Notes under the pieces: generated by a model | What the model was told of the DNA's origin: nothing | The model's input: only the letters and a program-made list of their open reading frames with translations | Database searches by the model: none | Assembly: GCA_963811105.1 (NCBI GenBank) | Contig: CAWEPZ010000009.1 | Location: 288,001-352,000, forward strand | Origin: Candidatus Bathyarchaeota archaeon | Lineage (GTDB): Archaea > Thermoproteota > Bathyarchaeia > Bathyarchaeales > Bathycorpusculaceae | Reading direction: 5' to 3' | Length of the DNA stretch: 64,000 bases | Shown here: piece after piece, positions 1 to 64,000 of the stretch | How positions within the stretch are numbered: the stretch's first letter is position 1 | How the letters are laid out: the number at the start of each line of letters is the position of its first letter | Position numbers and translations under genes: made by a program

Positions 1-2
1 AG

Positions 3-193
3 ATCATCAACATGGAAACTTCAAATTGGAATCCATCAGAGATAGCACTATACTAACTCTAACATGGTACCGAGAAGGCAGCTTACTCCCTGAAGGTTCA
101 GTTATCCCTGCAAAACTAACACTTGCTGCAGCTGCAGAGATTGGAAAAGTAACCAGCTATGATTTTGACATTACCGTTAAGGGCTCAACTTAA
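3..193 (+). pseudogene. 3' end of a small secreted beta-sandwich protein gene with an apparent frameshift near 45-54 (5' end outside window)
   Basis: Frame 3 reads IINMETSNWNPSEIALY* and frame 2 continues LTLTWYREGSLLPEGSVIPAKLTL...YDFDITVKGST* (stop 191-193); joined, they read as one beta-rich C-terminus. Confidence 0.5.
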
Positions 194-328
194 TCCCCAA
201 GAAATAGGGGCTTCCCCAAATCAATTTTTCATATTCGATGAACCCTTTAAGCAAAACTTTTGATCGCGAGTTTTTTTCAGTTAAGAACTCTTCCTGAGCT
301 TTTCGAACGCAAATTTGGCGTTTGAGCG

Positions 329-1153
329 TTGACTTTAATAGGTTCTTTGGATATTTGCGTGTGGCTGAGAGGTTTTCGTACGTTTGCGATCGGTCATTTT
401 GCCTTAGGCTACATACTCGGGAAAGGATCATCAAAGCTTGCCAAGGTTAAAGTGAATTTGCCTCTTTTGTTTGCGGCTTCAGTTCTGCCAGATGTTGATT
501 TGTTACTGCTGTTCCTGATGCACCGAGGTCCAACACATTCATTGCTAACAATGTCGGTCTTGATGATTCCGTTTTTTATTATATATGGCAAAAAAGCTAT
601 TCCATATTTTGCAGCTTTACTTTCACACGTTTTAATAGGCGACTTCTTCACAGGAGGAGTCCAGCTTTTCTGGCCACTTTCTCACACTGAGTTTGGAATA
701 CTAAACCTTCAGGTATCAAGCTTAACTAGCGTGATTACGGAACTTGTGCTTTTCTTAATAACAATACCAATTATGTACAAGCTCGGCGATTTGCAAAATT
801 TCCAAAAGCCATACAACAAGAATTGGGCTCTAATAATCCCATTAGGTGCGGTTATTGGGCCCTTGATCTCGGCTGGTCGAGGAGAAGAAAATTCTCTTCC
901 AAGTATCCTGATAGTTCCCAGCTTGTTCTATATTGGTCTCTTCACTTACTCCATGTTTATTTGGCTCAGAGCTAGACATAATTATAACAAAGAAAAACTA
1001 CAAACTAACAAACTCAGGTCCGAGAATGTTGAACCGACGATGTGGAGAATATCCACTGCATTATTTAGGAAGTTCATATTGTCCTCGGCACACGGAAAGA
1101 CGAAAGAAGCAACAATTTCTACTCAAATATTAGATCAAAACGCACCGACATAA
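329..1153 (+). CDS. Membrane-bound metal-dependent hydrolase (YbcI/YdjM-like); true start probably near 380
   Basis: GHFALGY, LPDVD, HRGPTHSL and SH..GDFF..G..LFWP motifs; several TM helices. Confidence 0.85.
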   Translation: MTLIGSLDICVWLRGFRTFAIGHFALGYILGKGSSKLAKVKVNLPLLFAASVLPDVDLLLLFLMHRGPTHSLLTMSVLMIPFFIIYGKKAIPYFAALLSHVLIGDFFTGGVQLFWPLSHTEFGILNLQVSSLTSVITELVLFLITIPIMYKLGDLQNFQKPYNKNWALIIPLGAVIGPLISAGRGEENSLPSILIVPSLFYIGLFTYSMFIWLRARHNYNKEKLQTNKLRSENVEPTMWRISTALFRKFILSSAHGKTKEATISTQILDQNAPT

Positions 1154-1220
1154 TTTCGGATATTTTTGTTAGAACGATTGTACCCAAATTATGTTGCTAT
1201 TTTAAGAAAAGTGCTAATTT

Positions 1221-1401
1221 TTGGAAAACAAAAAAAGCGACAAATACGTTTGTAAAGATTATGGGTTAGTGATCTTTGGTTGAGGAACCGTGCGGATGCT
1301 AACAATTCGAAATAGTCCTCTTCGGCGAACCAATGAAACCAGAAAGAGAGCAAAAGGCAAAACCGAAAGCCACCCCTAAATCAAGCCCAAAAACCAAGTA
1401 G
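1221..1401 (+). pseudogene. Decayed desulforedoxin-like small metal-binding protein with Lys/Pro-rich tail
   Basis: MENKKSDKYVCKDYGLVI/[frameshift]VEEPCGC*QFEIVLFGEPMKPEREQKAKPKATPK...; follows the YxCxxCGxxVxV...CCGxPM pattern with Cys losses, one stop and one frameshift. Confidence 0.6.
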
Positions 1402-1489
1402 ATAGTCCTTAGACATTCTTCACCCCTCTCTTATTGTGCTTGCATTCTTTTCAAGAACAGAATTACGAGAGAAAAGAAAATGGAGGAAA

Positions 1490-2458
1490 TCACGTTGCAA
1501 GCATTTCCGCTACTTTCAGCATACGCAAATCTATTGTTTTCTTTCCATTGGCTGCCTTATCAAGCTCATAACCCACAATCTTACCGCTCTGCAATCCAAC
1601 TGCCATGTTGTCCCTGTCATCGCAAATTAATTCGACCGCTTTCTCAGCGAATAAGCTCGCTAGCAACCTGCTGCGTGCTGTGGGGCTTCCGCCCCGCTGT
1701 GCATATCCAAGAATAGAAAGTCTAACTTCGGATTTTGTCTGCTGCTGCATTTCTAGAGCTAGTTTGCTCGTGCTACCACAGCCTTCTGCCGCAACAATTA
1801 TTCCCGCTTTTTTACCTTTTTTTGCGTTTTCATCCATTAGTCGTACGATGTCTTTCAAATCCATGGGCTTCTCAGGAATCAAAATCACTTCCGCTCCAAC
1901 ACATATGCCTACTTCCAAAGCTAAGAACCCCCTTTTTCGCCCCATTACTTCCACAATGAATATTCTTTCATGAGAAATTGCTGTATCTCTAATCTTGTCA
2001 ATGGTGTCGACAGCTGTGTTTACAGCGGTGTCGAACCCGATTGTTTCATCTGTTCCGTAAACATCATTGTCAATTGTGGCGGGTACTCCAGCCATTAATG
2101 TATCACTTTCCCTGCTTAGGTCTATAGCACCTCTGAATGAGCCATCGCCTCCGATAACCACCAATGCATCTACATTGTTTATGGATAATGTTTCGGTTGC
2201 TTTTTCGACGCTGCCTTCTTCTTCAAAGCTCGGGCATCGCTGTGTGTGAAGTATAGTGCCGCCTAACTGGACTATCCCGCCAACATTGCGCGGAGTTAAC
2301 CTTCTAAATGAATTAGTTAATAATCCATCCCACCCTCTTTGGAACCCAAAGACTTGAAAACCCTTTGCGTAACCCACACGGGTTACTGCTCGAATGGCAG
2401 CGTTCATACCTGGAGCATCTCCGCCTGAAGTCACGATACCAATAGTTTTCGTCATCAA
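1490..2458 (-). CDS. pfkA: 6-phosphofructokinase (PfkA family, ATP-type signature)
   Basis: TSGGDAPGMNA, GGTIL, GGDGS, PATIDND, VEVMGR and QRGG motifs. Confidence 0.95.
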   Translation of the reverse strand: MMTKTIGIVTSGGDAPGMNAAIRAVTRVGYAKGFQVFGFQRGWDGLLTNSFRRLTPRNVGGIVQLGGTILHTQRCPSFEEEGSVEKATETLSINNVDALVVIGGDGSFRGAIDLSRESDTLMAGVPATIDNDVYGTDETIGFDTAVNTAVDTIDKIRDTAISHERIFIVEVMGRKRGFLALEVGICVGAEVILIPEKPMDLKDIVRLMDENAKKGKKAGIIVAAEGCGSTSKLALEMQQQTKSEVRLSILGYAQRGGSPTARSRLLASLFAEKAVELICDDRDNMAVGLQSGKIVGYELDKAANGKKTIDLRMLKVAEMLAT

Positions 2459-2612
2459 ATATGCCCCTTATCTCTGAGGAGCGAAGCAATTTTTAGCATA
2501 AAAATCTATCTAAACAGTCTTACCATGAGATTAAAATGTTTAGTATGAACAGACAAAGAGGAAACACTGCCAAAAAACATAAATTGCTTGGTCTAATCTT
2601 TATGGACTTTGT

Positions 2613-2766
2613 CGGGAGGTAGCTCAGCCTGGCAGAGCTCTCGAATCGGCTAACATGCTTAGCTGGTGGAGAAGCTGTAGAGGTCTACCCATGGTGGGCT
2701 TCATTCTAGCCTGTCTAGGCCACAGATACCGAGCCGTCGCAGGTTCAAATCCTGCTCTCCCGACCA
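2613..2766 (+). tRNA. tRNA-Tyr(GTA) with two introns (30/31: 2644-2673; 37/38: 2681-2727) and encoded CCA
   Basis: Acceptor stem CGGGAGG/TCTCCCG with C1-G72 and A73; D arm GCTC/GAGC; anticodon stem CTCGG/CCGAG after splicing; loop CT-GTA-GA; T arm GCAGG-TTCAAAT-CCTGC; both introns form BHB motifs. Confidence 0.92.
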
Positions 2767-2978
2767 TCTTAAACTTTAAAAACGCTCATCTTGAACAGGT
2801 TTTAGCTTTTTAGATCTTATGAATGCTATGCCAAAGGGATAAGACTCAGAATATTGCTTTTTAGTTGCTGTGCAAAGCTTCTCTTAAATAAAATATCTTC
2901 CTATCTTTAGTTCCAGGCTTCCCTGATTCTTTAGGCAATTCTAAAACAAGTCGAGTGGTGACTCTTCACGAAAAGTGA

Positions 2979-3692
2979 TCAGATTCCTTTGTTTCCGTAT
3001 TGGTTTTTATGTGTGAAGTCTTCAATGTCTCGTCGTACCCTGAGGTATTTGCTGGCACCATGCGGATATCCTAAGCGGCAAGTGTAAGCGATTTTCATGT
3101 ATTCTGGAACGCCAAGAAGCTTCTTTATCTCTGTTTCGACAGGCGGGGCAGAGAAAGCGCTTAGGACATGTAAACTAATGCCTAAGGACTGCGCCAAAAG
3201 CCACATGTTCTCCAATAGGCAACCTAAGCTTATGAAGCCTAAAACATCTCCATGGGAAGCAGGAGCCCTCTTCCTGGAATCATAAACGACAATTAGGAGT
3301 GTTGGGCTTCCTCGGATGGACTGGGTTAGTGGCATAGGTTCGGATTTCTCGGCGGCTTGAGCTATTTTCTTTGGGTCAACCCAATTGGGCGGAAACGTTG
3401 TACCCAGAATTCCTGTTTTCTTTTTGAAAAGTTCCTCTTTTGAGAAGGAAAGTTGCTCGTAATTCTCTCGTAGGAATTCTTCGGATATGCATGATTTGAT
3501 GTTTCCTATCCTTTCTAAAACTGCTCCGTCATCCACGACGATTATGTCGAAGTTTTGCATGTTATGTGCAGTTGGAGTCCATCTTGCAGCTTCTAAAATC
3601 CTCGACAAGTTCTCTTTTGATATTGGCTTGTTGGGGTTAAAGGGTACTCGTGAGGATTGTCGTTCTTCAATAATCTTTAGGATTTCACTCAT
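2979..3692 (-). CDS. Nitroreductase family protein
   Basis: RQSSR...ILEAARWTPTAHNMQNF; ENMWLLAQSLGI; C-terminal LGYP. Confidence 0.9.
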   Translation of the reverse strand: MSEILKIIEERQSSRVPFNPNKPISKENLSRILEAARWTPTAHNMQNFDIIVVDDGAVLERIGNIKSCISEEFLRENYEQLSFSKEELFKKKTGILGTTFPPNWVDPKKIAQAAEKSEPMPLTQSIRGSPTLLIVVYDSRKRAPASHGDVLGFISLGCLLENMWLLAQSLGISLHVLSAFSAPPVETEIKKLLGVPEYMKIAYTCRLGYPHGASKYLRVRRDIEDFTHKNQYGNKGI

Positions 3693-3755
3693 GTTTAAGC
3701 CTCACTCAACTTTAAGACTGCTCGGAAATGAACCTTTGCCACCATGATAGGGAAG

Positions 3756-3947
3756 TTACTTCTTTTTGGTGTGTAACAAAACCAGACTTGCGACAATAGC
3801 TACAATGAATAGGAAAACCGAAGCAACAAAAGGACCCCCAATCCCAGCCACATAAGTTGTTCCAGCCCAAAAAAGCCCAACCGAAACAACAATAACAAAA
3901 ATCCATATAAAAGAAATAATCAAATTTACGCTTTCCACTATGTGCAC
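3756..3947 (-). CDS. Small two-TM membrane protein
   Basis: Two hydrophobic helices and a basic C-terminus; lies directly upstream of the nitroreductase. Confidence 0.6.
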   Translation of the reverse strand: MHIVESVNLIISFIWIFVIVVSVGLFWAGTTYVAGIGGPFVASVFLFIVAIVASLVLLHTKKK

Positions 3948-4759
3948 CTTAATATGCTTTTTTAAGTCTGGTTGGATTTTAACATTCTGGTCTTAGCCAA
4001 TGAAATGCGTTTTCCCGCAAAATATAGAAATAAAAAAAAGACTGCTACCAAAAAAATACATGAAAAAACAGGCGTTGACTTTTGGTCACTAATTATTTGG
4101 TTTTTTTGCAGCAATTGAGAAGTAACTAAAACTTGAAATGAAACATCCAATCAGAAGACAGAGTTAATTGTATGCTTTCATCCCAAAAAAAAATTCTCGA
4201 CACCTAAGACAAGCATACCCAAAAACATCAGCAAGATTCAAGCTTTCGTATACTTTGACATATTTCTTAGGCTAACCATACCTAATGAGCACATGATTAA
4301 TCATATTATTTTTATATGTTCTAAGGAATAGGCGGTTCATTAAATGTTTTAATTAGAATTCGTTTGATAACTATCTTTATTCGTTTTCGGAGAACTATTA
4401 TTAATTTCATTTATTGAATTTGCTGTCACAATTTTTTTTCTCGCATATTACTTGCAATTGAGCGGCACTCCTGTGAATCAACAATTAACGCTCTCACATT
4501 GTTTGTCTATACTACTACACAGTATTTGTTCATACTCTTTTTGGTTTCATAAAGAAACTTTTTTGCGATTTTAAAGAAAGCATATATCAAGTAAGAATCA
4601 AGTGATTCCTAATGTTTTTGATGCTCTTGACATAGGATGTTGCTACGGTACCACAAAAAAGTAAGAGTTGTTCTGTGTGTTGTAGTGTAGTAGCAGTCAC
4701 AAGAGTTTTTAAACAAAACAAATCATAACAAGCAAGTAAGCTATAAGGAGAATAAGAAA

Positions 4760-5548
4760 ATGCATAAAAAATCAACTATTTTTGTTTCGAGCTTGTTTAT
4801 TGCAATGCTATTACTTTCAACGTCAGCTCTTGTTTTTTCAAGCGTCCAAGCACAAGGAAACGCCACAGTCATAGTTACAGACGTAACCGGCGGCACAACA
4901 GATAATCCAGGAACTAGCACCTATGCCGATGGAACCTCTTTTACAATAACCGCCACACCAACTGATCAATATGCTTTCGTAGATTGGATAGTATCGACTG
5001 ATTCAGGCTCAACCAACTATTTTGACAACCCATTAACAATAACGCTAACTGGCGGAACGACCTACACAATACAACCAGACTTCCAGATAGCACTTGCTCC
5101 TCCAGGCGGAAATCTTCCACCCCCCAATACTAATGCAGCTATCGTCGTAGTCTTAGCAGCAGCAGGAGGAACATCAACACCTGCACCTGGCACATACGCA
5201 CTAGCCGACGCAACAAATATGAAGATAACGGCAACAGCAAACAGCGGCTGGCAATTCTCACACTGGACAATCTCCGGTGCACCGACAACACATGGAGGCT
5301 ACCCAGTAGACTTCACTCCAACAGACAACCCATACACAGTTGGCCACGGATACGGATACACATACTACTATCAACCAGTGTTCGATCAAGTTGGAAGCCC
5401 AGGTTCATCATCATCGGCGTCACCTTCATCTTCACCTGCAGGCATGGGCGGATTATCAACTGAAACATGGATCATCATTGCATTAGTCATCGTACTCATT
5501 GTAATGGCAATTGGCTTTGCGGCATATACGATGAGAAGTAAAAAATAG
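4760..5548 (+). CDS. Cell-surface protein with two InlB B-repeat-like domains and a C-terminal TM anchor
   Basis: Signal peptide; two GGT..P.PG..TY...T..ITAT....F..W repeats; Ser-rich linker; TM helix followed by RSKK. Confidence 0.8.
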   Translation: MHKKSTIFVSSLFIAMLLLSTSALVFSSVQAQGNATVIVTDVTGGTTDNPGTSTYADGTSFTITATPTDQYAFVDWIVSTDSGSTNYFDNPLTITLTGGTTYTIQPDFQIALAPPGGNLPPPNTNAAIVVVLAAAGGTSTPAPGTYALADATNMKITATANSGWQFSHWTISGAPTTHGGYPVDFTPTDNPYTVGHGYGYTYYYQPVFDQVGSPGSSSSASPSSSPAGMGGLSTETWIIIALVIVLIVMAIGFAAYTMRSKK

Positions 5549-5920
5549 ACTTCCCCTCTTTTTTCTTTTTAATAATACGCAATAATATACTTCCTTAGAC
5601 TTTAGCATTCCGAAATGAGTTATTGATATCTAAAAAACTGAAACAATGTTTGGTGATCTAGCAAATAAAAAAAAGGAATTACTACTGAGTTTGTTGTTTT
5701 AGGAATAAGTTTCTTCTAAGAGTGAAAAATGAAGTTCGAAATATTGCAGGGAAAATAGTTATCCGTTTTGGGCAAATGCTTGCTCATTAACCGGAAAAAA
5801 TCCGCCTTTGACTTCTATTTACCCAATGCTGCGTTCTCTCGTACATGTTATATAATGCAATTTCTATTTCATTGGATTTTGGAGTTTGTAAAATTATTTA
5901 TATACTAAAAAAAGAAAAGA

Positions 5921-6128
5921 AAGTTGGTCGGTGAGAAACTGAGAAAAGTTCTTGGATAAGCAGTCGCAGTAGGAGTTAAGCCTTAAGTGAATGGTCCACC
6001 TGGTCTACTGTGTTGATGACAGTGTGAAGTGACCGTTGTTTTTTGTGTTAAAACTATCACTGAAGATATTATGAAGACGATTGCAATTAGAGTTGCCAAA
6101 GTCTTATCATAAAGTTTTTTCTTTGCAT
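5921..6128 (-). pseudogene. 5' relic of a PQQ-like beta-propeller surface protein gene
   Basis: KKLYDKTLATLIAIVFIISSVIVL...GGPFT*GLTPTATAYPRTFLSFSP matches the N-termini of the paralogs at 37381, 40205 and 48394 (GPLPSGVTPNATVPTKAFLSFRPNP). Confidence 0.7.
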
Positions 6129-6263
6129 TTTCGCCTTAGTCTACTTTTGGAGACAAAATAATTGTTCCCAATGCGCTGCAGGTTAGTTTGAATTGCAATT
6201 ATAAAGAGGTGAGAACTTAACCTCGATGATATCATTCCAGTTGCTGAGCAATTTGAAGATGTG

Positions 6264-6749
6264 TTAAAGGTGCATTAACACGACTTCTCCAGGAGCAAAC
6301 CAAATATCCCTATAAAACTCAAACAGGCGCCAACCGAAAAGCCGCTATAATCCCAAGAAGTCTATTCTCTCAAAGCCTGCTTTACTCAGGGTCCCCAACG
6401 CTGCTTTGTTTCTTCTGTGCGTAGAAGCAAAAATCACATGGGAATCATCGTTTTTTAGACAATTTATGCTTGCATTTGTTAAGCTAATAGCGATACCTCG
6501 ACTTCGGTATGCAGGATGAACCGCAATCCACAATATGCAGCTGTACTTTTTTCCTCCAATATGAAAGTCAACAAGTTTAGCGAAGCCAACAACCTTTCCT
6601 GCTGTCTCACTCACAAGCACTATTCCTTCTTCACTTATGCTTTGAGCTGCGAAGAAACGGTATAACATTGGAAAAGACAGGTCTATAATTTGATTTACTT
6701 GGTTTTCGTCATTAATTGTCATTTGCCTTGTAATTAAGTCGGAGTTCAA
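6264..6749 (-). pseudogene. GNAT acetyltransferase with an apparent premature TAG at 6345-6347
   Basis: IAVHPAYRSRGIA acetyl-CoA motif; the frame continues 26 codons past TAG (RLFGWRLFEFYRDIWFAPGEVVLMHL*). Confidence 0.6.
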
Positions 6750-6819
6750 AGAAGCGGCTCCTATGTTAAATGAAAATGTGTAGATTGTTTATTAAACGGC
6801 TAAGGCAAAATAACGATTG

Positions 6820-7974
6820 CTATATTGGAATGGGCGGTGGAACTCTGGGTGGTGCTTCAGGTTTCTTATTACTGGAAAAGATTAGGCTTGTAGATTTGAC
6901 AATTTGGGGCACGCCTGCAAGGTCTTCAAATATTAGTAAACCGCGAGCCAGCAAAGCGAATACGCCTGCTATCGGAGCAGCAACTCCAAGAAGCCCAAAG
7001 ATTCCAACAATACCGAATTCTTGAACGCCTATGCCAGCTGGAGTTATCGGGACGAAGGCTAAGGCAGTTACCAAGGGGTGAATTAAGAAGTATGCAATCC
7101 AAGGTATCTGTGTGATTCCTAAAGCATAGCCTAAAAAGTACCATTCAAAACCTTTTATGATCCAGCATGCAAGGGTTAAGGTAACTATTTCTGGAATCGC
7201 TTTACTCGTGCTGTTTGCACTTAGTTTGTATTCTTCAAGTTTTCCCATTAATCCGCCGGTGAATCTTTTGAGGTACCGTGAGTTTGCAATTCGGTCAAAT
7301 ATTGAGATAGCTCGTTTGGACCATGTGAAAGCTGCAAGAATAATAGCTCCAGTCATCATTAAGATTATGCCGAGTATCGCAATTATTAATCCAATGTTTA
7401 CTCCTGCTATTTGAGTTGGAAATATAGTATTCCATGTTTGGGTGGGAACGAACTTTACTAAGAAAATTACTGCGCCTACTCCGCCGATTACTTTGATTAG
7501 AAATTCAAATGTTTGAATGCCAAGGATGCTTGAGAGACTCTTTGATGTTGGCACATCTTGATCCCTTAAGTAAACTGGTGTGAGAATGTAGCCTGAACGC
7601 CCTGGTGTCACGTCGCTGGTTAGCATGCCAGCATACTGGGCAAGCAATGTTTTACCAAATGAGGTTTTTACTCCGTTTTTACTAAGCACACGTCTTAGCC
7701 GTACGGCGAAAAGAACGTTTATTCCAAAGTACATCAGAAAGGCAAGGAGCAGATATTCAATTTTAATTGTAAGAATTGTGGTGTAGATATAGTCTACTCC
7801 TTTTAGAATTGTGGCTTCTCCAGGTTTAAAGTCCACTGGAACAGTTGTTCCAATATAATATAGTAGCCCGGCTAAAATCGCCACCATGAAGATTACTTCA
7901 AGGGTAATCTTTAGGATTTGCCTATAACGAGGTGCTTTCTGTTTCTGTTTGCTTGGACTATCTGCTGAAGTCAA
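6820..7974 (-). CDS. Lysylphosphatidylglycerol synthase TM-domain (flippase-like, UPF0104) protein
   Basis: Multi-TM; SDVTPGRSG and PITPAGIGVQE motifs. Confidence 0.85.
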   Translation of the reverse strand: MTSADSPSKQKQKAPRYRQILKITLEVIFMVAILAGLLYYIGTTVPVDFKPGEATILKGVDYIYTTILTIKIEYLLLAFLMYFGINVLFAVRLRRVLSKNGVKTSFGKTLLAQYAGMLTSDVTPGRSGYILTPVYLRDQDVPTSKSLSSILGIQTFEFLIKVIGGVGAVIFLVKFVPTQTWNTIFPTQIAGVNIGLIIAILGIILMMTGAIILAAFTWSKRAISIFDRIANSRYLKRFTGGLMGKLEEYKLSANSTSKAIPEIVTLTLACWIIKGFEWYFLGYALGITQIPWIAYFLIHPLVTALAFVPITPAGIGVQEFGIVGIFGLLGVAAPIAGVFALLARGLLIFEDLAGVPQIVKSTSLIFSSNKKPEAPPRVPPPIPI

Positions 7975-8063
7975 GGTGCTTCAACCATATGTTTTGACGG
8001 TTAAATCTCTTACGGAAGTTTGCATGTAATCCTAAAAATATTTTGGTGACATATTTAATGGCT

Positions 8064-8246
8064 TTATGGTCTTACGCATTCGGCTTTTGGTTTATACGAA
8101 CGCTTCGTTGTTCTTCTCCGCTCATGCAGCTTACATTCACTGACTCGAGTAAGCATCCAGGCTTTATCTTGGTAAATGCACCCACATGGCAACTTAACTG
8201 TTTTTTGCTCTGTAGCTTTTTCAACGGTCTTTTTGGTTTCAGCCAT
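8064..8246 (-). CDS. Small basic protein with putative Zn ligands (LPCGC...CKLH)
   Basis: ATG at 8246, Lys/Arg-rich, CxC and CxxH motifs. Confidence 0.5.
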   Translation of the reverse strand: MAETKKTVEKATEQKTVKLPCGCIYQDKAWMLTRVSECKLHERRRTTKRSYKPKAECVRP

Positions 8247-8671
8247 TTTTTTGCCAGCCAATAATATGAAGTAGGGAACAATTAGTAATTAACTTAACCT
8301 AAAAATTAACAAAAAACAGTAGATAGATTTTCCCATAGTTTGCAAGCTACTGTAGAGAGATTAGTTATGCCTATTTTGTTGTGGTTGCAAAAGTCCGTTC
8401 TGACATCAAAGTTGCCCAAGCCTCGATTGCTCCATAGTTTTTGCAACTGCTACATAGGCATTCAAAGAAAAACAGCAAAACAAGAACCAAATTACACAAG
8501 CCAAAAAGCTACTTTGGAAGTGAGTTTAACTTTATTCTCCTTCCAACAATTAATGTAGCTTCTCCAACTAAAATGAAGAATCGAGTAAACGAAAAAAAGG
8601 ATAAGCGAAACACTTAAGTGCAAAGAGCTTGTAGTTTTGTTTTAGAAATTACGAATAGGATGTAGAATCAA

Positions 8672-9235
8672 TTGGCTGTTGAAGGTTTTTTCGAAAACAA
8701 AAAGACACCAGTAGAAGCAAAAGTCGGAGACTTAACCCCACAATCTAAAGCGGTTAACGTTACGGCCAAAGTAGTATCCAAAACAGAAGTTCGAGAAATC
8801 CCAATGGGTCGAGATGGGTCTGCACACAAAGTAAGTGATGCGCTCGTCGGAGACGAAACAGGAGTAGTTTACCTGACACTTTGGGACGATAATATCGAAA
8901 AAGTAAACGAGGGAGACACCGTCCGCGTAGAAAACGGCTACGTAACTCTATTCAAAGGCAACATACGACTAAACATCGGCAAATATGGCAAGCTTGAACC
9001 AGCAAAAGAACCACTCGCGGTAGAAGTAAATACAGAAAATAATGTATCCAGTAAAGCATACGAACAAGAAAGAAGACCTTTCAGAGGCGGAAGAGGCGGC
9101 GGAGGATACGGCGGCGGAAGAGATAGACGTGGCGGCGGAGGATACGGCGGCGGCGGAGGCGGTTACGGTGGCGGTCGAGATAGAGATCGTCGCGGTGGCG
9201 GCGGAAGCGGCGGCGGTTATAGACCAAGATACTAA
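8672..9235 (+). CDS. ssb: Single-stranded DNA-binding protein (crenarchaeal-type single OB fold) with Gly/Arg/Tyr-rich tail
   Basis: VNVTAKVV...VGDETG...LTLWD..GDTVRVENGY...LNIGKYG OB fold; RGG/YGG tail. Confidence 0.9.
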   Translation: MAVEGFFENKKTPVEAKVGDLTPQSKAVNVTAKVVSKTEVREIPMGRDGSAHKVSDALVGDETGVVYLTLWDDNIEKVNEGDTVRVENGYVTLFKGNIRLNIGKYGKLEPAKEPLAVEVNTENNVSSKAYEQERRPFRGGRGGGGYGGGRDRRGGGGYGGGGGGYGGGRDRDRRGGGGSGGGYRPRY

Positions 9236-9348
9236 GCTTCAAGCTTTGAAATAAGATCAATTTTCTTTTTTTGCTTTTTTCAATTTTAAGTTAAAGTTAT
9301 GCATGCCTTCTTGGAAACGCTTAAAACAGTCAGTTGATACTGTAGCGC

Positions 9349-10746
9349 TTGAATAGGAGAAATGGTCTTTTGGTTTCAGAAGAAAAAAAGAAATCCACAG
9401 TAGAGGATTTGCTTGCTAAGGCTAATAAACCCGCTCAGTTATCGCCTCCAATGCACCGTTTCTATGAAGGAAAAATGCAGGTTATCCCAAAATGCGTTAT
9501 TCGAAGTGTTGATGATTTTGCTATTTGGTATACTCCAGGCGTTGCTGCGCCCTGTAGAATGATTCAAGCTGATCCCGACAAGTCATTTGAGTTGACCAAC
9601 CGCTGGAATTATGTTGCAGTGGTTTCCGATGGAACACGCGTTTTAGGTTTAGGCGATATTGGCCCTGAGGCTGCATTGCCTGTAATGGAGGGCAAAGCGC
9701 TCTTGTTCAAATACTTAGGTGGAGTGGACGCGTTTCCAATTTGCTTGAGAACCAAAGATCCAGATGAGATAATTAGAATTTGTAAAGCTTTGGAGCCGTC
9801 GTTTGGTGGGATAAACCTTGAGGATATAGAAAAACCAAAGTGTTTTCATGTTCTTGAAAGCGCTCGTGAACAATTGAATATTCCTGTTTGGCATGATGAC
9901 CAGCAGGGAACCGCCACCGTAATTTTGGCTGGGCTGATGAATGCCTTCAAAATTGTAGGCAAGAAACCGCGGGAAAGCTTAATCACATTGGTTGGTTCGG
10001 GAGCAGCAAACATTCGAACTGCTTACGTGCTTATGAAATGGGGCGTTAAACCTGGAAATATAATTCTCGCTGACAGCAAAGGCGTAGTTTACAGAGATAG
10101 AAAAGACATAACCAAAGAAGACGACCCATGGAAATACGACGTTGCACAAAAAACTAATGGCGAGGATAGAACTGGCGACATTCAAGAGGCGTTCAAAGGG
10201 GTAGATGCAGTGGTTGCTGCTTCGAAGCCAGGTCCAAACACTATTAAGAAAGAATGGATTCAAACCATGGCTCAAGACTCTATTATTTTTGCCTGCGCTA
10301 ACCCGATTCCTGAAATCTGGCCGTGGGATGCACAGGAAGCAGGCGCCCGAATTGTAGCTACGGGAAGGAGCGACTTTCCAAACCAAGTAAATAATAGCCT
10401 TGGCTTTCCAGGTATTTTCAGAGGCGTTTTAGATGTTAAAGCGAAAACCGTTACTGATGACATGTGCATCGCAGCGGCGCAAGAGCTGGCAAATTACGCT
10501 GAAGAGAGGGGAATAAATGAGAATGATATTTTGCCGCGGATGGATGAGTGGGAAGTTTTCCCCAGAGAAGCTGTAGCATGCGCTTTGAAATCAATTGAGC
10601 AAGGAGTAGCACGAGTTAAGCCAAGCAAACAAGAACTGTATGAACGCGCGTCTGCCATAATTCAAAATGCTAGGCAATCAACTGAGTTACTGATGAAACA
10701 TGGTCTAATTAAGCAGCCTCCAAAAGAAAGCGACCTTCTGAAATAG
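9349..10746 (+). CDS. NAD(P)-dependent malic enzyme
   Basis: YTPGVA, SDGTRVLGLGDIG, PVMEGKALLFK, INLEDI, HDDQQGT and ATGRSDFPNQVNN motifs. Confidence 0.95.
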   Translation: MNRRNGLLVSEEKKKSTVEDLLAKANKPAQLSPPMHRFYEGKMQVIPKCVIRSVDDFAIWYTPGVAAPCRMIQADPDKSFELTNRWNYVAVVSDGTRVLGLGDIGPEAALPVMEGKALLFKYLGGVDAFPICLRTKDPDEIIRICKALEPSFGGINLEDIEKPKCFHVLESAREQLNIPVWHDDQQGTATVILAGLMNAFKIVGKKPRESLITLVGSGAANIRTAYVLMKWGVKPGNIILADSKGVVYRDRKDITKEDDPWKYDVAQKTNGEDRTGDIQEAFKGVDAVVAASKPGPNTIKKEWIQTMAQDSIIFACANPIPEIWPWDAQEAGARIVATGRSDFPNQVNNSLGFPGIFRGVLDVKAKTVTDDMCIAAAQELANYAEERGINENDILPRMDEWEVFPREAVACALKSIEQGVARVKPSKQELYERASAIIQNARQSTELLMKHGLIKQPPKESDLLK

Positions 10747-10888
10747 AATCGTACAACGAAATGTGCACTTTTTACTTAAAGAATTTGGCAAACTGTTGAA
10801 CACTGTAGGGAAAACTGTATGTGAAGATCTCACCAAGAAAACAGCCAAATGTCCAACGAAAACAAAATGAACTTTACAAAAAAAATAA

Positions 10889-11167
10889 TTATAGAGGAGT
10901 TAGTTGAGTCAATCTCACTATGTTTCTTTTTTCCAGTCGTCGCAGAGCATCAAGGCATTCATCTTTTTTCTCGCCAGTAATTTCAAGGTTCACCATAATT
11001 TCTTTAACTGAAACCCCAGATTTGCCGAAGTTTTCATGTCTTTTATAGAGGTGTCGAACAATAGATTTTTCGAGTTTGCCGCATCTCCAAGTGGTGTGCC
11101 GGATCAAAACAACGATGGTTTTCACAAGTGTTTGCTCGTTTGCTTTTCTTCCCCGAGAGTCGCCCAT
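10889..11167 (-). CDS. Hypothetical protein, winged-helix-like
   Basis: ATG preceded by a GGTGG RBS-like motif; C-terminal helix-turn-helix-like segment ending ALRRLEKRNIV. Confidence 0.55.
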   Translation of the reverse strand: MGDSRGRKANEQTLVKTIVVLIRHTTWRCGKLEKSIVRHLYKRHENFGKSGVSVKEIMVNLEITGEKKDECLDALRRLEKRNIVRLTQLTPL

Positions 11168-11259
11168 CTCTCCACCGCCTTTCCTACACGTCGGCATGGT
11201 TTTTAAACGTTTGTTCCCCAACGATTTAAGCGCTTTATTTTTAAGGAAGACAGTACTTT

Positions 11260-11709
11260 CTAAAGGTTTTTTTTGAGATACAATCCATGCTTTTTCCCGT
11301 AGTAATTTTCTAGTTTTCCCATTTTTTGGTATTCCCTGTTTTGGTACAGTTTCAAAGCAATTGAGTTGTCTTCCCTAACTTCCAATTGGCATTCAACTAT
11401 GCCTTTATGCTTAAGGATCTCTTCAATTTCTTTGAGCATCTTACTTCCAATTCCTTTACGGCGGTACATCGGAGGAACATTTAGGGTTATAATATGTCCA
11501 AAGAGCTTGTCACTTTCAATTTCTATCTGCGCTATTATGAATCCGGCAACTTCATTGTCTGCCTTTGCAACTAATGCGATAGTGTTGTAGTCAGTTAACA
11601 AATAGGCTATTTGCTGTTTTGAAAATGCTTCTTGATCAAAGCATTGATCTTCGATTTCAGAAAGCTTATCAAGCATCCGCATGGAAGCGGTTTCGATTTT
11701 TATTTCCAT
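11260..11709 (-). CDS. rimI: RimI/Ard1-like N-terminal acetyltransferase
   Basis: GHIITLNV.P.YRRKGIG, LEVREDN..A..LY and NYY motifs. Confidence 0.9.
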   Translation of the reverse strand: MEIKIETASMRMLDKLSEIEDQCFDQEAFSKQQIAYLLTDYNTIALVAKADNEVAGFIIAQIEIESDKLFGHIITLNVPPMYRRKGIGSKMLKEIEEILKHKGIVECQLEVREDNSIALKLYQNREYQKMGKLENYYGKKHGLYLKKNL

Positions 11710-11835
11710 TTTGTCGTCTTTAAGATCATTATGGTTGCCCTATCATTTTATTTTTTTCGGTCATTTCCCCTTCTGATATGCTTGGTTTTGGTTCTAACCG
11801 TTGTTATTTGCCTAAAGCCAATTGTTTTTTGTTCA

Positions 11836-12300
11836 TCACTTGCGCTTCTTAAAAAGTTGATCCCCCTACACCATAGCGTGAAACTAAAAGCCAACTTTCA
11901 CAAGCTTAATGGCTTCTTCCATTGTGTCCGCAACTCTATCGGTGAATCGGTCGATAGTTTCTTCATAAATCATTTCTTCTAAGTGAACGTATTTTTCTGC
12001 TGAACCTATGCGCTTGTGATATAGAATCATTTTTACATGCCAAGAGTCCTTAATTCGATGTTGCTTATGGTTCCCTTCCCAATGCCTAAAAGTTTGGAAA
12101 TAAATCAGTAATAGATTAGAGTTAACTTCTTTCTAGCTAAAGCCCCTTTTTGCAGGAAGAAGTTTGCTTTTACATGCTCAACATTTGCAAATATTTTTTC
12201 ATTTGTTCTTGGTAGATTGCAAAGCATATCAAAGGTCTTAGCCGACGAGCGTGTTCGGCTGTTGCTTCACTTCTCGGCTTTAATCCTATACTTCAACTGT
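11836..12300 (-). pseudogene. Decayed tyrosine recombinase/integrase (catalytic and C-terminal part)
   Basis: IKAEK*SNSR...DMLCNLPRTNEKIF...YFQTFRHW...WHVKMILYHK...EKYVHLEE...EEAIKLVKVGF*...FKKRK with stops and frameshifts; may extend to ~12600. Confidence 0.8.
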
Positions 12301-12926
12301 GCAAAGTATTTGATCTTCCAACATAAGTACCAACATCTTATTATCTTTTACAATATTCGACGCTCAGGATTTCTTATACAATTCCCAGACTTCATCATCG
12401 TTTTCGATTGTCACCAAAGCTTACTCACCTTCGTTAATCTTTGAGAACAAGTTCTCAATTTCATGGTTAAATCTGCAAAGGCGGTCGTGTGTTTAGCGGG
12501 ACCTTCTTGGTTTTCGATTTCTTGAAGTCTTTAGCAAGAATGGTTTTAACTACTCGCTTTCAATAACATTAGCATCCATTAACGAAGAATTTGCAGGGTT
12601 TGTGCTTCTACGACCCTCGAAATAGCCCTCTTTGTTTCTAGCGCTTATTGTATTTAGGAATGAGTACTCCAAAAAAGAAGGGGAAAAGTCAGTTTCGGCC
12701 TAAAAGTGTACAGAGAAAAGAGGGTCCGATTGGAATTGAACCCAATTGGAGAACGAAGTTGCTTTCAAGAAAAGAAAAGGATGTTCTGAGGAACAGCATA
12801 ATTGCGCTTCTGGAGAATCAATTCCTGTCGGACTTTTCGATAATTCGTATAAAGTAGCTTACTCAACTGGTAAATGTCAGCCCTATCATTCAAATTTAAA
12901 TAATGTGGGTATCTTAAATAACTGTT

Positions 12927-14024
12927 TTAATCTATTTGAGGATCCTGCGTTGCCTTTCCGATATCTTTTTCGTTGCTTGTGGCGGCAATAGGTTGATTTT
13001 TGCCCAACAAAATTCCGACGCCTGCAAACTGAAAAGTTACGTAGCCAACAACAAGTTTGAACCAAAGAGTAATCACGCGGGTTAACAACGTTACGGAGAA
13101 ACTGACAGCTAGCGGAATCAGAAGAACTTGGTATGCCGTAGTCATGATGATTTCTGTTAATCCAACAAAAGATACACCGACCGACGCCAAAGTGCCTGTT
13201 AAGGCGTACACTATGAGCACTCGGTCCACAGGAATGGGATAACCCAGCGATGCAAAGACGAAAAACACGACAAAAACGTCGAATGCCACGCTCAAAAGAT
13301 AGAAAACAGTAGGACGTATCAAAGCTCTCTTTTCAGACTTCAAAGTATCAATGCCTCTGTGGAATATGTTTAGGAATTTTTCCGCCTCCTCCCGAAACTG
13401 AGCTTCGTTGAAGCGGGACCGCAAAAAGAAAGACAACAAGGGAATCAGAAACCTGTTAAGCACAGCTTTTGTGGACTTGACCCTTGAACTCATAAAATAC
13501 ACAACCAAAAAAGATGCAACGGACAATATTACAACTATACCGAAGAAAACCACTACCTGCTGCGGTAGAACATAGTTAACTGCAAAAAGCCCAAAACCCA
13601 ATATCAAAAGAAAAACGGTAACTGCCATGCCAATGATTTTTTGGCTAACCACCGAAGCCACGGTCTTGCCCACATCCCCATCAGACTTTTTGCTAAGCAT
13701 ATACGCTTTCGATATGTCTCCTGACCACCCAGGCTCAGGAAGAGTAGCATCGAAAAAGTAGCCTGCCCACGTCAAAATCACGGTTCTACGAATGCTGGTT
13801 TGAACCTTGAGATTACCCAGCAGGCTGTGCCATGTTAAAGCAGAAAAGAAGGTGGCAACGATAAATGCGACAAACGCAGACGTATAGAAGTAAATATTCG
13901 CCTGCCTGATTACGTCCACGAAGTTGCCTGTGCCAACGTAATAGTTTAAGTAAAAAATGAAAACAACTAACCCAATAACCGCAAACAGGATAATTCTTTT
14001 TAACTGCAGTGATTTCAGCGCCAT
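12927..14024 (-). CDS. Lysylphosphatidylglycerol synthase TM-domain (flippase-like) protein
   Basis: Multi-TM; W..LL, P...SGD..KAY and VGLTE motifs. Confidence 0.85.
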   Translation of the reverse strand: MALKSLQLKRIILFAVIGLVVFIFYLNYYVGTGNFVDVIRQANIYFYTSAFVAFIVATFFSALTWHSLLGNLKVQTSIRRTVILTWAGYFFDATLPEPGWSGDISKAYMLSKKSDGDVGKTVASVVSQKIIGMAVTVFLLILGFGLFAVNYVLPQQVVVFFGIVVILSVASFLVVYFMSSRVKSTKAVLNRFLIPLLSFFLRSRFNEAQFREEAEKFLNIFHRGIDTLKSEKRALIRPTVFYLLSVAFDVFVVFFVFASLGYPIPVDRVLIVYALTGTLASVGVSFVGLTEIIMTTAYQVLLIPLAVSFSVTLLTRVITLWFKLVVGYVTFQFAGVGILLGKNQPIAATSNEKDIGKATQDPQID

Positions 14025-14661
14025 GATGAAGCGAACCTTTTGCTATCCCATTGGAGATTCGCAGTTAAATCTCTATTTCTAAAAAAGCCCTCATTTGGTT
14101 TATTGATTCTTAAATCTTAAATTCAAGTCAGAACATAATTGTTTCAGAAAGAAGATAATTGCTTTGTATTGACTACGGATGACGATTTCAAAGACCCAAA
14201 AAAATGCCAAGCTTAGTTGCCTTTCCTATTTCATTCAGGTCAGGACCAATCTTGCTATGAAGAGCATTGAATCTTTCAGGATTCTGCCTCTTGACTTACT
14301 CAACACCGTTACGAAACGCATATGGACTTTCCAGCTTTTCTCGTTTCGGTTCTACATTTGCAAATAAGCAAAAAATTATTCTTGCCCCGACCAAAACTCG
14401 CTAAAGATTAAGCCTCTTTAAGATAAAGTTAAAACTTTTTTAACCATGATATACTTTAGAGAACGTCAACTTGTTTGCGGAAACAAGAATAACAAAAAAG
14501 CAAGAATATGCAGGTGTTGGCGAATCAACTCGCAAATCCAACACTGAGCAAGACGATCCTAAATATGCTAAATTTTTTGAGACCGATCAATTGAAACAAA
14601 TTTAATTCGTTAGCAACCTTTTAATCTAATTACGGCTCTAACGTAAAAAAGGTAAACGAAA

Positions 14662-16434
14662 TTGAACGACGACATCAAATGTTCAAAACCTGAATGCGAC
14701 AAATTCACTGCAATTAACGAGTTAGCAAAACGTAGAGGATTTTTCTGGCCGTCATTTGAAATTTATGGAGGCAGCGGGGGCTTTGTAACGTATGGTCCTC
14801 TTGGAACACGGTTAAAACAGAATATTGAAGCTAAACTTAGAGAACTTTTTGTTAAGAAAATCGGCATTTACGAAATGGAATCATCAGTCATTGCGCCAAG
14901 CAAAGTCTTTGAAGCTTCGGGTCATGTAGACCATTTTAAGGAGCCTATGGTTGAGTGTCAAAACTGTCACAACCGATTCCGCGCTGATCATTTGCTTGAA
15001 GAAAAAGGTGTGAGTTCGGCTGAAGCGGAAAAAATGACTTTGGATGAAATTAGAGAAGAAATTAAGAGGCATGAGGTTGTGTGCCCTGACTGCGGCGGAA
15101 GATTTGGCGAACCTCAGCGTTATTTGACAATGTTTGAAACAACAATTGGCCCATACTCAGGGGCGGTTGGGTATGGAAGACCTGAGGCTGCACAGAACAT
15201 TTTCGTAGAATTTAACAGGCTCTATACCGCTGCAAGAGAGAGACTGCCCTTCGGCGTCATCCAAATCGGCCATGCATTGCGTAATGAGATTTCGCCAAGG
15301 CAAGGCTTGATACGTTTAAGAGAATTCACAATTTCAGATTTAGAATTTTTCTTCGATCCCCAAGAACCAAGGTGTAATTTGCTTGGGGAAGTTGAAAACG
15401 AAGTATTGTCCATCCTTCTATGCGAAACCAGGCTGAAGGAGTGTGAGGACACAACTGACATGACAGTGAGAGAAGCGCTTGACCGAAAAGTAATCCGTTC
15501 AGAATGGCAAGCGTTCTTTATGGCTATGGCAAAAAAACTCCTAGTTGACCTTGGTGTACCAGCAAATAAACAGCGCTTCATTGAAAAGCTCTCATGGGAG
15601 AAAGCTCATTATTCAAGCCAAAGCTTTGATCAAGAAGTCCTTGTTGACCGTTGGGGCTGGGTAGAAGTTTCAGGTCACGCATACCGCACTGACTATGACT
15701 TATCATGCCATATGAAAGCAAGCGGCGTAGACATGACCGTTTACAAAGAATACCCTAACCCAGTAGAAAAAGAAGAACTTACTGTTAAGCCAAATATGGC
15801 TAAACTTGGACCAGTGTACAAGGGTGAAGCGGGAAAAGTGGCCGCACTGCTATCTAAGGTTCCTGCGCAAGAAGTTGCAGACGCCATCCAAGAACAAGGT
15901 TCCTTTATGGTTGACAAATACGAGATAAAACAAGACCAAGTAGATATTAGTCGCCAAAAAAAAATTGTTCGCGGTACACGATTCGTGCCCCACGTTGTGG
16001 AACCCAGTTTTGGCTCTGACAGGCTCTTTTACGTAGCCTTGGAGTACGCTTATGGAATAAAGAACGACCGCGTTGTTATGAGTTTTCCAAGAAGCATTGC
16101 ACCAATTCAAGTTGGTGTATATCCGTTAATGAATAAAGATGGCTTAGACGAAAAAGCAAAAACAGTGCAAATAATTTTGGCGAAAGAGGGTTTCATGTCT
16201 GAATCTGATGAAACAGGCTCAATTGGCAGACGGTATGCAAGGGCTGATGAGGCAGGTGTGCAATTAGGAATAACCATAGATTATGATACCTTGAAAGATG
16301 ATACTGTAACCATACGTGACCGAGACAGCTGGATGCAGGTTCGCGCTTCAATCAAAGATCTACCAAAACTTATGCACGCTTACTTCCAGGAAAAACTTAA
16401 CTTTACAGGTTTAGGAAAACTAATTGAAAAATAG
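14662..16434 (+). CDS. glyS: Glycine--tRNA ligase (archaeal/eukaryotic alpha2 type)
   Basis: RRGFFWPSFEIYGG, ASGHVDHF, RPEAAQ, RNEISPRQGLIRLREF, PHVVEPSFG.DR and GSIGRRYAR motifs. Confidence 0.97.
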   Translation: MNDDIKCSKPECDKFTAINELAKRRGFFWPSFEIYGGSGGFVTYGPLGTRLKQNIEAKLRELFVKKIGIYEMESSVIAPSKVFEASGHVDHFKEPMVECQNCHNRFRADHLLEEKGVSSAEAEKMTLDEIREEIKRHEVVCPDCGGRFGEPQRYLTMFETTIGPYSGAVGYGRPEAAQNIFVEFNRLYTAARERLPFGVIQIGHALRNEISPRQGLIRLREFTISDLEFFFDPQEPRCNLLGEVENEVLSILLCETRLKECEDTTDMTVREALDRKVIRSEWQAFFMAMAKKLLVDLGVPANKQRFIEKLSWEKAHYSSQSFDQEVLVDRWGWVEVSGHAYRTDYDLSCHMKASGVDMTVYKEYPNPVEKEELTVKPNMAKLGPVYKGEAGKVAALLSKVPAQEVADAIQEQGSFMVDKYEIKQDQVDISRQKKIVRGTRFVPHVVEPSFGSDRLFYVALEYAYGIKNDRVVMSFPRSIAPIQVGVYPLMNKDGLDEKAKTVQIILAKEGFMSESDETGSIGRRYARADEAGVQLGITIDYDTLKDDTVTIRDRDSWMQVRASIKDLPKLMHAYFQEKLNFTGLGKLIEK

Positions 16435-16493
16435 GTAGCTACCTTTTTTAATACACACACGCATAAAATATTAGAAAATTAGACATCATTATT

Positions 16494-17168
16494 GTGGAGA
16501 GAGACAGAGTGGTACTTCCGTCAGAAACAGAAGAACGCGTTAAACGAAGAGCCCTAAATGCTTGCAATGATAACTTGCGCAAAGTCGTAGATGTATCGAG
16601 AAAAATTCCTCAGCTTGTTGAGTATTTTGCTGTCGGTGATAAGGAAAACGCAAGAAAGCTCTTCAGCGAAATCAGATTAGGCGAAGAAGAAGTTGTCAAG
16701 GCACGACGCATGGTTTCTCAAGAGTTAGCTGAAATAGGCGCTATTTTGATTGCCCGCGAAGACTTCTTTAGATTCACAAATTTATCAAGTGAAATAGCCG
16801 ACTTTTCCGAAGGTATTGCTTACTATTTAGTTGAGATTATGGATCACAACTGGAATATTCCGCCAGAAGTCAAAAAGGACCTGCTTAAGCTTTCTTTAGC
16901 GGTCTTGGACTCAGTGATTAAACTGAGAGAAACAATGATGGTTCTAAATTATGGGTCACAAAAAACATTGGAAAAAGCCAAAGACGTAGAAATCGCTGAA
17001 CGCATAGTTGACGATCAGTACAGAGCCTTGAGCATCAAAATTCTTAGCGGAAAACTTGATGTCCCAGCACTTTTGCTTCTGCGAGATGTACTTCAATTGT
17101 TGGAAAACTCCGCAGACAAAGCTGAGGACGCCGCTGACGCCGCGCGAATGCTTTCGTTCATAATGTAG
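16494..17168 (+). CDS. DUF47/PhoU-like helical protein
   Basis: Two helical-bundle repeats; REDF, E...D and LE..AD.AED.AD motifs. Confidence 0.8.
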   Translation: MERDRVVLPSETEERVKRRALNACNDNLRKVVDVSRKIPQLVEYFAVGDKENARKLFSEIRLGEEEVVKARRMVSQELAEIGAILIAREDFFRFTNLSSEIADFSEGIAYYLVEIMDHNWNIPPEVKKDLLKLSLAVLDSVIKLRETMMVLNYGSQKTLEKAKDVEIAERIVDDQYRALSIKILSGKLDVPALLLLRDVLQLLENSADKAEDAADAARMLSFIM

Positions 17169-17184
17169 CTAAGAGCCGACTTTA

Positions 17185-17739
17185 ATGCCAAAAACAAAAG
17201 TGAAACTCATCGAGAACTTCTTAGTAGTGTGGGATTTCGCTGAAGGCTCCGAACTCTACAAGGCAGGATATTACGGTAAACCTCTCGGGATCCCCAAACC
17301 AAAAATCCCCGAGTTCGATGCACCGTTAATTTTGGATTTAATGGAAGGCTTATACCTGCTCGAAAACAAAAAAATTGAAATTTACGAGCAATCCAACGAA
17401 AAAAAAGTCAGCCTTACAAAGCTTAAACAAAAAGCTAAACAGTTATACGACGAATTTGAAGAAAAATATGCAGTCTACCATGACCTAAGGGATAGCAACT
17501 TAATTGTTACGCCCGGAATAAAGTTTGGGTGCGACTTTGCAGTTTACAAATATGGCCCAGGTGTAGAACATGCCCCGTACACTGTGTCGGTGAAGAAGGC
17601 AGGCTCAGACATCACAGCCACAGAAATTGTTAAAGCCGGACGTTTAGCGACCACCGTGAGAAAACGGTTCATTATTGCTGTGCCAGATTTGGCTTCGAAT
17701 AAAGTGCAGTATTTGATTTTTAAATGGTTCAAAGCTTAG
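17185..17739 (+). CDS. endA: tRNA-splicing endonuclease, catalytic subunit
   Basis: LDLMEGLYL, VY.DLR, GIKFGCDFAVY..GPG..HA and TTVRK (Tyr/His/Lys triad). Confidence 0.93.
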   Translation: MPKTKVKLIENFLVVWDFAEGSELYKAGYYGKPLGIPKPKIPEFDAPLILDLMEGLYLLENKKIEIYEQSNEKKVSLTKLKQKAKQLYDEFEEKYAVYHDLRDSNLIVTPGIKFGCDFAVYKYGPGVEHAPYTVSVKKAGSDITATEIVKAGRLATTVRKRFIIAVPDLASNKVQYLIFKWFKA

Positions 17740-18262
17740 CATTAAAACATGCAAGCATTCGAAAAGGGATAGTCTTTCCAAAATATTTGACCCGGTTAAT
17801 CTTATTTGGAAAAAATAAACCTAATACTAATTTGCACATTTTGAACCGTTGCTAACGCTCAACACAATTGAAGTTACTGTACTTTTCGCGCCTTAATCTT
17901 CATAATTTTTGTTTTTCAGAACATCCCTAAATGTATCTATATCTGAAGCCGAAACAAGCGTGACTTAGTAAAATTTCCCCTTTGCCTCGTAGAGTTTCCA
18001 TTCGAATCTATTTTAGGAAGTGCTTCAAACTTCATCAATAGGACACCTCGATGAAAATGTTTACAAATCAATATAATTCATGCATTAACACACCGGCAAA
18101 ATGGCATAATCTCCTCAAGCCCCATTGTTTAAGGTAAGTATTGTATTCTCATATGAGCTTTCCCACTCGTTTTTATCAGAAAATCAATTCAAAGAATTGG
18201 GCCAAAACCTGATATGTGATGCTGCAAAATGTTTATACGGTTGTTTATTGATTTTCGAAGTG

Positions 18263-18697
18263 ATGCCATCTGTAAAAGATTTTATGACAACGAACGTTAT
18301 TACTATTGATATTCAGAAAACTGTGCTTGAGGCAGCTAAGCTAATGCATCAGCAAGATGTGGGTGATCTCGTTGTAATGGATGGCAATGTAGCTAAAGGA
18401 ATTATTACGGAAAGAGATTTAGTTAGAAGGGTGATGGCACAGAAAAAACCGTTTGATGCCAAGGTCTCTGAGGTAATGTCAGATCCGCTAATAACAATCG
18501 ACGAAGATTCTTCACTCAGAGCAGCCGCAAGGACAATGATCAAGTACAAAATCAGAAGACTACCCGTTACAAAGGAAGACGAATTGGTCGGTATAATAGC
18601 TACTTCAGATTTTGCTCGACATCTCAGCAAAAAAAGCTTCAGTGAAGTAATGCTCGCTGCAATGACCCGGTATCCATTAGCCGACCCTAGCCGATGA
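18263..18697 (+). CDS. CBS-domain pair protein
   Basis: VKDFMT..V.T, GIITERD, V.EVMS.PL.T, IRRLPV and GII..SD motifs; start moved from 18125 to the ATG at 18263. Confidence 0.9.
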   Translation: MPSVKDFMTTNVITIDIQKTVLEAAKLMHQQDVGDLVVMDGNVAKGIITERDLVRRVMAQKKPFDAKVSEVMSDPLITIDEDSSLRAAARTMIKYKIRRLPVTKEDELVGIIATSDFARHLSKKSFSEVMLAAMTRYPLADPSR

Positions 18698-18794
18698 GCC
18701 AATCAAAAATTGAGAATATCGAGATAATTGCCCATAAATAGGGAAAATCATCTTCTCATTGAATTATAGTTTTCTTTTGATTTATGACTTCAAT

Positions 18795-20093
18795 TTAGTT
18801 TGCTATGATTGTTTGGTTTTGGAATTCTCCGCGGACATACTGATGCGGATAAATCTTTGTCGCCACAAGAGAACAGCCTTCCTCCAATTTTACGTCGTCA
18901 CCTATTACTGACACAGCGCTTATTTTTGTCTGATTACGCTGGCTTGAACCAATAACCACATGTCTACCGATTATGCTGTCGTAAACCTCGGCATTTTCTC
19001 CAATTATCACCCTATCCATGACTGCTGAGTTGGCAATCACAGCGTTTTTGCCTACTCTCGTAAAATTGTCAATACATGAATCCACTATTCTTGCTCCATC
19101 ACCTATTTCGCAGTGTCTACCAATCAAAACAGCGCCTTCTAGAATGATTTTCTTTAGCTTTATCTTCTGAATAATTTCTAAACGACGTTTTTCTGAGTCA
19201 CCGCTTTCCCCTTGAACCCAAATTTGACTTCCTTCTTTGAGTCTTTCACCGAAATCGCTGAGGGTGCAGAAGTTGCCACGTAGAAGGTTTTTCATTGCCT
19301 CCAAATAGCTTTTAGGCGTACCTACATCAAACCAGTTGCCTTTCAGTGTGTAACCATAAACTGGGCGTCCAGTCTGAATGACGTACGGGATAAAGTCATA
19401 ACCGAAGTCTAATCGGTTTTTTTCCTTTATAATTTGTTGAATGCCTTTTTCCTTGAAAATCTTTCTTACTTCGGGCGATAGTATATACAAGCCTGTATTT
19501 GCAAGGTTGCTTGGAGCATCTTTAGGCAGAGGCTTCTCGACAAACCGTTTTATGCGTCCATCCTTGTCAATATCTGCGATACCTAAGCCTTCCACATTAT
19601 CAACTTCCCGCAACACGATGGTTAAGGCAGCGCATTTTTCCTTGTGATAATCAATCAGGCTCTTGACCTTAATGTCAAAGATGTTGTCCCCCTGTACTGC
19701 AAAAACTGGGTTGTTGAGTTCATAGTACTCCATGTTTATTCTAGCAGAATCTGCACTCCCTAAATCCTCAACATTGGGTTGATATTTTATGTGAATTCGT
19801 GGCTTAATGTTGTAGCGCGCGGAAAATCCGTAGCCTGACTCAAAATAATCAAACAGATCACGATAGTTGGTATAACCTTTAACCCCAAAGATGAAGTTTC
19901 GTAAGCCTTGACTCGCCAACGATAGAAGGGCAAACTCGACCAACGGCCTGTTCAACAATCGTAAACAGGCTTTGCTTGTTTCAGCCGTTAATGGCAGAAG
20001 GCGTGTTGCTTTTCCGCCTACTGGAATGATTACTCTTATTTTGTCAGGAGAGTAATTATCTCCTACTAAGGGCGCGTAATTTTCGCTCAACAT
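18795..20093 (-). CDS. NDP-sugar synthase (nucleotidyltransferase plus left-handed beta-helix)
   Basis: GGKATRLLPLT...K, QGDN, FVEKP, ANTGLY and WFDVGTP motifs; hexapeptide repeats. Confidence 0.9.
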   Translation of the reverse strand: MLSENYAPLVGDNYSPDKIRVIIPVGGKATRLLPLTAETSKACLRLLNRPLVEFALLSLASQGLRNFIFGVKGYTNYRDLFDYFESGYGFSARYNIKPRIHIKYQPNVEDLGSADSARINMEYYELNNPVFAVQGDNIFDIKVKSLIDYHKEKCAALTIVLREVDNVEGLGIADIDKDGRIKRFVEKPLPKDAPSNLANTGLYILSPEVRKIFKEKGIQQIIKEKNRLDFGYDFIPYVIQTGRPVYGYTLKGNWFDVGTPKSYLEAMKNLLRGNFCTLSDFGERLKEGSQIWVQGESGDSEKRRLEIIQKIKLKKIILEGAVLIGRHCEIGDGARIVDSCIDNFTRVGKNAVIANSAVMDRVIIGENAEVYDSIIGRHVVIGSSQRNQTKISAVSVIGDDVKLEEGCSLVATKIYPHQYVRGEFQNQTIIAN

Positions 20094-20270
20094 TCCACCA
20101 CAAACACTATTTTTGATTAAGGATTAGGTTGTCTGCTAATCTTTTAATGTTTCCGAAAACATTTTTGGCTATACTTACTTTTCAACCGCTTATCTATCCC
20201 GGAAAGTAGCCTAAGTCAATTTGATATAAGGTTTATACGTTTTGTTGATTAGACTTAACTGTGAAAATGG

Positions 20271-21131
20271 TTGAGCAGCATGAACAAGCTTGGCGGCTTC
20301 ATCAGGTTAATACGACCAATCAACTGCTTAATGATGGGATTCGCTGTTCTTGTAGGAGCAATTCTAGCCAACCTCCAATTAGCCGGCTTAAACTGGCTTA
20401 ACATCCTATTCGGTTTCTTAACGGGCTTCACTTTTTGTGCTGCAGCGATGGTCATTAACGACTACTACGACAGATATATCGATGCCATTAACGAACCCTC
20501 TCGCCCTATTCCAAGCGGTTTAGTGAAAACCAATGAAGCCTTAATTTTCATGATTTTGCTTTCTGCTGTAGGTTTTGCTTTCGCCTTCTTGGTTAGCATT
20601 CTCTGTTTAGCTGTGGCAGCTGCTTCTCTTGCAATTACCGCAACTTATTTGACCGTGGGTAAGCGCAGCGGGTTGCCGGGGAACTTTCTGGTAAGTATAT
20701 GCGTAGCCATTCCCTTTATTTACGGCAGCCTAGTCGCCGTCAACTTTGTAAAGTTAAACATTCTGCTGTTTGCGACCATGGCTTTCTTATCCAACACCGG
20801 CAGAGAAATTACAAAAGGTATCGTAGACACAAAAGGAGATAGCGCCAAAGGCATCAAAACGCTTGCAGTACGATTCGGTGAAAAAAACGCGGCAATTGTG
20901 GCTGCGGTGTTTTATGTTTCGGCGGTGGCGTTGACACCTGTTACGTGGTTCTTGAATTTAGTGGGGGTAGGGTTTATTCCGTTTGTTTTAGTAACTGATG
21001 TGGGACTAATAGCTTGTTCAGTTATTCTACTCTTGGATCATTCACGGGAAAAGGCAAGAAAAATCAAGAATGTAGTTTTGCTGCTATTTTTGGTCGGGTT
21101 GTTAGCATATGTTTTTGGCAGTTTTAAATGA
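20271..21131 (+). CDS. UbiA-family prenyltransferase, probable digeranylgeranylglyceryl-phosphate synthase
   Basis: RP.N, NDYYD..ID..N.P.RPIPSG and REI.K..VD..GD...G..TL motifs. Confidence 0.9.
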   Translation: MSSMNKLGGFIRLIRPINCLMMGFAVLVGAILANLQLAGLNWLNILFGFLTGFTFCAAAMVINDYYDRYIDAINEPSRPIPSGLVKTNEALIFMILLSAVGFAFAFLVSILCLAVAAASLAITATYLTVGKRSGLPGNFLVSICVAIPFIYGSLVAVNFVKLNILLFATMAFLSNTGREITKGIVDTKGDSAKGIKTLAVRFGEKNAAIVAAVFYVSAVALTPVTWFLNLVGVGFIPFVLVTDVGLIACSVILLLDHSREKARKIKNVVLLLFLVGLLAYVFGSFK

Positions 21132-21231
21132 AAAACCGCAAAGTAGCCTCGTTATTTTTTACATATATATCTGCATGTTAGCAACAATTAAAAGCGCCTT
21201 TCGCTGAATCAACCTTCAAGAGGATGTTAAC

Positions 21232-21882
21232 ATGTCTGAACGATTTGCTAAAAAATGGGAAGCTAAAAGAGAAGAAGAATCATTTGGAAAAGCCATACAT
21301 GATACTATTCAGCCGCCACCACCACTAAAAATAGCCTTAGACCTTGCCTGCAGAAAACTTGATTTGCAAATTGGCAAGCTTGACCAAGCTAATGAACGCT
21401 TTACGCAAAAAGATAAGTCCCTTTTCGCTAAACTAGTGCAAGCATATACAAACCATGATTCATCACACGCAAACATTTATGCTATCGAACTAGCAGAAAT
21501 CCGCAAAATGACAAAACTAATTATGAACGCAAGACTCGCACTTGACCAAGTAGCTCTCCGCATAAAAACAGTTTCCGAGTTAGGAGATGTCGTTTCTGCA
21601 TTAGGACCATGCATTGGTGTACTGCGCAGCGTTAGCTGTGGACTTGGCGGAGTTTTACCTGAAGCAGAAAACGAACTAGGTGACATCGGAAATATGCTAA
21701 GCGGCTTAATGTTTGACGCAGGCACAAGCAGCGGAATGTCACTGAACTTCAACTCATGCAACGAAGATGCAGAAAGAATCCTAGCAGAAGCAGCAACTGT
21801 AGCTGAACAAAGAGTCAACTCCAATTTCCCTGACCTTCCACCAGGAATGTCAACAGGCACAGCTAATAAAACACAAACTTAA
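21232..21882 (+). CDS. Snf7/ESCRT-III (CdvB-like) protein
   Basis: Long helical hairpin, A.IYA.ELAEIRK, LDQV.LR..TV..LGD, and a C-terminal EA..VAEQ....FPDLP segment. Confidence 0.88.
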   Translation: MSERFAKKWEAKREEESFGKAIHDTIQPPPPLKIALDLACRKLDLQIGKLDQANERFTQKDKSLFAKLVQAYTNHDSSHANIYAIELAEIRKMTKLIMNARLALDQVALRIKTVSELGDVVSALGPCIGVLRSVSCGLGGVLPEAENELGDIGNMLSGLMFDAGTSSGMSLNFNSCNEDAERILAEAATVAEQRVNSNFPDLPPGMSTGTANKTQT

Positions 21883-22101
21883 GCAGAAAATACTTCTTTT
21901 TTAGCCCTCTGCCTTTCTTTTTTTTAGATTCAGAATCTTAGCTTGACAAAAATTGAGCATAGTTTACTCTATTTCGGATGGTTTGACCTTGCTCAAAAGA
22001 TTTTAGCTGTCATGCAATTGTATGTGCTTTCAGAAATGTCAACTTTGAATCTGCACAGTACAAAGATAAACAAGTCCCTTCAAAAAACGCCTATTAGTAC
22101 A

Positions 22102-22122
22102 TATTAGAACGAAATGTTCTAA
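22102..22122. promoter_or_regulatory. Palindromic operator-like site TTAGAAC-N5-GTTCTAA overlapping attL
   Basis: Perfect 7-bp inverted repeat; related copies at 29801-29828 and 30325-30349. Confidence 0.55.
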
Positions 22123-22133
22123 CAATTGGACTT
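22117..22133 (+). repeat. attL core TTCTAACAATTGGACTT
   Basis: Identical to 29823-29839. Confidence 0.85.
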
Positions 22134-22200
22134 TTTAGATGTTAAATTCCAAATTATTTATAAGCCCAGTTGAGAATACACTTTTGAGGATTGAGATAAC

Positions 22201-23412
22201 TTGACAAAGTTTGATGTAGTCGAAACTTGGATAAGCACAGTAGCTTTTTCTCACTCCAACAGCGAACGAACAAGCTTATGTTACCGCGAGAGTCTCAGGA
22301 AGTTTGAAGCCTACGCTGGAAAAACAGCCCAAGAAATCTATGTTGAGTATCAAAGCCCAAATGTTAGCGACAACAAATTCAAAATGTATTATGCGCAAGC
22401 TTTGAAAGGAATGATCGGGGACCTCCACAAAAGAGGGTACTCTGCTTCTTCTGTTTCAACTGCTGTTAACGCTGTGAAGTCCTTCTTCAAATATTCTGAC
22501 CTGCCTTTAGGCTTCATTCCTTCTGGTAATTCTATGATTGAGTTTCACAACAAAGACATCGAGAGAACTGATATTCTTGAGGTCCTGAAGACTTCTGGTC
22601 CACGAGAGAAGGCTTTCTTCACTTTGATGGCGCAATCAGGCTTGAGACCTATCACGCTTTGCGCCTTGAAACTCAAAGACGTAGAGAAGATCTTAGATGA
22701 GGACACGCCGATTCCTTGTTTAATCAAGGTGAAAATGGAGAACACTAAGGGCAAATTCTCTGAGTATTTTAGTTTTTGCGGAGAAGACTCTGTTGCGTAC
22801 TTGAAGGATTACTTGAAGACTAGGTCGAATTTGAACCCAGAATCTTACTTATTCTCTATGCAAGGCTTAGAGACTCAGCTTAACCCGGGTGTTGAAAGCC
22901 ACGTTTTCGACAAAACTGCTAAGAAGCTGAGGAACAGCGGAGTCCTTGACTACAAAACAGAAACGAAAGAGTTGAAGCAAGAGGTCCTGAGGAAAAGCGG
23001 AACCTACACACGCAACCTTCTCACGAGATCCGAGTTTCGACTGTACAATTTGCGGAAGTTCTTCAGGAAATATGCGAATCAAGCTGGAGGCGAATACGTC
23101 AACTTCTGGATGGGACACCTGTCAGCTTTGGGAGTGGACCTTCACTACTTCAGTCAAGACGTTGAGCAACACCGCGAGATTTACCGAGAGAAAGCTATGT
23201 CTTTCTTGCGCTTAGAGACACAGACACCGAGCGAGAACGAGAAACAGATCAAAGAGTTGAGAGAAGAGAATCTTGAGTTGAAAGCTGAAATAGCTGAGTT
23301 AGCGAAGGCACAAGAGAATTATGTGTATTTGGAACAGAAGTTTCTGAACCTCGAGAAACTGTTTGAGAAATTTGAAGCCTCCAAAGGCAAAGCTGTAACA
23401 GAGAAATCTTAA
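22201..23412 (+). CDS. Tyrosine recombinase/integrase with C-terminal coiled coil
   Basis: SGLR (R), TKGK (K), YNLRKFF (HxxR-like), WMGH and HY catalytic motifs; N-terminal core-binding domain. Confidence 0.92.
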   Translation: MTKFDVVETWISTVAFSHSNSERTSLCYRESLRKFEAYAGKTAQEIYVEYQSPNVSDNKFKMYYAQALKGMIGDLHKRGYSASSVSTAVNAVKSFFKYSDLPLGFIPSGNSMIEFHNKDIERTDILEVLKTSGPREKAFFTLMAQSGLRPITLCALKLKDVEKILDEDTPIPCLIKVKMENTKGKFSEYFSFCGEDSVAYLKDYLKTRSNLNPESYLFSMQGLETQLNPGVESHVFDKTAKKLRNSGVLDYKTETKELKQEVLRKSGTYTRNLLTRSEFRLYNLRKFFRKYANQAGGEYVNFWMGHLSALGVDLHYFSQDVEQHREIYREKAMSFLRLETQTPSENEKQIKELREENLELKAEIAELAKAQENYVYLEQKFLNLEKLFEKFEASKGKAVTEKS

Positions 23413-23449
23413 GAATCAATGTTCTCCAATGGTTTCCATCTGTTGAAAT

Positions 23450-23472
23450 AAGCTCATCTTGAGCTTCTTTTT
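23450..23472 (+). terminator. Hairpin plus T-tract after the integrase gene
   Basis: AAGCTCA-TCT-TGAGCTT followed by CTTTTT. Confidence 0.5.
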
Positions 23473-23521
23473 ATTATTGCTGGCTAAATAAGGCTTATAA
23501 GTTACTTAGTAACCCAATAAC

Positions 23522-24055
23522 TTGAGGATTGAGTTAGAATTGAAAATATTGAAGTCTAAAAAGAAAATAAGCCTTATCGCTCTGTCCTTAGTTTCTTTGA
23601 TGTTAGTGTCTGGGGCGATGGGCGCAGTTCTGTTCTCCCGTCAAGTCGGGTCAACAATCAACGTGGTCTACAGTCGAGACCTCCAAATGTTCAGCAACAC
23701 CGCTTGCACTACAACTTTGACAAGTTTTAGCTACGGAGATGTAGCACCGAACACTGTCAAAGTTTATGGTTCAACAGATCCGAGTATCTATGGAAAGAAT
23801 CCTACTACTGCTCAAGGCGCAATTAATGTGACTTGGCACGTAACTGGTCTTCCAAGTTGGTTAACTTTGACTTTGAAAGGTGGCGGAGGATCTTTTGGTG
23901 TGGCTCTGCAAAATTGGGACCTTGGAACTGAAGGATGTGTGTTGGCTGTTGGCGACAAGTTTTATTGTGAAGTCACTTTGACTGTTGCTTCAAATGCTCC
24001 TGAAGGTTCCGCTTTGAACGCTGGAACCTTAGTGTTTGACTGTACTCAAGCTTAG
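23522..24055 (+). CDS. Secreted beta-sandwich protein (possibly a TasA/fibre-subunit-like protein)
   Basis: Basic plus hydrophobic signal ending GAMGA; beta-rich mature part with Cys residues; own TATA box (23495) and T-tract terminator. Confidence 0.75.
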   Translation: MRIELELKILKSKKKISLIALSLVSLMLVSGAMGAVLFSRQVGSTINVVYSRDLQMFSNTACTTTLTSFSYGDVAPNTVKVYGSTDPSIYGKNPTTAQGAINVTWHVTGLPSWLTLTLKGGGGSFGVALQNWDLGTEGCVLAVGDKFYCEVTLTVASNAPEGSALNAGTLVFDCTQA

Positions 24056-24134
24056 GAGTCAGTCCCTCTCTCTTTTTTTTGGTGGTTGAAAGGTTCAGTG
24101 GAAACTTTGAGGTTGTCTCTGTGGAGTGGTTGAT

Positions 24135-24275
24135 GTGAAAAGAAAATGTGAAGTTGCTGAAGTTGAAGCTTTAGATGTTGAGTGTCTTGAGGAACTTGAG
24201 TGGGAGAGACGTTGGGAACAGCGTAGAAGGTTGGAACGGAAACTTGACTTTGAGAGGATGATCAGCTTTGGCTAA
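24135..24275 (+). CDS. 46-aa charged peptide (not in ORF track)
   Basis: GTG start after GGAGTGG; MKRKCEVAEVEALDVECLEELEWERRWEQRRRLERKLDFERMISFG; overlaps the next ORF. Confidence 0.55.
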   Translation: MKRKCEVAEVEALDVECLEELEWERRWEQRRRLERKLDFERMISFG

Positions 24276-24429
24276 GTCAGCTAAATGGGTTGGTTTAGGC
24301 TTAGGAAGACGCTGTAGAATCCGCATGCGCTGTCAAGAGTGCGATGTGACCTTTTGGAAGTGGCTGACTCTTCAAACTCTTGAGGTTCATTGTCCAAATT
24401 GCCGAAGTGACTGTGTTGAAGGTCTGTAG
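24268..24429 (+). CDS. 53-aa zinc-ribbon protein (not in ORF track)
   Basis: MAKSAKWVGLGLGRRCRIRMRCQECDVTFW...HCPNCRSDCVEGL; CxxC...CxxC; followed by a T-tract. Confidence 0.7.
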   Translation: MAKSAKWVGLGLGRRCRIRMRCQECDVTFWKWLTLQTLEVHCPNCRSDCVEGL

Positions 24430-24472
24430 GCAGACCCTTTTTTCTTTGGTCTCTTAACCCTGCTTTTTTTGC

Positions 24473-24787
24473 TTAACTTTCTGTTGAGTCACAGGAGTCA
24501 CAGTAGCGGTCTTCAAAGTCCACTCTGCAACGGACCTCGTTCAATCTCGGAATCACTGGTGGAACACTCCAGCCTAACAGATGTCTTCCACGTTGAGGAA
24601 GCTCGTAGGCTTTGTACCTGCTGATTGAAGCGTAAACTTCTCCTTTGACTCCATGGGGAAGAATTGATCCGCACACTCGACATTTTAAGCCTTCAGTCTT
24701 CATTGGAATCATGTGAAAAATGGTTCTCTTAGTCGCTGTCGGAAAACTGATTCCTTTCTTGGATATTACTGCTTTAGCCCAAACCAT
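24473..24787 (-). CDS. Element hypothetical protein with CxxC...CxxC
   Basis: CRVCG and YCDSC; GAGGA upstream. Confidence 0.7.
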   Translation of the reverse strand: MVWAKAVISKKGISFPTATKRTIFHMIPMKTEGLKCRVCGSILPHGVKGEVYASISRYKAYELPQRGRHLLGWSVPPVIPRLNEVRCRVDFEDRYCDSCDSTES

Positions 24788-25040
24788 AGTTCAGAGTCCT
24801 CTTTCAAAGGTTTCAAGTTTCTGTGCTGGAACATAAGAATTTTTGGTTTAACATTGAAGGTTGAGACCACTACATCCAATTGGATCTAACTGGGAAGATG
24901 TTTGGAAGTGAAGGCTTAACCAGCCGAATAGAAGAAAGGAGACGAGTTTCCTAGGGAACTGTTCTCTGATGGAAGGCAGAGGACAACTCCTTTATTTGCC
25001 CAGTGAATTCGCCTTAGCTGGGTGGAATGTGACTGTTCTT

Positions 25041-25616
25041 CTACTCGGTTTCTGGAGCCTTCAACTTCCAAGTGATCTTCAAAGCAGGCTGGTAGCCTCT
25101 TATCAGCTTAGTCGGGTCCAACAGGGGAATTATGCTTTCGTACTGGATCTTGTTTTCTCGCTTCAGCCTTTCTGCTTCGGATTGTGCTAGTTTGCAGAAG
25201 TGTTCTGGTGCTATGGCGACTTTGGCGACTCTGGTGTCAAACACTGTTTTGAAGGGCAGATTCTCTAAAACTCTGCTCTCGTAGCTTTGTGGAAATCCTA
25301 GTCTGATTTGGTGTTCTGTGGATCCTAAAGTTCTTGCATTTGCCACTGCTTGCTCGTAAGCTAACTTTGCCTTCGGCAATTCCACAGCTAGGTACTTCTC
25401 GTTAACTGTTTTTTGGTGACTGTGCTCTATGGAATCTTTCTGGTTAACCCACACGTCAGCGTATCCTGCTGAAGCTTCAATGTAGCCTTCTCGCTCGACT
25501 AGGTTGGCTCCCCAGTTTTGTCTGTAACCTAAAATGATTTCCCAAGAGAAGCCTTCAGTTACACCAGCATACTCCAGAACACTCTTCTTTTGAATCTTAG
25601 GTTTCTTCGTTGGCAA
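25041..25616 (-). CDS. Element hypothetical protein
   Basis: 191-aa ORF, 4 nt from the upstream gene in the minus-strand operon. Confidence 0.75.
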   Translation of the reverse strand: MPTKKPKIQKKSVLEYAGVTEGFSWEIILGYRQNWGANLVEREGYIEASAGYADVWVNQKDSIEHSHQKTVNEKYLAVELPKAKLAYEQAVANARTLGSTEHQIRLGFPQSYESRVLENLPFKTVFDTRVAKVAIAPEHFCKLAQSEAERLKRENKIQYESIIPLLDPTKLIRGYQPALKITWKLKAPETE

Positions 25617-25620
25617 CGCT

Positions 25621-26079
25621 TCAAGCCTTCAGGTCTTCAAGTTTCACAGTTAACGATTTCTCGCACTCTTTCAGGTAATGTATGAACTCGCTTAACACAG
25701 GAGAAATGGATTCACTGATTACGGAAGGTGTGACGCCTAAGACTACGCCTTCAAAGAACTCTTTCTTCTTCTCGGTTTCAGTCCTTGACTTCAAGATGCC
25801 GTTTTGGTTTGGATGTCCCTTCAAACTCCAAATAGCCTCGTTCAGTTGACATTCACCGTTCACTAACAACATTTCAAGCGCTAATGAGTCACGTACCGCT
25901 TTATGCATGATACCAGCCATGTTGTAGAGTTGATGTAGCATAACTGTCGCTGGCAAATAGTCTCCTTTAGACTTGAAATCTTCATGAGAAAGCTCTTTCT
26001 CAAGAAATTGACACTCTGTATCTAGACTGCAACCAAACTGTAACTCTAAAGTCTTCAATTTCGCATGGATAGGCAACAT
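25621..26079 (-). CDS. Element hypothetical protein (helical)
   Basis: 152-aa ORF with GAGGA upstream. Confidence 0.7.
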   Translation of the reverse strand: MLPIHAKLKTLELQFGCSLDTECQFLEKELSHEDFKSKGDYLPATVMLHQLYNMAGIMHKAVRDSLALEMLLVNGECQLNEAIWSLKGHPNQNGILKSRTETEKKKEFFEGVVLGVTPSVISESISPVLSEFIHYLKECEKSLTVKLEDLKA

Positions 26080-26151
26080 ACTAATTCTATGTCCTCAGTA
26101 ATGGGCAAACCTGAGTTTTTCAACAGGCCGACACTTCAACACTCCACCCAG

Positions 26152-26220
26152 TTGTGCAACATTGCACAAGTGGATGAATCGACCTTTGTGCAACATTGCA
26201 CAAACGTGGATAAATCAACA
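26152..26220. repeat. Tandem ~35-bp repeat, each unit containing the palindrome TTGTGCAA-CA-TTGCACAA
   Basis: Identical 18-mers at 26152-26169 and 26186-26203, each followed by GTGGATRAATCRAC. Confidence 0.85.
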
Positions 26221-26517
26221 TTTTCTGGAAAGAATCTTCCTCAACTTCTCAGGCTTAAACATCTTATGAAGAGATCTCTGGTGTAGCTGTAGAATTTCTT
26301 GGTCCCTCTTCAAGTCCTCCTCAAGCTCAAGACGCTTCAAGTACAGGACCCTGTTCTCTACTGGAACTCCTTTGAGTAACTCGAGTTCTGCTCTGTGTTT
26401 TCGCTTCAAATACTGGAGATGTTGCCTCTTCTGTTCCTTGGACCTCACAGGTTTTCCTGCAACACTGAAGGAATCTGCATGGACACTTACTTCTCGGTCA
26501 ATGGAGTTTTCGATCAT
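26215..26517 (-). CDS. Element hypothetical basic/coiled-coil protein
   Basis: 100-aa ORF, 4 nt downstream of the previous gene. Confidence 0.65.
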   Translation of the reverse strand: MIENSIDREVSVHADSFSVAGKPVRSKEQKRQHLQYLKRKHRAELELLKGVPVENRVLYLKRLELEEDLKRDQEILQLHQRSLHKMFKPEKLRKILSRKC

Positions 26518-26521
26518 TGAC

Positions 26522-27112
26522 TCATTTCCCCCTGTCTACAGAAGCTTTCTGAGTGCTAATTTGGCACATTTGAGTGTCAACTGGGACATTTCGTTTTCTT
26601 TGTCGAAAATAAGCTACTCTATGCTTCAAAGAACAGAACCTTGCCTTGTTGCTTTTAGCTTGAAAACGAGTTTTGCAGAATAAGCAAACCTTGTTTCTTC
26701 TCTGCTTCACATGCTCTCTACGTCTAATTATTCCAGCGTCAACACTGCAACGGTAAGAACAGTACAGTCGCCTTCTACTTTTAGAATAGAACAGGTTACC
26801 GCAAACAGAACAGTTTTTCTTAAAGTTTAAAGATTCATAACCCCAAAATTCGAGATTTTTTTCATAATCCTCGGGGTTTGCCGAATTTTGTACTATCCTA
26901 AGTTGCGGGTAACGTTCGCCTAAGGTTGGAAACGATTTTAGGCTATGTTCAATTGATCCTAACCTAACAGCGTTACAGTAGTCTATGCGTAGGCAAGTAT
27001 CTTTTTTCTTGAATTGTTCCTCTTCCCATGCGTCAAGCCAACTTAAGTCAGGTAACGATTTAATGCTTGTATCAATTGAGACAAGCTTGGAATCGTTACT
27101 CATGAAGAACAC
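26522..27112 (-). CDS. Protein with two C-terminal treble-clef-like zinc fingers (putative DNA binding)
   Basis: CSVCG..F.......YCSYRC and CLFC...F.......FCSLKH followed by basic helices. Confidence 0.75.
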   Translation of the reverse strand: MFFMSNDSKLVSIDTSIKSLPDLSWLDAWEEEQFKKKDTCLRIDYCNAVRLGSIEHSLKSFPTLGERYPQLRIVQNSANPEDYEKNLEFWGYESLNFKKNCSVCGNLFYSKSRRRLYCSYRCSVDAGIIRRREHVKQRRNKVCLFCKTRFQAKSNKARFCSLKHRVAYFRQRKRNVPVDTQMCQISTQKASVDRGK

Positions 27113-28836
27113 CTGTCTACTGTAGGTTTCTGAGTGTCTGTTCGGTCCTTTTCTATGTCAACTGGAAGCTTAAGCTTGAAGCATGTGAGGAAACCAGCCC
27201 ATTTGTCTGAAGACACAGACATAAAATTGTCACCGATATAACCGCAACTTGCCAAATGAAAATCTCGACAGTTACCACACACTCTGTCTTCACTGTCAGA
27301 AGACGGAACCTTTGGAACCTGTGTTGTACCACTAAACCCAAGTGAGGCTGAAGCTTTCTTTGTTTCACTAACTACAAGTGGGGCTCCTGCCCCCTCACCT
27401 TCCTTCTCCTTTATACCCCCCTTTTCCCCTATTCCCTCTCCACTTGTGTTTAGTGAAACAAACATATTATGGTCACTACGACCGTTCAACGGTCCAAAAG
27501 GCAATATCAGAATTCTTAAAGTGGGATCCAGCAAAGTCCAGCCGTCTTTCTCTGGAACATGTTTAGAACCAATGACGGTGCCAGAGTAACCGTAGTGGTC
27601 TACTTCAATTTTCTCGTGTTTGACTACATTCAAGTATTCCAGTTCTTTGAGTTCTCGCCAACAGGTTGACAGGGGAATTTCTGTGGCTTCAGCAATTTCT
27701 CTTGTAGTGTACTGTTGATCATCTTTTTTCAATGCTTCTAAGATTTTGATTCTGTGAGGGTACACTGTGTCTTTTGCTACTCGCTGGACCGTTTTGAGTT
27801 CTTCTTCAGAAACAACAGTTTTTCCTCTTACCAAAGCGAGACAGATAGCTAACTTCAACAGTTGTTTGCTGAGTCGAGTCGGGTACTCTATGCTCGGCGT
27901 TAAGGAATTGTTGATTTCATATCGATAAAAATTGATTGAGACAGGTGTTCTCAAAGTAGCAGTTGCATTTGCAAGCTTCAAGATAACAGATAAAACTTCA
28001 GGTGAGACCGCTTCAATTTTCTTTGGTTCTTTATGGAAGTTGTCAAGTAGACGCCAAGTTATTTCCTGTAGTTCCTTACGCATTTCCTCTTCTTTGCCTA
28101 GGTTCGATAAGGCTTTCTCTGTTGCGAGTTTACGATCGGGATTATGTCTTATCTTCAGGAATCTCTCGCCTAGAGTGCCTTGTAGTTTTCCGTAGTGGTC
28201 AACTGCCGGGGTCACAGCCGCTATTAATCCAAAGTTGGCGTGAACTCTAACAGGTGTACCAGTTGTTCCGTAACCATACTCTAAGTAGCCATCGTAGCCA
28301 GCGCGTAGTTGACTGAAGATTTCATCTCGCTCTTCACTTCTTTTCCCAAGAATCAAAGTGAAGTCTTTGATGATCAAAACTTTGCCGTCGAGTTGTGGCA
28401 AAATTCCTTGCACAGGAACCATGTTGCCTTCTTCGTCTGGTTCAAGTTTGCCGCTGATCAAAGTGTGCGCAGTCAAAGAATCCAAAGTGTAAGCCATATC
28501 TGAAGTGTTTGCCCTTACGATCTCTGTTTTGGTTCCTCCGCTTGCACTTATTAACATAAGCCAAAGTGGATCGCCAGGTACGAGTCTGTCAATTGAACAC
28601 GCCATAATAACATCGATTACTTCGTGGTCGCTGTCGAGGTAAAGCCACTTCTGAAAGACTTCTTTGACTTCTTGAAGAGTTGCAGGAATAGGTGTTTTCT
28701 TTATTACTTCTAACATTTTTTTGCCTTCACCCCTACATTTGGGACATAGAAGATTGCCTGTAGCAGTGACTCTGGTTACTTCAGGGCTAACGATTCCGCA
28801 GGATACACATTGTTCCCACTTCGGTTTTTCCGTCAT
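27100..28836 (-). CDS. MCM-like AAA+ ATPase/helicase with N-terminal Zn finger and C-terminal winged helix
   Basis: Walker A SASGGTKT, Walker B-like VLIIKDF, LR..YDG, IAAVTP, Arg-finger GERF, sensor-2-like PTRLSKQLLKLA; HTH TTREIAEATEIPLSTCWREL. Confidence 0.8.
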   Translation of the reverse strand: MTEKPKWEQCVSCGIVSPEVTRVTATGNLLCPKCRGEGKKMLEVIKKTPIPATLQEVKEVFQKWLYLDSDHEVIDVIMACSIDRLVPGDPLWLMLISASGGTKTEIVRANTSDMAYTLDSLTAHTLISGKLEPDEEGNMVPVQGILPQLDGKVLIIKDFTLILGKRSEERDEIFSQLRAGYDGYLEYGYGTTGTPVRVHANFGLIAAVTPAVDHYGKLQGTLGERFLKIRHNPDRKLATEKALSNLGKEEEMRKELQEITWRLLDNFHKEPKKIEAVSPEVLSVILKLANATATLRTPVSINFYRYEINNSLTPSIEYPTRLSKQLLKLAICLALVRGKTVVSEEELKTVQRVAKDTVYPHRIKILEALKKDDQQYTTREIAEATEIPLSTCWRELKELEYLNVVKHEKIEVDHYGYSGTVIGSKHVPEKDGWTLLDPTLRILILPFGPLNGRSDHNMFVSLNTSGEGIGEKGGIKEKEGEGAGAPLVVSETKKASASLGFSGTTQVPKVPSSDSEDRVCGNCRDFHLASCGYIGDNFMSVSSDKWAGFLTCFKLKLPVDIEKDRTDTQKPTVDRCSS

Positions 28837-28952
28837 TGGTACAACTCCTCACCACAGCACCAGCATTGAGTTCTGTACTTAGAGTTCATTTTGCCACACT
28901 TCCAACATTGCACTGTGTTGGCGGTGACTACTCTTTCTTCAAGAACACTCAT
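28833..28952 (-). CDS. 39-aa zinc-ribbon peptide (not in ORF track)
   Basis: MSVLEERVVTANTVQCWKCGKMNSKYRTQCWCCGEELYQ; ATGA overlaps with both neighbours. Confidence 0.75.
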   Translation of the reverse strand: MSVLEERVVTANTVQCWKCGKMNSKYRTQCWCCGEELYQ

Positions 28953-29176
28953 TCCGTAGCCTCCTCCTCGAGTGGGTCCTTGCTTAATGGAATAATGAAT
29001 TTCCAGAAAGTGTGAAATTTGTCGCCTTCAGAAGGCAACATTTCGCCTCTCATCGCTATGAGGAAGGTTCCCTCGATTGTTTTGAAAAAAATTTCTAAGG
29101 CTTCTTGTTTTCCTGTTCCTTTAACAGTGATTGTTGACGCTTCTCTTGGTGGACGATTCTTGTTCATTGTTTTCAC
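28949..29176 (-). CDS. Element hypothetical protein
   Basis: 75-aa ORF translationally coupled to the next gene. Confidence 0.65.
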   Translation of the reverse strand: MKTMNKNRPPREASTITVKGTGKQEALEIFFKTIEGTFLIAMRGEMLPSEGDKFHTFWKFIIPLSKDPLEEEATE

Positions 29177-29201
29177 TCTTCATGTGTTTTCACCTTACCC
29201 A

Positions 29202-29229
29202 AGTTCCAGTTTCCAGTTTCCAAGTTCCA
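29202..29229. repeat. Four tandem 7-mers (AGTTCCA/GTTTCCA)
   Basis: AGTTCCA GTTTCCA GTTTCCA AGTTCCA. Confidence 0.7.
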
Positions 29230-29259
29230 GATTTTTTCCGTTTCAACCTTAAGAACGGA

Positions 29260-29421
29260 TTACTCTACGAGTGGGATTGCTTCTCTCAGCACGTGTCTTA
29301 TTGCGTTGCTTCTTGTGAGTCCCCGTGCTTTTGACCATCTGTCGATTTCTTTGACGTACTCGTTTGACTCTTCAAAGGATACAGTTTGGTGACCTGTTCT
29401 AATTTTCTTCGATGTCTCCAA
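29260..29421 (-). CDS. CopG-like ribbon-helix-helix protein, 53 aa (not in ORF track)
   Basis: METSKKIRTGHQTVSFEESNEYVKEIDRWSKARGLTRSNAIRHVLREAIPLVE: strand-helix-GLTRS-helix; AGGAG RBS and TATA box upstream. Confidence 0.8.
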   Translation of the reverse strand: METSKKIRTGHQTVSFEESNEYVKEIDRWSKARGLTRSNAIRHVLREAIPLVE

Positions 29422-29576
29422 CTCAAATTTCTCCTTTTTTTCTTAGCACTTACTAAACCTTCTTAGTTTTAAAGGTTGCTAACAACGTGTCAATAACTGA
29501 GTAACTTAGTTACCGAAATTGATTGGAAAGTGACAATCTTCACCATCGAAGATTCCATGTGTCTGTCAACAACATG

Positions 29577-29602
29577 GGGTTTGTACAATATTGTACAAAC
29601 CC
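29577..29602. repeat. 26-bp perfect palindrome
   Basis: GGGTTTGTACAATATTGTACAAACCC. Confidence 0.9.
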
Positions 29603-29698
29603 TTCCAGAGTTCTGTCAACAGTCTTTGCTTGCAGAAAAAGGAAGACAAAACTTAGAAGCTACTTATCCAAAGAATGGTCAAAAAGGATTCCAACCAG

Positions 29699-29722
29699 TG
29701 CTTGTACAATCTTGTACAAGCA
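29699..29722. repeat. 24-bp palindrome with 2-nt centre
   Basis: TGCTTGTACAA-TC-TTGTACAAGCA. Confidence 0.9.
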
Positions 29723-29822
29723 TTAACTCTGTTGAGAAGGTTGATTCTCTCGAGACTGTAACTCAAAACTGCAAGCAACTGAGTAAGCCTTAAATTTGCT
29801 GTTCTACTTATTAGAACTTAAT

Positions 29823-29839
29823 TTCTAACAATTGGACTT
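29823..29839 (+). repeat. attR core TTCTAACAATTGGACTT
   Basis: Identical to 22117-22133; runs into the TATA-like CTTATATG of the next gene. Confidence 0.85.
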
Positions 29840-29883
29840 ATATGCTCCTTGCAATTTCTTATGTTCCTTGGGGGTTCAAGTGC

Positions 29884-30330
29884 TTGAACGGTAAAGAGGA
29901 AACTGACCTGGAATATGCGCTAAAAGGCAAAGCATGGAAAGTTTATTGGTTTCTACTCAAAACTGGCAATCCTGTGGGTGTCCGCGAGGTTCAACGTGCG
30001 CTGCATTTCAGCAGCCCAAGCATCGCATTTCATCATCTTGAGCAGTTACGAGAACTTGGATTGGTTCAGAAGCAAGAGATTGGTGGACACTACTCATTGG
30101 TTGGGGAAGTAAAAATCGGTGTATTACGTCACTATGTTAAGCTTGGGAAATTGCTGTTTCCAAGATATTTCTTCTACGCCTTATTCTCGACCATGTTCTA
30201 CATTTTGTATTTGACCATTCTGTTCAGCGGTTTCACCCGAGATAACTTATTCATACTCTCATTCGGAGCAATTGTCTGCGCAATATTCTGGTACGAAGCG
30301 TACCGAATTTGGGCAATGAGGCCATTCTAA
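29884..30330 (+). CDS. Membrane-anchored winged-helix transcription regulator
   Basis: VGVREVQRALHFSSPSIAFHHLEQL HTH plus two C-terminal TM helices; the listed ATG at 29842 lies in the TATA-like box, so TTG at 29884 is preferred. Confidence 0.85.
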   Translation: MNGKEETDLEYALKGKAWKVYWFLLKTGNPVGVREVQRALHFSSPSIAFHHLEQLRELGLVQKQEIGGHYSLVGEVKIGVLRHYVKLGKLLFPRYFFYALFSTMFYILYLTILFSGFTRDNLFILSFGAIVCAIFWYEAYRIWAMRPF

Positions 30331-30405
30331 CTATTAGAACAGCTTGTTCGCAGGCTTAGCATCAAATAAACACGTGCATTATGCTTTAGCAGGAGAAAAA
30401 AATGT

Positions 30406-32460
30406 ATGGTACAAAAAGAAGTTAAGAAAAAGACAACAAGATACGCAATCGTTGCAGTTCTCTCAGCCATAGTGATAGTTACATTAATCTATAGTTTCGG
30501 TGTAGCCCCAACTATTTTTCCGCCTGGGCAAACACCTTTTGTGGCGAGTATGAAAACGTTCTCTTCAATTGATGAACTTAAAACTTACATTACAAACAAT
30601 TCTTTGGGTGGTTCCTATTACAGCGGAGGACCATTGGATTCCCAGTTCTTCGGGAGCCCGCCTCCTATTCCTATGCCTGCATCTGTGTCTTTGTCTCAAG
30701 GTGTATTTGGCTCAGCAGAAACCAATTCCGCTCAAGCTAGTTATTCAACTACCAACATTCAAGTCGCAGGCGTAGATGAAGCAGACACAGTTAAAACAGA
30801 CGGGCAATACATTTACACAACAACGACAACTGAAAATTTACATTATTTTTCTGGTGATTTCGGAACCCAGTCAAGCAACACAGTTTATATATTAAACGCT
30901 GACCCGCAGAACCCCGAGGTTGTGACAAAAATAAATTTAGGCAATGACACTGAACCCGCGGGGCTATTTCTAAGCCAGGATGGCGGCAAACTTGTTGTTT
31001 TGGCAAGTAAATACCAATATTACAGTTACGGCAACGGGATTATGCCCCCTATGTCTGTCGGCACCAATGGCGGTATTGCAATGCCAATGCTTGCATCCTA
31101 TCACTCTGACGTTTATACATTCATCAACGTTTATGATGTAACAAACAAGGCTAACCCCGTGCTTGAGAGCAACTTCACGGTAAGCGGCAGCTACTTCAAT
31201 TCCCGCATGATTGGCAACTACGTTTACGTTGTCGTCAGCCAACCAGCAACAGTACAAAACAACGCTGTAACTCTTCCAGTAGTCTACAACGGCAAAGCCG
31301 AAACCAACATACCGCCAACAAGCATCTATTACACTGACATGGTAGAACCCAGCTACTTCACCTACACCAGCTTCTTTGGCATCAACATCTTAGATGACAC
31401 CCAGCAACCCACCAAACTGACTGTGATGATGGGTGGAGCAAGCACAATGTACGTTTCCCAAAACAACATGTATGTAACTTACCCAACTTGGACAAACGGC
31501 GGTCAATACACTGACATCTATAAAGTCAGCATAAACGGAACCGACTTGACCTTTGAAGCCCAAGGCAACGTGCCAGGCTACACAATAGATCAATATGCAA
31601 TGGATGAGAACAACGACCACTTCCGAGTCGCAACCAACTGGCAAGGCGTAACTACTTCAGCCCCAAATCAGCAGACTAGCTCAAAAATGAACAACGTCTA
31701 CGTGCTGGATTCAAACTTGACCATCGTGGGCAAACTTGAAGGCTTAGCAGAAGGCGAAAACCTACACTCAGTTCGCTTTATGGGCGATAAATGCTACCTT
31801 GTAACCTTCATAAAAACGGACCCCTTATTCGTCATTGACCTCAGCCAACCAACAGACCCCAAAGTTCTCGGTTCACTGCAAATCTCAGGATACTCAGACT
31901 ACCTGCACCCATATGACGAGACACATCTGATTGGCGTAGGCAAAGAAGCATCTGCATCTGACACAGGCAACTTTGCATGGTACCAAGGCATTAAACTGGC
32001 GCTTTTCGACGTAAGCAACGTAGACAACCCACAGCAGCTATCAAAATATATCATAGGCGACAGAGGCACAGATTCCTTAGCGCTCTCGGAACCTAAAGCG
32101 TTCCTATTTGACAAGGAAAAAGGTCTGCTGGTAATTCCAGTTAGCCTTGCACTTGTGGATAATTCTTCTGGTCACGCCTCTGCATCTTCGTATGGACAAA
32201 CGGTTTGGCAGGGCGCCTACGTGTTTAGCGTAAACTTAATCGGCGGCTTCACATTGAAGGGCACAGTAACCCACATTGACCCATCGCTGCTTAACAACCA
32301 AGGATACCTCAAAGACCCGAGCACCTACTATAGCACCCAAAACAGCCAAATAACACGATCACTGTACATCGGCAACACACTTTACACATTCTCAAACGCC
32401 GAAGTGAAACTAAACAGCTTAACAGACATGACGCAAATAGCACAAATCAATCTCACCTAA
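30406..32460 (+). CDS. Secreted/membrane-anchored beta-propeller protein (Beta_propel family)
   Basis: N-terminal TM; YSTTNIQVAGVDEAD.VKTDG, VRFMGD..YLVTF..DPLFVIDL and GYSDYLHP motifs. Confidence 0.9.
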   Translation: MVQKEVKKKTTRYAIVAVLSAIVIVTLIYSFGVAPTIFPPGQTPFVASMKTFSSIDELKTYITNNSLGGSYYSGGPLDSQFFGSPPPIPMPASVSLSQGVFGSAETNSAQASYSTTNIQVAGVDEADTVKTDGQYIYTTTTTENLHYFSGDFGTQSSNTVYILNADPQNPEVVTKINLGNDTEPAGLFLSQDGGKLVVLASKYQYYSYGNGIMPPMSVGTNGGIAMPMLASYHSDVYTFINVYDVTNKANPVLESNFTVSGSYFNSRMIGNYVYVVVSQPATVQNNAVTLPVVYNGKAETNIPPTSIYYTDMVEPSYFTYTSFFGINILDDTQQPTKLTVMMGGASTMYVSQNNMYVTYPTWTNGGQYTDIYKVSINGTDLTFEAQGNVPGYTIDQYAMDENNDHFRVATNWQGVTTSAPNQQTSSKMNNVYVLDSNLTIVGKLEGLAEGENLHSVRFMGDKCYLVTFIKTDPLFVIDLSQPTDPKVLGSLQISGYSDYLHPYDETHLIGVGKEASASDTGNFAWYQGIKLALFDVSNVDNPQQLSKYIIGDRGTDSLALSEPKAFLFDKEKGLLVIPVSLALVDNSSGHASASSYGQTVWQGAYVFSVNLIGGFTLKGTVTHIDPSLLNNQGYLKDPSTYYSTQNSQITRSLYIGNTLYTFSNAEVKLNSLTDMTQIAQINLT

Positions 32461-32519
32461 ACCCAAACCAATTTCTTTTTTTACTTTTTGCCTTAATGAA
32501 CTAAATAATAAACAAAACA

Positions 32520-35500
32520 CTACTTAGCGGATTTCGCGTAAACTTCAACTTCGACCACTGGAGCTGTTTTTCCTAAGAACTTAGACAGCGAACCTTTCCA
32601 TTTGGGGTTTGAGTTTGCAGTAAAGCCAACTGTTTGGGCAATGCCTCTCCACAGTAACGCTTTATCGTAATCTTTGGCATCTTGGGGCATGAATTCAAAG
32701 ATTGATCGACTCGCTACAACCACAAGTTTCTTTTTCATTCTGGAGATTGCGACATTTATGCGGTTTAAGTTCAGCAGGAAATCGCTTTCTGTGCGTATAT
32801 AGTCTGGGTCGCTTACAGTTGAAGATATTATTATGAAGTCGCCTTCTCCACCTTGGAAACGTTCAACCGTGTCAACCCGTACATTTTCGTAACCGTCAAA
32901 CAACAAATTCTTGACTATACCCCGCTGAGCATTGTGCGGTGTAACGACACCTACACAATCGGAACGTACACTGCGAACTAACGAATCAACAATCTGCGCT
33001 TCAACTGGGTTTGATTGAAAACTCTCAGCTTGGTCATGAACAATTAAGACAAGAATGTTCTCTGGCGCCAAAACGACCTTCAATCCATCTGTCGCTGGTG
33101 CAGGACAAGCGAGAGTCTGCGTTTGGTCGGAGCGAAAATCGATTCCGTCTTTGTTGTACACCCATTCTTTTAGAAACTGCGCAACGACTTGGTGGCATCT
33201 ATGCGTTTCGCTTAGCCGTTCTGTTGGAATGGTAGCTTTATGCAATGATTTAACATGTTCGATTCCAAGGTCCTCTTGGCGTAGCAAGCGAAGGAAATCC
33301 ATGGCGGAGAGAAATGAAGCCATTTCTTCGATGGTTCGGCGGTCCTCTTTTTCCCAATTATGTGCTTGAATCGGTGGCAGTTGTCGATGGTCTCCTGCAA
33401 CCAGAATTTGAGCATTCTTTTCTACAAAGGCTCCTGACAGAATCAGTTCAGGAAGTCGCATCATGCTTGCTTCATCAACTACTAGTAAATCAAAATAGCC
33501 CTCGTCCCACTGTGGCTCCTTGCCGCCGATTTTCTTCATGATGCCATATAGGCCGGGAGGTGTCACGCACAAAACCAAAGGAAAATCATCAGTTGAATTA
33601 GAAACTAGTTTTTCTTGGCTTGATAAGGCATCTTTTAACTCAGCAACTACTTCTTCATCTTCATTGTAGTTAACGTATCTGACTCCGTCAATGCTTTTAC
33701 GTGGAGCATTATTGAGAACGCGGTAAATCCGTAGGTTCGCTAAATCGCTCCCGCCTTCTTTACAATAAGTTCGCCAAGACTTTGCAAGCTTACTAACAAA
33801 TTCATGAATCGCCTTATGGGTAGGAGCAACCATCAAAACACGACATTTGCCAACCGCTTTGTGGGCTGATATATGTGCAAGAACCGCGGATTGCAAGGTT
33901 TCAGTTTTGCCAGTGCCTGGGGGGCCTTGAAGCATAACAACCTGTTCTCTGCCAAAGACGCGGTCTATAAAACGATTCTGCTCCGGCTTAGGTGGTAAAC
34001 TGGAATGTTTAATCCATGTCAAGAAGCCCTGTGCATTTTCTTTGGATAATGCAGCGCGTTCTGAAGATTTGCTTGTTCCCTCCAAGAACCCTGTTAACAG
34101 GCAGTAGAGCTCGTTATTGGCTGCATAGTCGAGGCATTTTGCCGCTCTCTCTGAAATTATGTCATCGACTAAGTCATCTAAAATGTATTTGCGTCCCACT
34201 TCAAAGAGCTGCATGTGCTTGCTGTTTTTGGCTTTGTCTTTGTCAGTGGTTGGAAGATTATGCCAAGTGCTGTACCGCCTACTTTTGCCGCTAGGCCAAC
34301 TGACAACTTTGATGGATAACTCCATTTTGCGCAAATCAACCTTTTCTAATATGACACGGGCGGATTTTTCGACTTGGGCAGGTGACCTTTGATTTGCTTC
34401 CTCAAATTGACCCCGCTCATTAATTGATATTTCCGTCGCAACCATCCAATCGCCCGAACCTGAATCATCTGACCCCTTAACTCGACATGCGTTAACAATG
34501 GCGTCTGCTCTAGGCAAACCAAGCCCTTCATAAATCAACTTTCCCCGAATAACAAAATCCCGATCAGTCTCTTCAGCGCTGATGCATTCAAAAATCAATG
34601 ATCTTCCTGTAGCTACCCGCTGGCATGGGAGCAAAGCATAATGTTGGTAGACTTCTTGGCGTTTAGCAAAATATTCGAGGTCTAGGAATTCTCGGCAGCT
34701 TCTCTCCAGCGTCGAGGATCCTAAGGTGAAGTCGGGGATTTTTGGAATGTTTATTGGTTTTTTTCCTAACCTACGATTGCGTATATTTAGTGAGCGTTCG
34801 ATGGTTTCAAGAGCTAAACAGAGATTTTGGCTGAGCAGCATTAAGTCTTCGTCGCTGACTCTGCGGGTTTTATGGGGGTAATCGCACCACAGTCGCTTTT
34901 CGATCATTATTCTTTCGTGGCCATCAACTTGGCTTTTGTCAAGGTTACCTTTTGCTCCCCAAATATACTCAATAGGAATTTGGTTCCCAAAACGGGCCCG
35001 TGCTGGATAATACCCTTCTTTACTTCTAAAGTCGTCAGAACTAAGTATGAATGATATTGAACCAGATCCACTGCGCGTGTAGGGCAGTTCAAAGTTAAAG
35101 AAGCCATCACGGAAAGCCAAACGCATGTCTAGGCGTGATCCGTCTTTGCGGTTAACCGTCCATTGGTTAGCTTCAAAGTAGCAGCATTGCTTAAGAACTG
35201 GCAGAAGTCCCGTGCTGTGATAGCCGACTGCTTTGCGCAGCATGATTTCGTCTTGAAGGATGGAAAACATAGGTTGATCGATTGCTTGCCTAAGACCCAG
35301 AAGATCTTGGACAGCACGAGCAGTCTTCAGTGTAGAGTGGCGGCGTACTGCTTCCATCAAATGGTCCCGCTCTTGCCGCGTGTAGAAGTATAGATGGATT
35401 GGTGCTTCGTCTGGGCTTCCCACTTCCACAGCAATGCAATTAATGGCTTTAGTTAGCTCTGAAAAGAAAGCTTCCAGAAGATTTCTTTCTTCCTCTATGG

Positions 35501-36929
35501 CTTCCTTTTGCTCTTTTGGCAGGAACCTGACAATTTTTGAAACGCATATCTCTTTTCCATGGTATCTTGTGCAGCTTACTCTGGCGCTAATAATCGAAAT
35601 GATATTTAGCAGATAATCCCATTGAATATGAAAGTACACGCGCACCATGCCGTCAGGTCCAAAAGAAAGCGACGTATCTGCTCCTTCCTGAGGACTGTCC
35701 TCAGGCAGAGTTCCGTAACCAGTGCCAGTAAGCCAAGGCATGTATCTTACCTTATTAACGTACGGACTATTAGGACGTACTGTTGAGAGCATGAATTGAG
35801 CTCTCTGAATTAGCCTGTCCAGTTTGCCGCCGATAACAGGGTCAGATGATAGTACCTGAACTTTTTGTAGGTCGACAGCTGGGATTTCCTTGAAGTTATA
35901 TGGACGCAAATCCTCTGTCTTCGGCACTACTTTCAGTTTGGCTAGGTCCTCTAGCCGTAAAATTCCCTGTTGACTCAGAGCCTTCTGCTCGCCCCTTGTC
36001 AAGTTCAGCAATGTAATACTTTCGTTTTCAACTGCGCAGACAATACAACACTCGTTGTAGCCGCAGTTATCACAACGCCAAGAAAGCTGATACTCCACTT
36101 CGTTCACAGGTTTTTGGTGGATTCGGTAGAGTTCACCACTTTTACTGAGGAGTCTTTGGATATCTTGGATTAATGGTTCAAGCCTAAAAGAAGGAAGACT
36201 TTCAGGCTCAAGCTTATCCAAATCCGATTGCTTGTTGATAACTCCGCCTTCAAACTCAATTTTACATGCAACCTCGCCTAACGCCTGCGTGAGCAATAGT
36301 ACATAGATGGCAACTTGTATGCGGTGAGCTGTCTGCTCTCTCCAAGATGATTTTATCTCGAAAATGCGAACCTTAACTTTCCCATTTCTGTTAGGCCATA
36401 TACCGATCAAGTCGGCTATGCCTTTTATATCCCATAAACCGATACAACCCCTCATCGGAGCTTGATAAATCAGAACAGGCTTGTATTTTACATCGGGGTT
36501 AGCAGAAAAAGCGTTTTCAACTATCTGCCTGATTGCATCCAATGATTTTGGCCAAGCCCTTTCCCATCCTTCTACTTGCTTTTTAGGGTCATAACAGGTA
36601 AAGTCGTGATAGTCAGCAACTTTTGCTTTTAACTCCAAAACAGTTTTTTCTTCTAATTGTTTGCCGGCAGAAAACAACAATGGGCTTAACGGCTTATGGA
36701 AAGCTTCAGGCCACTTCCTTTTTTTCTCTTCAGTATCTTCAAACCTTAATTTAAAATAGCGAGGGCAGCAGTCAAAGCGAATGTATTCTGCAATTCCAGA
36801 TGCATCAAGCGAAGGCATTTTTTTGGTTGATTGGTCGGGCGAGGTTTTGCTTGGTTTCAGACGTCTTATGCCTTTTGAGTATGTTGGTCCGATTTCTTGT
36901 GCATCTGGATTGCCTGATTTCTCTTCCAA
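32520..36929 (-). CDS. PD-(D/E)XK (Cas4/RecB-like) nuclease fused to an SF1 (Dna2/Nam7-like) helicase
   Basis: GIADL...EIK...Q..IY; Cys motifs CCPR and CDNCGYNECC; GPPGTGKT, DEASM, GDHRQLPP, TVERFQG.E and RINVAISR. Confidence 0.9.
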   Translation of the reverse strand: MEEKSGNPDAQEIGPTYSKGIRRLKPSKTSPDQSTKKMPSLDASGIAEYIRFDCCPRYFKLRFEDTEEKKRKWPEAFHKPLSPLLFSAGKQLEEKTVLELKAKVADYHDFTCYDPKKQVEGWERAWPKSLDAIRQIVENAFSANPDVKYKPVLIYQAPMRGCIGLWDIKGIADLIGIWPNRNGKVKVRIFEIKSSWREQTAHRIQVAIYVLLLTQALGEVACKIEFEGGVINKQSDLDKLEPESLPSFRLEPLIQDIQRLLSKSGELYRIHQKPVNEVEYQLSWRCDNCGYNECCIVCAVENESITLLNLTRGEQKALSQQGILRLEDLAKLKVVPKTEDLRPYNFKEIPAVDLQKVQVLSSDPVIGGKLDRLIQRAQFMLSTVRPNSPYVNKVRYMPWLTGTGYGTLPEDSPQEGADTSLSFGPDGMVRVYFHIQWDYLLNIISIISARVSCTRYHGKEICVSKIVRFLPKEQKEAIEEERNLLEAFFSELTKAINCIAVEVGSPDEAPIHLYFYTRQERDHLMEAVRRHSTLKTARAVQDLLGLRQAIDQPMFSILQDEIMLRKAVGYHSTGLLPVLKQCCYFEANQWTVNRKDGSRLDMRLAFRDGFFNFELPYTRSGSGSISFILSSDDFRSKEGYYPARARFGNQIPIEYIWGAKGNLDKSQVDGHERIMIEKRLWCDYPHKTRRVSDEDLMLLSQNLCLALETIERSLNIRNRRLGKKPINIPKIPDFTLGSSTLERSCREFLDLEYFAKRQEVYQHYALLPCQRVATGRSLIFECISAEETDRDFVIRGKLIYEGLGLPRADAIVNACRVKGSDDSGSGDWMVATEISINERGQFEEANQRSPAQVEKSARVILEKVDLRKMELSIKVVSWPSGKSRRYSTWHNLPTTDKDKAKNSKHMQLFEVGRKYILDDLVDDIISERAAKCLDYAANNELYCLLTGFLEGTSKSSERAALSKENAQGFLTWIKHSSLPPKPEQNRFIDRVFGREQVVMLQGPPGTGKTETLQSAVLAHISAHKAVGKCRVLMVAPTHKAIHEFVSKLAKSWRTYCKEGGSDLANLRIYRVLNNAPRKSIDGVRYVNYNEDEEVVAELKDALSSQEKLVSNSTDDFPLVLCVTPPGLYGIMKKIGGKEPQWDEGYFDLLVVDEASMMRLPELILSGAFVEKNAQILVAGDHRQLPPIQAHNWEKEDRRTIEEMASFLSAMDFLRLLRQEDLGIEHVKSLHKATIPTERLSETHRCHQVVAQFLKEWVYNKDGIDFRSDQTQTLACPAPATDGLKVVLAPENILVLIVHDQAESFQSNPVEAQIVDSLVRSVRSDCVGVVTPHNAQRGIVKNLLFDGYENVRVDTVERFQGGEGDFIIISSTVSDPDYIRTESDFLLNLNRINVAISRMKKKLVVVASRSIFEFMPQDAKDYDKALLWRGIAQTVGFTANSNPKWKGSLSKFLGKTAPVVEVEVYAKSAK

Positions 36930-37380
36930 TGTTAGCGCTCCTCTCTCCTGTGAACAAGCGAATGTTGCTTAAATGTCATATCCATGTTTAAAGCCATATC
37001 CAAAAAGCTTCAAATTCGCATAGAGGAAAACGAAGGCTATTGTTTGGTTTCATATTTTTTGGTGATATCACTCTCGCAACAATTCCCTTTTTTTATAAAA
37101 ATATTAGTTTGATTTCGGAGTTCCAATAAGGCCTTAGGAACCATTCTCCGGAAACTAAGTAAGTCTTTTTTTTGCTTCTAAAAGATTAAAGTAGCAAAAA
37201 TTTCCCGACTTCCCTTTTTTGTATTGAGAACTAATTTATGGCAGAGTCCTTGCTTTCGAAATTAGCAACATAGTGTTATGTAGTCAGTGGCCACTTTCCA
37301 CTCAGGATTATAAGCAATTTGTTATAACTTGAATATGGGAAAGATGAAAAAACCAAATCATTTTTTTCTATGAATTTGAG

Positions 37381-39939
37381 ATGAATAAGATGAAAAATAC
37401 CTTAAATGAAAAAGCAATTATCGGAACAACTTTGATTCTATTGATGACTTTGGCTATATTAATGACTAATTCTCCTGTCAATGCTGAGCAGGCTGCACAG
37501 CAGCAAACCACTGGACCTTTGCCATCAGGAGTTACTCCTAATGCCACGGTTCCTACAAAGGCATTTCTCAGCTTTAGACCTAATCCAGTTGGAGCAGGTC
37601 AAACCATTTTGGTTAATCTGTGGACTACGCCTGCGCCGGGTGCAAATAGGCTACATAAGGATTATACAATTACAATTACAAATCCAAACGGAACAGCACG
37701 CATTATCAAAATGGATTCATACGTGGCAGACGGAACAGCATGGTTTGAATACTTACTTGATCAAGTTGGCACTTGGAAGCTAAAGTTTGATTTTCAAGGT
37801 ACCTATTATCCAGCAGGGCAATACAACAACGGCATAATTGTAACTTCAGGCGGTTCGGCTTATGATTCTGCATACTATCAACCAAGCTCTACTCCAGAAC
37901 AGACATTAACCGTTCAACAAGATATAGTGGCTTCTTGGCCGCCATCAGCTATTCCAACAGATTATTGGATAAGACCAGTATCACCTGATAACAGAGAATG
38001 GTGGATAATCGCAGGCAACTATCCGTGGAATGGCATGGGATTATCATATTTCGATCCTGAAGTTGCAAAGTGGCAAGAGCTATACCCAAATACTAACCCA
38101 TATTGGAGTGCCCAAGAAAGGTTTACTCCATGGGTACAAGCACCTGAGAGCGCACACATCGTATGGAGAGAGCAGGGTGTCGATGCAGGAGTTGTCGGGG
38201 GCGATGTTGGAACTGAAGTCATTGCACCTGGTGGCATTCAAGGTCTTCCTCAAGCAGGCAACCCAAACATAATCTACAATGGAAAAGCCTACCAAACATA
38301 TACCAAAGTGATGCCTCAAACAGTCAACGGCACTATACAAAGCATGCCCACAACAGTTTGGCGATGCTATGATATACGGACTGGTAAAGTATTCTGGGAA
38401 CAAACCGGTGTTACTGCACCCACAGTCCTTGAATATGAAATTCGGGCTGCAGCAGTTCCTGGCGCTGAGTTTGCAGGAGGAATGACAGTGAATCTCTTGG
38501 CTTTAAGCAGCAACAGGCTATTGAAGTATAATCCGCTAACTGGCGCTGCAATAGCGAACATTTCAATTCCAGTAACAGGCACTTACTACATGAATGGATA
38601 TGTTTTGGCAGTACAGGACCTTGGAAGTGCGGCTGGCGCAAACAGGTATCGTTTGATCAACTGGACTACAGCAGGGACGGACACTAACTTCACTACTAGA
38701 ATAGTGAGCAACACCACTTACGCACGCAGCAGCTTACCTACTCTAATCGATTGGGGCGCCGGTCTAGGTGCCACAGTATCAGGCGTAACTGTTGCAGGAG
38801 CATATGAAGGAACAACACTGCAAGGCATCAATCTATTAACTGGTGCATCGATGTGGAATGTAACAGTGCCTGAGACGCAATACAGTGGATCTTGCAACAT
38901 TGCTGACCATGGAAAAGTTGCCACGCTTACACAGCAAGGATATTACTTAGCGTATGACATCGCGACGGGAAAGCAAGCATGGAAGGGCGAACTTATGGAT
39001 TATCCATGGGATCAATCTGGTTTCGGAGCTTACTCAGTGCAATCAGCGTATGGCTTATTGTACCATGAAGGCTACTCAGGTGTCTACGCGTTTAATTGGG
39101 ATGATGGTAAAATTGCTTGGAAGTACGAAGCCCCCTCAGCATACCCATATGAAGCCCCATACACTGGCAAGAATGGTACTGGAGTTTATCCCTTCGATTC
39201 AGGCGCTATAGTTGCTGACGGAAAAGTTTACGTTGGAAATGAAGAGCACTCATCTACTCAACCTCTAACTAGGGGTTGGTCGTTCCACTGCATCAACGCT
39301 ACTACTGGGAAAGGCATTTGGAAAGTGGCAATAGCTGGGATTCCAGGCCCAGTCGCTGATGGATATTTGACAATGTCAAGCATTTACGATGGCTACCAAT
39401 ACATTTTTGGCAAAGGACAAAGCACTACAACAATTTCGGCACCACAGACTGCCATTACCCAGGGACAAAGTGTCGTCTTAACTGGCACTGTCCTGGATCA
39501 GTCACCCGCTCAGCCGGGAACGCCCTGTATTTCCCCCGAGAGCATGGGTGACTGGATGACTCACCTGTACATGCAGACGCCAGTTCCAGCGAATATTACT
39601 GGTGTTCCAGTGTCGTTGGATACCGTTGATCCTAATGGAAACAGCCAACACATTACAACCGTGACAAGCGATATGAGCGGAGTTTTTAGCTACATGTGGA
39701 CACCCGATGTCACAGGCAAATACGTTGTTACAGCAACTTTCCTCGGAGACGCTTCCTATGGTAGTTCATGGGCAGAAACCGCAGTAGGAGTAACAACACC
39801 ATCAGCAACATCCACACCAGCACCAACACAACAAGCAGCAGCCTTGCCTCCATTTGAATTATACTTTGCAGCAACAGCTGTAGCAATAATCATCGCAATA
39901 GCCGTAGCAACAATCCTTTTACTTAGAAAGAAACAATAA
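37381..39939 (+). CDS. PQQ-like beta-propeller surface protein with C-terminal Ig-like domain and TM anchor
   Basis: Signal peptide; repeated A..A.TG...W blades; GTVLDQSP...DPNGN...ATF.G..SYGSS; Thr-rich linker; TM followed by RKK. Confidence 0.88.
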   Translation: MNKMKNTLNEKAIIGTTLILLMTLAILMTNSPVNAEQAAQQQTTGPLPSGVTPNATVPTKAFLSFRPNPVGAGQTILVNLWTTPAPGANRLHKDYTITITNPNGTARIIKMDSYVADGTAWFEYLLDQVGTWKLKFDFQGTYYPAGQYNNGIIVTSGGSAYDSAYYQPSSTPEQTLTVQQDIVASWPPSAIPTDYWIRPVSPDNREWWIIAGNYPWNGMGLSYFDPEVAKWQELYPNTNPYWSAQERFTPWVQAPESAHIVWREQGVDAGVVGGDVGTEVIAPGGIQGLPQAGNPNIIYNGKAYQTYTKVMPQTVNGTIQSMPTTVWRCYDIRTGKVFWEQTGVTAPTVLEYEIRAAAVPGAEFAGGMTVNLLALSSNRLLKYNPLTGAAIANISIPVTGTYYMNGYVLAVQDLGSAAGANRYRLINWTTAGTDTNFTTRIVSNTTYARSSLPTLIDWGAGLGATVSGVTVAGAYEGTTLQGINLLTGASMWNVTVPETQYSGSCNIADHGKVATLTQQGYYLAYDIATGKQAWKGELMDYPWDQSGFGAYSVQSAYGLLYHEGYSGVYAFNWDDGKIAWKYEAPSAYPYEAPYTGKNGTGVYPFDSGAIVADGKVYVGNEEHSSTQPLTRGWSFHCINATTGKGIWKVAIAGIPGPVADGYLTMSSIYDGYQYIFGKGQSTTTISAPQTAITQGQSVVLTGTVLDQSPAQPGTPCISPESMGDWMTHLYMQTPVPANITGVPVSLDTVDPNGNSQHITTVTSDMSGVFSYMWTPDVTGKYVVTATFLGDASYGSSWAETAVGVTTPSATSTPAPTQQAAALPPFELYFAATAVAIIIAIAVATILLLRKKQ

Positions 39940-40204
39940 TCCGCGCAAATTCAACTATCTTTTTTTTATTTTCTTTTTATCTGAGGTGTGGGAGAAGCGG
40001 TTGTGGTCTTATACTCCGTTGTCGATATCGACATTAAATTTTTCGCGTTTTTGCGCTCCTCTTTTCTTCTTTGTTCTAAAAACTAAAGGTTCTATACAAT
40101 TTCAAAACCTTAGCGATAAATTTTGATACTAAGATTTTTATTTTCAATTAATCGTTTTTTTTAGACTAAAAAAGGGAAAGTTGATTTTGGGTTGCCGATG
40201 TTTT

Positions 40205-42835
40205 TTACTGGCGTTTTCTGAGGAGTAAGACTGTGGCTATTGCTATTGCTATAATTATAGCGATTCCAACAACAGCTATGTAAGTCATTAGGTCTGCGGT
40301 GGTTGCAAGGTTTAGTGGTGCAGCGGTTGATGTTGGTGTTGATGCTGTGGTTGGTGCTTGGCTTACTGTAGCATATGTGTCTGCCGATGAATAGCTATAC
40401 GAGTCGTCGCCTGCAAAAGTCGCGGTTATCTTGTACAGGCCTGAAATCGTTGGGTTCCAAGAGTAGCCAAAGGAGCCGAGTGCGTCGGTTGTTACATCTG
40501 CGATATGTGCATAGTTTCCGTTAGGGTCAACTGCGTCAATTGATACTGGGACACCGGTAACGCTCGCAGGATATGGTGCTTGCTGATGTAGGTATGCCAT
40601 ATAGTCGCCCATGGAAGCGTGAGAAACGCATGGCGTTCCCGGCTGAGCGGGTGACTGATCTAGGACAGTACCAGATATAGTAACTTTTGTGTCCACGGCG
40701 ATTGCGTTTTGTGGAGCAGAAACAGTGGTTCCGCTTAGTCCCATGCCGAAAACGTAAAGGTATCCGTCGTAGTAGTTGGTGGCTGTCATGTAGCCGTCAG
40801 CGATAACACCTGGAGCCATGGGTCCCAATGTTTTCCAAACCAGAGCACCTGTAGTACCATTGATGCCGTATACGCTCCAGCCTCTAGAAAGCGGATCTTT
40901 GGGCGAGTGCGGAATACTGTACGCATAGACCATGCCGCTACCAATAGGAATTGCAACACCCATAGAGTAGTCATTGTTGTTGAGTCCAGTACCGTTAGTA
41001 AAGTTAGTTTCGAACGGTAAGGATGGGTCTTGGAATTGCCAGGCTATTTGCCCATTAGTCCAATTATAGGCGACAACACCGTCATATTGTGCGTACAAGA
41101 TAAGACCAAAAGCTGATGCATCTCTGTAACTTCCGAATATGCCCCATGGATAACTTGAGAGTTCACTCTTCCATGCAAATGCTCCTGTGTGCAAATTCCA
41201 AGCGTACCAATATCCATCGTCAAAGCGTTCAGCGACTAATCCGTGGTCAGCAAGTCCAATTCCACTAAAGAAGGGATAGCTTATGCCTGATGATACGTTC
41301 CATAAGAGTTGTCCTGTTGTCAAGCTTGCAGCGATTAATTGGGTACTTACTGTTACTCCTGTGCCGGGTCCGTTTGTACTGGTAGTGGTAACCGAAATCA
41401 TTGATTCATAATCTGCGGTGCCTATTGAAGAGAATGGCCAAGTAATGTTGCTCTGTATGCAGGAGGCGAAGTTGGTGCTGCTAATACCTGCGAGTGTCCA
41501 ATTGATTAAATAGTATTTGGTGCCAATAGTTTGGACACTTAACACATATGGATCAGCGTAAAGAGTGCCTGATGTGACTGGGATTGTTGCATTGGCTGTC
41601 ACAGCGCCATTCGCAGGGCTATATTTCGTGACTAATCCTAAGCTTGAATTGGCGCTTGCACCAATGTATACAAGACTTGGTACTGTTCGGTCTGCCCGAG
41701 TTATTCCTCCTGGGACAGGGGGAGCATTTTCAGCGAATGAAATGAGTGTGGGTATTCGAGTGACGTTTGTAAGATCCCACAATACTATGCCTGTTCTTAT
41801 GTCATAGCATTCCCAAACTGGCTGAGTAATTCCATTGTATGGTTTTGTTATGGATTGGTAGCATTTTCCTTGAAAGACTATGTTTGGGTTTCCTGCGCCA
41901 CCTGGTCCAGATGCGCCCCAAGTAGCAGATCCTCCGTTGAAATCGTTTATAGCTGAGAGACTCGTGGTGGACGATTGGTCAATTAGTCCGCCGAAGATTC
42001 CGTCAACAGCGCCATTTGTCATTCTCCAAACTATATGTGCACTGGTTGGTCCAGTTACGTATGGTACGAAGTTGTAATTGCTTGCGTATACGTTTGTGTT
42101 GTCTGGCCAGCCTGGGGTTCCTGTTCCGCCTCCGACCTCATTATTCGGGTCGCTTCCACCGATTACCCACCATTCTCTGTTATCAGGTGAAATTGGTCGT
42201 GACCAATATTGTCCGGCTCCCGGAAGTGGAGATGGTTGCCAACTTGCCACTGGATCTTGCTGTACTACCACTGTGTATTTCGCTGTCGTTGAAGGTTTAT
42301 AGTAGCAATCTTGTATTGCGTTAAATACGCTGCCTCCTGGATTTGTCTTGGATACGAGCCCTCCTAGATAGTATCCTGCTGGGTAGTAGTCTCCTGCATA
42401 GCTGAACTGCAGAGTATAATTGCCAACTAAATCGGGTAAGTATGTAAACCATGCTGTTGTATCTCCTAGATAGGAATCCATCGGACCGACTGTTTCTGTA
42501 GTTCCGTCTGGCTTTCCGATTGTTACTGTGTATCCTGTGCGCGCACGTTGCACTACAACTGCAGGTTGGGTCCACATGTTTACTGTCAGAATTTGACCAA
42601 CTCCAATGGGGTTAGGTTCAAAGCTAATGTAAGGAATTGTATCGATTGTCTGTGTTGGAGTGACACCGGATGGAACCGGCCCACCCGTATAAGCTGCGTT
42701 ATTTGGTGCTCCAATAGTTACTCCTGTTTGAGCTTTTACTGGCATTATTGTTATTGCACATGCTGAAGCAGAAATTATCATTATGGCAATAATGACTAAA
42801 GCAAAAGATTTCGTTTTTATTGTCAGATTCGTCAT
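40205..42835 (-). CDS. PQQ-like beta-propeller surface protein (paralog)
   Basis: Same architecture and shared motifs (RPISPDNREWW, SAHIVW, PAQPGTPC). Confidence 0.88.
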   Translation of the reverse strand: MTNLTIKTKSFALVIIAIMIISASACAITIMPVKAQTGVTIGAPNNAAYTGGPVPSGVTPTQTIDTIPYISFEPNPIGVGQILTVNMWTQPAVVVQRARTGYTVTIGKPDGTTETVGPMDSYLGDTTAWFTYLPDLVGNYTLQFSYAGDYYPAGYYLGGLVSKTNPGGSVFNAIQDCYYKPSTTAKYTVVVQQDPVASWQPSPLPGAGQYWSRPISPDNREWWVIGGSDPNNEVGGGTGTPGWPDNTNVYASNYNFVPYVTGPTSAHIVWRMTNGAVDGIFGGLIDQSSTTSLSAINDFNGGSATWGASGPGGAGNPNIVFQGKCYQSITKPYNGITQPVWECYDIRTGIVLWDLTNVTRIPTLISFAENAPPVPGGITRADRTVPSLVYIGASANSSLGLVTKYSPANGAVTANATIPVTSGTLYADPYVLSVQTIGTKYYLINWTLAGISSTNFASCIQSNITWPFSSIGTADYESMISVTTTSTNGPGTGVTVSTQLIAASLTTGQLLWNVSSGISYPFFSGIGLADHGLVAERFDDGYWYAWNLHTGAFAWKSELSSYPWGIFGSYRDASAFGLILYAQYDGVVAYNWTNGQIAWQFQDPSLPFETNFTNGTGLNNNDYSMGVAIPIGSGMVYAYSIPHSPKDPLSRGWSVYGINGTTGALVWKTLGPMAPGVIADGYMTATNYYDGYLYVFGMGLSGTTVSAPQNAIAVDTKVTISGTVLDQSPAQPGTPCVSHASMGDYMAYLHQQAPYPASVTGVPVSIDAVDPNGNYAHIADVTTDALGSFGYSWNPTISGLYKITATFAGDDSYSYSSADTYATVSQAPTTASTPTSTAAPLNLATTADLMTYIAVVGIAIIIAIAIATVLLLRKRQ

Positions 42836-43462
42836 ATTTCTTTTTTCTTCCTTAATTTTTAGAATTGACTTTAGGCTATAAAGCGTCTGTGCTTATAAAA
42901 TTTGGTTAAGAGCCAGATCTAAAGATAATGCGTAATTAAGAATTAGACTTACTATTGCTTTCACGAAATTTCCGGTTTCTAATTTTGAAAAGTCTCTCCT
43001 AAAAACCGGATGATAACAGACTATTCAGAATCTTTGATTTTAGACCAAGCTAAAGGAATGTGTAGACACTGAAACATGAAATGCTTACGGATTTTAAGTA
43101 ACAAACAAAAATTAAAGCAAGCGGCTTTTTTTAATGATTTATGGGGTCTATAGATTGTGAGAGCTTTGGAATGGGCGAAAGGGAAGAGACACCCTCACAA
43201 CTATAACCCATTTGTTAATCTACCAAGTTAGCATAAAAGCCTGCTTAACAAAAGAAATTAACAGATTTTGTCAACTGAACTTCGCAATCTTGCGAAACCT
43301 TCTAAACAAAACGTGTGAATTTCGCTCTGTAAAAAATGTTATCTTGGATAATGAATCTAATCTTAACACAGAATACTTCAGAGGGCGACAATAATAGAGA
43401 CTAAAGAACAAGACAAAATACAATTAAAAAATACAGAAATTCACACAAAAACACCTAATAGA

Positions 43463-43645
43463 ATGCCTATTTTCAATTGTTCATGTGGATCCCGTATTCC
43501 AATTGTTCCAGATTTACATGAAATGACTAAAGCTATACAAAATCACATAATTGAACATAAAGAGTTAAGTGGACAGTGCATAACTGAGGAAACGCTCACA
43601 CAGGAAATACTAATAGCAATCATAAAATTCATAAATAGAAAGTAA
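43463..43645 (+). CDS. Small C2H2-like zinc-binding protein
   Basis: CSCG...VPDL..M..AI.NH...H. Confidence 0.7.
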   Translation: MPIFNCSCGSRIPIVPDLHEMTKAIQNHIIEHKELSGQCITEETLTQEILIAIIKFINRK

Positions 43646-44106
43646 CCAAAATTTAATTAATATAGGGATCAAAGAGAGATTTAGAACTTTGAAATGATGT
43701 ACAACAAATGACTCGATTTCTTAGACAGCGACACCTGCAAAATCAAGAATCATAAGGATAACACCAATCACAATTAGAACTAAACCAACACTTCGACTCA
43801 ATATTACATGTTGATAACCAATTTTTTCGGTTTGACCATTTTTGCTTTTTGACCTTTGTCTTCAGAGTTTGAAGCTCACATAAAAGCAAAGCGGCAACCC
43901 ACGTATAACTAATAATAGCCAAACACAAAAAGAAATATTTCCATAATTTCTTACTAGCTGACTTACAAATAAAAAAGTTGCCCAAACGACCCAAAACTAA
44001 ATTTCTAAACGCATCAAAGAGACATTTAAAACACTTTGAAATGATTTAATCTCCCGTTAAAACGCTCATTCTTGTTGTGAAATATTGTATTATTGAGGAA
44101 CAATAA

Positions 44107-44352
44107 TCATGCGCTTTTTCGAAAAACAATAACTCGTTCTTTGAGTTTAACCTTACATGCATACCTAGAAGATAATCCTAATAGACTCTGGACACGCTTT
44201 TTATTTCTTGAGCTCGCCCAAAAAGCCCTATAATTTATCGCTGTTTTTGGCAATCTCAAACCTAATATGTCTTTAAGCTCTTGATAGGTTAAAGTGATAG
44301 TCTCCACGCCTGAATTGCTAATGTGTTCTAGAAGAGGCTGATTTTTGTTCAT
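44107..44352 (-). CDS. Small basic hypothetical protein (putative DNA binding)
   Basis: ITLTYQEL.DILG..LP.TA..YRAFW...VIVFRK pattern. Confidence 0.65.
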   Translation of the reverse strand: MNKNQPLLEHISNSGVETITLTYQELKDILGLRLPKTAINYRAFWASSRNKKRVQSLLGLSSRYACKVKLKERVIVFRKSA

Positions 44353-44798
44353 CTTTTAACCTTTACATTTGTCATTTTCATTACTTGAGAATAATAAGAC
44401 TTATGAATTTTGGATTCACAAGTAACTGATTAACACGCGTTTCTTAGCGAAAATGCTTCATTAATATTTTAACTTCTGTACGTTCAAAAACGAATCTTGA
44501 ATGCACCGTTGACCAAATAGTAAGGAAAAGGTATAGGCAACATAAGAATAAACTCGGAAACCCAGAGGCAGCCTAAATAGAAAATGCGCAACCGTTTTCA
44601 TGCAACATGTTCCGGCTAAATGTCATCTGTCCATTAAAAGAACCGCCGCCAATGGTACATAACTCAAGCTTAGTCGTTTTATGTAAAAGATTGACGTTTC
44701 TACTGAGCATTCTATTGATCCAATTATCGTTGCAGCCTAGTCAGCAATTGAACAAGCCTAACTTTTTTCTTTTTGTTCACAACAATCAGCTATATTTC

Positions 44799-45206
44799 TC
44801 AATAGACTGTCAAAGGCGGGTTTTCCCTTTGAGGCGTTGATCTAGCCGAGATTACCGGGGCTACTTGTGTTAGTATTTTGCTGTCGGTTACCATATTTTT
44901 GCAGATGAGGTTGAGTGAGTTTTCGGTAAAGCTCAAAACATTTTTCCCTTCGTTGGTGAGCGTGTACACTTTTCGCGGCCTTTCCGAATCCATGTTCCAA
45001 ATGCTTTTTACGTAGCCTTTTTTCTCCAGTAGCCCCAGTAGTGGGTAGACGGTGCTGGGTCCGAAGTAGACGCCGAAGCCTTTGCGGATTTTGGTGATTA
45101 CTTGGTATCCGTGCATAGGTTGTTGTTCTAAGTATTGAAGAATAATCATGTCTAAGAGGCCTTTAGTAAGTTTTGTTTGGACTTCCTTTTGGTAGTTATT
45201 TTTCAT
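44799..45206 (-). CDS. PadR family transcription regulator
   Basis: MHGYQ.I, GPSTVYPLL..LE..G and RK.Y.LT..G motifs. Confidence 0.93.
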   Translation of the reverse strand: MKNNYQKEVQTKLTKGLLDMIILQYLEQQPMHGYQVITKIRKGFGVYFGPSTVYPLLGLLEKKGYVKSIWNMDSERPRKVYTLTNEGKNVLSFTENSLNLICKNMVTDSKILTQVAPVISARSTPQRENPPLTVY

Positions 45207-45514
45207 TTTCTATTTTTTCTCCTGTTGTTGTGTTGTACAAATGTACAATATGTCTGTTTAAGACACATTTCTTATGTCTTCATAGTACAAAAACAGCCAC
45301 ATAAACCCTCGCACATAACGCAAGCATATCAAAATGACCAAGAGACCCTAATTGTCGAACACAAATACATGTCAATACATAAAATATGTCTTAAAAATCA
45401 TTACATTTCGCTTAAAGGGAACTGTACAACAGGAAAACACAAAACCCGCAGACTATATCAAACCTTGGAAAATACTGAATCATTTTGCCAGGTGAACTTC
45501 TGCAGGAGACCCGA

Positions 45515-45742
45515 TCAGATCATATGACAAACGGAAGATATGGACTCTTGATTTTTCGAAGCCAATATCCACGTTAGAGTTGTTTCATTTTCTTCTTTAA
45601 TGGGAGTTCGGTTCATTCTCAAAACCGATAGCGTTAGTAATATGAAAACTGCAGCCATCATGGCGTTCGCAATGCTTCTTTCCAGGGAACTTTGAGCTTT
45701 GTAAAACCAATGTACAAAAAGAATTTCAGCCACCAAAAGCAT
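45515..45742 (-). CDS. Small membrane protein or fragment
   Basis: Two hydrophobic segments; 5' end abuts the truncated pseudogene. Confidence 0.35.
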   Translation of the reverse strand: MLLVAEILFVHWFYKAQSSLERSIANAMMAAVFILLTLSVLRMNRTPIKEENETTLTWILASKNQESISSVCHMI

Positions 45743-45773
45743 TACCGCAAACAGCGAGTATAGTCCAGATATT

Positions 45774-46621
45774 TTGGCTGGATTAATTTCTTTACCGTTC
45801 GAAACTCCTTATACTAACGGTACTGGAAATCTCAATGGCGAAACATACTCTTTCTTTGGCGGTGGAGTAATCGCTGACGGAATATATTACACATACAGTA
45901 TTGAACACTCGCCATCTGCACCGCTTACGAGAGGCTGGAGTACATATGCTCTCAACGCTACTACAGGTGCCTTAATTTGGTCCACGCTAGGTCCAATGTT
46001 GCCGGGTGTGATTTCTGACGGCTACCTGACTGCTGTCAATTTCTATGATGGAAACCAGGATGTTTTCGGGAAGGGTCAGAGCGCAACAACCATTTCAGCA
46101 ACGCAAACAGCGATAACTCAAGGACAAAGCATTGTTATCACTGGAACAGTAATGGATAAGTCTCCAGCTACCACGACATCGCTGAGATATGCCACAGGCG
46201 TAGCCGTTCCATGCGTTTCTGATGCTTCAATGGGCGATTGGATGGCATATTTATGCCAGCAAGCACAAATCCCCGCCACCGCTACAGGAGTTCCAGTTTC
46301 GATTGATGCGGTGGACCCTAACGGCAACAACGTGCACATTGCGACCGTTACCAGCGACACTAGCGGCACATTCAACTACATGTGGACTCCAGACATTGCA
46401 GGTAAATACACTGTTACAGCCACTTTTGCAGGCGACAATTCTTAGGCAGTTCATGGGCAGAAACAGCAGTAGGCGTAACTCAAGCACCCCAAACGTCACC
46501 AACACCAACAACAATTACTTCGATTCAGCAATCACCAACTGACATGTATCTCGCAGCTTCAACAATAGCCATAATCATCGCAATAGCCATAGTCGGATTG
46601 CTCATACTGAGAAAAAGATAA
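45774..46621 (+). pseudogene. 5'-truncated, frameshifted 3' third of a PQQ-like propeller surface gene
   Basis: Homology begins abruptly at PFETPY; 1-nt deletion at ~46444 (TCT TAG GCA GTT instead of SYGSSW); the shifted frame continues to a TM helix and RKR* at 46621. Confidence 0.85.
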
Positions 46622-47056
46622 TGAACTGAAAAAAGTCAAACAATTTTCCCCTTTTTCTTGATTGTCTTTAAATTAGTAAGTATCACAACACAGTTTAGCC
46701 CTCTGCTGTTTTTCCCAAACCAAGACGGTGTAGTTTTTTCTTGAAGTAAGGACTTGTTGAGGACCTCCTAAACTTTAGGAGAATGCAAATATTTTTTGGC
46801 AAAAGCTACAAACTCTTGCTAGTAGTTTGAGAACCTTCTTAGCCCCTTACTCACCGCAATAGTCATCAACCATAATAGTCATAACACTGTTATTTTACAT
46901 AATAAAATCTTGTCTTTATAATTATGAGTTTATTAAAGTCCATAGATGGTGTAAACCCGTCTCGGCATTGCGGGCAAGTTGAGGCGACACAAGAATAAAC
47001 AATGAAAATTCAAAGTAGCCTTAGTCGAAAACGCTTAACCTTTTTTATTAAGTACA

Positions 47057-48085
47057 TAGATGTGTGCACAATTCGTTTTTTATAGCTTATATGCTACATG
47101 AATTATTGAGCAGGCACTGGGATTAATCAGGAAGTCCCCCAAGATTTCCGAAACTTGAACTGCACCATTAAAACTTAGCAAAGGCTAATCCCAGTACTTA
47201 CTCACTGTTCTCAGGCTTTCTTCTCCTTCATCTAACGCCTCAACAGCATTAGCGTCCAAACTAATGAGCCCCGCCATAACCATCGACGTTTTCTTCACCA
47301 GCCCCTTGGGCCAAAGCCAGCATTCATCAAGCACGTTACCCTTGATAAGCCCATTGAACTGCTCAACCACATAACGCTTAGTCTTCAAAAGCACATCTGC
47401 CTCAATCTTGCGACTCTTCCCTTTCTTGCGAGGGTTATCAGCAATTACTGGCACAGCGTTTATCGCCAAGACAGCCTTAAAGTTAACCTTAGAACAGTAA
47501 GCTCCATCAGCCAGTACGTAATCAGCCTCTAAGTCCTCAATCAGTCGTGGAAGAAAAGGTCCATCAAACCTGTTACCAGGCGTAACCAAGGCCCGAAGTG
47601 GCAAACCAAGCTGGTTCACGACTGCATGAAGCTTAAAGCCTCTGAACTTTCCCCTACTCGTATGACCCCACTTTGCTTCCATGTCGTAGAGATCTTCTAG
47701 CGGTGTCGAATCCACGACTGCGATTTTTGTTGGAATAGCTAGTTGAAGTATGTCTGCTATCTTTATGAAAGTCTCCTCCAAAAGGTGTAGGTAGCGTCTC
47801 CACCATCTGCCAACAGTGGTTCTGTCCGGTACTGCTTCTAACCCAAGCGTTTTAGCTATCCATTGGTTCTTCTTTAGGTGTTCAACTACTCGCGTATCGT
47901 TGTCTAGTCCTTTGAGTCTAGCGTAGACTAGAACTCTAAGTGCCTTGACTGTTCCGTAACCAGGGTTTCCTCTTCTTTTAAGCTCAGCTGGAACTATTGC
48001 TTTGTTGACTAAAAGCCTGACGACTTCACAGGCTTCCATAAAGACAAAAAGGTGCTAACTAGATTTAAAATTATGCACACCTCTA
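47057..48085 (-). mobile_element. Insertion sequence (~1.03 kb) with a DDE transposase
   Basis: 17-bp TIRs TAGATGTGTGCACAATT/TAGAGGTGTGCATAATT (15/17); flanking duplication AAGTACA at 47050-47056 and 48086-48092. Confidence 0.88.
47185..48039 (-). CDS. DDE transposase (DDE_Tnp_1-type)
   Basis: PD.TT, VDST, GFKLH, ADGAY and R..VE..N motifs. Confidence 0.92.
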   Translation of the reverse strand: MEACEVVRLLVNKAIVPAELKRRGNPGYGTVKALRVLVYARLKGLDNDTRVVEHLKKNQWIAKTLGLEAVPDRTTVGRWWRRYLHLLEETFIKIADILQLAIPTKIAVVDSTPLEDLYDMEAKWGHTSRGKFRGFKLHAVVNQLGLPLRALVTPGNRFDGPFLPRLIEDLEADYVLADGAYCSKVNFKAVLAINAVPVIADNPRKKGKSRKIEADVLLKTKRYVVEQFNGLIKGNVLDECWLWPKGLVKKTSMVMAGLISLDANAVEALDEGEESLRTVSKYWD

Positions 48086-48393
48086 AAGTACATTCTATCC
48101 TAGTTGAAAAGCCTAGGCGACATAACCTCTGTGAAGCATATGGCATCATTATTAGAGCCATAATAAATAGAAAGCATTGAAGGGAAAATAAGCAACAGGC
48201 GACAAGAAAGACGGTTCATGATCATTTGGTTCATTTGGGTTTATATGACGTTTTGGTTTTAAAATTATTGGTTGATTATTTGGATATGTCAAAATAAGGT
48301 TTATTTAGCGAAATCTTATAAGTCGATTTAGCAGAAACAACCAATTCACAAAAGCGAATAACTACTTTTGTTTGAATAGGAAGAAGAGAAGAA

Positions 48394-50997
48394 ATGAAAA
48401 TAGAAAAATTTAACAATCTAAAAACAACCACAACCGCAATCATTTTGATAATACTGATGGTTTCAACGGCTCTCGCAATGCAATCACCAGCAAAAGCACA
48501 ATTGAGTCCAGGTGGAGGAGGAACATCTATTACGCCTGATAATACTCAATGGAGTACGACAATACCTGCCGGAGTAACACCTTATACCCTAATTTATCCT
48601 AACGCGTACCTAAGCTTTTCGCCAAACCCAATAGGATTAAACCAAGTTTTGCTAGTAAACATGTGGCTTACATCGCCTTGTGCAGCAAACAGATATGGTG
48701 CAGGTTATACAGTAACAATCATAAAACCCGACGGAACCCAAGATGTAGTAGGTCCAATGCACTCATACGTAGCAGATGGAACAGCATGGTTCGAATACAC
48801 AGTAGACCAAGTTGGTACATGGCAACTGAAATTTGATTACCCAGGACAATATTATCCAGCGGGAATATACATTAATGGTATAGTTGACAATTCATCAAAA
48901 ACTGGAAATAACTATCCGTCAATGTACTATGAACCTTGTACAACTGGATGGCAAAATCTAACAGTGCAACAAGCCCCCATAATGTCATGGTATTCAACGC
49001 TTCCAACAGACTACTGGACACGACCCATAAACGTTAACAACAGAGAATGGGCAACAATCTCAGGAAACTATCCATGGATAGGAGTAAGTATGGGGGCATC
49101 CATGAATGGTGCGGCAAGATATTTAGGTCCTTATACAACTGCATCCAATAGTGCACATATATTATGGACGCAACAACAAGGCTTCCCAGCAGGCATAATC
49201 GGCGGTGAAGCAGGAAACTACGCTAATACAGCTCGACCAGCAACTCCAAGCGTAATCTTTGAAGGAAGATGTTACGCAACTCAAACAGTCCAATGGTACA
49301 ATGGCTCATACCTAAGCTGCGCAGTTTGCTATGACTTGCAGACAGGAAAGATGTACTATCAGATTCCAACAGCAGCACCATACTATGGAATGACACCTAC
49401 ATTCATAAACTATCCAGTAGGTACTTCAGCATCAGTCCCGGGTGGCGACCAAACTAATACGGCAAGTTCACAACTTAGTCTATTGTCAGGCAGTCAATTA
49501 TACATAATTAACCCAATGACTGGAGCAATAACTTCTAACATAACTTGCATGTCAGGTCTATACCACAATGGTTGGGTCTTAAGCTCACAAAATCTTGGTA
49601 CTAGTGCAAATCCTAATTGGAGAATAATTAACTGGACAACCGGTGGAACAGGAACCTTTGCTTCAAGAGTAGTAAGCAATATTTCAAGTGAACTCAATGT
49701 GGCTCTATTAACTTCTAGTTTCATAACTACGGCGTATCCTTTGAGCCCTCTTGACACAACTAACACAACTCTGATGACGCAACCTTACTATAGTGTATAT
49801 CAAGCAGACTTAGATACTGGTATTTGCATTCTGCAAGGACGATTCACGAACGGGGATGTAAACGGCGGAATACTGAAAGCTTGGGACTTGACAACAGGGA
49901 AATTATTATGGACTGACCCATTAACTGTAACACCATTCAATTCTGGAACAAGTGTCGCTAATGACGGAGTATATTTCTGCGTTATGGAACAAGGAATAGT
50001 TCAAGGTTACGATGAATACACAGGCAAATTATTATGGACAACGAACACAACAGAAAACGGAGGATATCCATGGGGTGAATTTTGGGGATATGTACAGGCA
50101 TCAGCATACGGAATGTTCTACGGATGTAGTTATACTGGAATTTACGCCTTTAACGAGACAACAGGAGCAATAGTCTGGCATTTCGCGTCACCAGCCACAC
50201 CGTTTGAGCAACCTTATAACTACGGTAATGAAAGTGTCTATCCTTTCACTAGCAGTCCAATAGTCGCAGATGGAAAAATCTACATTGAAAACAATGAACA
50301 CAGTCCAACAGCACCATACGCGAGAGGATGGGGTTTCTATTGTGTTAACGCCACCACTGGTGACTTAATATGGAAAGTTGATAATTCTATGACCGCAGGT
50401 GCTATGTCAGACGGATATACAACAGCGGCAAACAGCTATGACGGAACTATGTATGTTTTCGGCAAAGGTCAAAGTGCCACAACAGTTTCAGCACCTCAGA
50501 CCCAAATAACAGCTGGGCAAAATGTCGTAATATCGGGTACAGTCTTAGACCAATCATCAGCACAACCAGGAACGCCATGTCTTTCAGATTCTTCAATGGG
50601 TCAATGGATGAGTTACCTACATCTTCAGTCACAAATACCAAGCAACGCTATTGGAGTTCCAATTTCAATAGATGCAATTGACCCTAACGGAAACCCACAA
50701 CACCTTGGAGACACAACAAGTGACATTAGCGGAACATTCGCATACACATGGACACCAAACTTAGCAGGCAATTGGCAGATTACAACAACTTTCATGGGTA
50801 GCAACTCTTACGGTAGTTCATGGGCAGAGGCACATGCAAACGTAGTTGATGCACCAACAACATCAACACCAACAACGACTACAATAAGTATAGGACAGAC
50901 TACAACTGACGCACTTATGATGTACATTGTCGCTGGAGTAATCGCCATAATCATTGCAATCGCAATAGTCGGTTTATTGCTACTTAAGAAAAAATAA
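48394..50997 (+). CDS. PQQ-like beta-propeller surface protein (paralog)
   Basis: Same architecture as 37381 and 40205. Confidence 0.88.
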   Translation: MKIEKFNNLKTTTTAIILIILMVSTALAMQSPAKAQLSPGGGGTSITPDNTQWSTTIPAGVTPYTLIYPNAYLSFSPNPIGLNQVLLVNMWLTSPCAANRYGAGYTVTIIKPDGTQDVVGPMHSYVADGTAWFEYTVDQVGTWQLKFDYPGQYYPAGIYINGIVDNSSKTGNNYPSMYYEPCTTGWQNLTVQQAPIMSWYSTLPTDYWTRPINVNNREWATISGNYPWIGVSMGASMNGAARYLGPYTTASNSAHILWTQQQGFPAGIIGGEAGNYANTARPATPSVIFEGRCYATQTVQWYNGSYLSCAVCYDLQTGKMYYQIPTAAPYYGMTPTFINYPVGTSASVPGGDQTNTASSQLSLLSGSQLYIINPMTGAITSNITCMSGLYHNGWVLSSQNLGTSANPNWRIINWTTGGTGTFASRVVSNISSELNVALLTSSFITTAYPLSPLDTTNTTLMTQPYYSVYQADLDTGICILQGRFTNGDVNGGILKAWDLTTGKLLWTDPLTVTPFNSGTSVANDGVYFCVMEQGIVQGYDEYTGKLLWTTNTTENGGYPWGEFWGYVQASAYGMFYGCSYTGIYAFNETTGAIVWHFASPATPFEQPYNYGNESVYPFTSSPIVADGKIYIENNEHSPTAPYARGWGFYCVNATTGDLIWKVDNSMTAGAMSDGYTTAANSYDGTMYVFGKGQSATTVSAPQTQITAGQNVVISGTVLDQSSAQPGTPCLSDSSMGQWMSYLHLQSQIPSNAIGVPISIDAIDPNGNPQHLGDTTSDISGTFAYTWTPNLAGNWQITTTFMGSNSYGSSWAEAHANVVDAPTTSTPTTTTISIGQTTTDALMMYIVAGVIAIIIAIAIVGLLLLKKK

Positions 50998-51343
50998 AAG
51001 CAAAACAAGAAACCACACAAACCTTTTCTTTTTTTGCTCGCTTTCTCGCCTGTTGTTGGTTAACATTTTCAGTGTCTAATTTTTTTAGAGCTTAAAAAAG
51101 GTTTGAGGCATTCGATTGCTTTAAACTTCAAATATCGAATCTCCCGTAAGAGATGCTTATGGCAACTTACAGAGAGATTTAAGGTTATGTTGAAAGCACG
51201 TATGGTTTTGTACCGCATACTTGTTGGATTGCTGAAGTCAAAGAACTCTGCCTTATTCCCCATCTACGAGTGGCGCCTAACCGGTTAGGCAAAGAAAGAG
51301 ACAATCACAATCGCTGCCACAAAGCAAAAAGATTGATACCCAC

Positions 51344-51666
51344 CGAACTAGCTTTTGCATCCTCAAAAAGCGACTATCTATCACGCACGATAATCCAAGG
51401 TTCAAACAAATTCATCTTCACACCTTCCGACACTGCTTTGCAACTGAAAAACTAAGACATACTAAAATGTTAACTCATGTCCAACATCTGCTATGACACA
51501 AATCCATAGTAAACATCGAACGCTACATTCACCTTGTTAATTACGACGGAGAAAAAATCGTCTCCTCAGTGGTTCAAACACTTGAAGAAGTAGGCAACTT
51601 GCGGAAGAAGGGCTGGACCTATTTTCAAAATATAGCGACATAAAAATCTTCAGGAAGCCTAAGTAA
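51344..51666 (+). pseudogene. Relic of a tyrosine recombinase C-terminus
   Basis: NPRFKQIHLHTFRHCFAT...HVQHLL*HKSIVNIERYIHL...IFRKPK*; HxxR, LGH(stop) and catalytic Tyr positions are recognisable. Confidence 0.8.
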
Positions 51667-51697
51667 TTAGAAATCTTAAACGTTACTAGCTGTAGTT

Positions 51698-52891
51698 TTA
51701 TGGAACTGTTTGGTTCCAGTAAAACACTCTTGTATAATTGCCCAAGGTTGCCGCAGTCACGTTTGGTTCATCATAAATGATGTTTAAGTGGGTGCCGTAC
51801 CGGGAAATCAGGGTGTTTGTGTCATTCCAGATTTTTGCAGATAACTCGTTAGCTGGAGGTTTGTCAGATGCGAACAAGCCCCAGATGTTATCGTTTTCGC
51901 TGCGAAAGCCAAACCCGTAATCTTTCGGTACAACGTACGCCACTTCCGCCTTGTTTGAGGGAAAGCTGCTTGGAGAATTGTGGATGTTACTCCAGAAATT
52001 CTGAAGAGCTTTAAAATGGTCCTGGGTTAATGTGCCAAAGTTAGAGCCAGTAACGTTGGGGTAGCTGAAGACGACAGCGTATTTAGCGCCTGCACTGTAA
52101 GCCTGTGAGAGGTCATTGAACAATTCATTTCCAGACTCGAGATACAACGTTGTTGGCGGATTATATTTCCAGTTGATTATGACCCCCCAGTCCTTGCCAA
52201 ACGATTCAGCGGCACCTCTGTTTAAGGCGATAATTCGTTCTCTGCTCTGGTTCCCCACAAACTCGCCTAAAACGGTCGTGTAGTTGCATTTGTAGTCAAA
52301 CCAGTAAAGTCCATAGTCTGCCGTGACCGCTCTTTGCACACCATGAGCAAGATAATAGTTAATAATAATTGAAAGGCTGCTAATATAATCCGTAGATGAC
52401 TGCTCGTAGCTGGTAACGTTTTTTACAAGCTGGAATGCTCCGCTGTCAAGCTGGTTTCCGCCAGGTTCGTCAAAACGGTAAATGCCCAGCAGTTTGTCAC
52501 CGTATTTTTGAGATGCATTGCCCATCCAATCAAAAATTGAGTTGCTTACGGGATAACCGTTTGAAGCATTGTACATTCTGCTGTCAGTAATCAAAACAAT
52601 GAAATGTAGTCCCGTTTGATTTATGTAGTCAACCGACTGGTCTAATGCTGTGCGGTTAAATGTTAAGCCAGGCGAGCCGAGTACGAAAAGGTTAGTGTAA
52701 TCTTTAACCTTGTCAATCAAAGACTTCACAAGGCTAAATGAGGTGCCGTAGGCAAATTCGACGCCAACATAAAACTCTCTTTTTGAAGTTGGCTTGCTTA
52801 AAATGTTAGCTGAAAGAAAAAGCGTTACCGAAACTAATGTAATAAGCAGGATTGCGATTGCTATGGCGTATTTGCGTTTCAAATTGCTCAA
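51698..52891 (-). CDS. Membrane-anchored extracellular protein of unknown function
   Basis: N-terminal TM; aromatic-rich body with DEPGG, DYGLYWFDY and many NxS/T sequons. Confidence 0.8.
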   Translation of the reverse strand: MSNLKRKYAIAIAILLITLVSVTLFLSANILSKPTSKREFYVGVEFAYGTSFSLVKSLIDKVKDYTNLFVLGSPGLTFNRTALDQSVDYINQTGLHFIVLITDSRMYNASNGYPVSNSIFDWMGNASQKYGDKLLGIYRFDEPGGNQLDSGAFQLVKNVTSYEQSSTDYISSLSIIINYYLAHGVQRAVTADYGLYWFDYKCNYTTVLGEFVGNQSRERIIALNRGAAESFGKDWGVIINWKYNPPTTLYLESGNELFNDLSQAYSAGAKYAVVFSYPNVTGSNFGTLTQDHFKALQNFWSNIHNSPSSFPSNKAEVAYVVPKDYGFGFRSENDNIWGLFASDKPPANELSAKIWNDTNTLISRYGTHLNIIYDEPNVTAATLGNYTRVFYWNQTVP

Positions 52892-52966
52892 CTAATTGCT
52901 AAGATAATCAGTAGGTTACAGTATTTAACATTTGAAGTTGACGCGTTTTAGAACTGAAATCAATTT

Positions 52967-53407
52967 TTACCTGCTGTATAGTCCTATCAATTCGCCTTTA
53001 GCTAATATATGACCTTGCATTGCTTTTTCAACATCTTTCTTTTTTGAGCTGATGCCCAAATTAAGCTCTGTGTCTAAAGCATAGACTTTAAAAAAATAAC
53101 GATGCGTACCTGAAGGTGGACAGGGACCCATGTAGCCTTGTTGTCTTGCACCATTCATTCCCTCTATTCCTGGAACCTTGTCCTCACCTATTTGATTGGT
53201 TGATGCGGGAATATTCCAGACAACCCAATGGTCAAAGGTGCCGCTTGGCGCATCAGGATCATCCATAATAAGAGCAAGGGTTTTTGCTTCTTTAGGTATG
53301 CCTTCTATGCTGAGCGGTGGATTGATGTCTTTTCCATCGCAACTGTATTTTTTAGGAATCGGCTTGTTGGGTTCAAACACTGAACTCTTTACTGTTAATT
53401 CCTTCAT
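52967..53407 (-). CDS. YbhB/YbcL (PEBP/Raf kinase inhibitor-like) protein
   Basis: DDPDAP.G.F.HW and GY.GPCPP.G.HRY.F..YALD motifs. Confidence 0.95.
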   Translation of the reverse strand: MKELTVKSSVFEPNKPIPKKYSCDGKDINPPLSIEGIPKEAKTLALIMDDPDAPSGTFDHWVVWNIPASTNQIGEDKVPGIEGMNGARQQGYMGPCPPSGTHRYFFKVYALDTELNLGISSKKKDVEKAMQGHILAKGELIGLYSR

Positions 53408-53496
53408 AAAAATGCCCTAAATGAGAAATATCGGTTCTGTTAGATAAAACTTACCGAATCTGAAGTTAGGATTTTTTTTCTTTCGCTTCTCAATTA

Positions 53497-53649
53497 CTAT
53501 CTTGCCGTCTTAGTGGGAAAGCTCACTTTAACAGGCGTTGAATTGCTGCATTTTAGTGGAAATATGCTGTCATTGACCGCGCAGACTGGCGGATAAAGCA
53601 GGTAGCTGCCATTTTTTTGCCTAAATATTGTTTTCCCCCTCATTCCCAC
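53497..53649 (-). pseudogene. Small degenerate gene, possibly AbrB-like swapped-hairpin
   Basis: MGMRGKTIFRQKNGSYLLYPPV...DSIFPLK...PVKVSF, with DGKIVIEK continuing in another frame. Confidence 0.4.
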
Positions 53650-53741
53650 ATCAATTACGCAACCGAGTTAACGTTATCTCGTTATAAGCTTTTAAATTTG
53701 ATTATAAAAACTGAAAAATAAGGCGCATGGAGGGGATGCGT

Positions 53742-55412
53742 TTAGATTTCTGCCTTTCGCAAAAGCTCTTTTGCACTGTTAATATTAATTTTGTAGAAGA
53801 CTGCGGAAATAGCTATCGAAATCGCGGCACTTATGGAAACGCCAATCGTGTAGTTAAAGGTACTCACGGACGTGCCATATAATAACGCTAAACCGTATTG
53901 AATAAACACCGGTGCAAAAACCACAGCGCCAACAATAATGCCGACAATAGACCCTATCAGTGACCATTCCTGTCGAATCATTCTCTGCCTTCGAGTCCCG
54001 GAAAAGTCAGGGCCTTTAAAACCGATTTGAAGCGAAACCGATGCCACGGCGACAGCCATAAAAAAGGATTCTATCAAAGCTACGATTGCTTTTTTCAGGG
54101 TTGGCTGGAAGACTATAATGCCTATGAATCCACTTGCCAATAAAACAATAACTGAGAAGATGATGGTTAAGAAAAATTTGCTTTTAACCAAGTTCTTGCC
54201 TGAAATTGGTGAAGCGTAAATTCGCCAGACCGCTTGACCTTCCTCACCTATCGAAATCTGTCCTAGCAGCATCGCCATGCCACTAGCAGGCACCAGAAAA
54301 ATTACGCCAGGCCAAATTGAGAAAGTTGAGGATGCTGCTGCTCCATTGTTACCGAAACCAAATGAATAGAAAATCGAAATTATTACTATGATAATAGGGA
54401 AAAAGTAAACCCCTATTAACTCACGACGCCTAGTAAACGCCCTTAAATCCTTTCGAATCAAAGCTGCTTCAACGCTGGAAAAGCCGAGTTTGCCTAAAAT
54501 CCCGGTTTTCGGCGTATAGACGCCGCTTTTCTGCAACGTTATTGCGGGGGGCTCATAGAGTCCGAATCGCTTGTTTAATTCGACGGCAAGGAAGTACAAG
54601 GCGGCAATTAGAAGAGCCGACAAAGCTATGAATAGGAGGCTCTGCAAAAAGAAACCTTTGGCAATATATGCGATTATGAGGGCGGGCCAAACAAAGGGCA
54701 CGTACCACGCTTCATTTTGGATGGCGGATAAGCTTGTAATGAAAGTGCTTGTTCCAGAAATTACTGAGAAATAGATGATGTAGAATATTACGATGATTAC
54801 TAACGAGCCTATAAGTCGCAACCATATGGCTGCTCTTCCGCTTGATTTGTAGACGGCGCCTGTAAAACGTACCTGTAAAACTCTTAGGCTTTCCGTTATC
54901 GAACTAGCAAAGAAAGCTGTGGCAAACAGTATGACTATTGTTAAAAGTGCTTGGAGAATTAATCCGTTGAACGCTGAAAAGACAATCAGCCCAGAGCTTA
55001 ATCCTACAACAACTGCTGCTGGCCATCCTAGCAAGTTAGCTAAGATTGATGCTAAAGTGTGCTCCTGCCAGGTTATTGGCAGCCAATACATCGGTTGACT
55101 TGATGCTTTTCCAGCCAACTGTATTTGCTGGAGTAAAGTAAAGACTATGCTGATACCCAAAACAAAAGTCGGCAATACAGAGAAGAAACCGACTGCTTCA
55201 GCGGGCTGTAATCCATTTGCTGTTCCTGAAAAAACAAGAGATACAACATAATTTGCCAAAAAACCGCTCAGTACACCAAGTATCGCTGCAACCCAGTAAG
55301 GCCAATACGCAATGAAACTATTTTCTTTGTACCTTGTGGCTTTTATTCCCCTGATCAGCCTGCCAGACTTACGTTCAATCCGAAACAGGTAGAGGACATT
55401 TCTCCAGTTCAT
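53742..55412 (-). CDS. ABC exporter permease (large, duplicated TM domain)
   Basis: Many TM helices; LPI, KD.R...R, E......SPI and K..VKSK motifs; overlaps the ATPase gene. Confidence 0.85.
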   Translation of the reverse strand: MNWRNVLYLFRIERKSGRLIRGIKATRYKENSFIAYWPYWVAAILGVLSGFLANYVVSLVFSGTANGLQPAEAVGFFSVLPTFVLGISIVFTLLQQIQLAGKASSQPMYWLPITWQEHTLASILANLLGWPAAVVVGLSSGLIVFSAFNGLILQALLTIVILFATAFFASSITESLRVLQVRFTGAVYKSSGRAAIWLRLIGSLVIIVIFYIIYFSVISGTSTFITSLSAIQNEAWYVPFVWPALIIAYIAKGFFLQSLLFIALSALLIAALYFLAVELNKRFGLYEPPAITLQKSGVYTPKTGILGKLGFSSVEAALIRKDLRAFTRRRELIGVYFFPIIIVIISIFYSFGFGNNGAAASSTFSIWPGVIFLVPASGMAMLLGQISIGEEGQAVWRIYASPISGKNLVKSKFFLTIIFSVIVLLASGFIGIIVFQPTLKKAIVALIESFFMAVAVASVSLQIGFKGPDFSGTRRQRMIRQEWSLIGSIVGIIVGAVVFAPVFIQYGLALLYGTSVSTFNYTIGVSISAAISIAISAVFYKININSAKELLRKAEI

Positions 55413-56182
55413 TTCATGAGTTCCTCAACAATAGCTCTTAAATCTTCAGTACCAGTCAATTTGAGGAAAACATCTTCTAACCCTGAGCCTGGCATGCGAG
55501 CTGTTTTTCTTAAGTCATCCATGTTGCCTAACGCCAAAATTTGCCCTTGATACATAATGCCTATTCGGTCGCATATTGCCTCGGCTATTTCAAGCACATG
55601 AGTGGACATTATGGTAGTTACTCCTTGGCTTTTTAGTTCATGCAGATAATCCTTAACTATCCTTGCACTTCTTGGATCCAAAGCGTTGAGCGGTTCATCA
55701 AGAATCAAAAGTTTGGGCTTGTGCAGGAAAGCGGAAATTAAGCTAATTTTCTTTTTCATGCCATCCGAGTAACTGTTTATCATGTCGCCTTCGCGTCCTT
55801 CAAGTTGGAGAGCTTTGAGGTACTCGAGTATTCGCTGCTTCTTCTCAGCTGTAGGCACACCATAGATGTCCCCAATAAAATCCAGGTACTCAATTCCAGT
55901 TAAAAACTCGTAAATGTTAGGCGATTCAGGAACGTAACCGACCAGCCGCTTAACTTCAACAGGTTGTTTCTGAACATCTAACCCTAAAACACTAACTGAC
56001 CCAGCGGTAGGCTGAACCAAACCCATTAGCATTTTGAGAGTAGTTGATTTTCCTGAACCGTTAGGTCCCAAAAGACCAAAGATTTCGCCAGTGCTAATTG
56101 TTAAGCTAAAGTTGTTTACTGCTAATATTTCGTTGTAGCGTTTTGTTACATCTTTCAGTTCAACCGCGTTCGGAATGGACAT
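55409..56182 (-). CDS. ABC transporter ATP-binding protein
   Basis: GPNGSGKST, YSDGM, LILDEP and STH motifs. Confidence 0.95.
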   Translation of the reverse strand: MSIPNAVELKDVTKRYNEILAVNNFSLTISTGEIFGLLGPNGSGKSTTLKMLMGLVQPTAGSVSVLGLDVQKQPVEVKRLVGYVPESPNIYEFLTGIEYLDFIGDIYGVPTAEKKQRILEYLKALQLEGREGDMINSYSDGMKKKISLISAFLHKPKLLILDEPLNALDPRSARIVKDYLHELKSQGVTTIMSTHVLEIAEAICDRIGIMYQGQILALGNMDDLRKTARMPGSGLEDVFLKLTGTEDLRAIVEELMK

Positions 56183-56327
56183 GATAAGGGCGCCTCAGGA
56201 GCAAAATAGAAAAGCCTCGGTATTTAAGGCTAATGCGTGTCTCCCGCTCTAACTATAATTGTTGTGTATCTATGCAACGCCATTTTTTCAATCATAAAAA
56301 AGGAAATATTTTGTCTTTTGGAAGCGT

Positions 56328-56765
56328 TTATATGAAGTTGAGTTCGAAGTCTATTGGAACATCCTCGCCCCATGACTGTCGTATAGGACAAATCTTTTGC
56401 GCCTTTCCATAAACGGTGGTTGCTTTTTTGCGTTCACGGTCATTATCTGTTTGCAAGCTAACGTTCATGTTGAAATGTACGTTTGTGAAAATTAGTTTCT
56501 CCATACCTTCAATATTCATTTTAACAATGGCTTCTGTTTCTAAGCTTTTAAGTTCTAATTGGCTGTTTTTGGCAATCAGAAGATACAGGGTGTTTATGCA
56601 TGATGCTAAGGCGGCGGCGAAAATGTCTTCAGGCACACAGTACCCTTCTTTTCCTCCAAACATTGGCGGTGGGCTAACAGTAATGATTTCTTTTCCTTTC
56701 ACGGAAAGTTGACATTCCATTCCGCTTTTCCAAGTTGCAGTTCCTTCAAAATTTATTTCTGGCAT
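56328..56765 (-). CDS. OsmC family protein
   Basis: PP.FGG....PE..F..ALASC and CPI motifs; start at MPEINF. Confidence 0.88.
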   Translation of the reverse strand: MPEINFEGTATWKSGMECQLSVKGKEIITVSPPPMFGGKEGYCVPEDIFAAALASCINTLYLLIAKNSQLELKSLETEAIVKMNIEGMEKLIFTNVHFNMNVSLQTDNDRERKKATTVYGKAQKICPIRQSWGEDVPIDFELNFI

Positions 56766-56898
56766 AAAAATCACTAGATTAACGTAAAGGTAATTCTGGA
56801 AATTTAAGGTTGTGGACCCTTTTTCCTTTTTTGCCAATTTGGGTAAATAACCTTAAATCTTGCTCTTATTCCAATAGCTGAAAGAGAAACCAGAAAAA

Positions 56899-57888
56899 AT
56901 GCCGCATATTATTGAAACTCACCAATTAACAAAAGCCTACAATTCTCTTCAGGCAGTTGATAAACTAGATATAACTGTGGAGTCTGGCGAAATCTTTGGG
57001 CTCCTTGGACCCAACGGAGCGGGCAAAACCACAACCATATCAATGCTTTGCACAATTCTTAAGCCTACATCTGGTTCTGCAACAGTAAATGGCTTTGACA
57101 TTGTTAAAGAAGCAAACAAAGTGCGCAAGTCAATCGGCATCGTTTTTCAAGAGCCAAGCATCGATGATAGGTTAACAGGTAGAGAAAATCTTTACATGCA
57201 TGCCAACTTGTATGGGGTGCCTGCTTCGGAGCAGAGGGAACGCATAGATCGTATCCTTAAACTGGTTGAGCTTGAAGATAGGGCTAATGATTTGCTCCGT
57301 ACATATTCAGGTGGAATGAGGCGCAGACTAGAGTTGGGTCGGGGATTAATTCATTACCCGAAAGTGCTTTTTTTGGATGAGCCTACAGTTGGGTTGGATC
57401 CGCAAACAAGAGATCACATTTGGAAGTATATTCATGAGTTGAAAAAGGCTCAGGACATAACGGTAGTTTTAACTACTCATTATATGGATGAAGCAGATAG
57501 GCTGTCCGACCGCATAGCCATCATGGACCACGGCAAAATTGTGGTTTTAGATTCACCTCCAAAACTCAAGGAGACACTTGAAGGCGACGTAGTGGTCGTT
57601 AGGGCAAATAACATTGATGCTCTTTCTGAGCTCGTTACCAAATTCCTTGGGCTTGAAAAGAAGCAGATTGTTGACAGCGCCCTTGAAATCACCGTGCGAA
57701 ATGGCAAAGCTGTAATGCCCAGGATTATGGAGTTAGCGACCCAAAATAACATTTACGTTGAATCTTTGCTTTTGCGGGAGCCAAACTTGGAAGATGTTTT
57801 CCTGCATTATACCGGTAGGACGATTCGTGAAGATTCAGGCAAAGAGTTACATGGAATGTCTGCAATTCAGAGGAGAAAAATTCATTGA
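56899..57888 (+). CDS. ABC transporter ATP-binding protein (DrrA-like)
   Basis: GPNGAGKTT, YSGGMRRR, LFLDEPT.GLDP, TTHYMDEA and LEDVF motifs. Confidence 0.95.
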   Translation: MPHIIETHQLTKAYNSLQAVDKLDITVESGEIFGLLGPNGAGKTTTISMLCTILKPTSGSATVNGFDIVKEANKVRKSIGIVFQEPSIDDRLTGRENLYMHANLYGVPASEQRERIDRILKLVELEDRANDLLRTYSGGMRRRLELGRGLIHYPKVLFLDEPTVGLDPQTRDHIWKYIHELKKAQDITVVLTTHYMDEADRLSDRIAIMDHGKIVVLDSPPKLKETLEGDVVVVRANNIDALSELVTKFLGLEKKQIVDSALEITVRNGKAVMPRIMELATQNNIYVESLLLREPNLEDVFLHYTGRTIREDSGKELHGMSAIQRRKIH

Positions 57889-58658
57889 GTGAAATAAGAG
57901 GCTTCTACACTCTTTGGCTGCGTGAAATCAAGCGGTTCCTCAGGGACAGAATAAGAATTGTCAGCATGTTTATTCAGCCTCTACTTTGGCTTGTCATTTT
58001 TGGCGCTGGGTTTGGTTTACGATTCACAATTCCAGGCTTAACCTATCAACAGGTAATTTTTCCAGGGATAGTCGGCCAAACGTTGCTTTTTACAGCTATG
58101 TTTATGGGAATAAGTGTAATTTGGGACAAAGAATTCGGGTTTATGAAAGAAATTCTTGTTTCACCGATTTCGCGGCTTAGTATTTTTCTCGGGAAGATGG
58201 TTGGTGATAGCTCTTCCGCTTTTCTTCAAGGTATAATTGTCTTTGTTGTGGGTGTGGCATTGGGAATTCCGATTGACCCTGTATCTTTCCTTTATGCGCT
58301 TCCCATTATGATTTTGATAACTTTTGGTCTAGTTAGCATCGGATTAACCATAGCAAGTTTCATGGGCAATCTTGAAAGTTTCGGGGCCATCCAAACATTC
58401 ATCAACCTACCCCTATTCTTCTTAAGCGGCGCCTTGTTTCCACTTAAGGGACCTGGAATTAGCTTGCCCAGCTGGTTAACAACAGTTGCCGCGGGAAACC
58501 CATTAACGTATGGGGTTGACGCGCTTCGACATGTCATGTTTGGTCCAGTATGGAATTCGCTTGCAATTCAACCACTGTGGATTGACATTGGAATTGTTGC
58601 ATTATTTGATGGAATCATGATTGTGGTTGGCACTTGGGCTTTTACAAAAATGAAATAG
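57885..58658 (+). CDS. ABC-2 type permease
   Basis: DKEFGF.KE.LVSP and FLSGA.FP...P.W.....NPLTY.VD..R motifs. Confidence 0.93.
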   Translation: MSEIRGFYTLWLREIKRFLRDRIRIVSMFIQPLLWLVIFGAGFGLRFTIPGLTYQQVIFPGIVGQTLLFTAMFMGISVIWDKEFGFMKEILVSPISRLSIFLGKMVGDSSSAFLQGIIVFVVGVALGIPIDPVSFLYALPIMILITFGLVSIGLTIASFMGNLESFGAIQTFINLPLFFLSGALFPLKGPGISLPSWLTTVAAGNPLTYGVDALRHVMFGPVWNSLAIQPLWIDIGIVALFDGIMIVVGTWAFTKMK

Positions 58659-58742
58659 ATAGAATAACCTCTGTAGAAGCTGTTGGTTTCACGGGAATTT
58701 GTTATTTTTCAAAATTGGAAAAAGAAACTGAGAAAAGACTGT

Positions 58743-59030
58743 TTATTGCTTGTTGGTCATTTCGTTGATTTGCTGTTCCATTGCGTGTCCACGGCAGTAA
58801 ACTACTGCTTTTGTTACGCCTGGAACAGATTTTGCTGCGGCTTTGATGTCTGCAGCGAGCTTAAATGCTATTGGGCAGAATGGGCTTGTTGGAACGAATT
58901 CAACTGTGAATTCGCCTGGCGCTGTTTCTTTGACGCTTTGAATCATTTGCATTTCGGCGAAGCTTTGTCCTGTTTCGGGGTCTTGTACTTTGCCTACTTC
59001 TTCGCGTACTTTATTTTCTAAGTCACTCAT
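58743..59030 (-). CDS. DUF59/FeS assembly (SufT/MIP18-like) protein
   Basis: V.DPE and PTSPFCP motifs; start at MSDLE with GAGG upstream. Confidence 0.88.
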   Translation of the reverse strand: MSDLENKVREEVGKVQDPETGQSFAEMQMIQSVKETAPGEFTVEFVPTSPFCPIAFKLAADIKAAAKSVPGVTKAVVYCRGHAMEQQINEMTNKQ

Positions 59031-59113
59031 TTTTTTAACCTCTCGGTTTTCTAAAAAGAAATATGAAAGCCACAACATATAAACTGATTGTTCAAGCGTA
59101 ATTCAAAGTAAGG

Positions 59114-59551
59114 ATGGTGCTTGGTTTGGCCTTTGACCCATCATGCATATTCTGCAAAATAGTAGAAAAGCAAGAGCCGGCAAGCGTCCTTTACGAAGAC
59201 GATTTAGTAATGGCTTTTCTGGACATAAGACCGTTAAACTTGGGCCACGCGCTTGTGATACCTAAGAAGCATTATGTTGACATTTTTGATACGACAAAAA
59301 GCGAGCTCAGTCAAGTTTACATAGTTGCTAAACAGATTTCCTTCGCCGTAAAAAAAGCCACCAACGCCGATGGCATAAGCATTATCCAACAAAACGGTAA
59401 AGCCGCAGGCCAAGATATCTTTCATCTGCACGTGCATGTTGTTCCAAGGTTTGAAGGACAGAAACTACCGCGTTTTAGTGAACTTAAACAAGTTGAAAGA
59501 TCTGAGCTTGATATTATGGCGGAGAAAATAAGGCAAGAGCTCAAAACATAA
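59114..59551 (+). CDS. HIT family hydrolase
   Basis: CIFC, GH.LVIPK.H and AGQ..FHLHVHVVPR motifs. Confidence 0.95.
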   Translation: MVLGLAFDPSCIFCKIVEKQEPASVLYEDDLVMAFLDIRPLNLGHALVIPKKHYVDIFDTTKSELSQVYIVAKQISFAVKKATNADGISIIQQNGKAAGQDIFHLHVHVVPRFEGQKLPRFSELKQVERSELDIMAEKIRQELKT

Positions 59552-59791
59552 ATTCTGTTTTTTGTGTGTAATTTTTGACTCTATGAAATTGGAGGCTGGA
59601 AATATGTCTTAGAATATTGGTATTGATTTTTTGGCAGATTTTTGAATGCTGTGATTTGGGCTGCTTTTTTAATTTAGGGTTTGTTTTGTTTGTAGGTTGC
59701 GTCTAGAATTATCGCAGATTATCGCGTTTCATCGCAAATCATCTCGAAAACTAAAGAAATGTTAATTGAAAAGACCAAGTTCAAAACCCAT

Positions 59792-62332
59792 CTAATAGTT
59801 TCGTTTTTTCGTAACATAAATTTGTTCTAGAAGGTAAGCGTATCGTTTGAGGAACCATTTCTTGACAACCTCAACCAAAAGCAAATAGCCAACTATTAGC
59901 CCCGCCAGAACCAAATAGAACGTTGCAGGGGGAGGAGAGAAATTGAATATAGCGCCAAGTGGCGTATAAGGCAGTGTGAAAGCAACCGCAACTACGGCCA
60001 GGCAACTTATAACCAAAAATTTACCTGGCTTGCTCTTGTAAAAAGGCGTTTTTCTGGTTCGAAGAACAAAAACTACAAGCGTTTGAGTCGTCAGTGACTC
60101 GACAAACCAAGCGGTTTGAAAAATGGGAACCGTAGCTCGGAATACCACCAACAACAAGAAGAAGGTTAGAAAATCAAATATGGAGCTAACCGGTCCCATG
60201 GTCAACATGAATCTTCGTATGTAAGAAATATCCAGCCTTTTGGGCTTTTCAATGTACTCCTCGTCTACGTTGTCTGTCGGTATGGTTGCTTCAGAGAGGT
60301 CGTACAAGAGGTTATTTAGGAGTATTTGGATTGCCGTCATGGGCAGAAAGCTCAGGAAAAGGGATGCTCCGGCTACACTGAACATTGTGCCAAAGTTTGA
60401 GCTGACACCCATCATAATGTACTTCATTGTGTTACCGAAGGTCTTTCTTCCTTCTAAAACCCCTTCATTAAGCACTTTCAAGTCAGGTTGTAGTAGTATC
60501 AGGTCAGCGGATTCTTTCGCAACATCAACAGCATTCTCAACCGATATGCCTACATCGGCGGTTTTTATAGATGGAGCGTCATTGATTCCGTCACCCATGT
60601 ACCCTACAACATGACCATTGGCTCTCAGAGCACTGATTACTCGGTCTTTTTGAGCTGGGTTCATGCGGGTAAAAACATTGTTATCCTCCACAACTCGAGC
60701 CAAAGCATCATCCTGCAGTTGGGCGATTTCGTTTCCTGTGATGACTCCTTCTATATTGAAGCAAAGCTGCTGGCAGACTGTTTTAGTAACCAACTCGTTG
60801 TCGCCCGTGATGATCTTAAGTTCAACTCCGCCTCTAGCCAACAAACCAATAGATTCCTTCGCACTCTCTTTAGGCGGGTCAGAAAAAGACAAAAAACCCA
60901 GAAAAACCATGCCTGTTTCGTCGCTAATTGAGTAATGCGTTTTATCATCTTTGACTTTTTTGTATGCGACTGCTAAAACTCTGTATCCCCGAGCGCTTAG
61001 GTCGTTGTATCTCTGCTCAAACGTGGCTTGGCAAACACTTCCAAAATCTGTTAGGATTTCGTCAGTTTCGCAGAAAGCTAAGATTTTCAAGATTTCCTCC
61101 GGAGCACCCTTGGAGACTATCAATCTTTGCCCTTTGTACTCAACAACTACCGAAACGCGTCTTCGAATGAAGTCAAATGGAATTTCATCAATTTTGGTTA
61201 TTCCAGTAACGTCGAACTTCTTATACTGGAGTACGGCATCATCAAGAGGGCTTCTCAAACCTGTTTCATAAACGCAGTTGAAATAACCATACATCAGCAC
61301 TTTCTGATCTTCTTTTCCCTGTAAATTCTCATATTCGTTAAGCGTAAGCTTGTTCTCAGTAAGCGTACCAGTTTTATCAGTACACAAAACATCCATATTA
61401 CCAAAGTTCTGGATGGCCGCCAGTCTTTTTACGATAACACCTTTTTTGTACATCGCCACAGCTCCTCTGGACAAGTTGATGGACATTATCATTGGCAGAA
61501 GCTCCGGTGTCAAGCCTACAGCAAGAGCCACTGCGAAAAGAAGCGACTGCAAAATGGTGCGACTGCCTGAATAGAAAAATGCGTTCACAAAAAAAACGAA
61601 AACAACAAGGAAAAGCGTAACTTCAGTCATTAATGCTCCAAAGCGCCGAAGCCCCTTCTCAAACTCGGTTTCAGGCTCCTTAGACGCAAGCTCTTTCGCG
61701 ATTTTCCCGTATTCCGTTAATTTCCCAGTCTTTACGACAACTGCCTTTCCAGTACCACTAACCACTGAAGTACCCAAAAAAACGTAGTTGCCCCAACTCG
61801 TCATATCAGACGTCACTGATGAAAGTGGGGCGGCATTCTTTTCAACTGGAAACGCCTCTCCTGTTAACGCCGATTGATTAAGGTTCAAATCCTTTGCATT
61901 GATTAATCTGGAATCGGCGGGGACAAGGTCTCCAGCTATCAAATACACAATATCGCCTGGCACAATTTCGGAAAACTTTACATCTTGTTTAACACCGTCT
62001 CTGAGAACCGCTGCTTTTGTGGTCACTCTTTCTTTAAGCGCTTCGGCGGCATTCTGAGCCTTCGATTCTTGATAAACGTCAAGACTGATACTTAGAAGAA
62101 CAATGAAGAAAATTATGACTGCATCAGTTGTGTCACCCACAATTCCAGAGACTAGACCTGCAATTAGCAGGATAAGAACAAGCGGATTTCTCAAGTGATA
62201 AAGAATTTCAATAAACCCAGTTCGTTTCTGTTTCTCGGCCAGCTCGTTTGGGCCATAAGTTGAATAACGATTTTGAGCCTCTTGAGCGGATAAACCAGAT
62301 TGGGATGTCTTAAGTCTTAGCCAAAACATCAC
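59792..62332 (-). CDS. mgtA: Mg2+-transporting P-type ATPase; native start probably 62369 with a frameshift near 62317
   Basis: LTGE, AVGLTPELLP, DKTGT, PFDF.RRR, KGA.EE, GDGIND and SSNFG motifs. Confidence 0.92.
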   Translation of the reverse strand: MMFWLRLKTSQSGLSAQEAQNRYSTYGPNELAEKQKRTGFIEILYHLRNPLVLILLIAGLVSGIVGDTTDAVIIFFIVLLSISLDVYQESKAQNAAEALKERVTTKAAVLRDGVKQDVKFSEIVPGDIVYLIAGDLVPADSRLINAKDLNLNQSALTGEAFPVEKNAAPLSSVTSDMTSWGNYVFLGTSVVSGTGKAVVVKTGKLTEYGKIAKELASKEPETEFEKGLRRFGALMTEVTLFLVVFVFFVNAFFYSGSRTILQSLLFAVALAVGLTPELLPMIMSINLSRGAVAMYKKGVIVKRLAAIQNFGNMDVLCTDKTGTLTENKLTLNEYENLQGKEDQKVLMYGYFNCVYETGLRSPLDDAVLQYKKFDVTGITKIDEIPFDFIRRRVSVVVEYKGQRLIVSKGAPEEILKILAFCETDEILTDFGSVCQATFEQRYNDLSARGYRVLAVAYKKVKDDKTHYSISDETGMVFLGFLSFSDPPKESAKESIGLLARGGVELKIITGDNELVTKTVCQQLCFNIEGVITGNEIAQLQDDALARVVEDNNVFTRMNPAQKDRVISALRANGHVVGYMGDGINDAPSIKTADVGISVENAVDVAKESADLILLQPDLKVLNEGVLEGRKTFGNTMKYIMMGVSSNFGTMFSVAGASLFLSFLPMTAIQILLNNLLYDLSEATIPTDNVDEEYIEKPKRLDISYIRRFMLTMGPVSSIFDFLTFFLLLVVFRATVPIFQTAWFVESLTTQTLVVFVLRTRKTPFYKSKPGKFLVISCLAVVAVAFTLPYTPLGAIFNFSPPPATFYLVLAGLIVGYLLLVEVVKKWFLKRYAYLLEQIYVTKKRNY

Positions 62333-63306
62333 CAGCAGGAAGAGACAAAATCTCTTGGTTATCCGCCATAATCAACCACTAAATAGTTGTCAAAGCATAA
62401 TTTTTCGAGTAACTATTAAACATTGAGCGCAGCCACGGTTGGCTGCTTGCAATCGAATTTTAAGTTTAGGTCCTTATATTTTCTTTCAACCTTTTTCTTT
62501 TTGACGCCATAAATGAGAGAGTTAGAATCTTTTTTATGGCTAAGCTTTGCTATTGATCTCTTACTACATGCGAGAGGTTGTCTTTTCTTTGTTTGCTTTT
62601 CGTTGTTTTGATTAAGCTACTGATTTTAGTGGCGTTTATTGATTTACTTGTTTTCCATTGTTGTTTTTGGGTAAAATGGCTTTCTAACGCTTGCTTTCAG
62701 ATTGTAATGTGTATTTGGTCTCTTAGTTGGTGTTGAAGCATTGAAAACTATTAGTATAGAGAGAATTTTAGAAAAGTTTTCTAAGCAAGTAACTGGGTTG
62801 CTCTGGATTTTTGTTTTGTCTCGTTGCATAAACTTAATTAGCGAATTTTTGGAGTACAAAGTCGAAGTTAGAGAGAGACCACGAAGTTGATGCTTTGAGG
62901 TACGCGTTTAAACTTCAAAAAAAATATTTGCTCCGTTGGGAGCTTTCAGATTTGGGTACCATAAACGAATGTTTAGTCATTTTTCTTCAAGGTTTAATTG
63001 TTTTTTAAACTTGAGAGGACATAAACTAACGCCAAAGAATACTTTGGTAAAATTAAGTTTATCAAGCTTTTCTTCTAAATTCAGGTTTATGCTTATTTTA
63101 TAAGAATAACACCTGGTAAAAGTTTCCTGACCCAAGCTTACTTTCTTAAAATCTGCATAACATAGTGAGAGCCAAGGGTTCCATAAAAGGTTCAGCAACA
63201 TTTTGCAAGAAAGCAAATGGAAGCAATCTGTTCTTTTTCAGAACAACAGTGTTCTGTAGGGAGAATTATTAGGATGTTTAGCTGATATGGAAACGGCGAT
63301 AAGAAG

Positions 63307-64000
63307 ATGATATTTGCAACGAACAAAACATTACTCATTGGTTGCGTTTTAGCCTTGATAATTGGTGCATCAACAGTTTTGCCAATTCTATTATTTGCAG
63401 CTTCTGAAAATAATAAGCATTATCCAACAGATGTTATTCCTAATCCTCAATCAGCTTATTCTCAAATAGGTGCACAAATGTCACAAGCCTCGGTTTGGCT
63501 GGGCACTATGACAGAATGGTCAGAAGCAGCCAACGCGGTAGTTGAAGTCCAAGCAATTAGAGGCAGTTTTAACCTCAACTGTACAAAGTACCTAAATAAC
63601 AATGAGTCAATACCTGATGCAGAAGTCGATTACTTTTTAATCGAGCTATCCACAGAAAGTGGGACTGTTTTAAAATCAGTTATGCAAGGCGTAGAAGTAA
63701 CTTATCAACCTCATTTTAACTGGGGTTTTAATAATCATACAGGCAATTATGGCTCTGATTGGAATGGATTGTTTGGCACTCAGATAAGTGGTATGAGTGT
63801 CGGTGGTGTTGGTCCTTGGATACCAGGTACCTCTCAAGACATCATGCCACAGTATTTTGGCGTATCATTGGAGGCAAATTCACCAAACATTCAAGTCCTA
63901 AAAAACAGTCAAACGCTAATTATGACTGTAAGCAGGTTCGGGACCGTCATAATTAGGGGCGACTCCACCGATGTATCAACAGTAGATCAAGGGCTAATTG
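63307..64000 (+). CDS. Secreted/membrane-anchored hypothetical protein (runs off window end)
   Basis: Open from ATG 63307 to the end: MIFATNKTLLIGCVLALIIGASTVLP... with a hydrophobic N-terminus. Confidence 0.8.
   Translation, partial: MIFATNKTLLIGCVLALIIGASTVLPILLFAASENNKHYPTDVIPNPQSAYSQIGAQMSQASVWLGTMTEWSEAANAVVEVQAIRGSFNLNCTKYLNNNESIPDAEVDYFLIELSTESGTVLKSVMQGVEVTYQPHFNWGFNNHTGNYGSDWNGLFGTQISGMSVGGVGPWIPGTSQDIMPQYFGVSLEANSPNIQVLKNSQTLIMTVSRFGTVIIRGDSTDVSTVDQGLI

Follow-up and report, generated by a model that had tools for sequence, protein, structure and literature searches.

A probable plasmid-like, site-specifically integrated element with an MCM-like helicase in a Candidatus Bathyarchaeota genome

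The integrative satellite plasmids of the pSSVi/pRN family of Sulfolobales are elements of 5-8 kb that encode a CopG-like ribbon-helix-helix (RHH) protein together with an integrase and a single large replication protein. The pRN Rep protein combines PrimPol with an SF3 helicase, and the pSSVi integrase is of the SSV type, which is split on integration. In bacterial integrative islands, AAA+ helicases that are MCM-like or akin to these (SCCmec Cch and SaPI Rep) likewise occur beside recombinases on small integrative elements. The cryptic integrated elements of Thaumarchaeota, as outlined by Krupovic et al. (2019, PMC6563490), are small, integrase-bearing and bounded by direct repeats, integrate in intergenic regions, and encode a replication protein of the MCM, Cch or primpol kind together with RHH and winged-helix (wHTH) regulators, without viral or conjugative hallmark genes. 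For pNOB8-type archaeal integrases, the consensus given is R..YxxR..Y, and the att site is described as lying outside the integrase gene, which is whole after integration (PMC8371274). PrimQH-type primase-helicases of mobile elements are described as a ZnBD or PriCT followed by a P-loop ATPase, MCM-family in some members, and a winged helix (Kazlauskas et al. 2018, PMC5862659). The locus reported here, positions 22117-29822 of the 64-kb stretch of DNA that was analysed (the window), is probably a mobile element that was integrated site-specifically and belongs to the plasmid-like class of cryptic integrated elements, i.e. an integrative plasmid.

An exact 17-bp direct repeat, TTCTAACAATTGGACTT, bounds 7706 bp, with the left copy (attL core) at 22117-22133 and the right copy (attR core) at 29823-29839, ending 2 nt before the ATG of a host wHTH gene. 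Both element ends, and no other place in the 15 contigs of the 3.49-Mb genome, carried this 17-mer. The G at 22116, before the attL core, agrees with the host attB sequence GTTCTAAC of relatives, and the element arm adjoining attR (29798-29822) contains GCTGTTCTA and ATTAGAAC-N5, resembling host sequence upstream of the core. When the 64-kb window was simulated with a first-order Markov model (n=60), 9/60 simulations gave one or more exact 17-mer direct repeats at 2-30 kb spacing (mean 0.25); the real window contained 7 such k-mer pairs. Because such repeats arise in these simulations, the 17-mer repeat taken alone is weak evidence for an element, and the empty-site evidence, which is independent of the repeat, is decisive. 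No compositional contrast between element and flanks was found, and within this genome the element proteins matched only their own locus, except for two distant integrase paralogs (22-24% identity).

Outside the element, the left flanking host gene (21232-21882, plus strand) encodes a 216-aa ESCRT-III/CdvB1-B2-like (Snf7) protein, which matched NCBIfam cell_div_CdvB1_B2 with an E of 7.7e-51, under that model's cut-off, and Pfam Snf7 with 4.7e-4; it is syntenic with UbiA in relatives. The right flanking gene (29842-30330, plus strand) encodes a winged-helix protein of 162 aa that has hydrophobic stretches towards its C-terminus (LexA_DNA_bind 2.9e-5) and was found in the loci of six relatives with 77-88% identity in five of them and 41% in G004. 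Four of the nine relatives' loci around the left flank (G003, G004, G030 and G036) showed the Snf7/CdvB gene followed by the wHTH gene with ~140-470 bp between; the att core was identical at 17/17, 17/17, 15/17 and 15/17 positions, respectively, and ended 2 nt before the wHTH ATG in all four. Contigs from public sequencing runs (X1-X3; 3/3 runs examined, from two studies) connected 22116 to 29823, omitting exactly 7706 nt, with 17 letters at the joint assignable to either side; the side length at the joint was 39 nt for X1, and 255 nt or more for both X2 and X3. The best of the public runs contained 7% of words, and the element itself was in none. Since these contigs differ from the element flanks by ~3% (~97% identity), they represent presence/absence polymorphism between strains and not excision in the source strain. 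A near strain and congeners lack the element at exactly this site, which is conserved and lies directly before the host winged-helix gene. The original prediction of perfect 17-bp terminal repeats, an integrated state, a size of 7706 bp and direct Snf7-to-wHTH adjacency in relatives was thereby borne out, and the pattern named there as contrary to it, in which synteny is conserved and an empty site is lacking, was not seen in these congeners and contigs.

The tyrosine integrase (22201-23412, plus strand) was an intact ORF of 403 aa, preceded by an AT-rich (72%) leader (22134-22200, plus strand) in which TTTATAA is a putative archaeal TATA box. It scored 28.0 bits with Pfam Phage_integrase, above the gathering score of 27.1, and 8e-7 with the phrog_1 integrase; a 3-sequence integrase profile matched XerA (5hxy) at 1.9e-10. 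Residues R149, K183, Y282, R285, H306 and Y316 were invariant across three homologs, and R149..Y282-x-x-R285..Y316 reproduces the R..YxxR..Y pattern of the pNOB8-type integrases; the C-terminal catalytic residues were taken from this conserved pattern, as the Pfam and XerA alignments end near residue 221-243. The heptad-rich C-terminal tail was read as a coiled coil. As in the pNOB8-type arrangement outlined above, the integrase gene does not contain the att site and for this reason survives integration. Similarity to named integrases was low (XerA equivalog 43.5 bits against a cut-off of 220), and the likeness to the pNOB8 type is one of pattern and att position. Distribution of the integrase was sporadic, with matches at E<=1e-20 in 8/120 genomes of the genus, the source genome included. 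In one of the relatives, G020, the Snf7-wHTH site is occupied by another element of ~9.2 kb, whose integrase is 50% identical and which has an att-like GTTCTAATAACTGGACT on the left side; no homolog of the helicase described below was found in it. Its right junction is degenerate, with CTGGACT alone in common, indicating that such elements decay at this site.

The replication protein (578 aa; 27100-28836, minus strand) was characterised by domain matches, an AF2 model and structure matches. It comprises a Zn ribbon (C10, C13, C31, C34), a helical linker, an MCM-like AAA+ core (~90-360), a winged helix (362-400; HTH_24 1.4e-6) and a low-confidence Cys-rich tail, with pLDDT >90 for residues 50-450. 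VIA-align of the core gave a Z of 18.7 with MCM8/9 (rmsd 3.6, 261 aligned), 16.2-18.6 with other MCMs (rows 2-7, 9 and 10), 16.2 with BchI and RavA, and 8.5-9.6 with the SF3 helicases D5 and NrS-1, while the top 14 Foldseek rows were all MCM2-7 subunits (E 2.2e-9 to 7.4e-9; yeast MCM E 2e-9). Cellular MCMs (Z 16-18.7) are closer to the protein than SCCmec Cch (5dgk, Z 13.1) and SaPI Rep (8tch, Z 11.2), which also belong to another domain of life and accompany another recombinase type. No Pfam MCM match was obtained, and the MCM N-terminal domain is missing; the MCM-like ATPase expected at the outset therefore held at the level of the fold (VIA-align, Foldseek) but not at that of Pfam. No primase domain was found in the protein, and no primase is encoded by the element. 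The family is large (5413 cluster representatives), and fusion to a primase is frequent in it: among 17 scanned homologs, Prim-Pol was present in 5, AEP-TOTE in 1, PriCT_1 in 2 and Zn_ribbon_DnaG in 2. The protein shares the PrimQH architecture as given by Kazlauskas et al. (PMC5862659), its homologs having Prim-Pol, PriCT_1 or a DnaG-type Zn ribbon before the same core, but differs in that the primase domain is missing and the Zn ribbon alone is left before the ATPase. Named relatives of the helicase are from Candidatus Bathyarchaeota, and in two loci (L022 and L023) the gene directly after that of a 55-56% identical helicase encodes a tyrosine integrase.

All 11 element ORFs were open; six of them (177, 49, 104, 191, 152 and 75 aa) had no recognisable family, and of these only the 191-aa one was folded. 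On the plus strand, a 177-aa protein (23522-24055) with one N-terminal hydrophobic segment (aa 14-32) is predicted to be secreted or anchored. It had no match in Pfam, PHROG or NCBIfam, and its atlas neighbours were unnamed clusters, the closest named one being DUF1102 at 0.90, which is a lead only. Two small overlapping ORFs follow (24126-24429), one of 49 aa (24126-24275) and one of 53 aa (24268-24429) with a CxxC..CxxC zinc ribbon (Zn_ribbon_8 1.9e-3, under cut-off); a terminator-like hairpin lies at their end (24421-24436). The minus-strand set begins with a 53-aa CopG-like RHH protein (29260-29421; RHH_1 19.8 bits against a cut-off of 20.5, phrog_7325 CopG-like repressor 2.1e-5, and aCcr1_fam 1.2e-4, far under cut-off). 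It also includes a 196-aa protein (26522-27112) with two CxxC..YCSxxC-type zinc-finger motifs (phrog_2862, of unknown function, 1.1e-7; DUF1272 1e-3, under cut-off), a 75-aa ORF (28949-29176) and a 104-aa Cys-containing ORF (24473-24787), the latter two being orphans in Pfam, PHROGs and NCBIfam. For the 152-aa orphan ORF (25621-26079), the sole match in a word-indexed search of 5.8 billion proteins was itself. The 191-aa protein (25041-25616) had three homologs with 49-54% identity, one of them in an ~8.5-kb element with its own integrase, bounded by a 28-bp repeat at tRNA-Leu; its AF2 model (pLDDT 78) gave a best PDB Z of 6.9, for a helical hairpin only, and a best BFVD E of 0.06. The 100-aa basic protein (26215-26517) was weakly similar (34% over 71 aa, E 3.7e-7) to an ORF adjoining the 191-aa homolog in L058. 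Thus the unsplit integrase, the minus-strand set and the plus-strand block named in the original prediction were all recovered.

Two identical 18-bp palindromes, TTGTGCAACATTGCACAA, lie 34 bp apart (26152-26203) in the 135 bp that separate the 152-aa ORF from the 100-aa ORF, and two more, TTGTACAATATTGTACAA and TTGTACAATCTTGTACAA, lie 121 bp apart (29581-29719) upstream of the RHH gene, in a non-coding region of 400 bp (64% AT). Their pattern, TTGTRCAA-NN-TTGYACAA, was matched exactly 4 times in the window, where 0.19 matches were expected, and with up to 2 mismatches 0/100 shuffles attained 5 matches. All four copies in the genome were inside the element, and the pattern was found in none of 55 loci from other genomes. 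The four element-specific palindromes are likely to mark candidate operator or origin sites (for the first pair, operator or origin iterons).

The original prediction had left open whether the element was cryptic or a satellite. A virus satellite like pSSVi/pSSVx or SaPI/PICI, with its own helicase and packaged by a helper such as a head-tailed virus of the genus, would have a similar layout of integrase, small regulators and helicase. A congener, G027, indeed has a contig of 43,779 bp, circular as judged from its 147-bp terminal overlap, with genes for a portal, a tail-tube-like protein, PolB and a dNMP kinase, and also for a helicase that belongs to the same family (32-37% identity). SaPI replication helicases were among the structural matches (Z 9.7-11.2), and the unnamed atlas clusters near the 177-aa protein were mostly viral (a lead only). 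However, the helicase was all that this virus and the element had in common (tblastn E<=1e-2), the viral_contigs scans gave no relative of the helicase, the 191-aa family or the 177-aa protein, and neither terminase small subunit, capsid-size redirection, head and packaging families (Pfam, PHROGs) nor a CRISPR spacer link between element and virus were found. A satellite is accordingly unlikely and gained no positive support; the cryptic alternative is the probable one.

An immobilised remnant of one past integration, with excision and replication lost, might be suspected from the decayed right junction in G020; it is very unlikely here, as both repeats are identical across 17 bp, 11/11 ORFs are open, the four palindromes match their pattern exactly, presence is polymorphic at ~97% flank identity, and the integrase appears to have kept every residue at the conserved catalytic positions. 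Least probable of all is that the element is the provirus of an archaeal virus, very small and as yet undescribed, with structural proteins among the orphan ORFs. Pleolipoviruses are the smallest archaeal dsDNA viruses, with a size range that includes 7.7 kb, and the six ORFs without family and the signal-like N-terminus of the 177-aa protein would agree with such a virus. Yet the large spike-like protein and the membrane protein set are both missing, the hydrophobic segment of the 177-aa protein is the only one, so that none of the real ORFs shows the pair of hydrophobic helices seen in spindle-virus capsid proteins, and the modelled 191-aa fold resembles no capsid. PHROG structural categories gave no match except a head-tail adaptor for the RHH protein (0.0099), and, as originally claimed, no capsid, packaging or conjugation families were found among the element ORFs by Pfam, PHROGs or NCBIfam.

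The integrative plasmid reading compares as follows. With the pSSVi/pRN family the element shares a size of 5-8 kb and the combination of an RHH protein with an integrase and a single large replication protein, but it has neither a PrimPol and SF3 Rep nor a splitting integrase of the SSV type. With the Thaumarchaeota elements it shares the features outlined for them (PMC6563490), but it differs in its host lineage, in its divergent MCM-like helicase, which is missed by Pfam MCM and has no MCM N-terminal domain, and in the position of attB, which overlaps the sequence immediately upstream of the gene for a host regulator. The element fits the known cryptic kind: it is a fresh, clean example of an already known kind of archaeal integrated element, and the kind itself is not new.

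From its sequence, excision of the element to a free circular form and its replication may be inferred. The integrase would recombine the 17-bp core common to attP and attB and, its gene being kept whole as in the pNOB8-type arrangement, could excise the element as a circle of 7706 bp. The palindromes would be bound by the RHH protein and perhaps also by the winged helix of the helicase, and their two pairs may regulate the minus-strand genes and indicate the origin. The helicase, which lacks a primase domain, would load there and bring in the primase and polymerase of the host. The plus-strand genes for the secreted or anchored protein and the two tiny proteins would be cargo. The arm beside attR appears to reproduce the sequence that precedes the core in the host (ATTAGAAC-N5-TTCTAAC), so that the host wHTH gene would retain an equivalent upstream region after insertion.

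The element occupies 22117-29822 (7706 bp), between a Snf7/CdvB-like gene (21232-21882, plus strand) and a wHTH gene (29842-30330, plus strand). The 17-mer TTCTAACAATTGGACTT is present at 22117-22133 (attL core) and at 29823-29839 (attR core), with no further copy in the source genome (3.49 Mb, 15 contigs), in which the window corresponds to C9:288001-352000. Taken by itself this repeat is weak evidence, because at least one exact 17-mer direct repeat with a spacing of 2-30 kb occurred in 9 of 60 simulated 64-kb windows (first-order Markov) and the real window holds seven such k-mer pairs; the weight is carried by its position and by genome comparisons. The likeness of attL and attR extends leftward beyond the core with one indel, the attL side reading ATTAGAAC-gaaatg-TTCTAAC and the attR side ATTAGAAC-ttaat-TTCTAAC. 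Further exact direct repeats of at least 17 nt in the window (39760/50812, 39763/46448, 39886/46571, 59375/63413 and 16621/44872) are probably paralogous genes or repeats.

The left flank, comprising UbiA and the Snf7/CdvB-like gene, was searched as DNA in 61 genomes, the source genome included, and was matched in 56 of them, among which were all 36 congeners drawn. Ten loci were kept, i.e. the source locus and those of nine relatives. Four of the nine (G003, G004, G030 and G036) showed the order UbiA, Snf7, wHTH, beta-propeller with a Snf7-wHTH gap of about 140-470 bp, which is the direct adjacency that the original prediction had proposed as a check. The gap was 1.1-1.3 kb in G029 and G021, where it holds small unrelated genes, and in the remaining three (G013, G028 and G019) the flank as fetched contained no wHTH gene. 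On extension, G013 revealed 3.3 kb with three unrelated ORFs and without an integrase, and G019 other genes as far as the contig end. In every locus reaching the wHTH gene, the att core plus AT stands immediately before its ATG. Compared with TTCTAACAATTGGACTT, all 17 core positions agree in G030 and G036, 15 of 17 in G003 and G004, and 14 of 17 in both G029 and G021. In attL the core is still preceded by the host G (GTTCTAAC), which is what a chromosomal left side of attL would give.

Three public sequencing runs from two studies (X1-X3, 5-7% of sampled words each) were compared over 21200-30400. Their contigs covered both flanks and none of the element, and all three runs yielded a bridging contig in which 22116 is followed directly by 29823, so that 7706 nt are missing; 17 letters at the joint fit either side. 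On its shorter side the bridging contig reaches 39 nt in X1, against 255 nt or more in both X2 and X3. These contigs differed from the window by about 3% (28 of 991 letters in X2, 38 of 1147 in X3) and therefore derive from a close relative and not from the source strain. They show exact boundaries and a polymorphic presence of the element, i.e. a strain difference and not excision in the source strain. Both the exact 17-bp terminal repeats bounding 7706 bp, found as two copies in the genome and skipped precisely by the bridging contigs, and the view of an integrated element that is absent elsewhere, as seen in relatives and in all three runs, were thus borne out. That the segment is a mobile element, integrated with boundaries defined to the single base, is nearly certain.

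In the host, the target is formed by an inverted repeat, TTAGAAC-N5-GTTCTAA, which overlaps the last 30 nt ahead of the wHTH start codon and is kept among relatives. The window contains no tRNA genes, and the target is therefore not a tRNA gene. The right arm of the element carries ATTAGAAC-TTAAT-TTCTAAC and, further left, GCTGTTCTA, which in relatives directly precedes the core. By this apparent mimicry of host sequence the wHTH gene would retain a look-alike upstream region after insertion, which could preserve its expression. A 19-nt inverted repeat (29798-29816 and 30325-30343, 84% complementary) flanks the host wHTH gene on both sides; both arms hold TTCTAA/TTAGAA half-sites of the att region, and the wHTH protein may use the repeat as an operator. 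Across congeners the Snf7-wHTH intergenic length ranges from 0.14 to >4 kb (loci L018 of G013, L019 of G019, L013 of G029 and L014 of G021). Unrelated small genes fill this region, a 43-aa zinc-ribbon ORF recurring in G030, G036, G029 and G021, and the impression is of a gene-gain hotspot. Paralogs of the flanking CdvB-like gene are found in the source genome at C13:88182-88829 (62% identity) and C9:187407-188021 (37%). Outside the window, a 36-nt stretch (C9:205735-205770, locus L057) is 94% identical to the integrase leader 22135-22170, TAAATTCCAAATTATTTATAAGCCCAGT; no element gene lies near it, and it could represent a promoter common to both places or a scar left by an older element.

A different insertion of about 9.2 kb was observed at the same site in a relative, G020 (locus L054, G020:C59:44000-62000, at about 3000-12240), where it lies downstream of Snf7 and ends at the wHTH gene. 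A related integrase, preceded by GTTCTAATAACTGGACT, stands at its head. No homolog of the 578-aa replication protein of the window's element was found in it; its 609-aa protein has GxxGxxKS and a downstream N, which we take to be SF3-like motifs. The insertion further encodes a GNAT and an HTH protein of the DeoR type. Comparison of the two insertions indicates that the integrase/att module is paired with different replication modules. The right junction in G020 is degenerate, with only CTGGACT common with the left, indicating that elements at this site can decay.

The integrase (22201-23412, plus strand) is a single open ORF of 403 aa, unsplit as had been predicted, and scores 28.0 bits with Pfam Phage_integrase PF00589 against a gathering cut-off of 27.1. 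It also matches the integrase family phrog_1 at 8e-7, and lies far below the cut-off of the NCBIfam XerA equivalog. The G020 integrase is 50% identical to it. A profile of three sequences (G000, the source genome, G020 and G034) matched archaeal XerA (5hxy_A, E 1.9e-10) in an alignment of the SAM-like domain plus the first half of the catalytic domain. The three sequences have R149, K183, Y282, R285, H306 and Y316 in common without variation. R149 and K183 fall within the XerA-aligned stretch, and Y282, R285, H306 and Y316 lie beyond it, where their putative catalytic roles are inferred from the pattern. A review distinguishes pNOB8-type integrases (R..YxxR..Y) from SSV1-type integrases (R..KxxR..Y) (PMC8371274). 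The present enzyme shows the R..YxxR..Y pattern, and attL (22117-22133) is located outside the open integrase ORF, both as in the pNOB8 type. An SSV-type, 'suicidal' integrase was rejected, because the gene is whole and outside the att site, with no integrase fragment at the other end. Relatives at E<=1e-20 were found in 8 of 120 genomes of the genus, the source genome included, a sporadic spread that fits a mobile gene. On viral contigs the integrase profile detected one weak relative (26% over 100 aa).

The integrase is followed on the plus strand by a 177-aa protein and by two tiny ORFs ending at a terminator-like hairpin. On the minus strand, from the right end, are encoded the RHH protein (53 aa), a 75-aa protein, the 578-aa protein, a 196-aa Zn-finger protein and a 100-aa protein, then, beyond a 135-bp gap, proteins of 152 and 191 aa and, beyond a 253-bp gap, one of 104 aa. 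The coding share of the element is about 83%. Its proteins are single-copy in the source genome, except for two distant integrase paralogs (22-24% identity). GC content showed no contrast between element and flanks, and a promoter scan was uninformative, its model being bacterial and the host archaeal.

The RHH protein gave a borderline match to Pfam RHH_1, a clearer one to phrog_7325 (CopG-like repressor) and a weak likeness to the aCcr1 family. The 196-aa Zn-finger protein matches phrog_2862 (function unknown), and a word-indexed protein search found no relative of the 152-aa ORF. The 177-aa protein has one N-terminal hydrophobic segment; its atlas neighbours are all unnamed clusters, the nearest named one being DUF1102 at 0.90, which is a lead only, and the viral-contig scan detected no relative. 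The 191-aa protein has three relatives at 49-54% identity, was not found in 400 other genomes of the class, and its family gave no relative in the viral-contig scan and no usable atlas match. Its predicted model (pLDDT 78, four sequences) suggests a small sheet and a long helical hairpin; PDB matches to this model were to the helical hairpin only (Z <=6.9), with none in BFVD at E <0.06. One of the three relatives of the 191-aa protein lies in locus L058 (6170-14683), within an integrated element of about 8.5 kb with a 28-bp bounding repeat at tRNA-Leu(GAG), which carries its own integrase, a CoiA-like nuclease and a radical-SAM-like protein. The ORF adjoining that homolog is weakly similar to the 100-aa protein of the window's element.

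The motif TTGTRCAA-NN-TTGYACAA has four exact matches in the window, all inside the element, and these are the only matches in the whole source genome. Allowing up to two mismatches, five matches were obtained, all in the element, against 0.19 expected, and 0 of 100 shuffles reached five. No match occurred in 55 loci from other genomes. One pair of palindromes lies 34 bp apart in the gap 26080-26214, each copy followed by GTGGATRAATCRAC; the other pair lies 121 bp apart in a 400-bp region of 64% AT upstream of the RHH gene. The palindromes are candidate sites for the RHH protein and/or the winged helix of the helicase, and might mark promoters and the origin.

The 578-aa protein (27100-28836, minus strand) matched only a winged helix at 362-400 in Pfam, PHROGs and NCBIfam (HTH_24, E 1.4e-6); at E<=0.01 neither MCM nor any further ATPase family was matched. 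Conserved segments are SASGGTKTE (residues 97-105, K103 and T104 invariant), LIIKDFT (D158 invariant), IAAVTP (205-210), LGERF (R225 invariant) and the conserved R296, which by analogy with MCM would be, respectively, Walker A, Walker B, sensor 1, arginine finger and sensor 2. An exhaustive phmmer search of 1.84 billion cluster representatives gave 5413 matches at E<=1e-3, 3817 at 1e-10 and 970 at 1e-30, sharing a common core at about residues 50-410. Named sources are few among the matches listed and include Candidatus Bathyarchaeota, Nanoarchaeota and Chloroflexota; of the 20 helicase loci from a genome-contig scan, thirteen are bacterial, six belong to Bathyarchaeota and one to Thermoplasmata, and viral-contig scans found no relative. 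The closest helicases are carried on contigs of 6.7-10.3 kb. Seventeen homologs, 12 long forms among them, were scanned in Pfam and showed no known ATPase family; their N-terminal domains were Prim-Pol (five), AEP-TOTE (one), PriCT_1 (two) and Zn_ribbon_DnaG (two). Precomputed domains among 120 matches listed included PF09250 (in eight), PF13155 (six), PF01807 (three) and PF16793 (two).

Searched against PDB sequences, a 78-sequence profile found winged-helix proteins and nothing else. An AlphaFold model made from the same alignment has high confidence over residues 50-450 (pLDDT >90 in most blocks, pTM 0.75) and is poor at residues 1-45 and 454-578. Foldseek against the PDB placed MCM2-7 subunits in all of rows 1-14 (E 2.2e-9 to 7.4e-9), followed by BchI (8.2e-9). 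VIA-align against 48,161 representatives gave MCM8/9 as the best match (Z 18.7, rmsd 3.6, 261 residues aligned, model 47-360), followed by MCM7 of the C. elegans CMG (8ouw_7, Z 18.6), MCM6 of the yeast MCM2-7 double hexamer (3ja8_6, Z 18.2), MCM3 of the human double hexamer (8s09_3, Z 17.8) and archaeal MCMs (Z 16.2-17.3); five MCM matches at Z 17.3-18.7 aligned 261-284 residues at rmsd 3.6-4.5. Lower scores were obtained with BchI and RavA (Z 16.2), BrxL (15.3), ComM (14.2), SCCmec Cch (13.1), SaPI replication helicases (9.7-11.2) and the SF3 helicases D5 and NrS-1 (8.5-9.6). Both searches of the predicted structure point to a core that is an AAA+ domain of the clade holding MCM, with MCM best by about 2.5 Z. 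Ahead of the first core strand the model has some 90 residues, with a CxxC..CxxC ribbon (pLDDT 50-60) and helices at 35-45, 54-64 and 72-81, and the protein lacks the MCM N-terminal OB-fold/Zn domain (about 250 aa); a C-terminal winged helix is predicted, with helices at 360-401 and then strands. The designation as an MCM-like ATPase accordingly stood in part: the modelled AAA+ fold and the winged helix agree with it, whereas a Pfam MCM match and the MCM N-terminal domain are missing. PrimQH-type replication proteins of mobile elements are described by Kazlauskas et al. (2018, PMC5862659) as combining a Zn-binding domain or PriCT, an ATPase and a winged helix, with MCM-family ATPases among the variants. 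The domain layout of the 578-aa protein matches this description, in a primase-less form.

Relatives of the helicase were also inspected in context. Two Bathyarchaeota loci (L022 and L023) encode a helicase of 55-56% identity with a tyrosine integrase gene immediately after it, and the helicase of L022 is fused to Prim-Pol. The scanned part of L021 contained no integrase. No other gene is common to these loci and the element. A member of the family at 32-37% identity is encoded on contig C3 of a congener's assembly (G027, loci L015-L017), which spans 43,779 bp with an exact 147-bp terminal overlap and a GC content of 38.6% and carries genes for a portal, a tail-tube-like protein, a family B polymerase, a dNMP kinase, a PD-(D/E)XK nuclease and a HerA-like ATPase. 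This contig is a complete circular head-tailed virus genome. The same trio of dNMP kinase, MCM-like helicase and PolB is reported for 'Kunpengvirus' in a paper on Bathyarchaeia viruses (PMC10848311).

The element combines an integrase, att repeats, an empty site elsewhere and a replication gene, as do cryptic integrated elements and integrative plasmids. In those of Thaumarchaeota, integrases occur together with replication proteins of the MCM, Cch-like or primpol kinds, and intergenic targets are used too (PMC6563490); the gene set places the element with this kind. We consider it likely to be a self-replicating, excisable plasmid-like element. That it should be a very small provirus of unknown type is the least probable of the alternatives. 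As predicted, no recognisable capsid or conjugation genes were detected, Pfam, PHROGs and NCBIfam family searches and one fold giving no capsid, packaging or conjugation gene, Pfam and PHROGs no capsid, portal, terminase or virion protein, and the 191-aa fold, the sole orphan folded, no capsid match. Nor did Pfam give a family match to a VirB4/TraG/HerA-type transfer ATPase, and 7.7 kb with a single hydrophobic-segment protein would leave no room for a conjugative transfer set. An immobile relic is only marginally more probable than a provirus; decay at this site is illustrated by G020, and against it stand the whole integrase gene and the exact repeats.

That the element is a virus satellite appears unlikely. 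A satellite plasmid of the pRN/pSSVi type was rejected, since Pfam detected no Prim-Pol domain and SF3 helicases matched the model at Z 8.5-9.6 against 18.7 for MCM; besides the helicase, no gene is common with the congeneric virus contig. It is similarly improbable that the element plays in archaea the part of phage-inducible chromosomal islands, i.e. is a 7.7-kb satellite mobilised in the capsids of same-genus head-tailed viruses, with one or more orphan proteins acting on helper assembly. The MCM-like helicase family common to the element and to such viruses speaks for this reading, and the helicase is the only gene that the element and the virus contig have in common. A search for CRISPR spacers with the element's DNA in 120 genomes of the genus yielded only short weak matches; none of eight loci checked has repeat arrays, and the source genome shows none either, having only an 84-nt tandem repeat on contig C1.

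To our knowledge, mobile elements of the Bathyarchaeia lineage are known almost only as metagenomic viruses, and a literature search under the lineage name found no plasmid or cryptic integrated element described from it. As a plasmid-like integrated element, the present one is unusually well defined, with single-base boundaries, an empty site in a natural population, a second element with a related integrase at the same site, candidate operator/origin repeats and a compact replication module. It is therefore a practical start for in vitro integration and replication tests, and for vector design once hosts are grown, and is perhaps the first compact replicon of this uncultured lineage to be delimited in full, att sites included, that could be used as a vector backbone. 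Three of its features are useful beyond this element: the exactly defined att system, the palindromes confined to it, and the large family of MCM-like helicases, which has no model in the libraries searched. With at least 5413 cluster representatives in archaea and bacteria and no Pfam, PHROG or NCBIfam model, this family is one for which a dedicated model would improve the annotation of many mobile elements.
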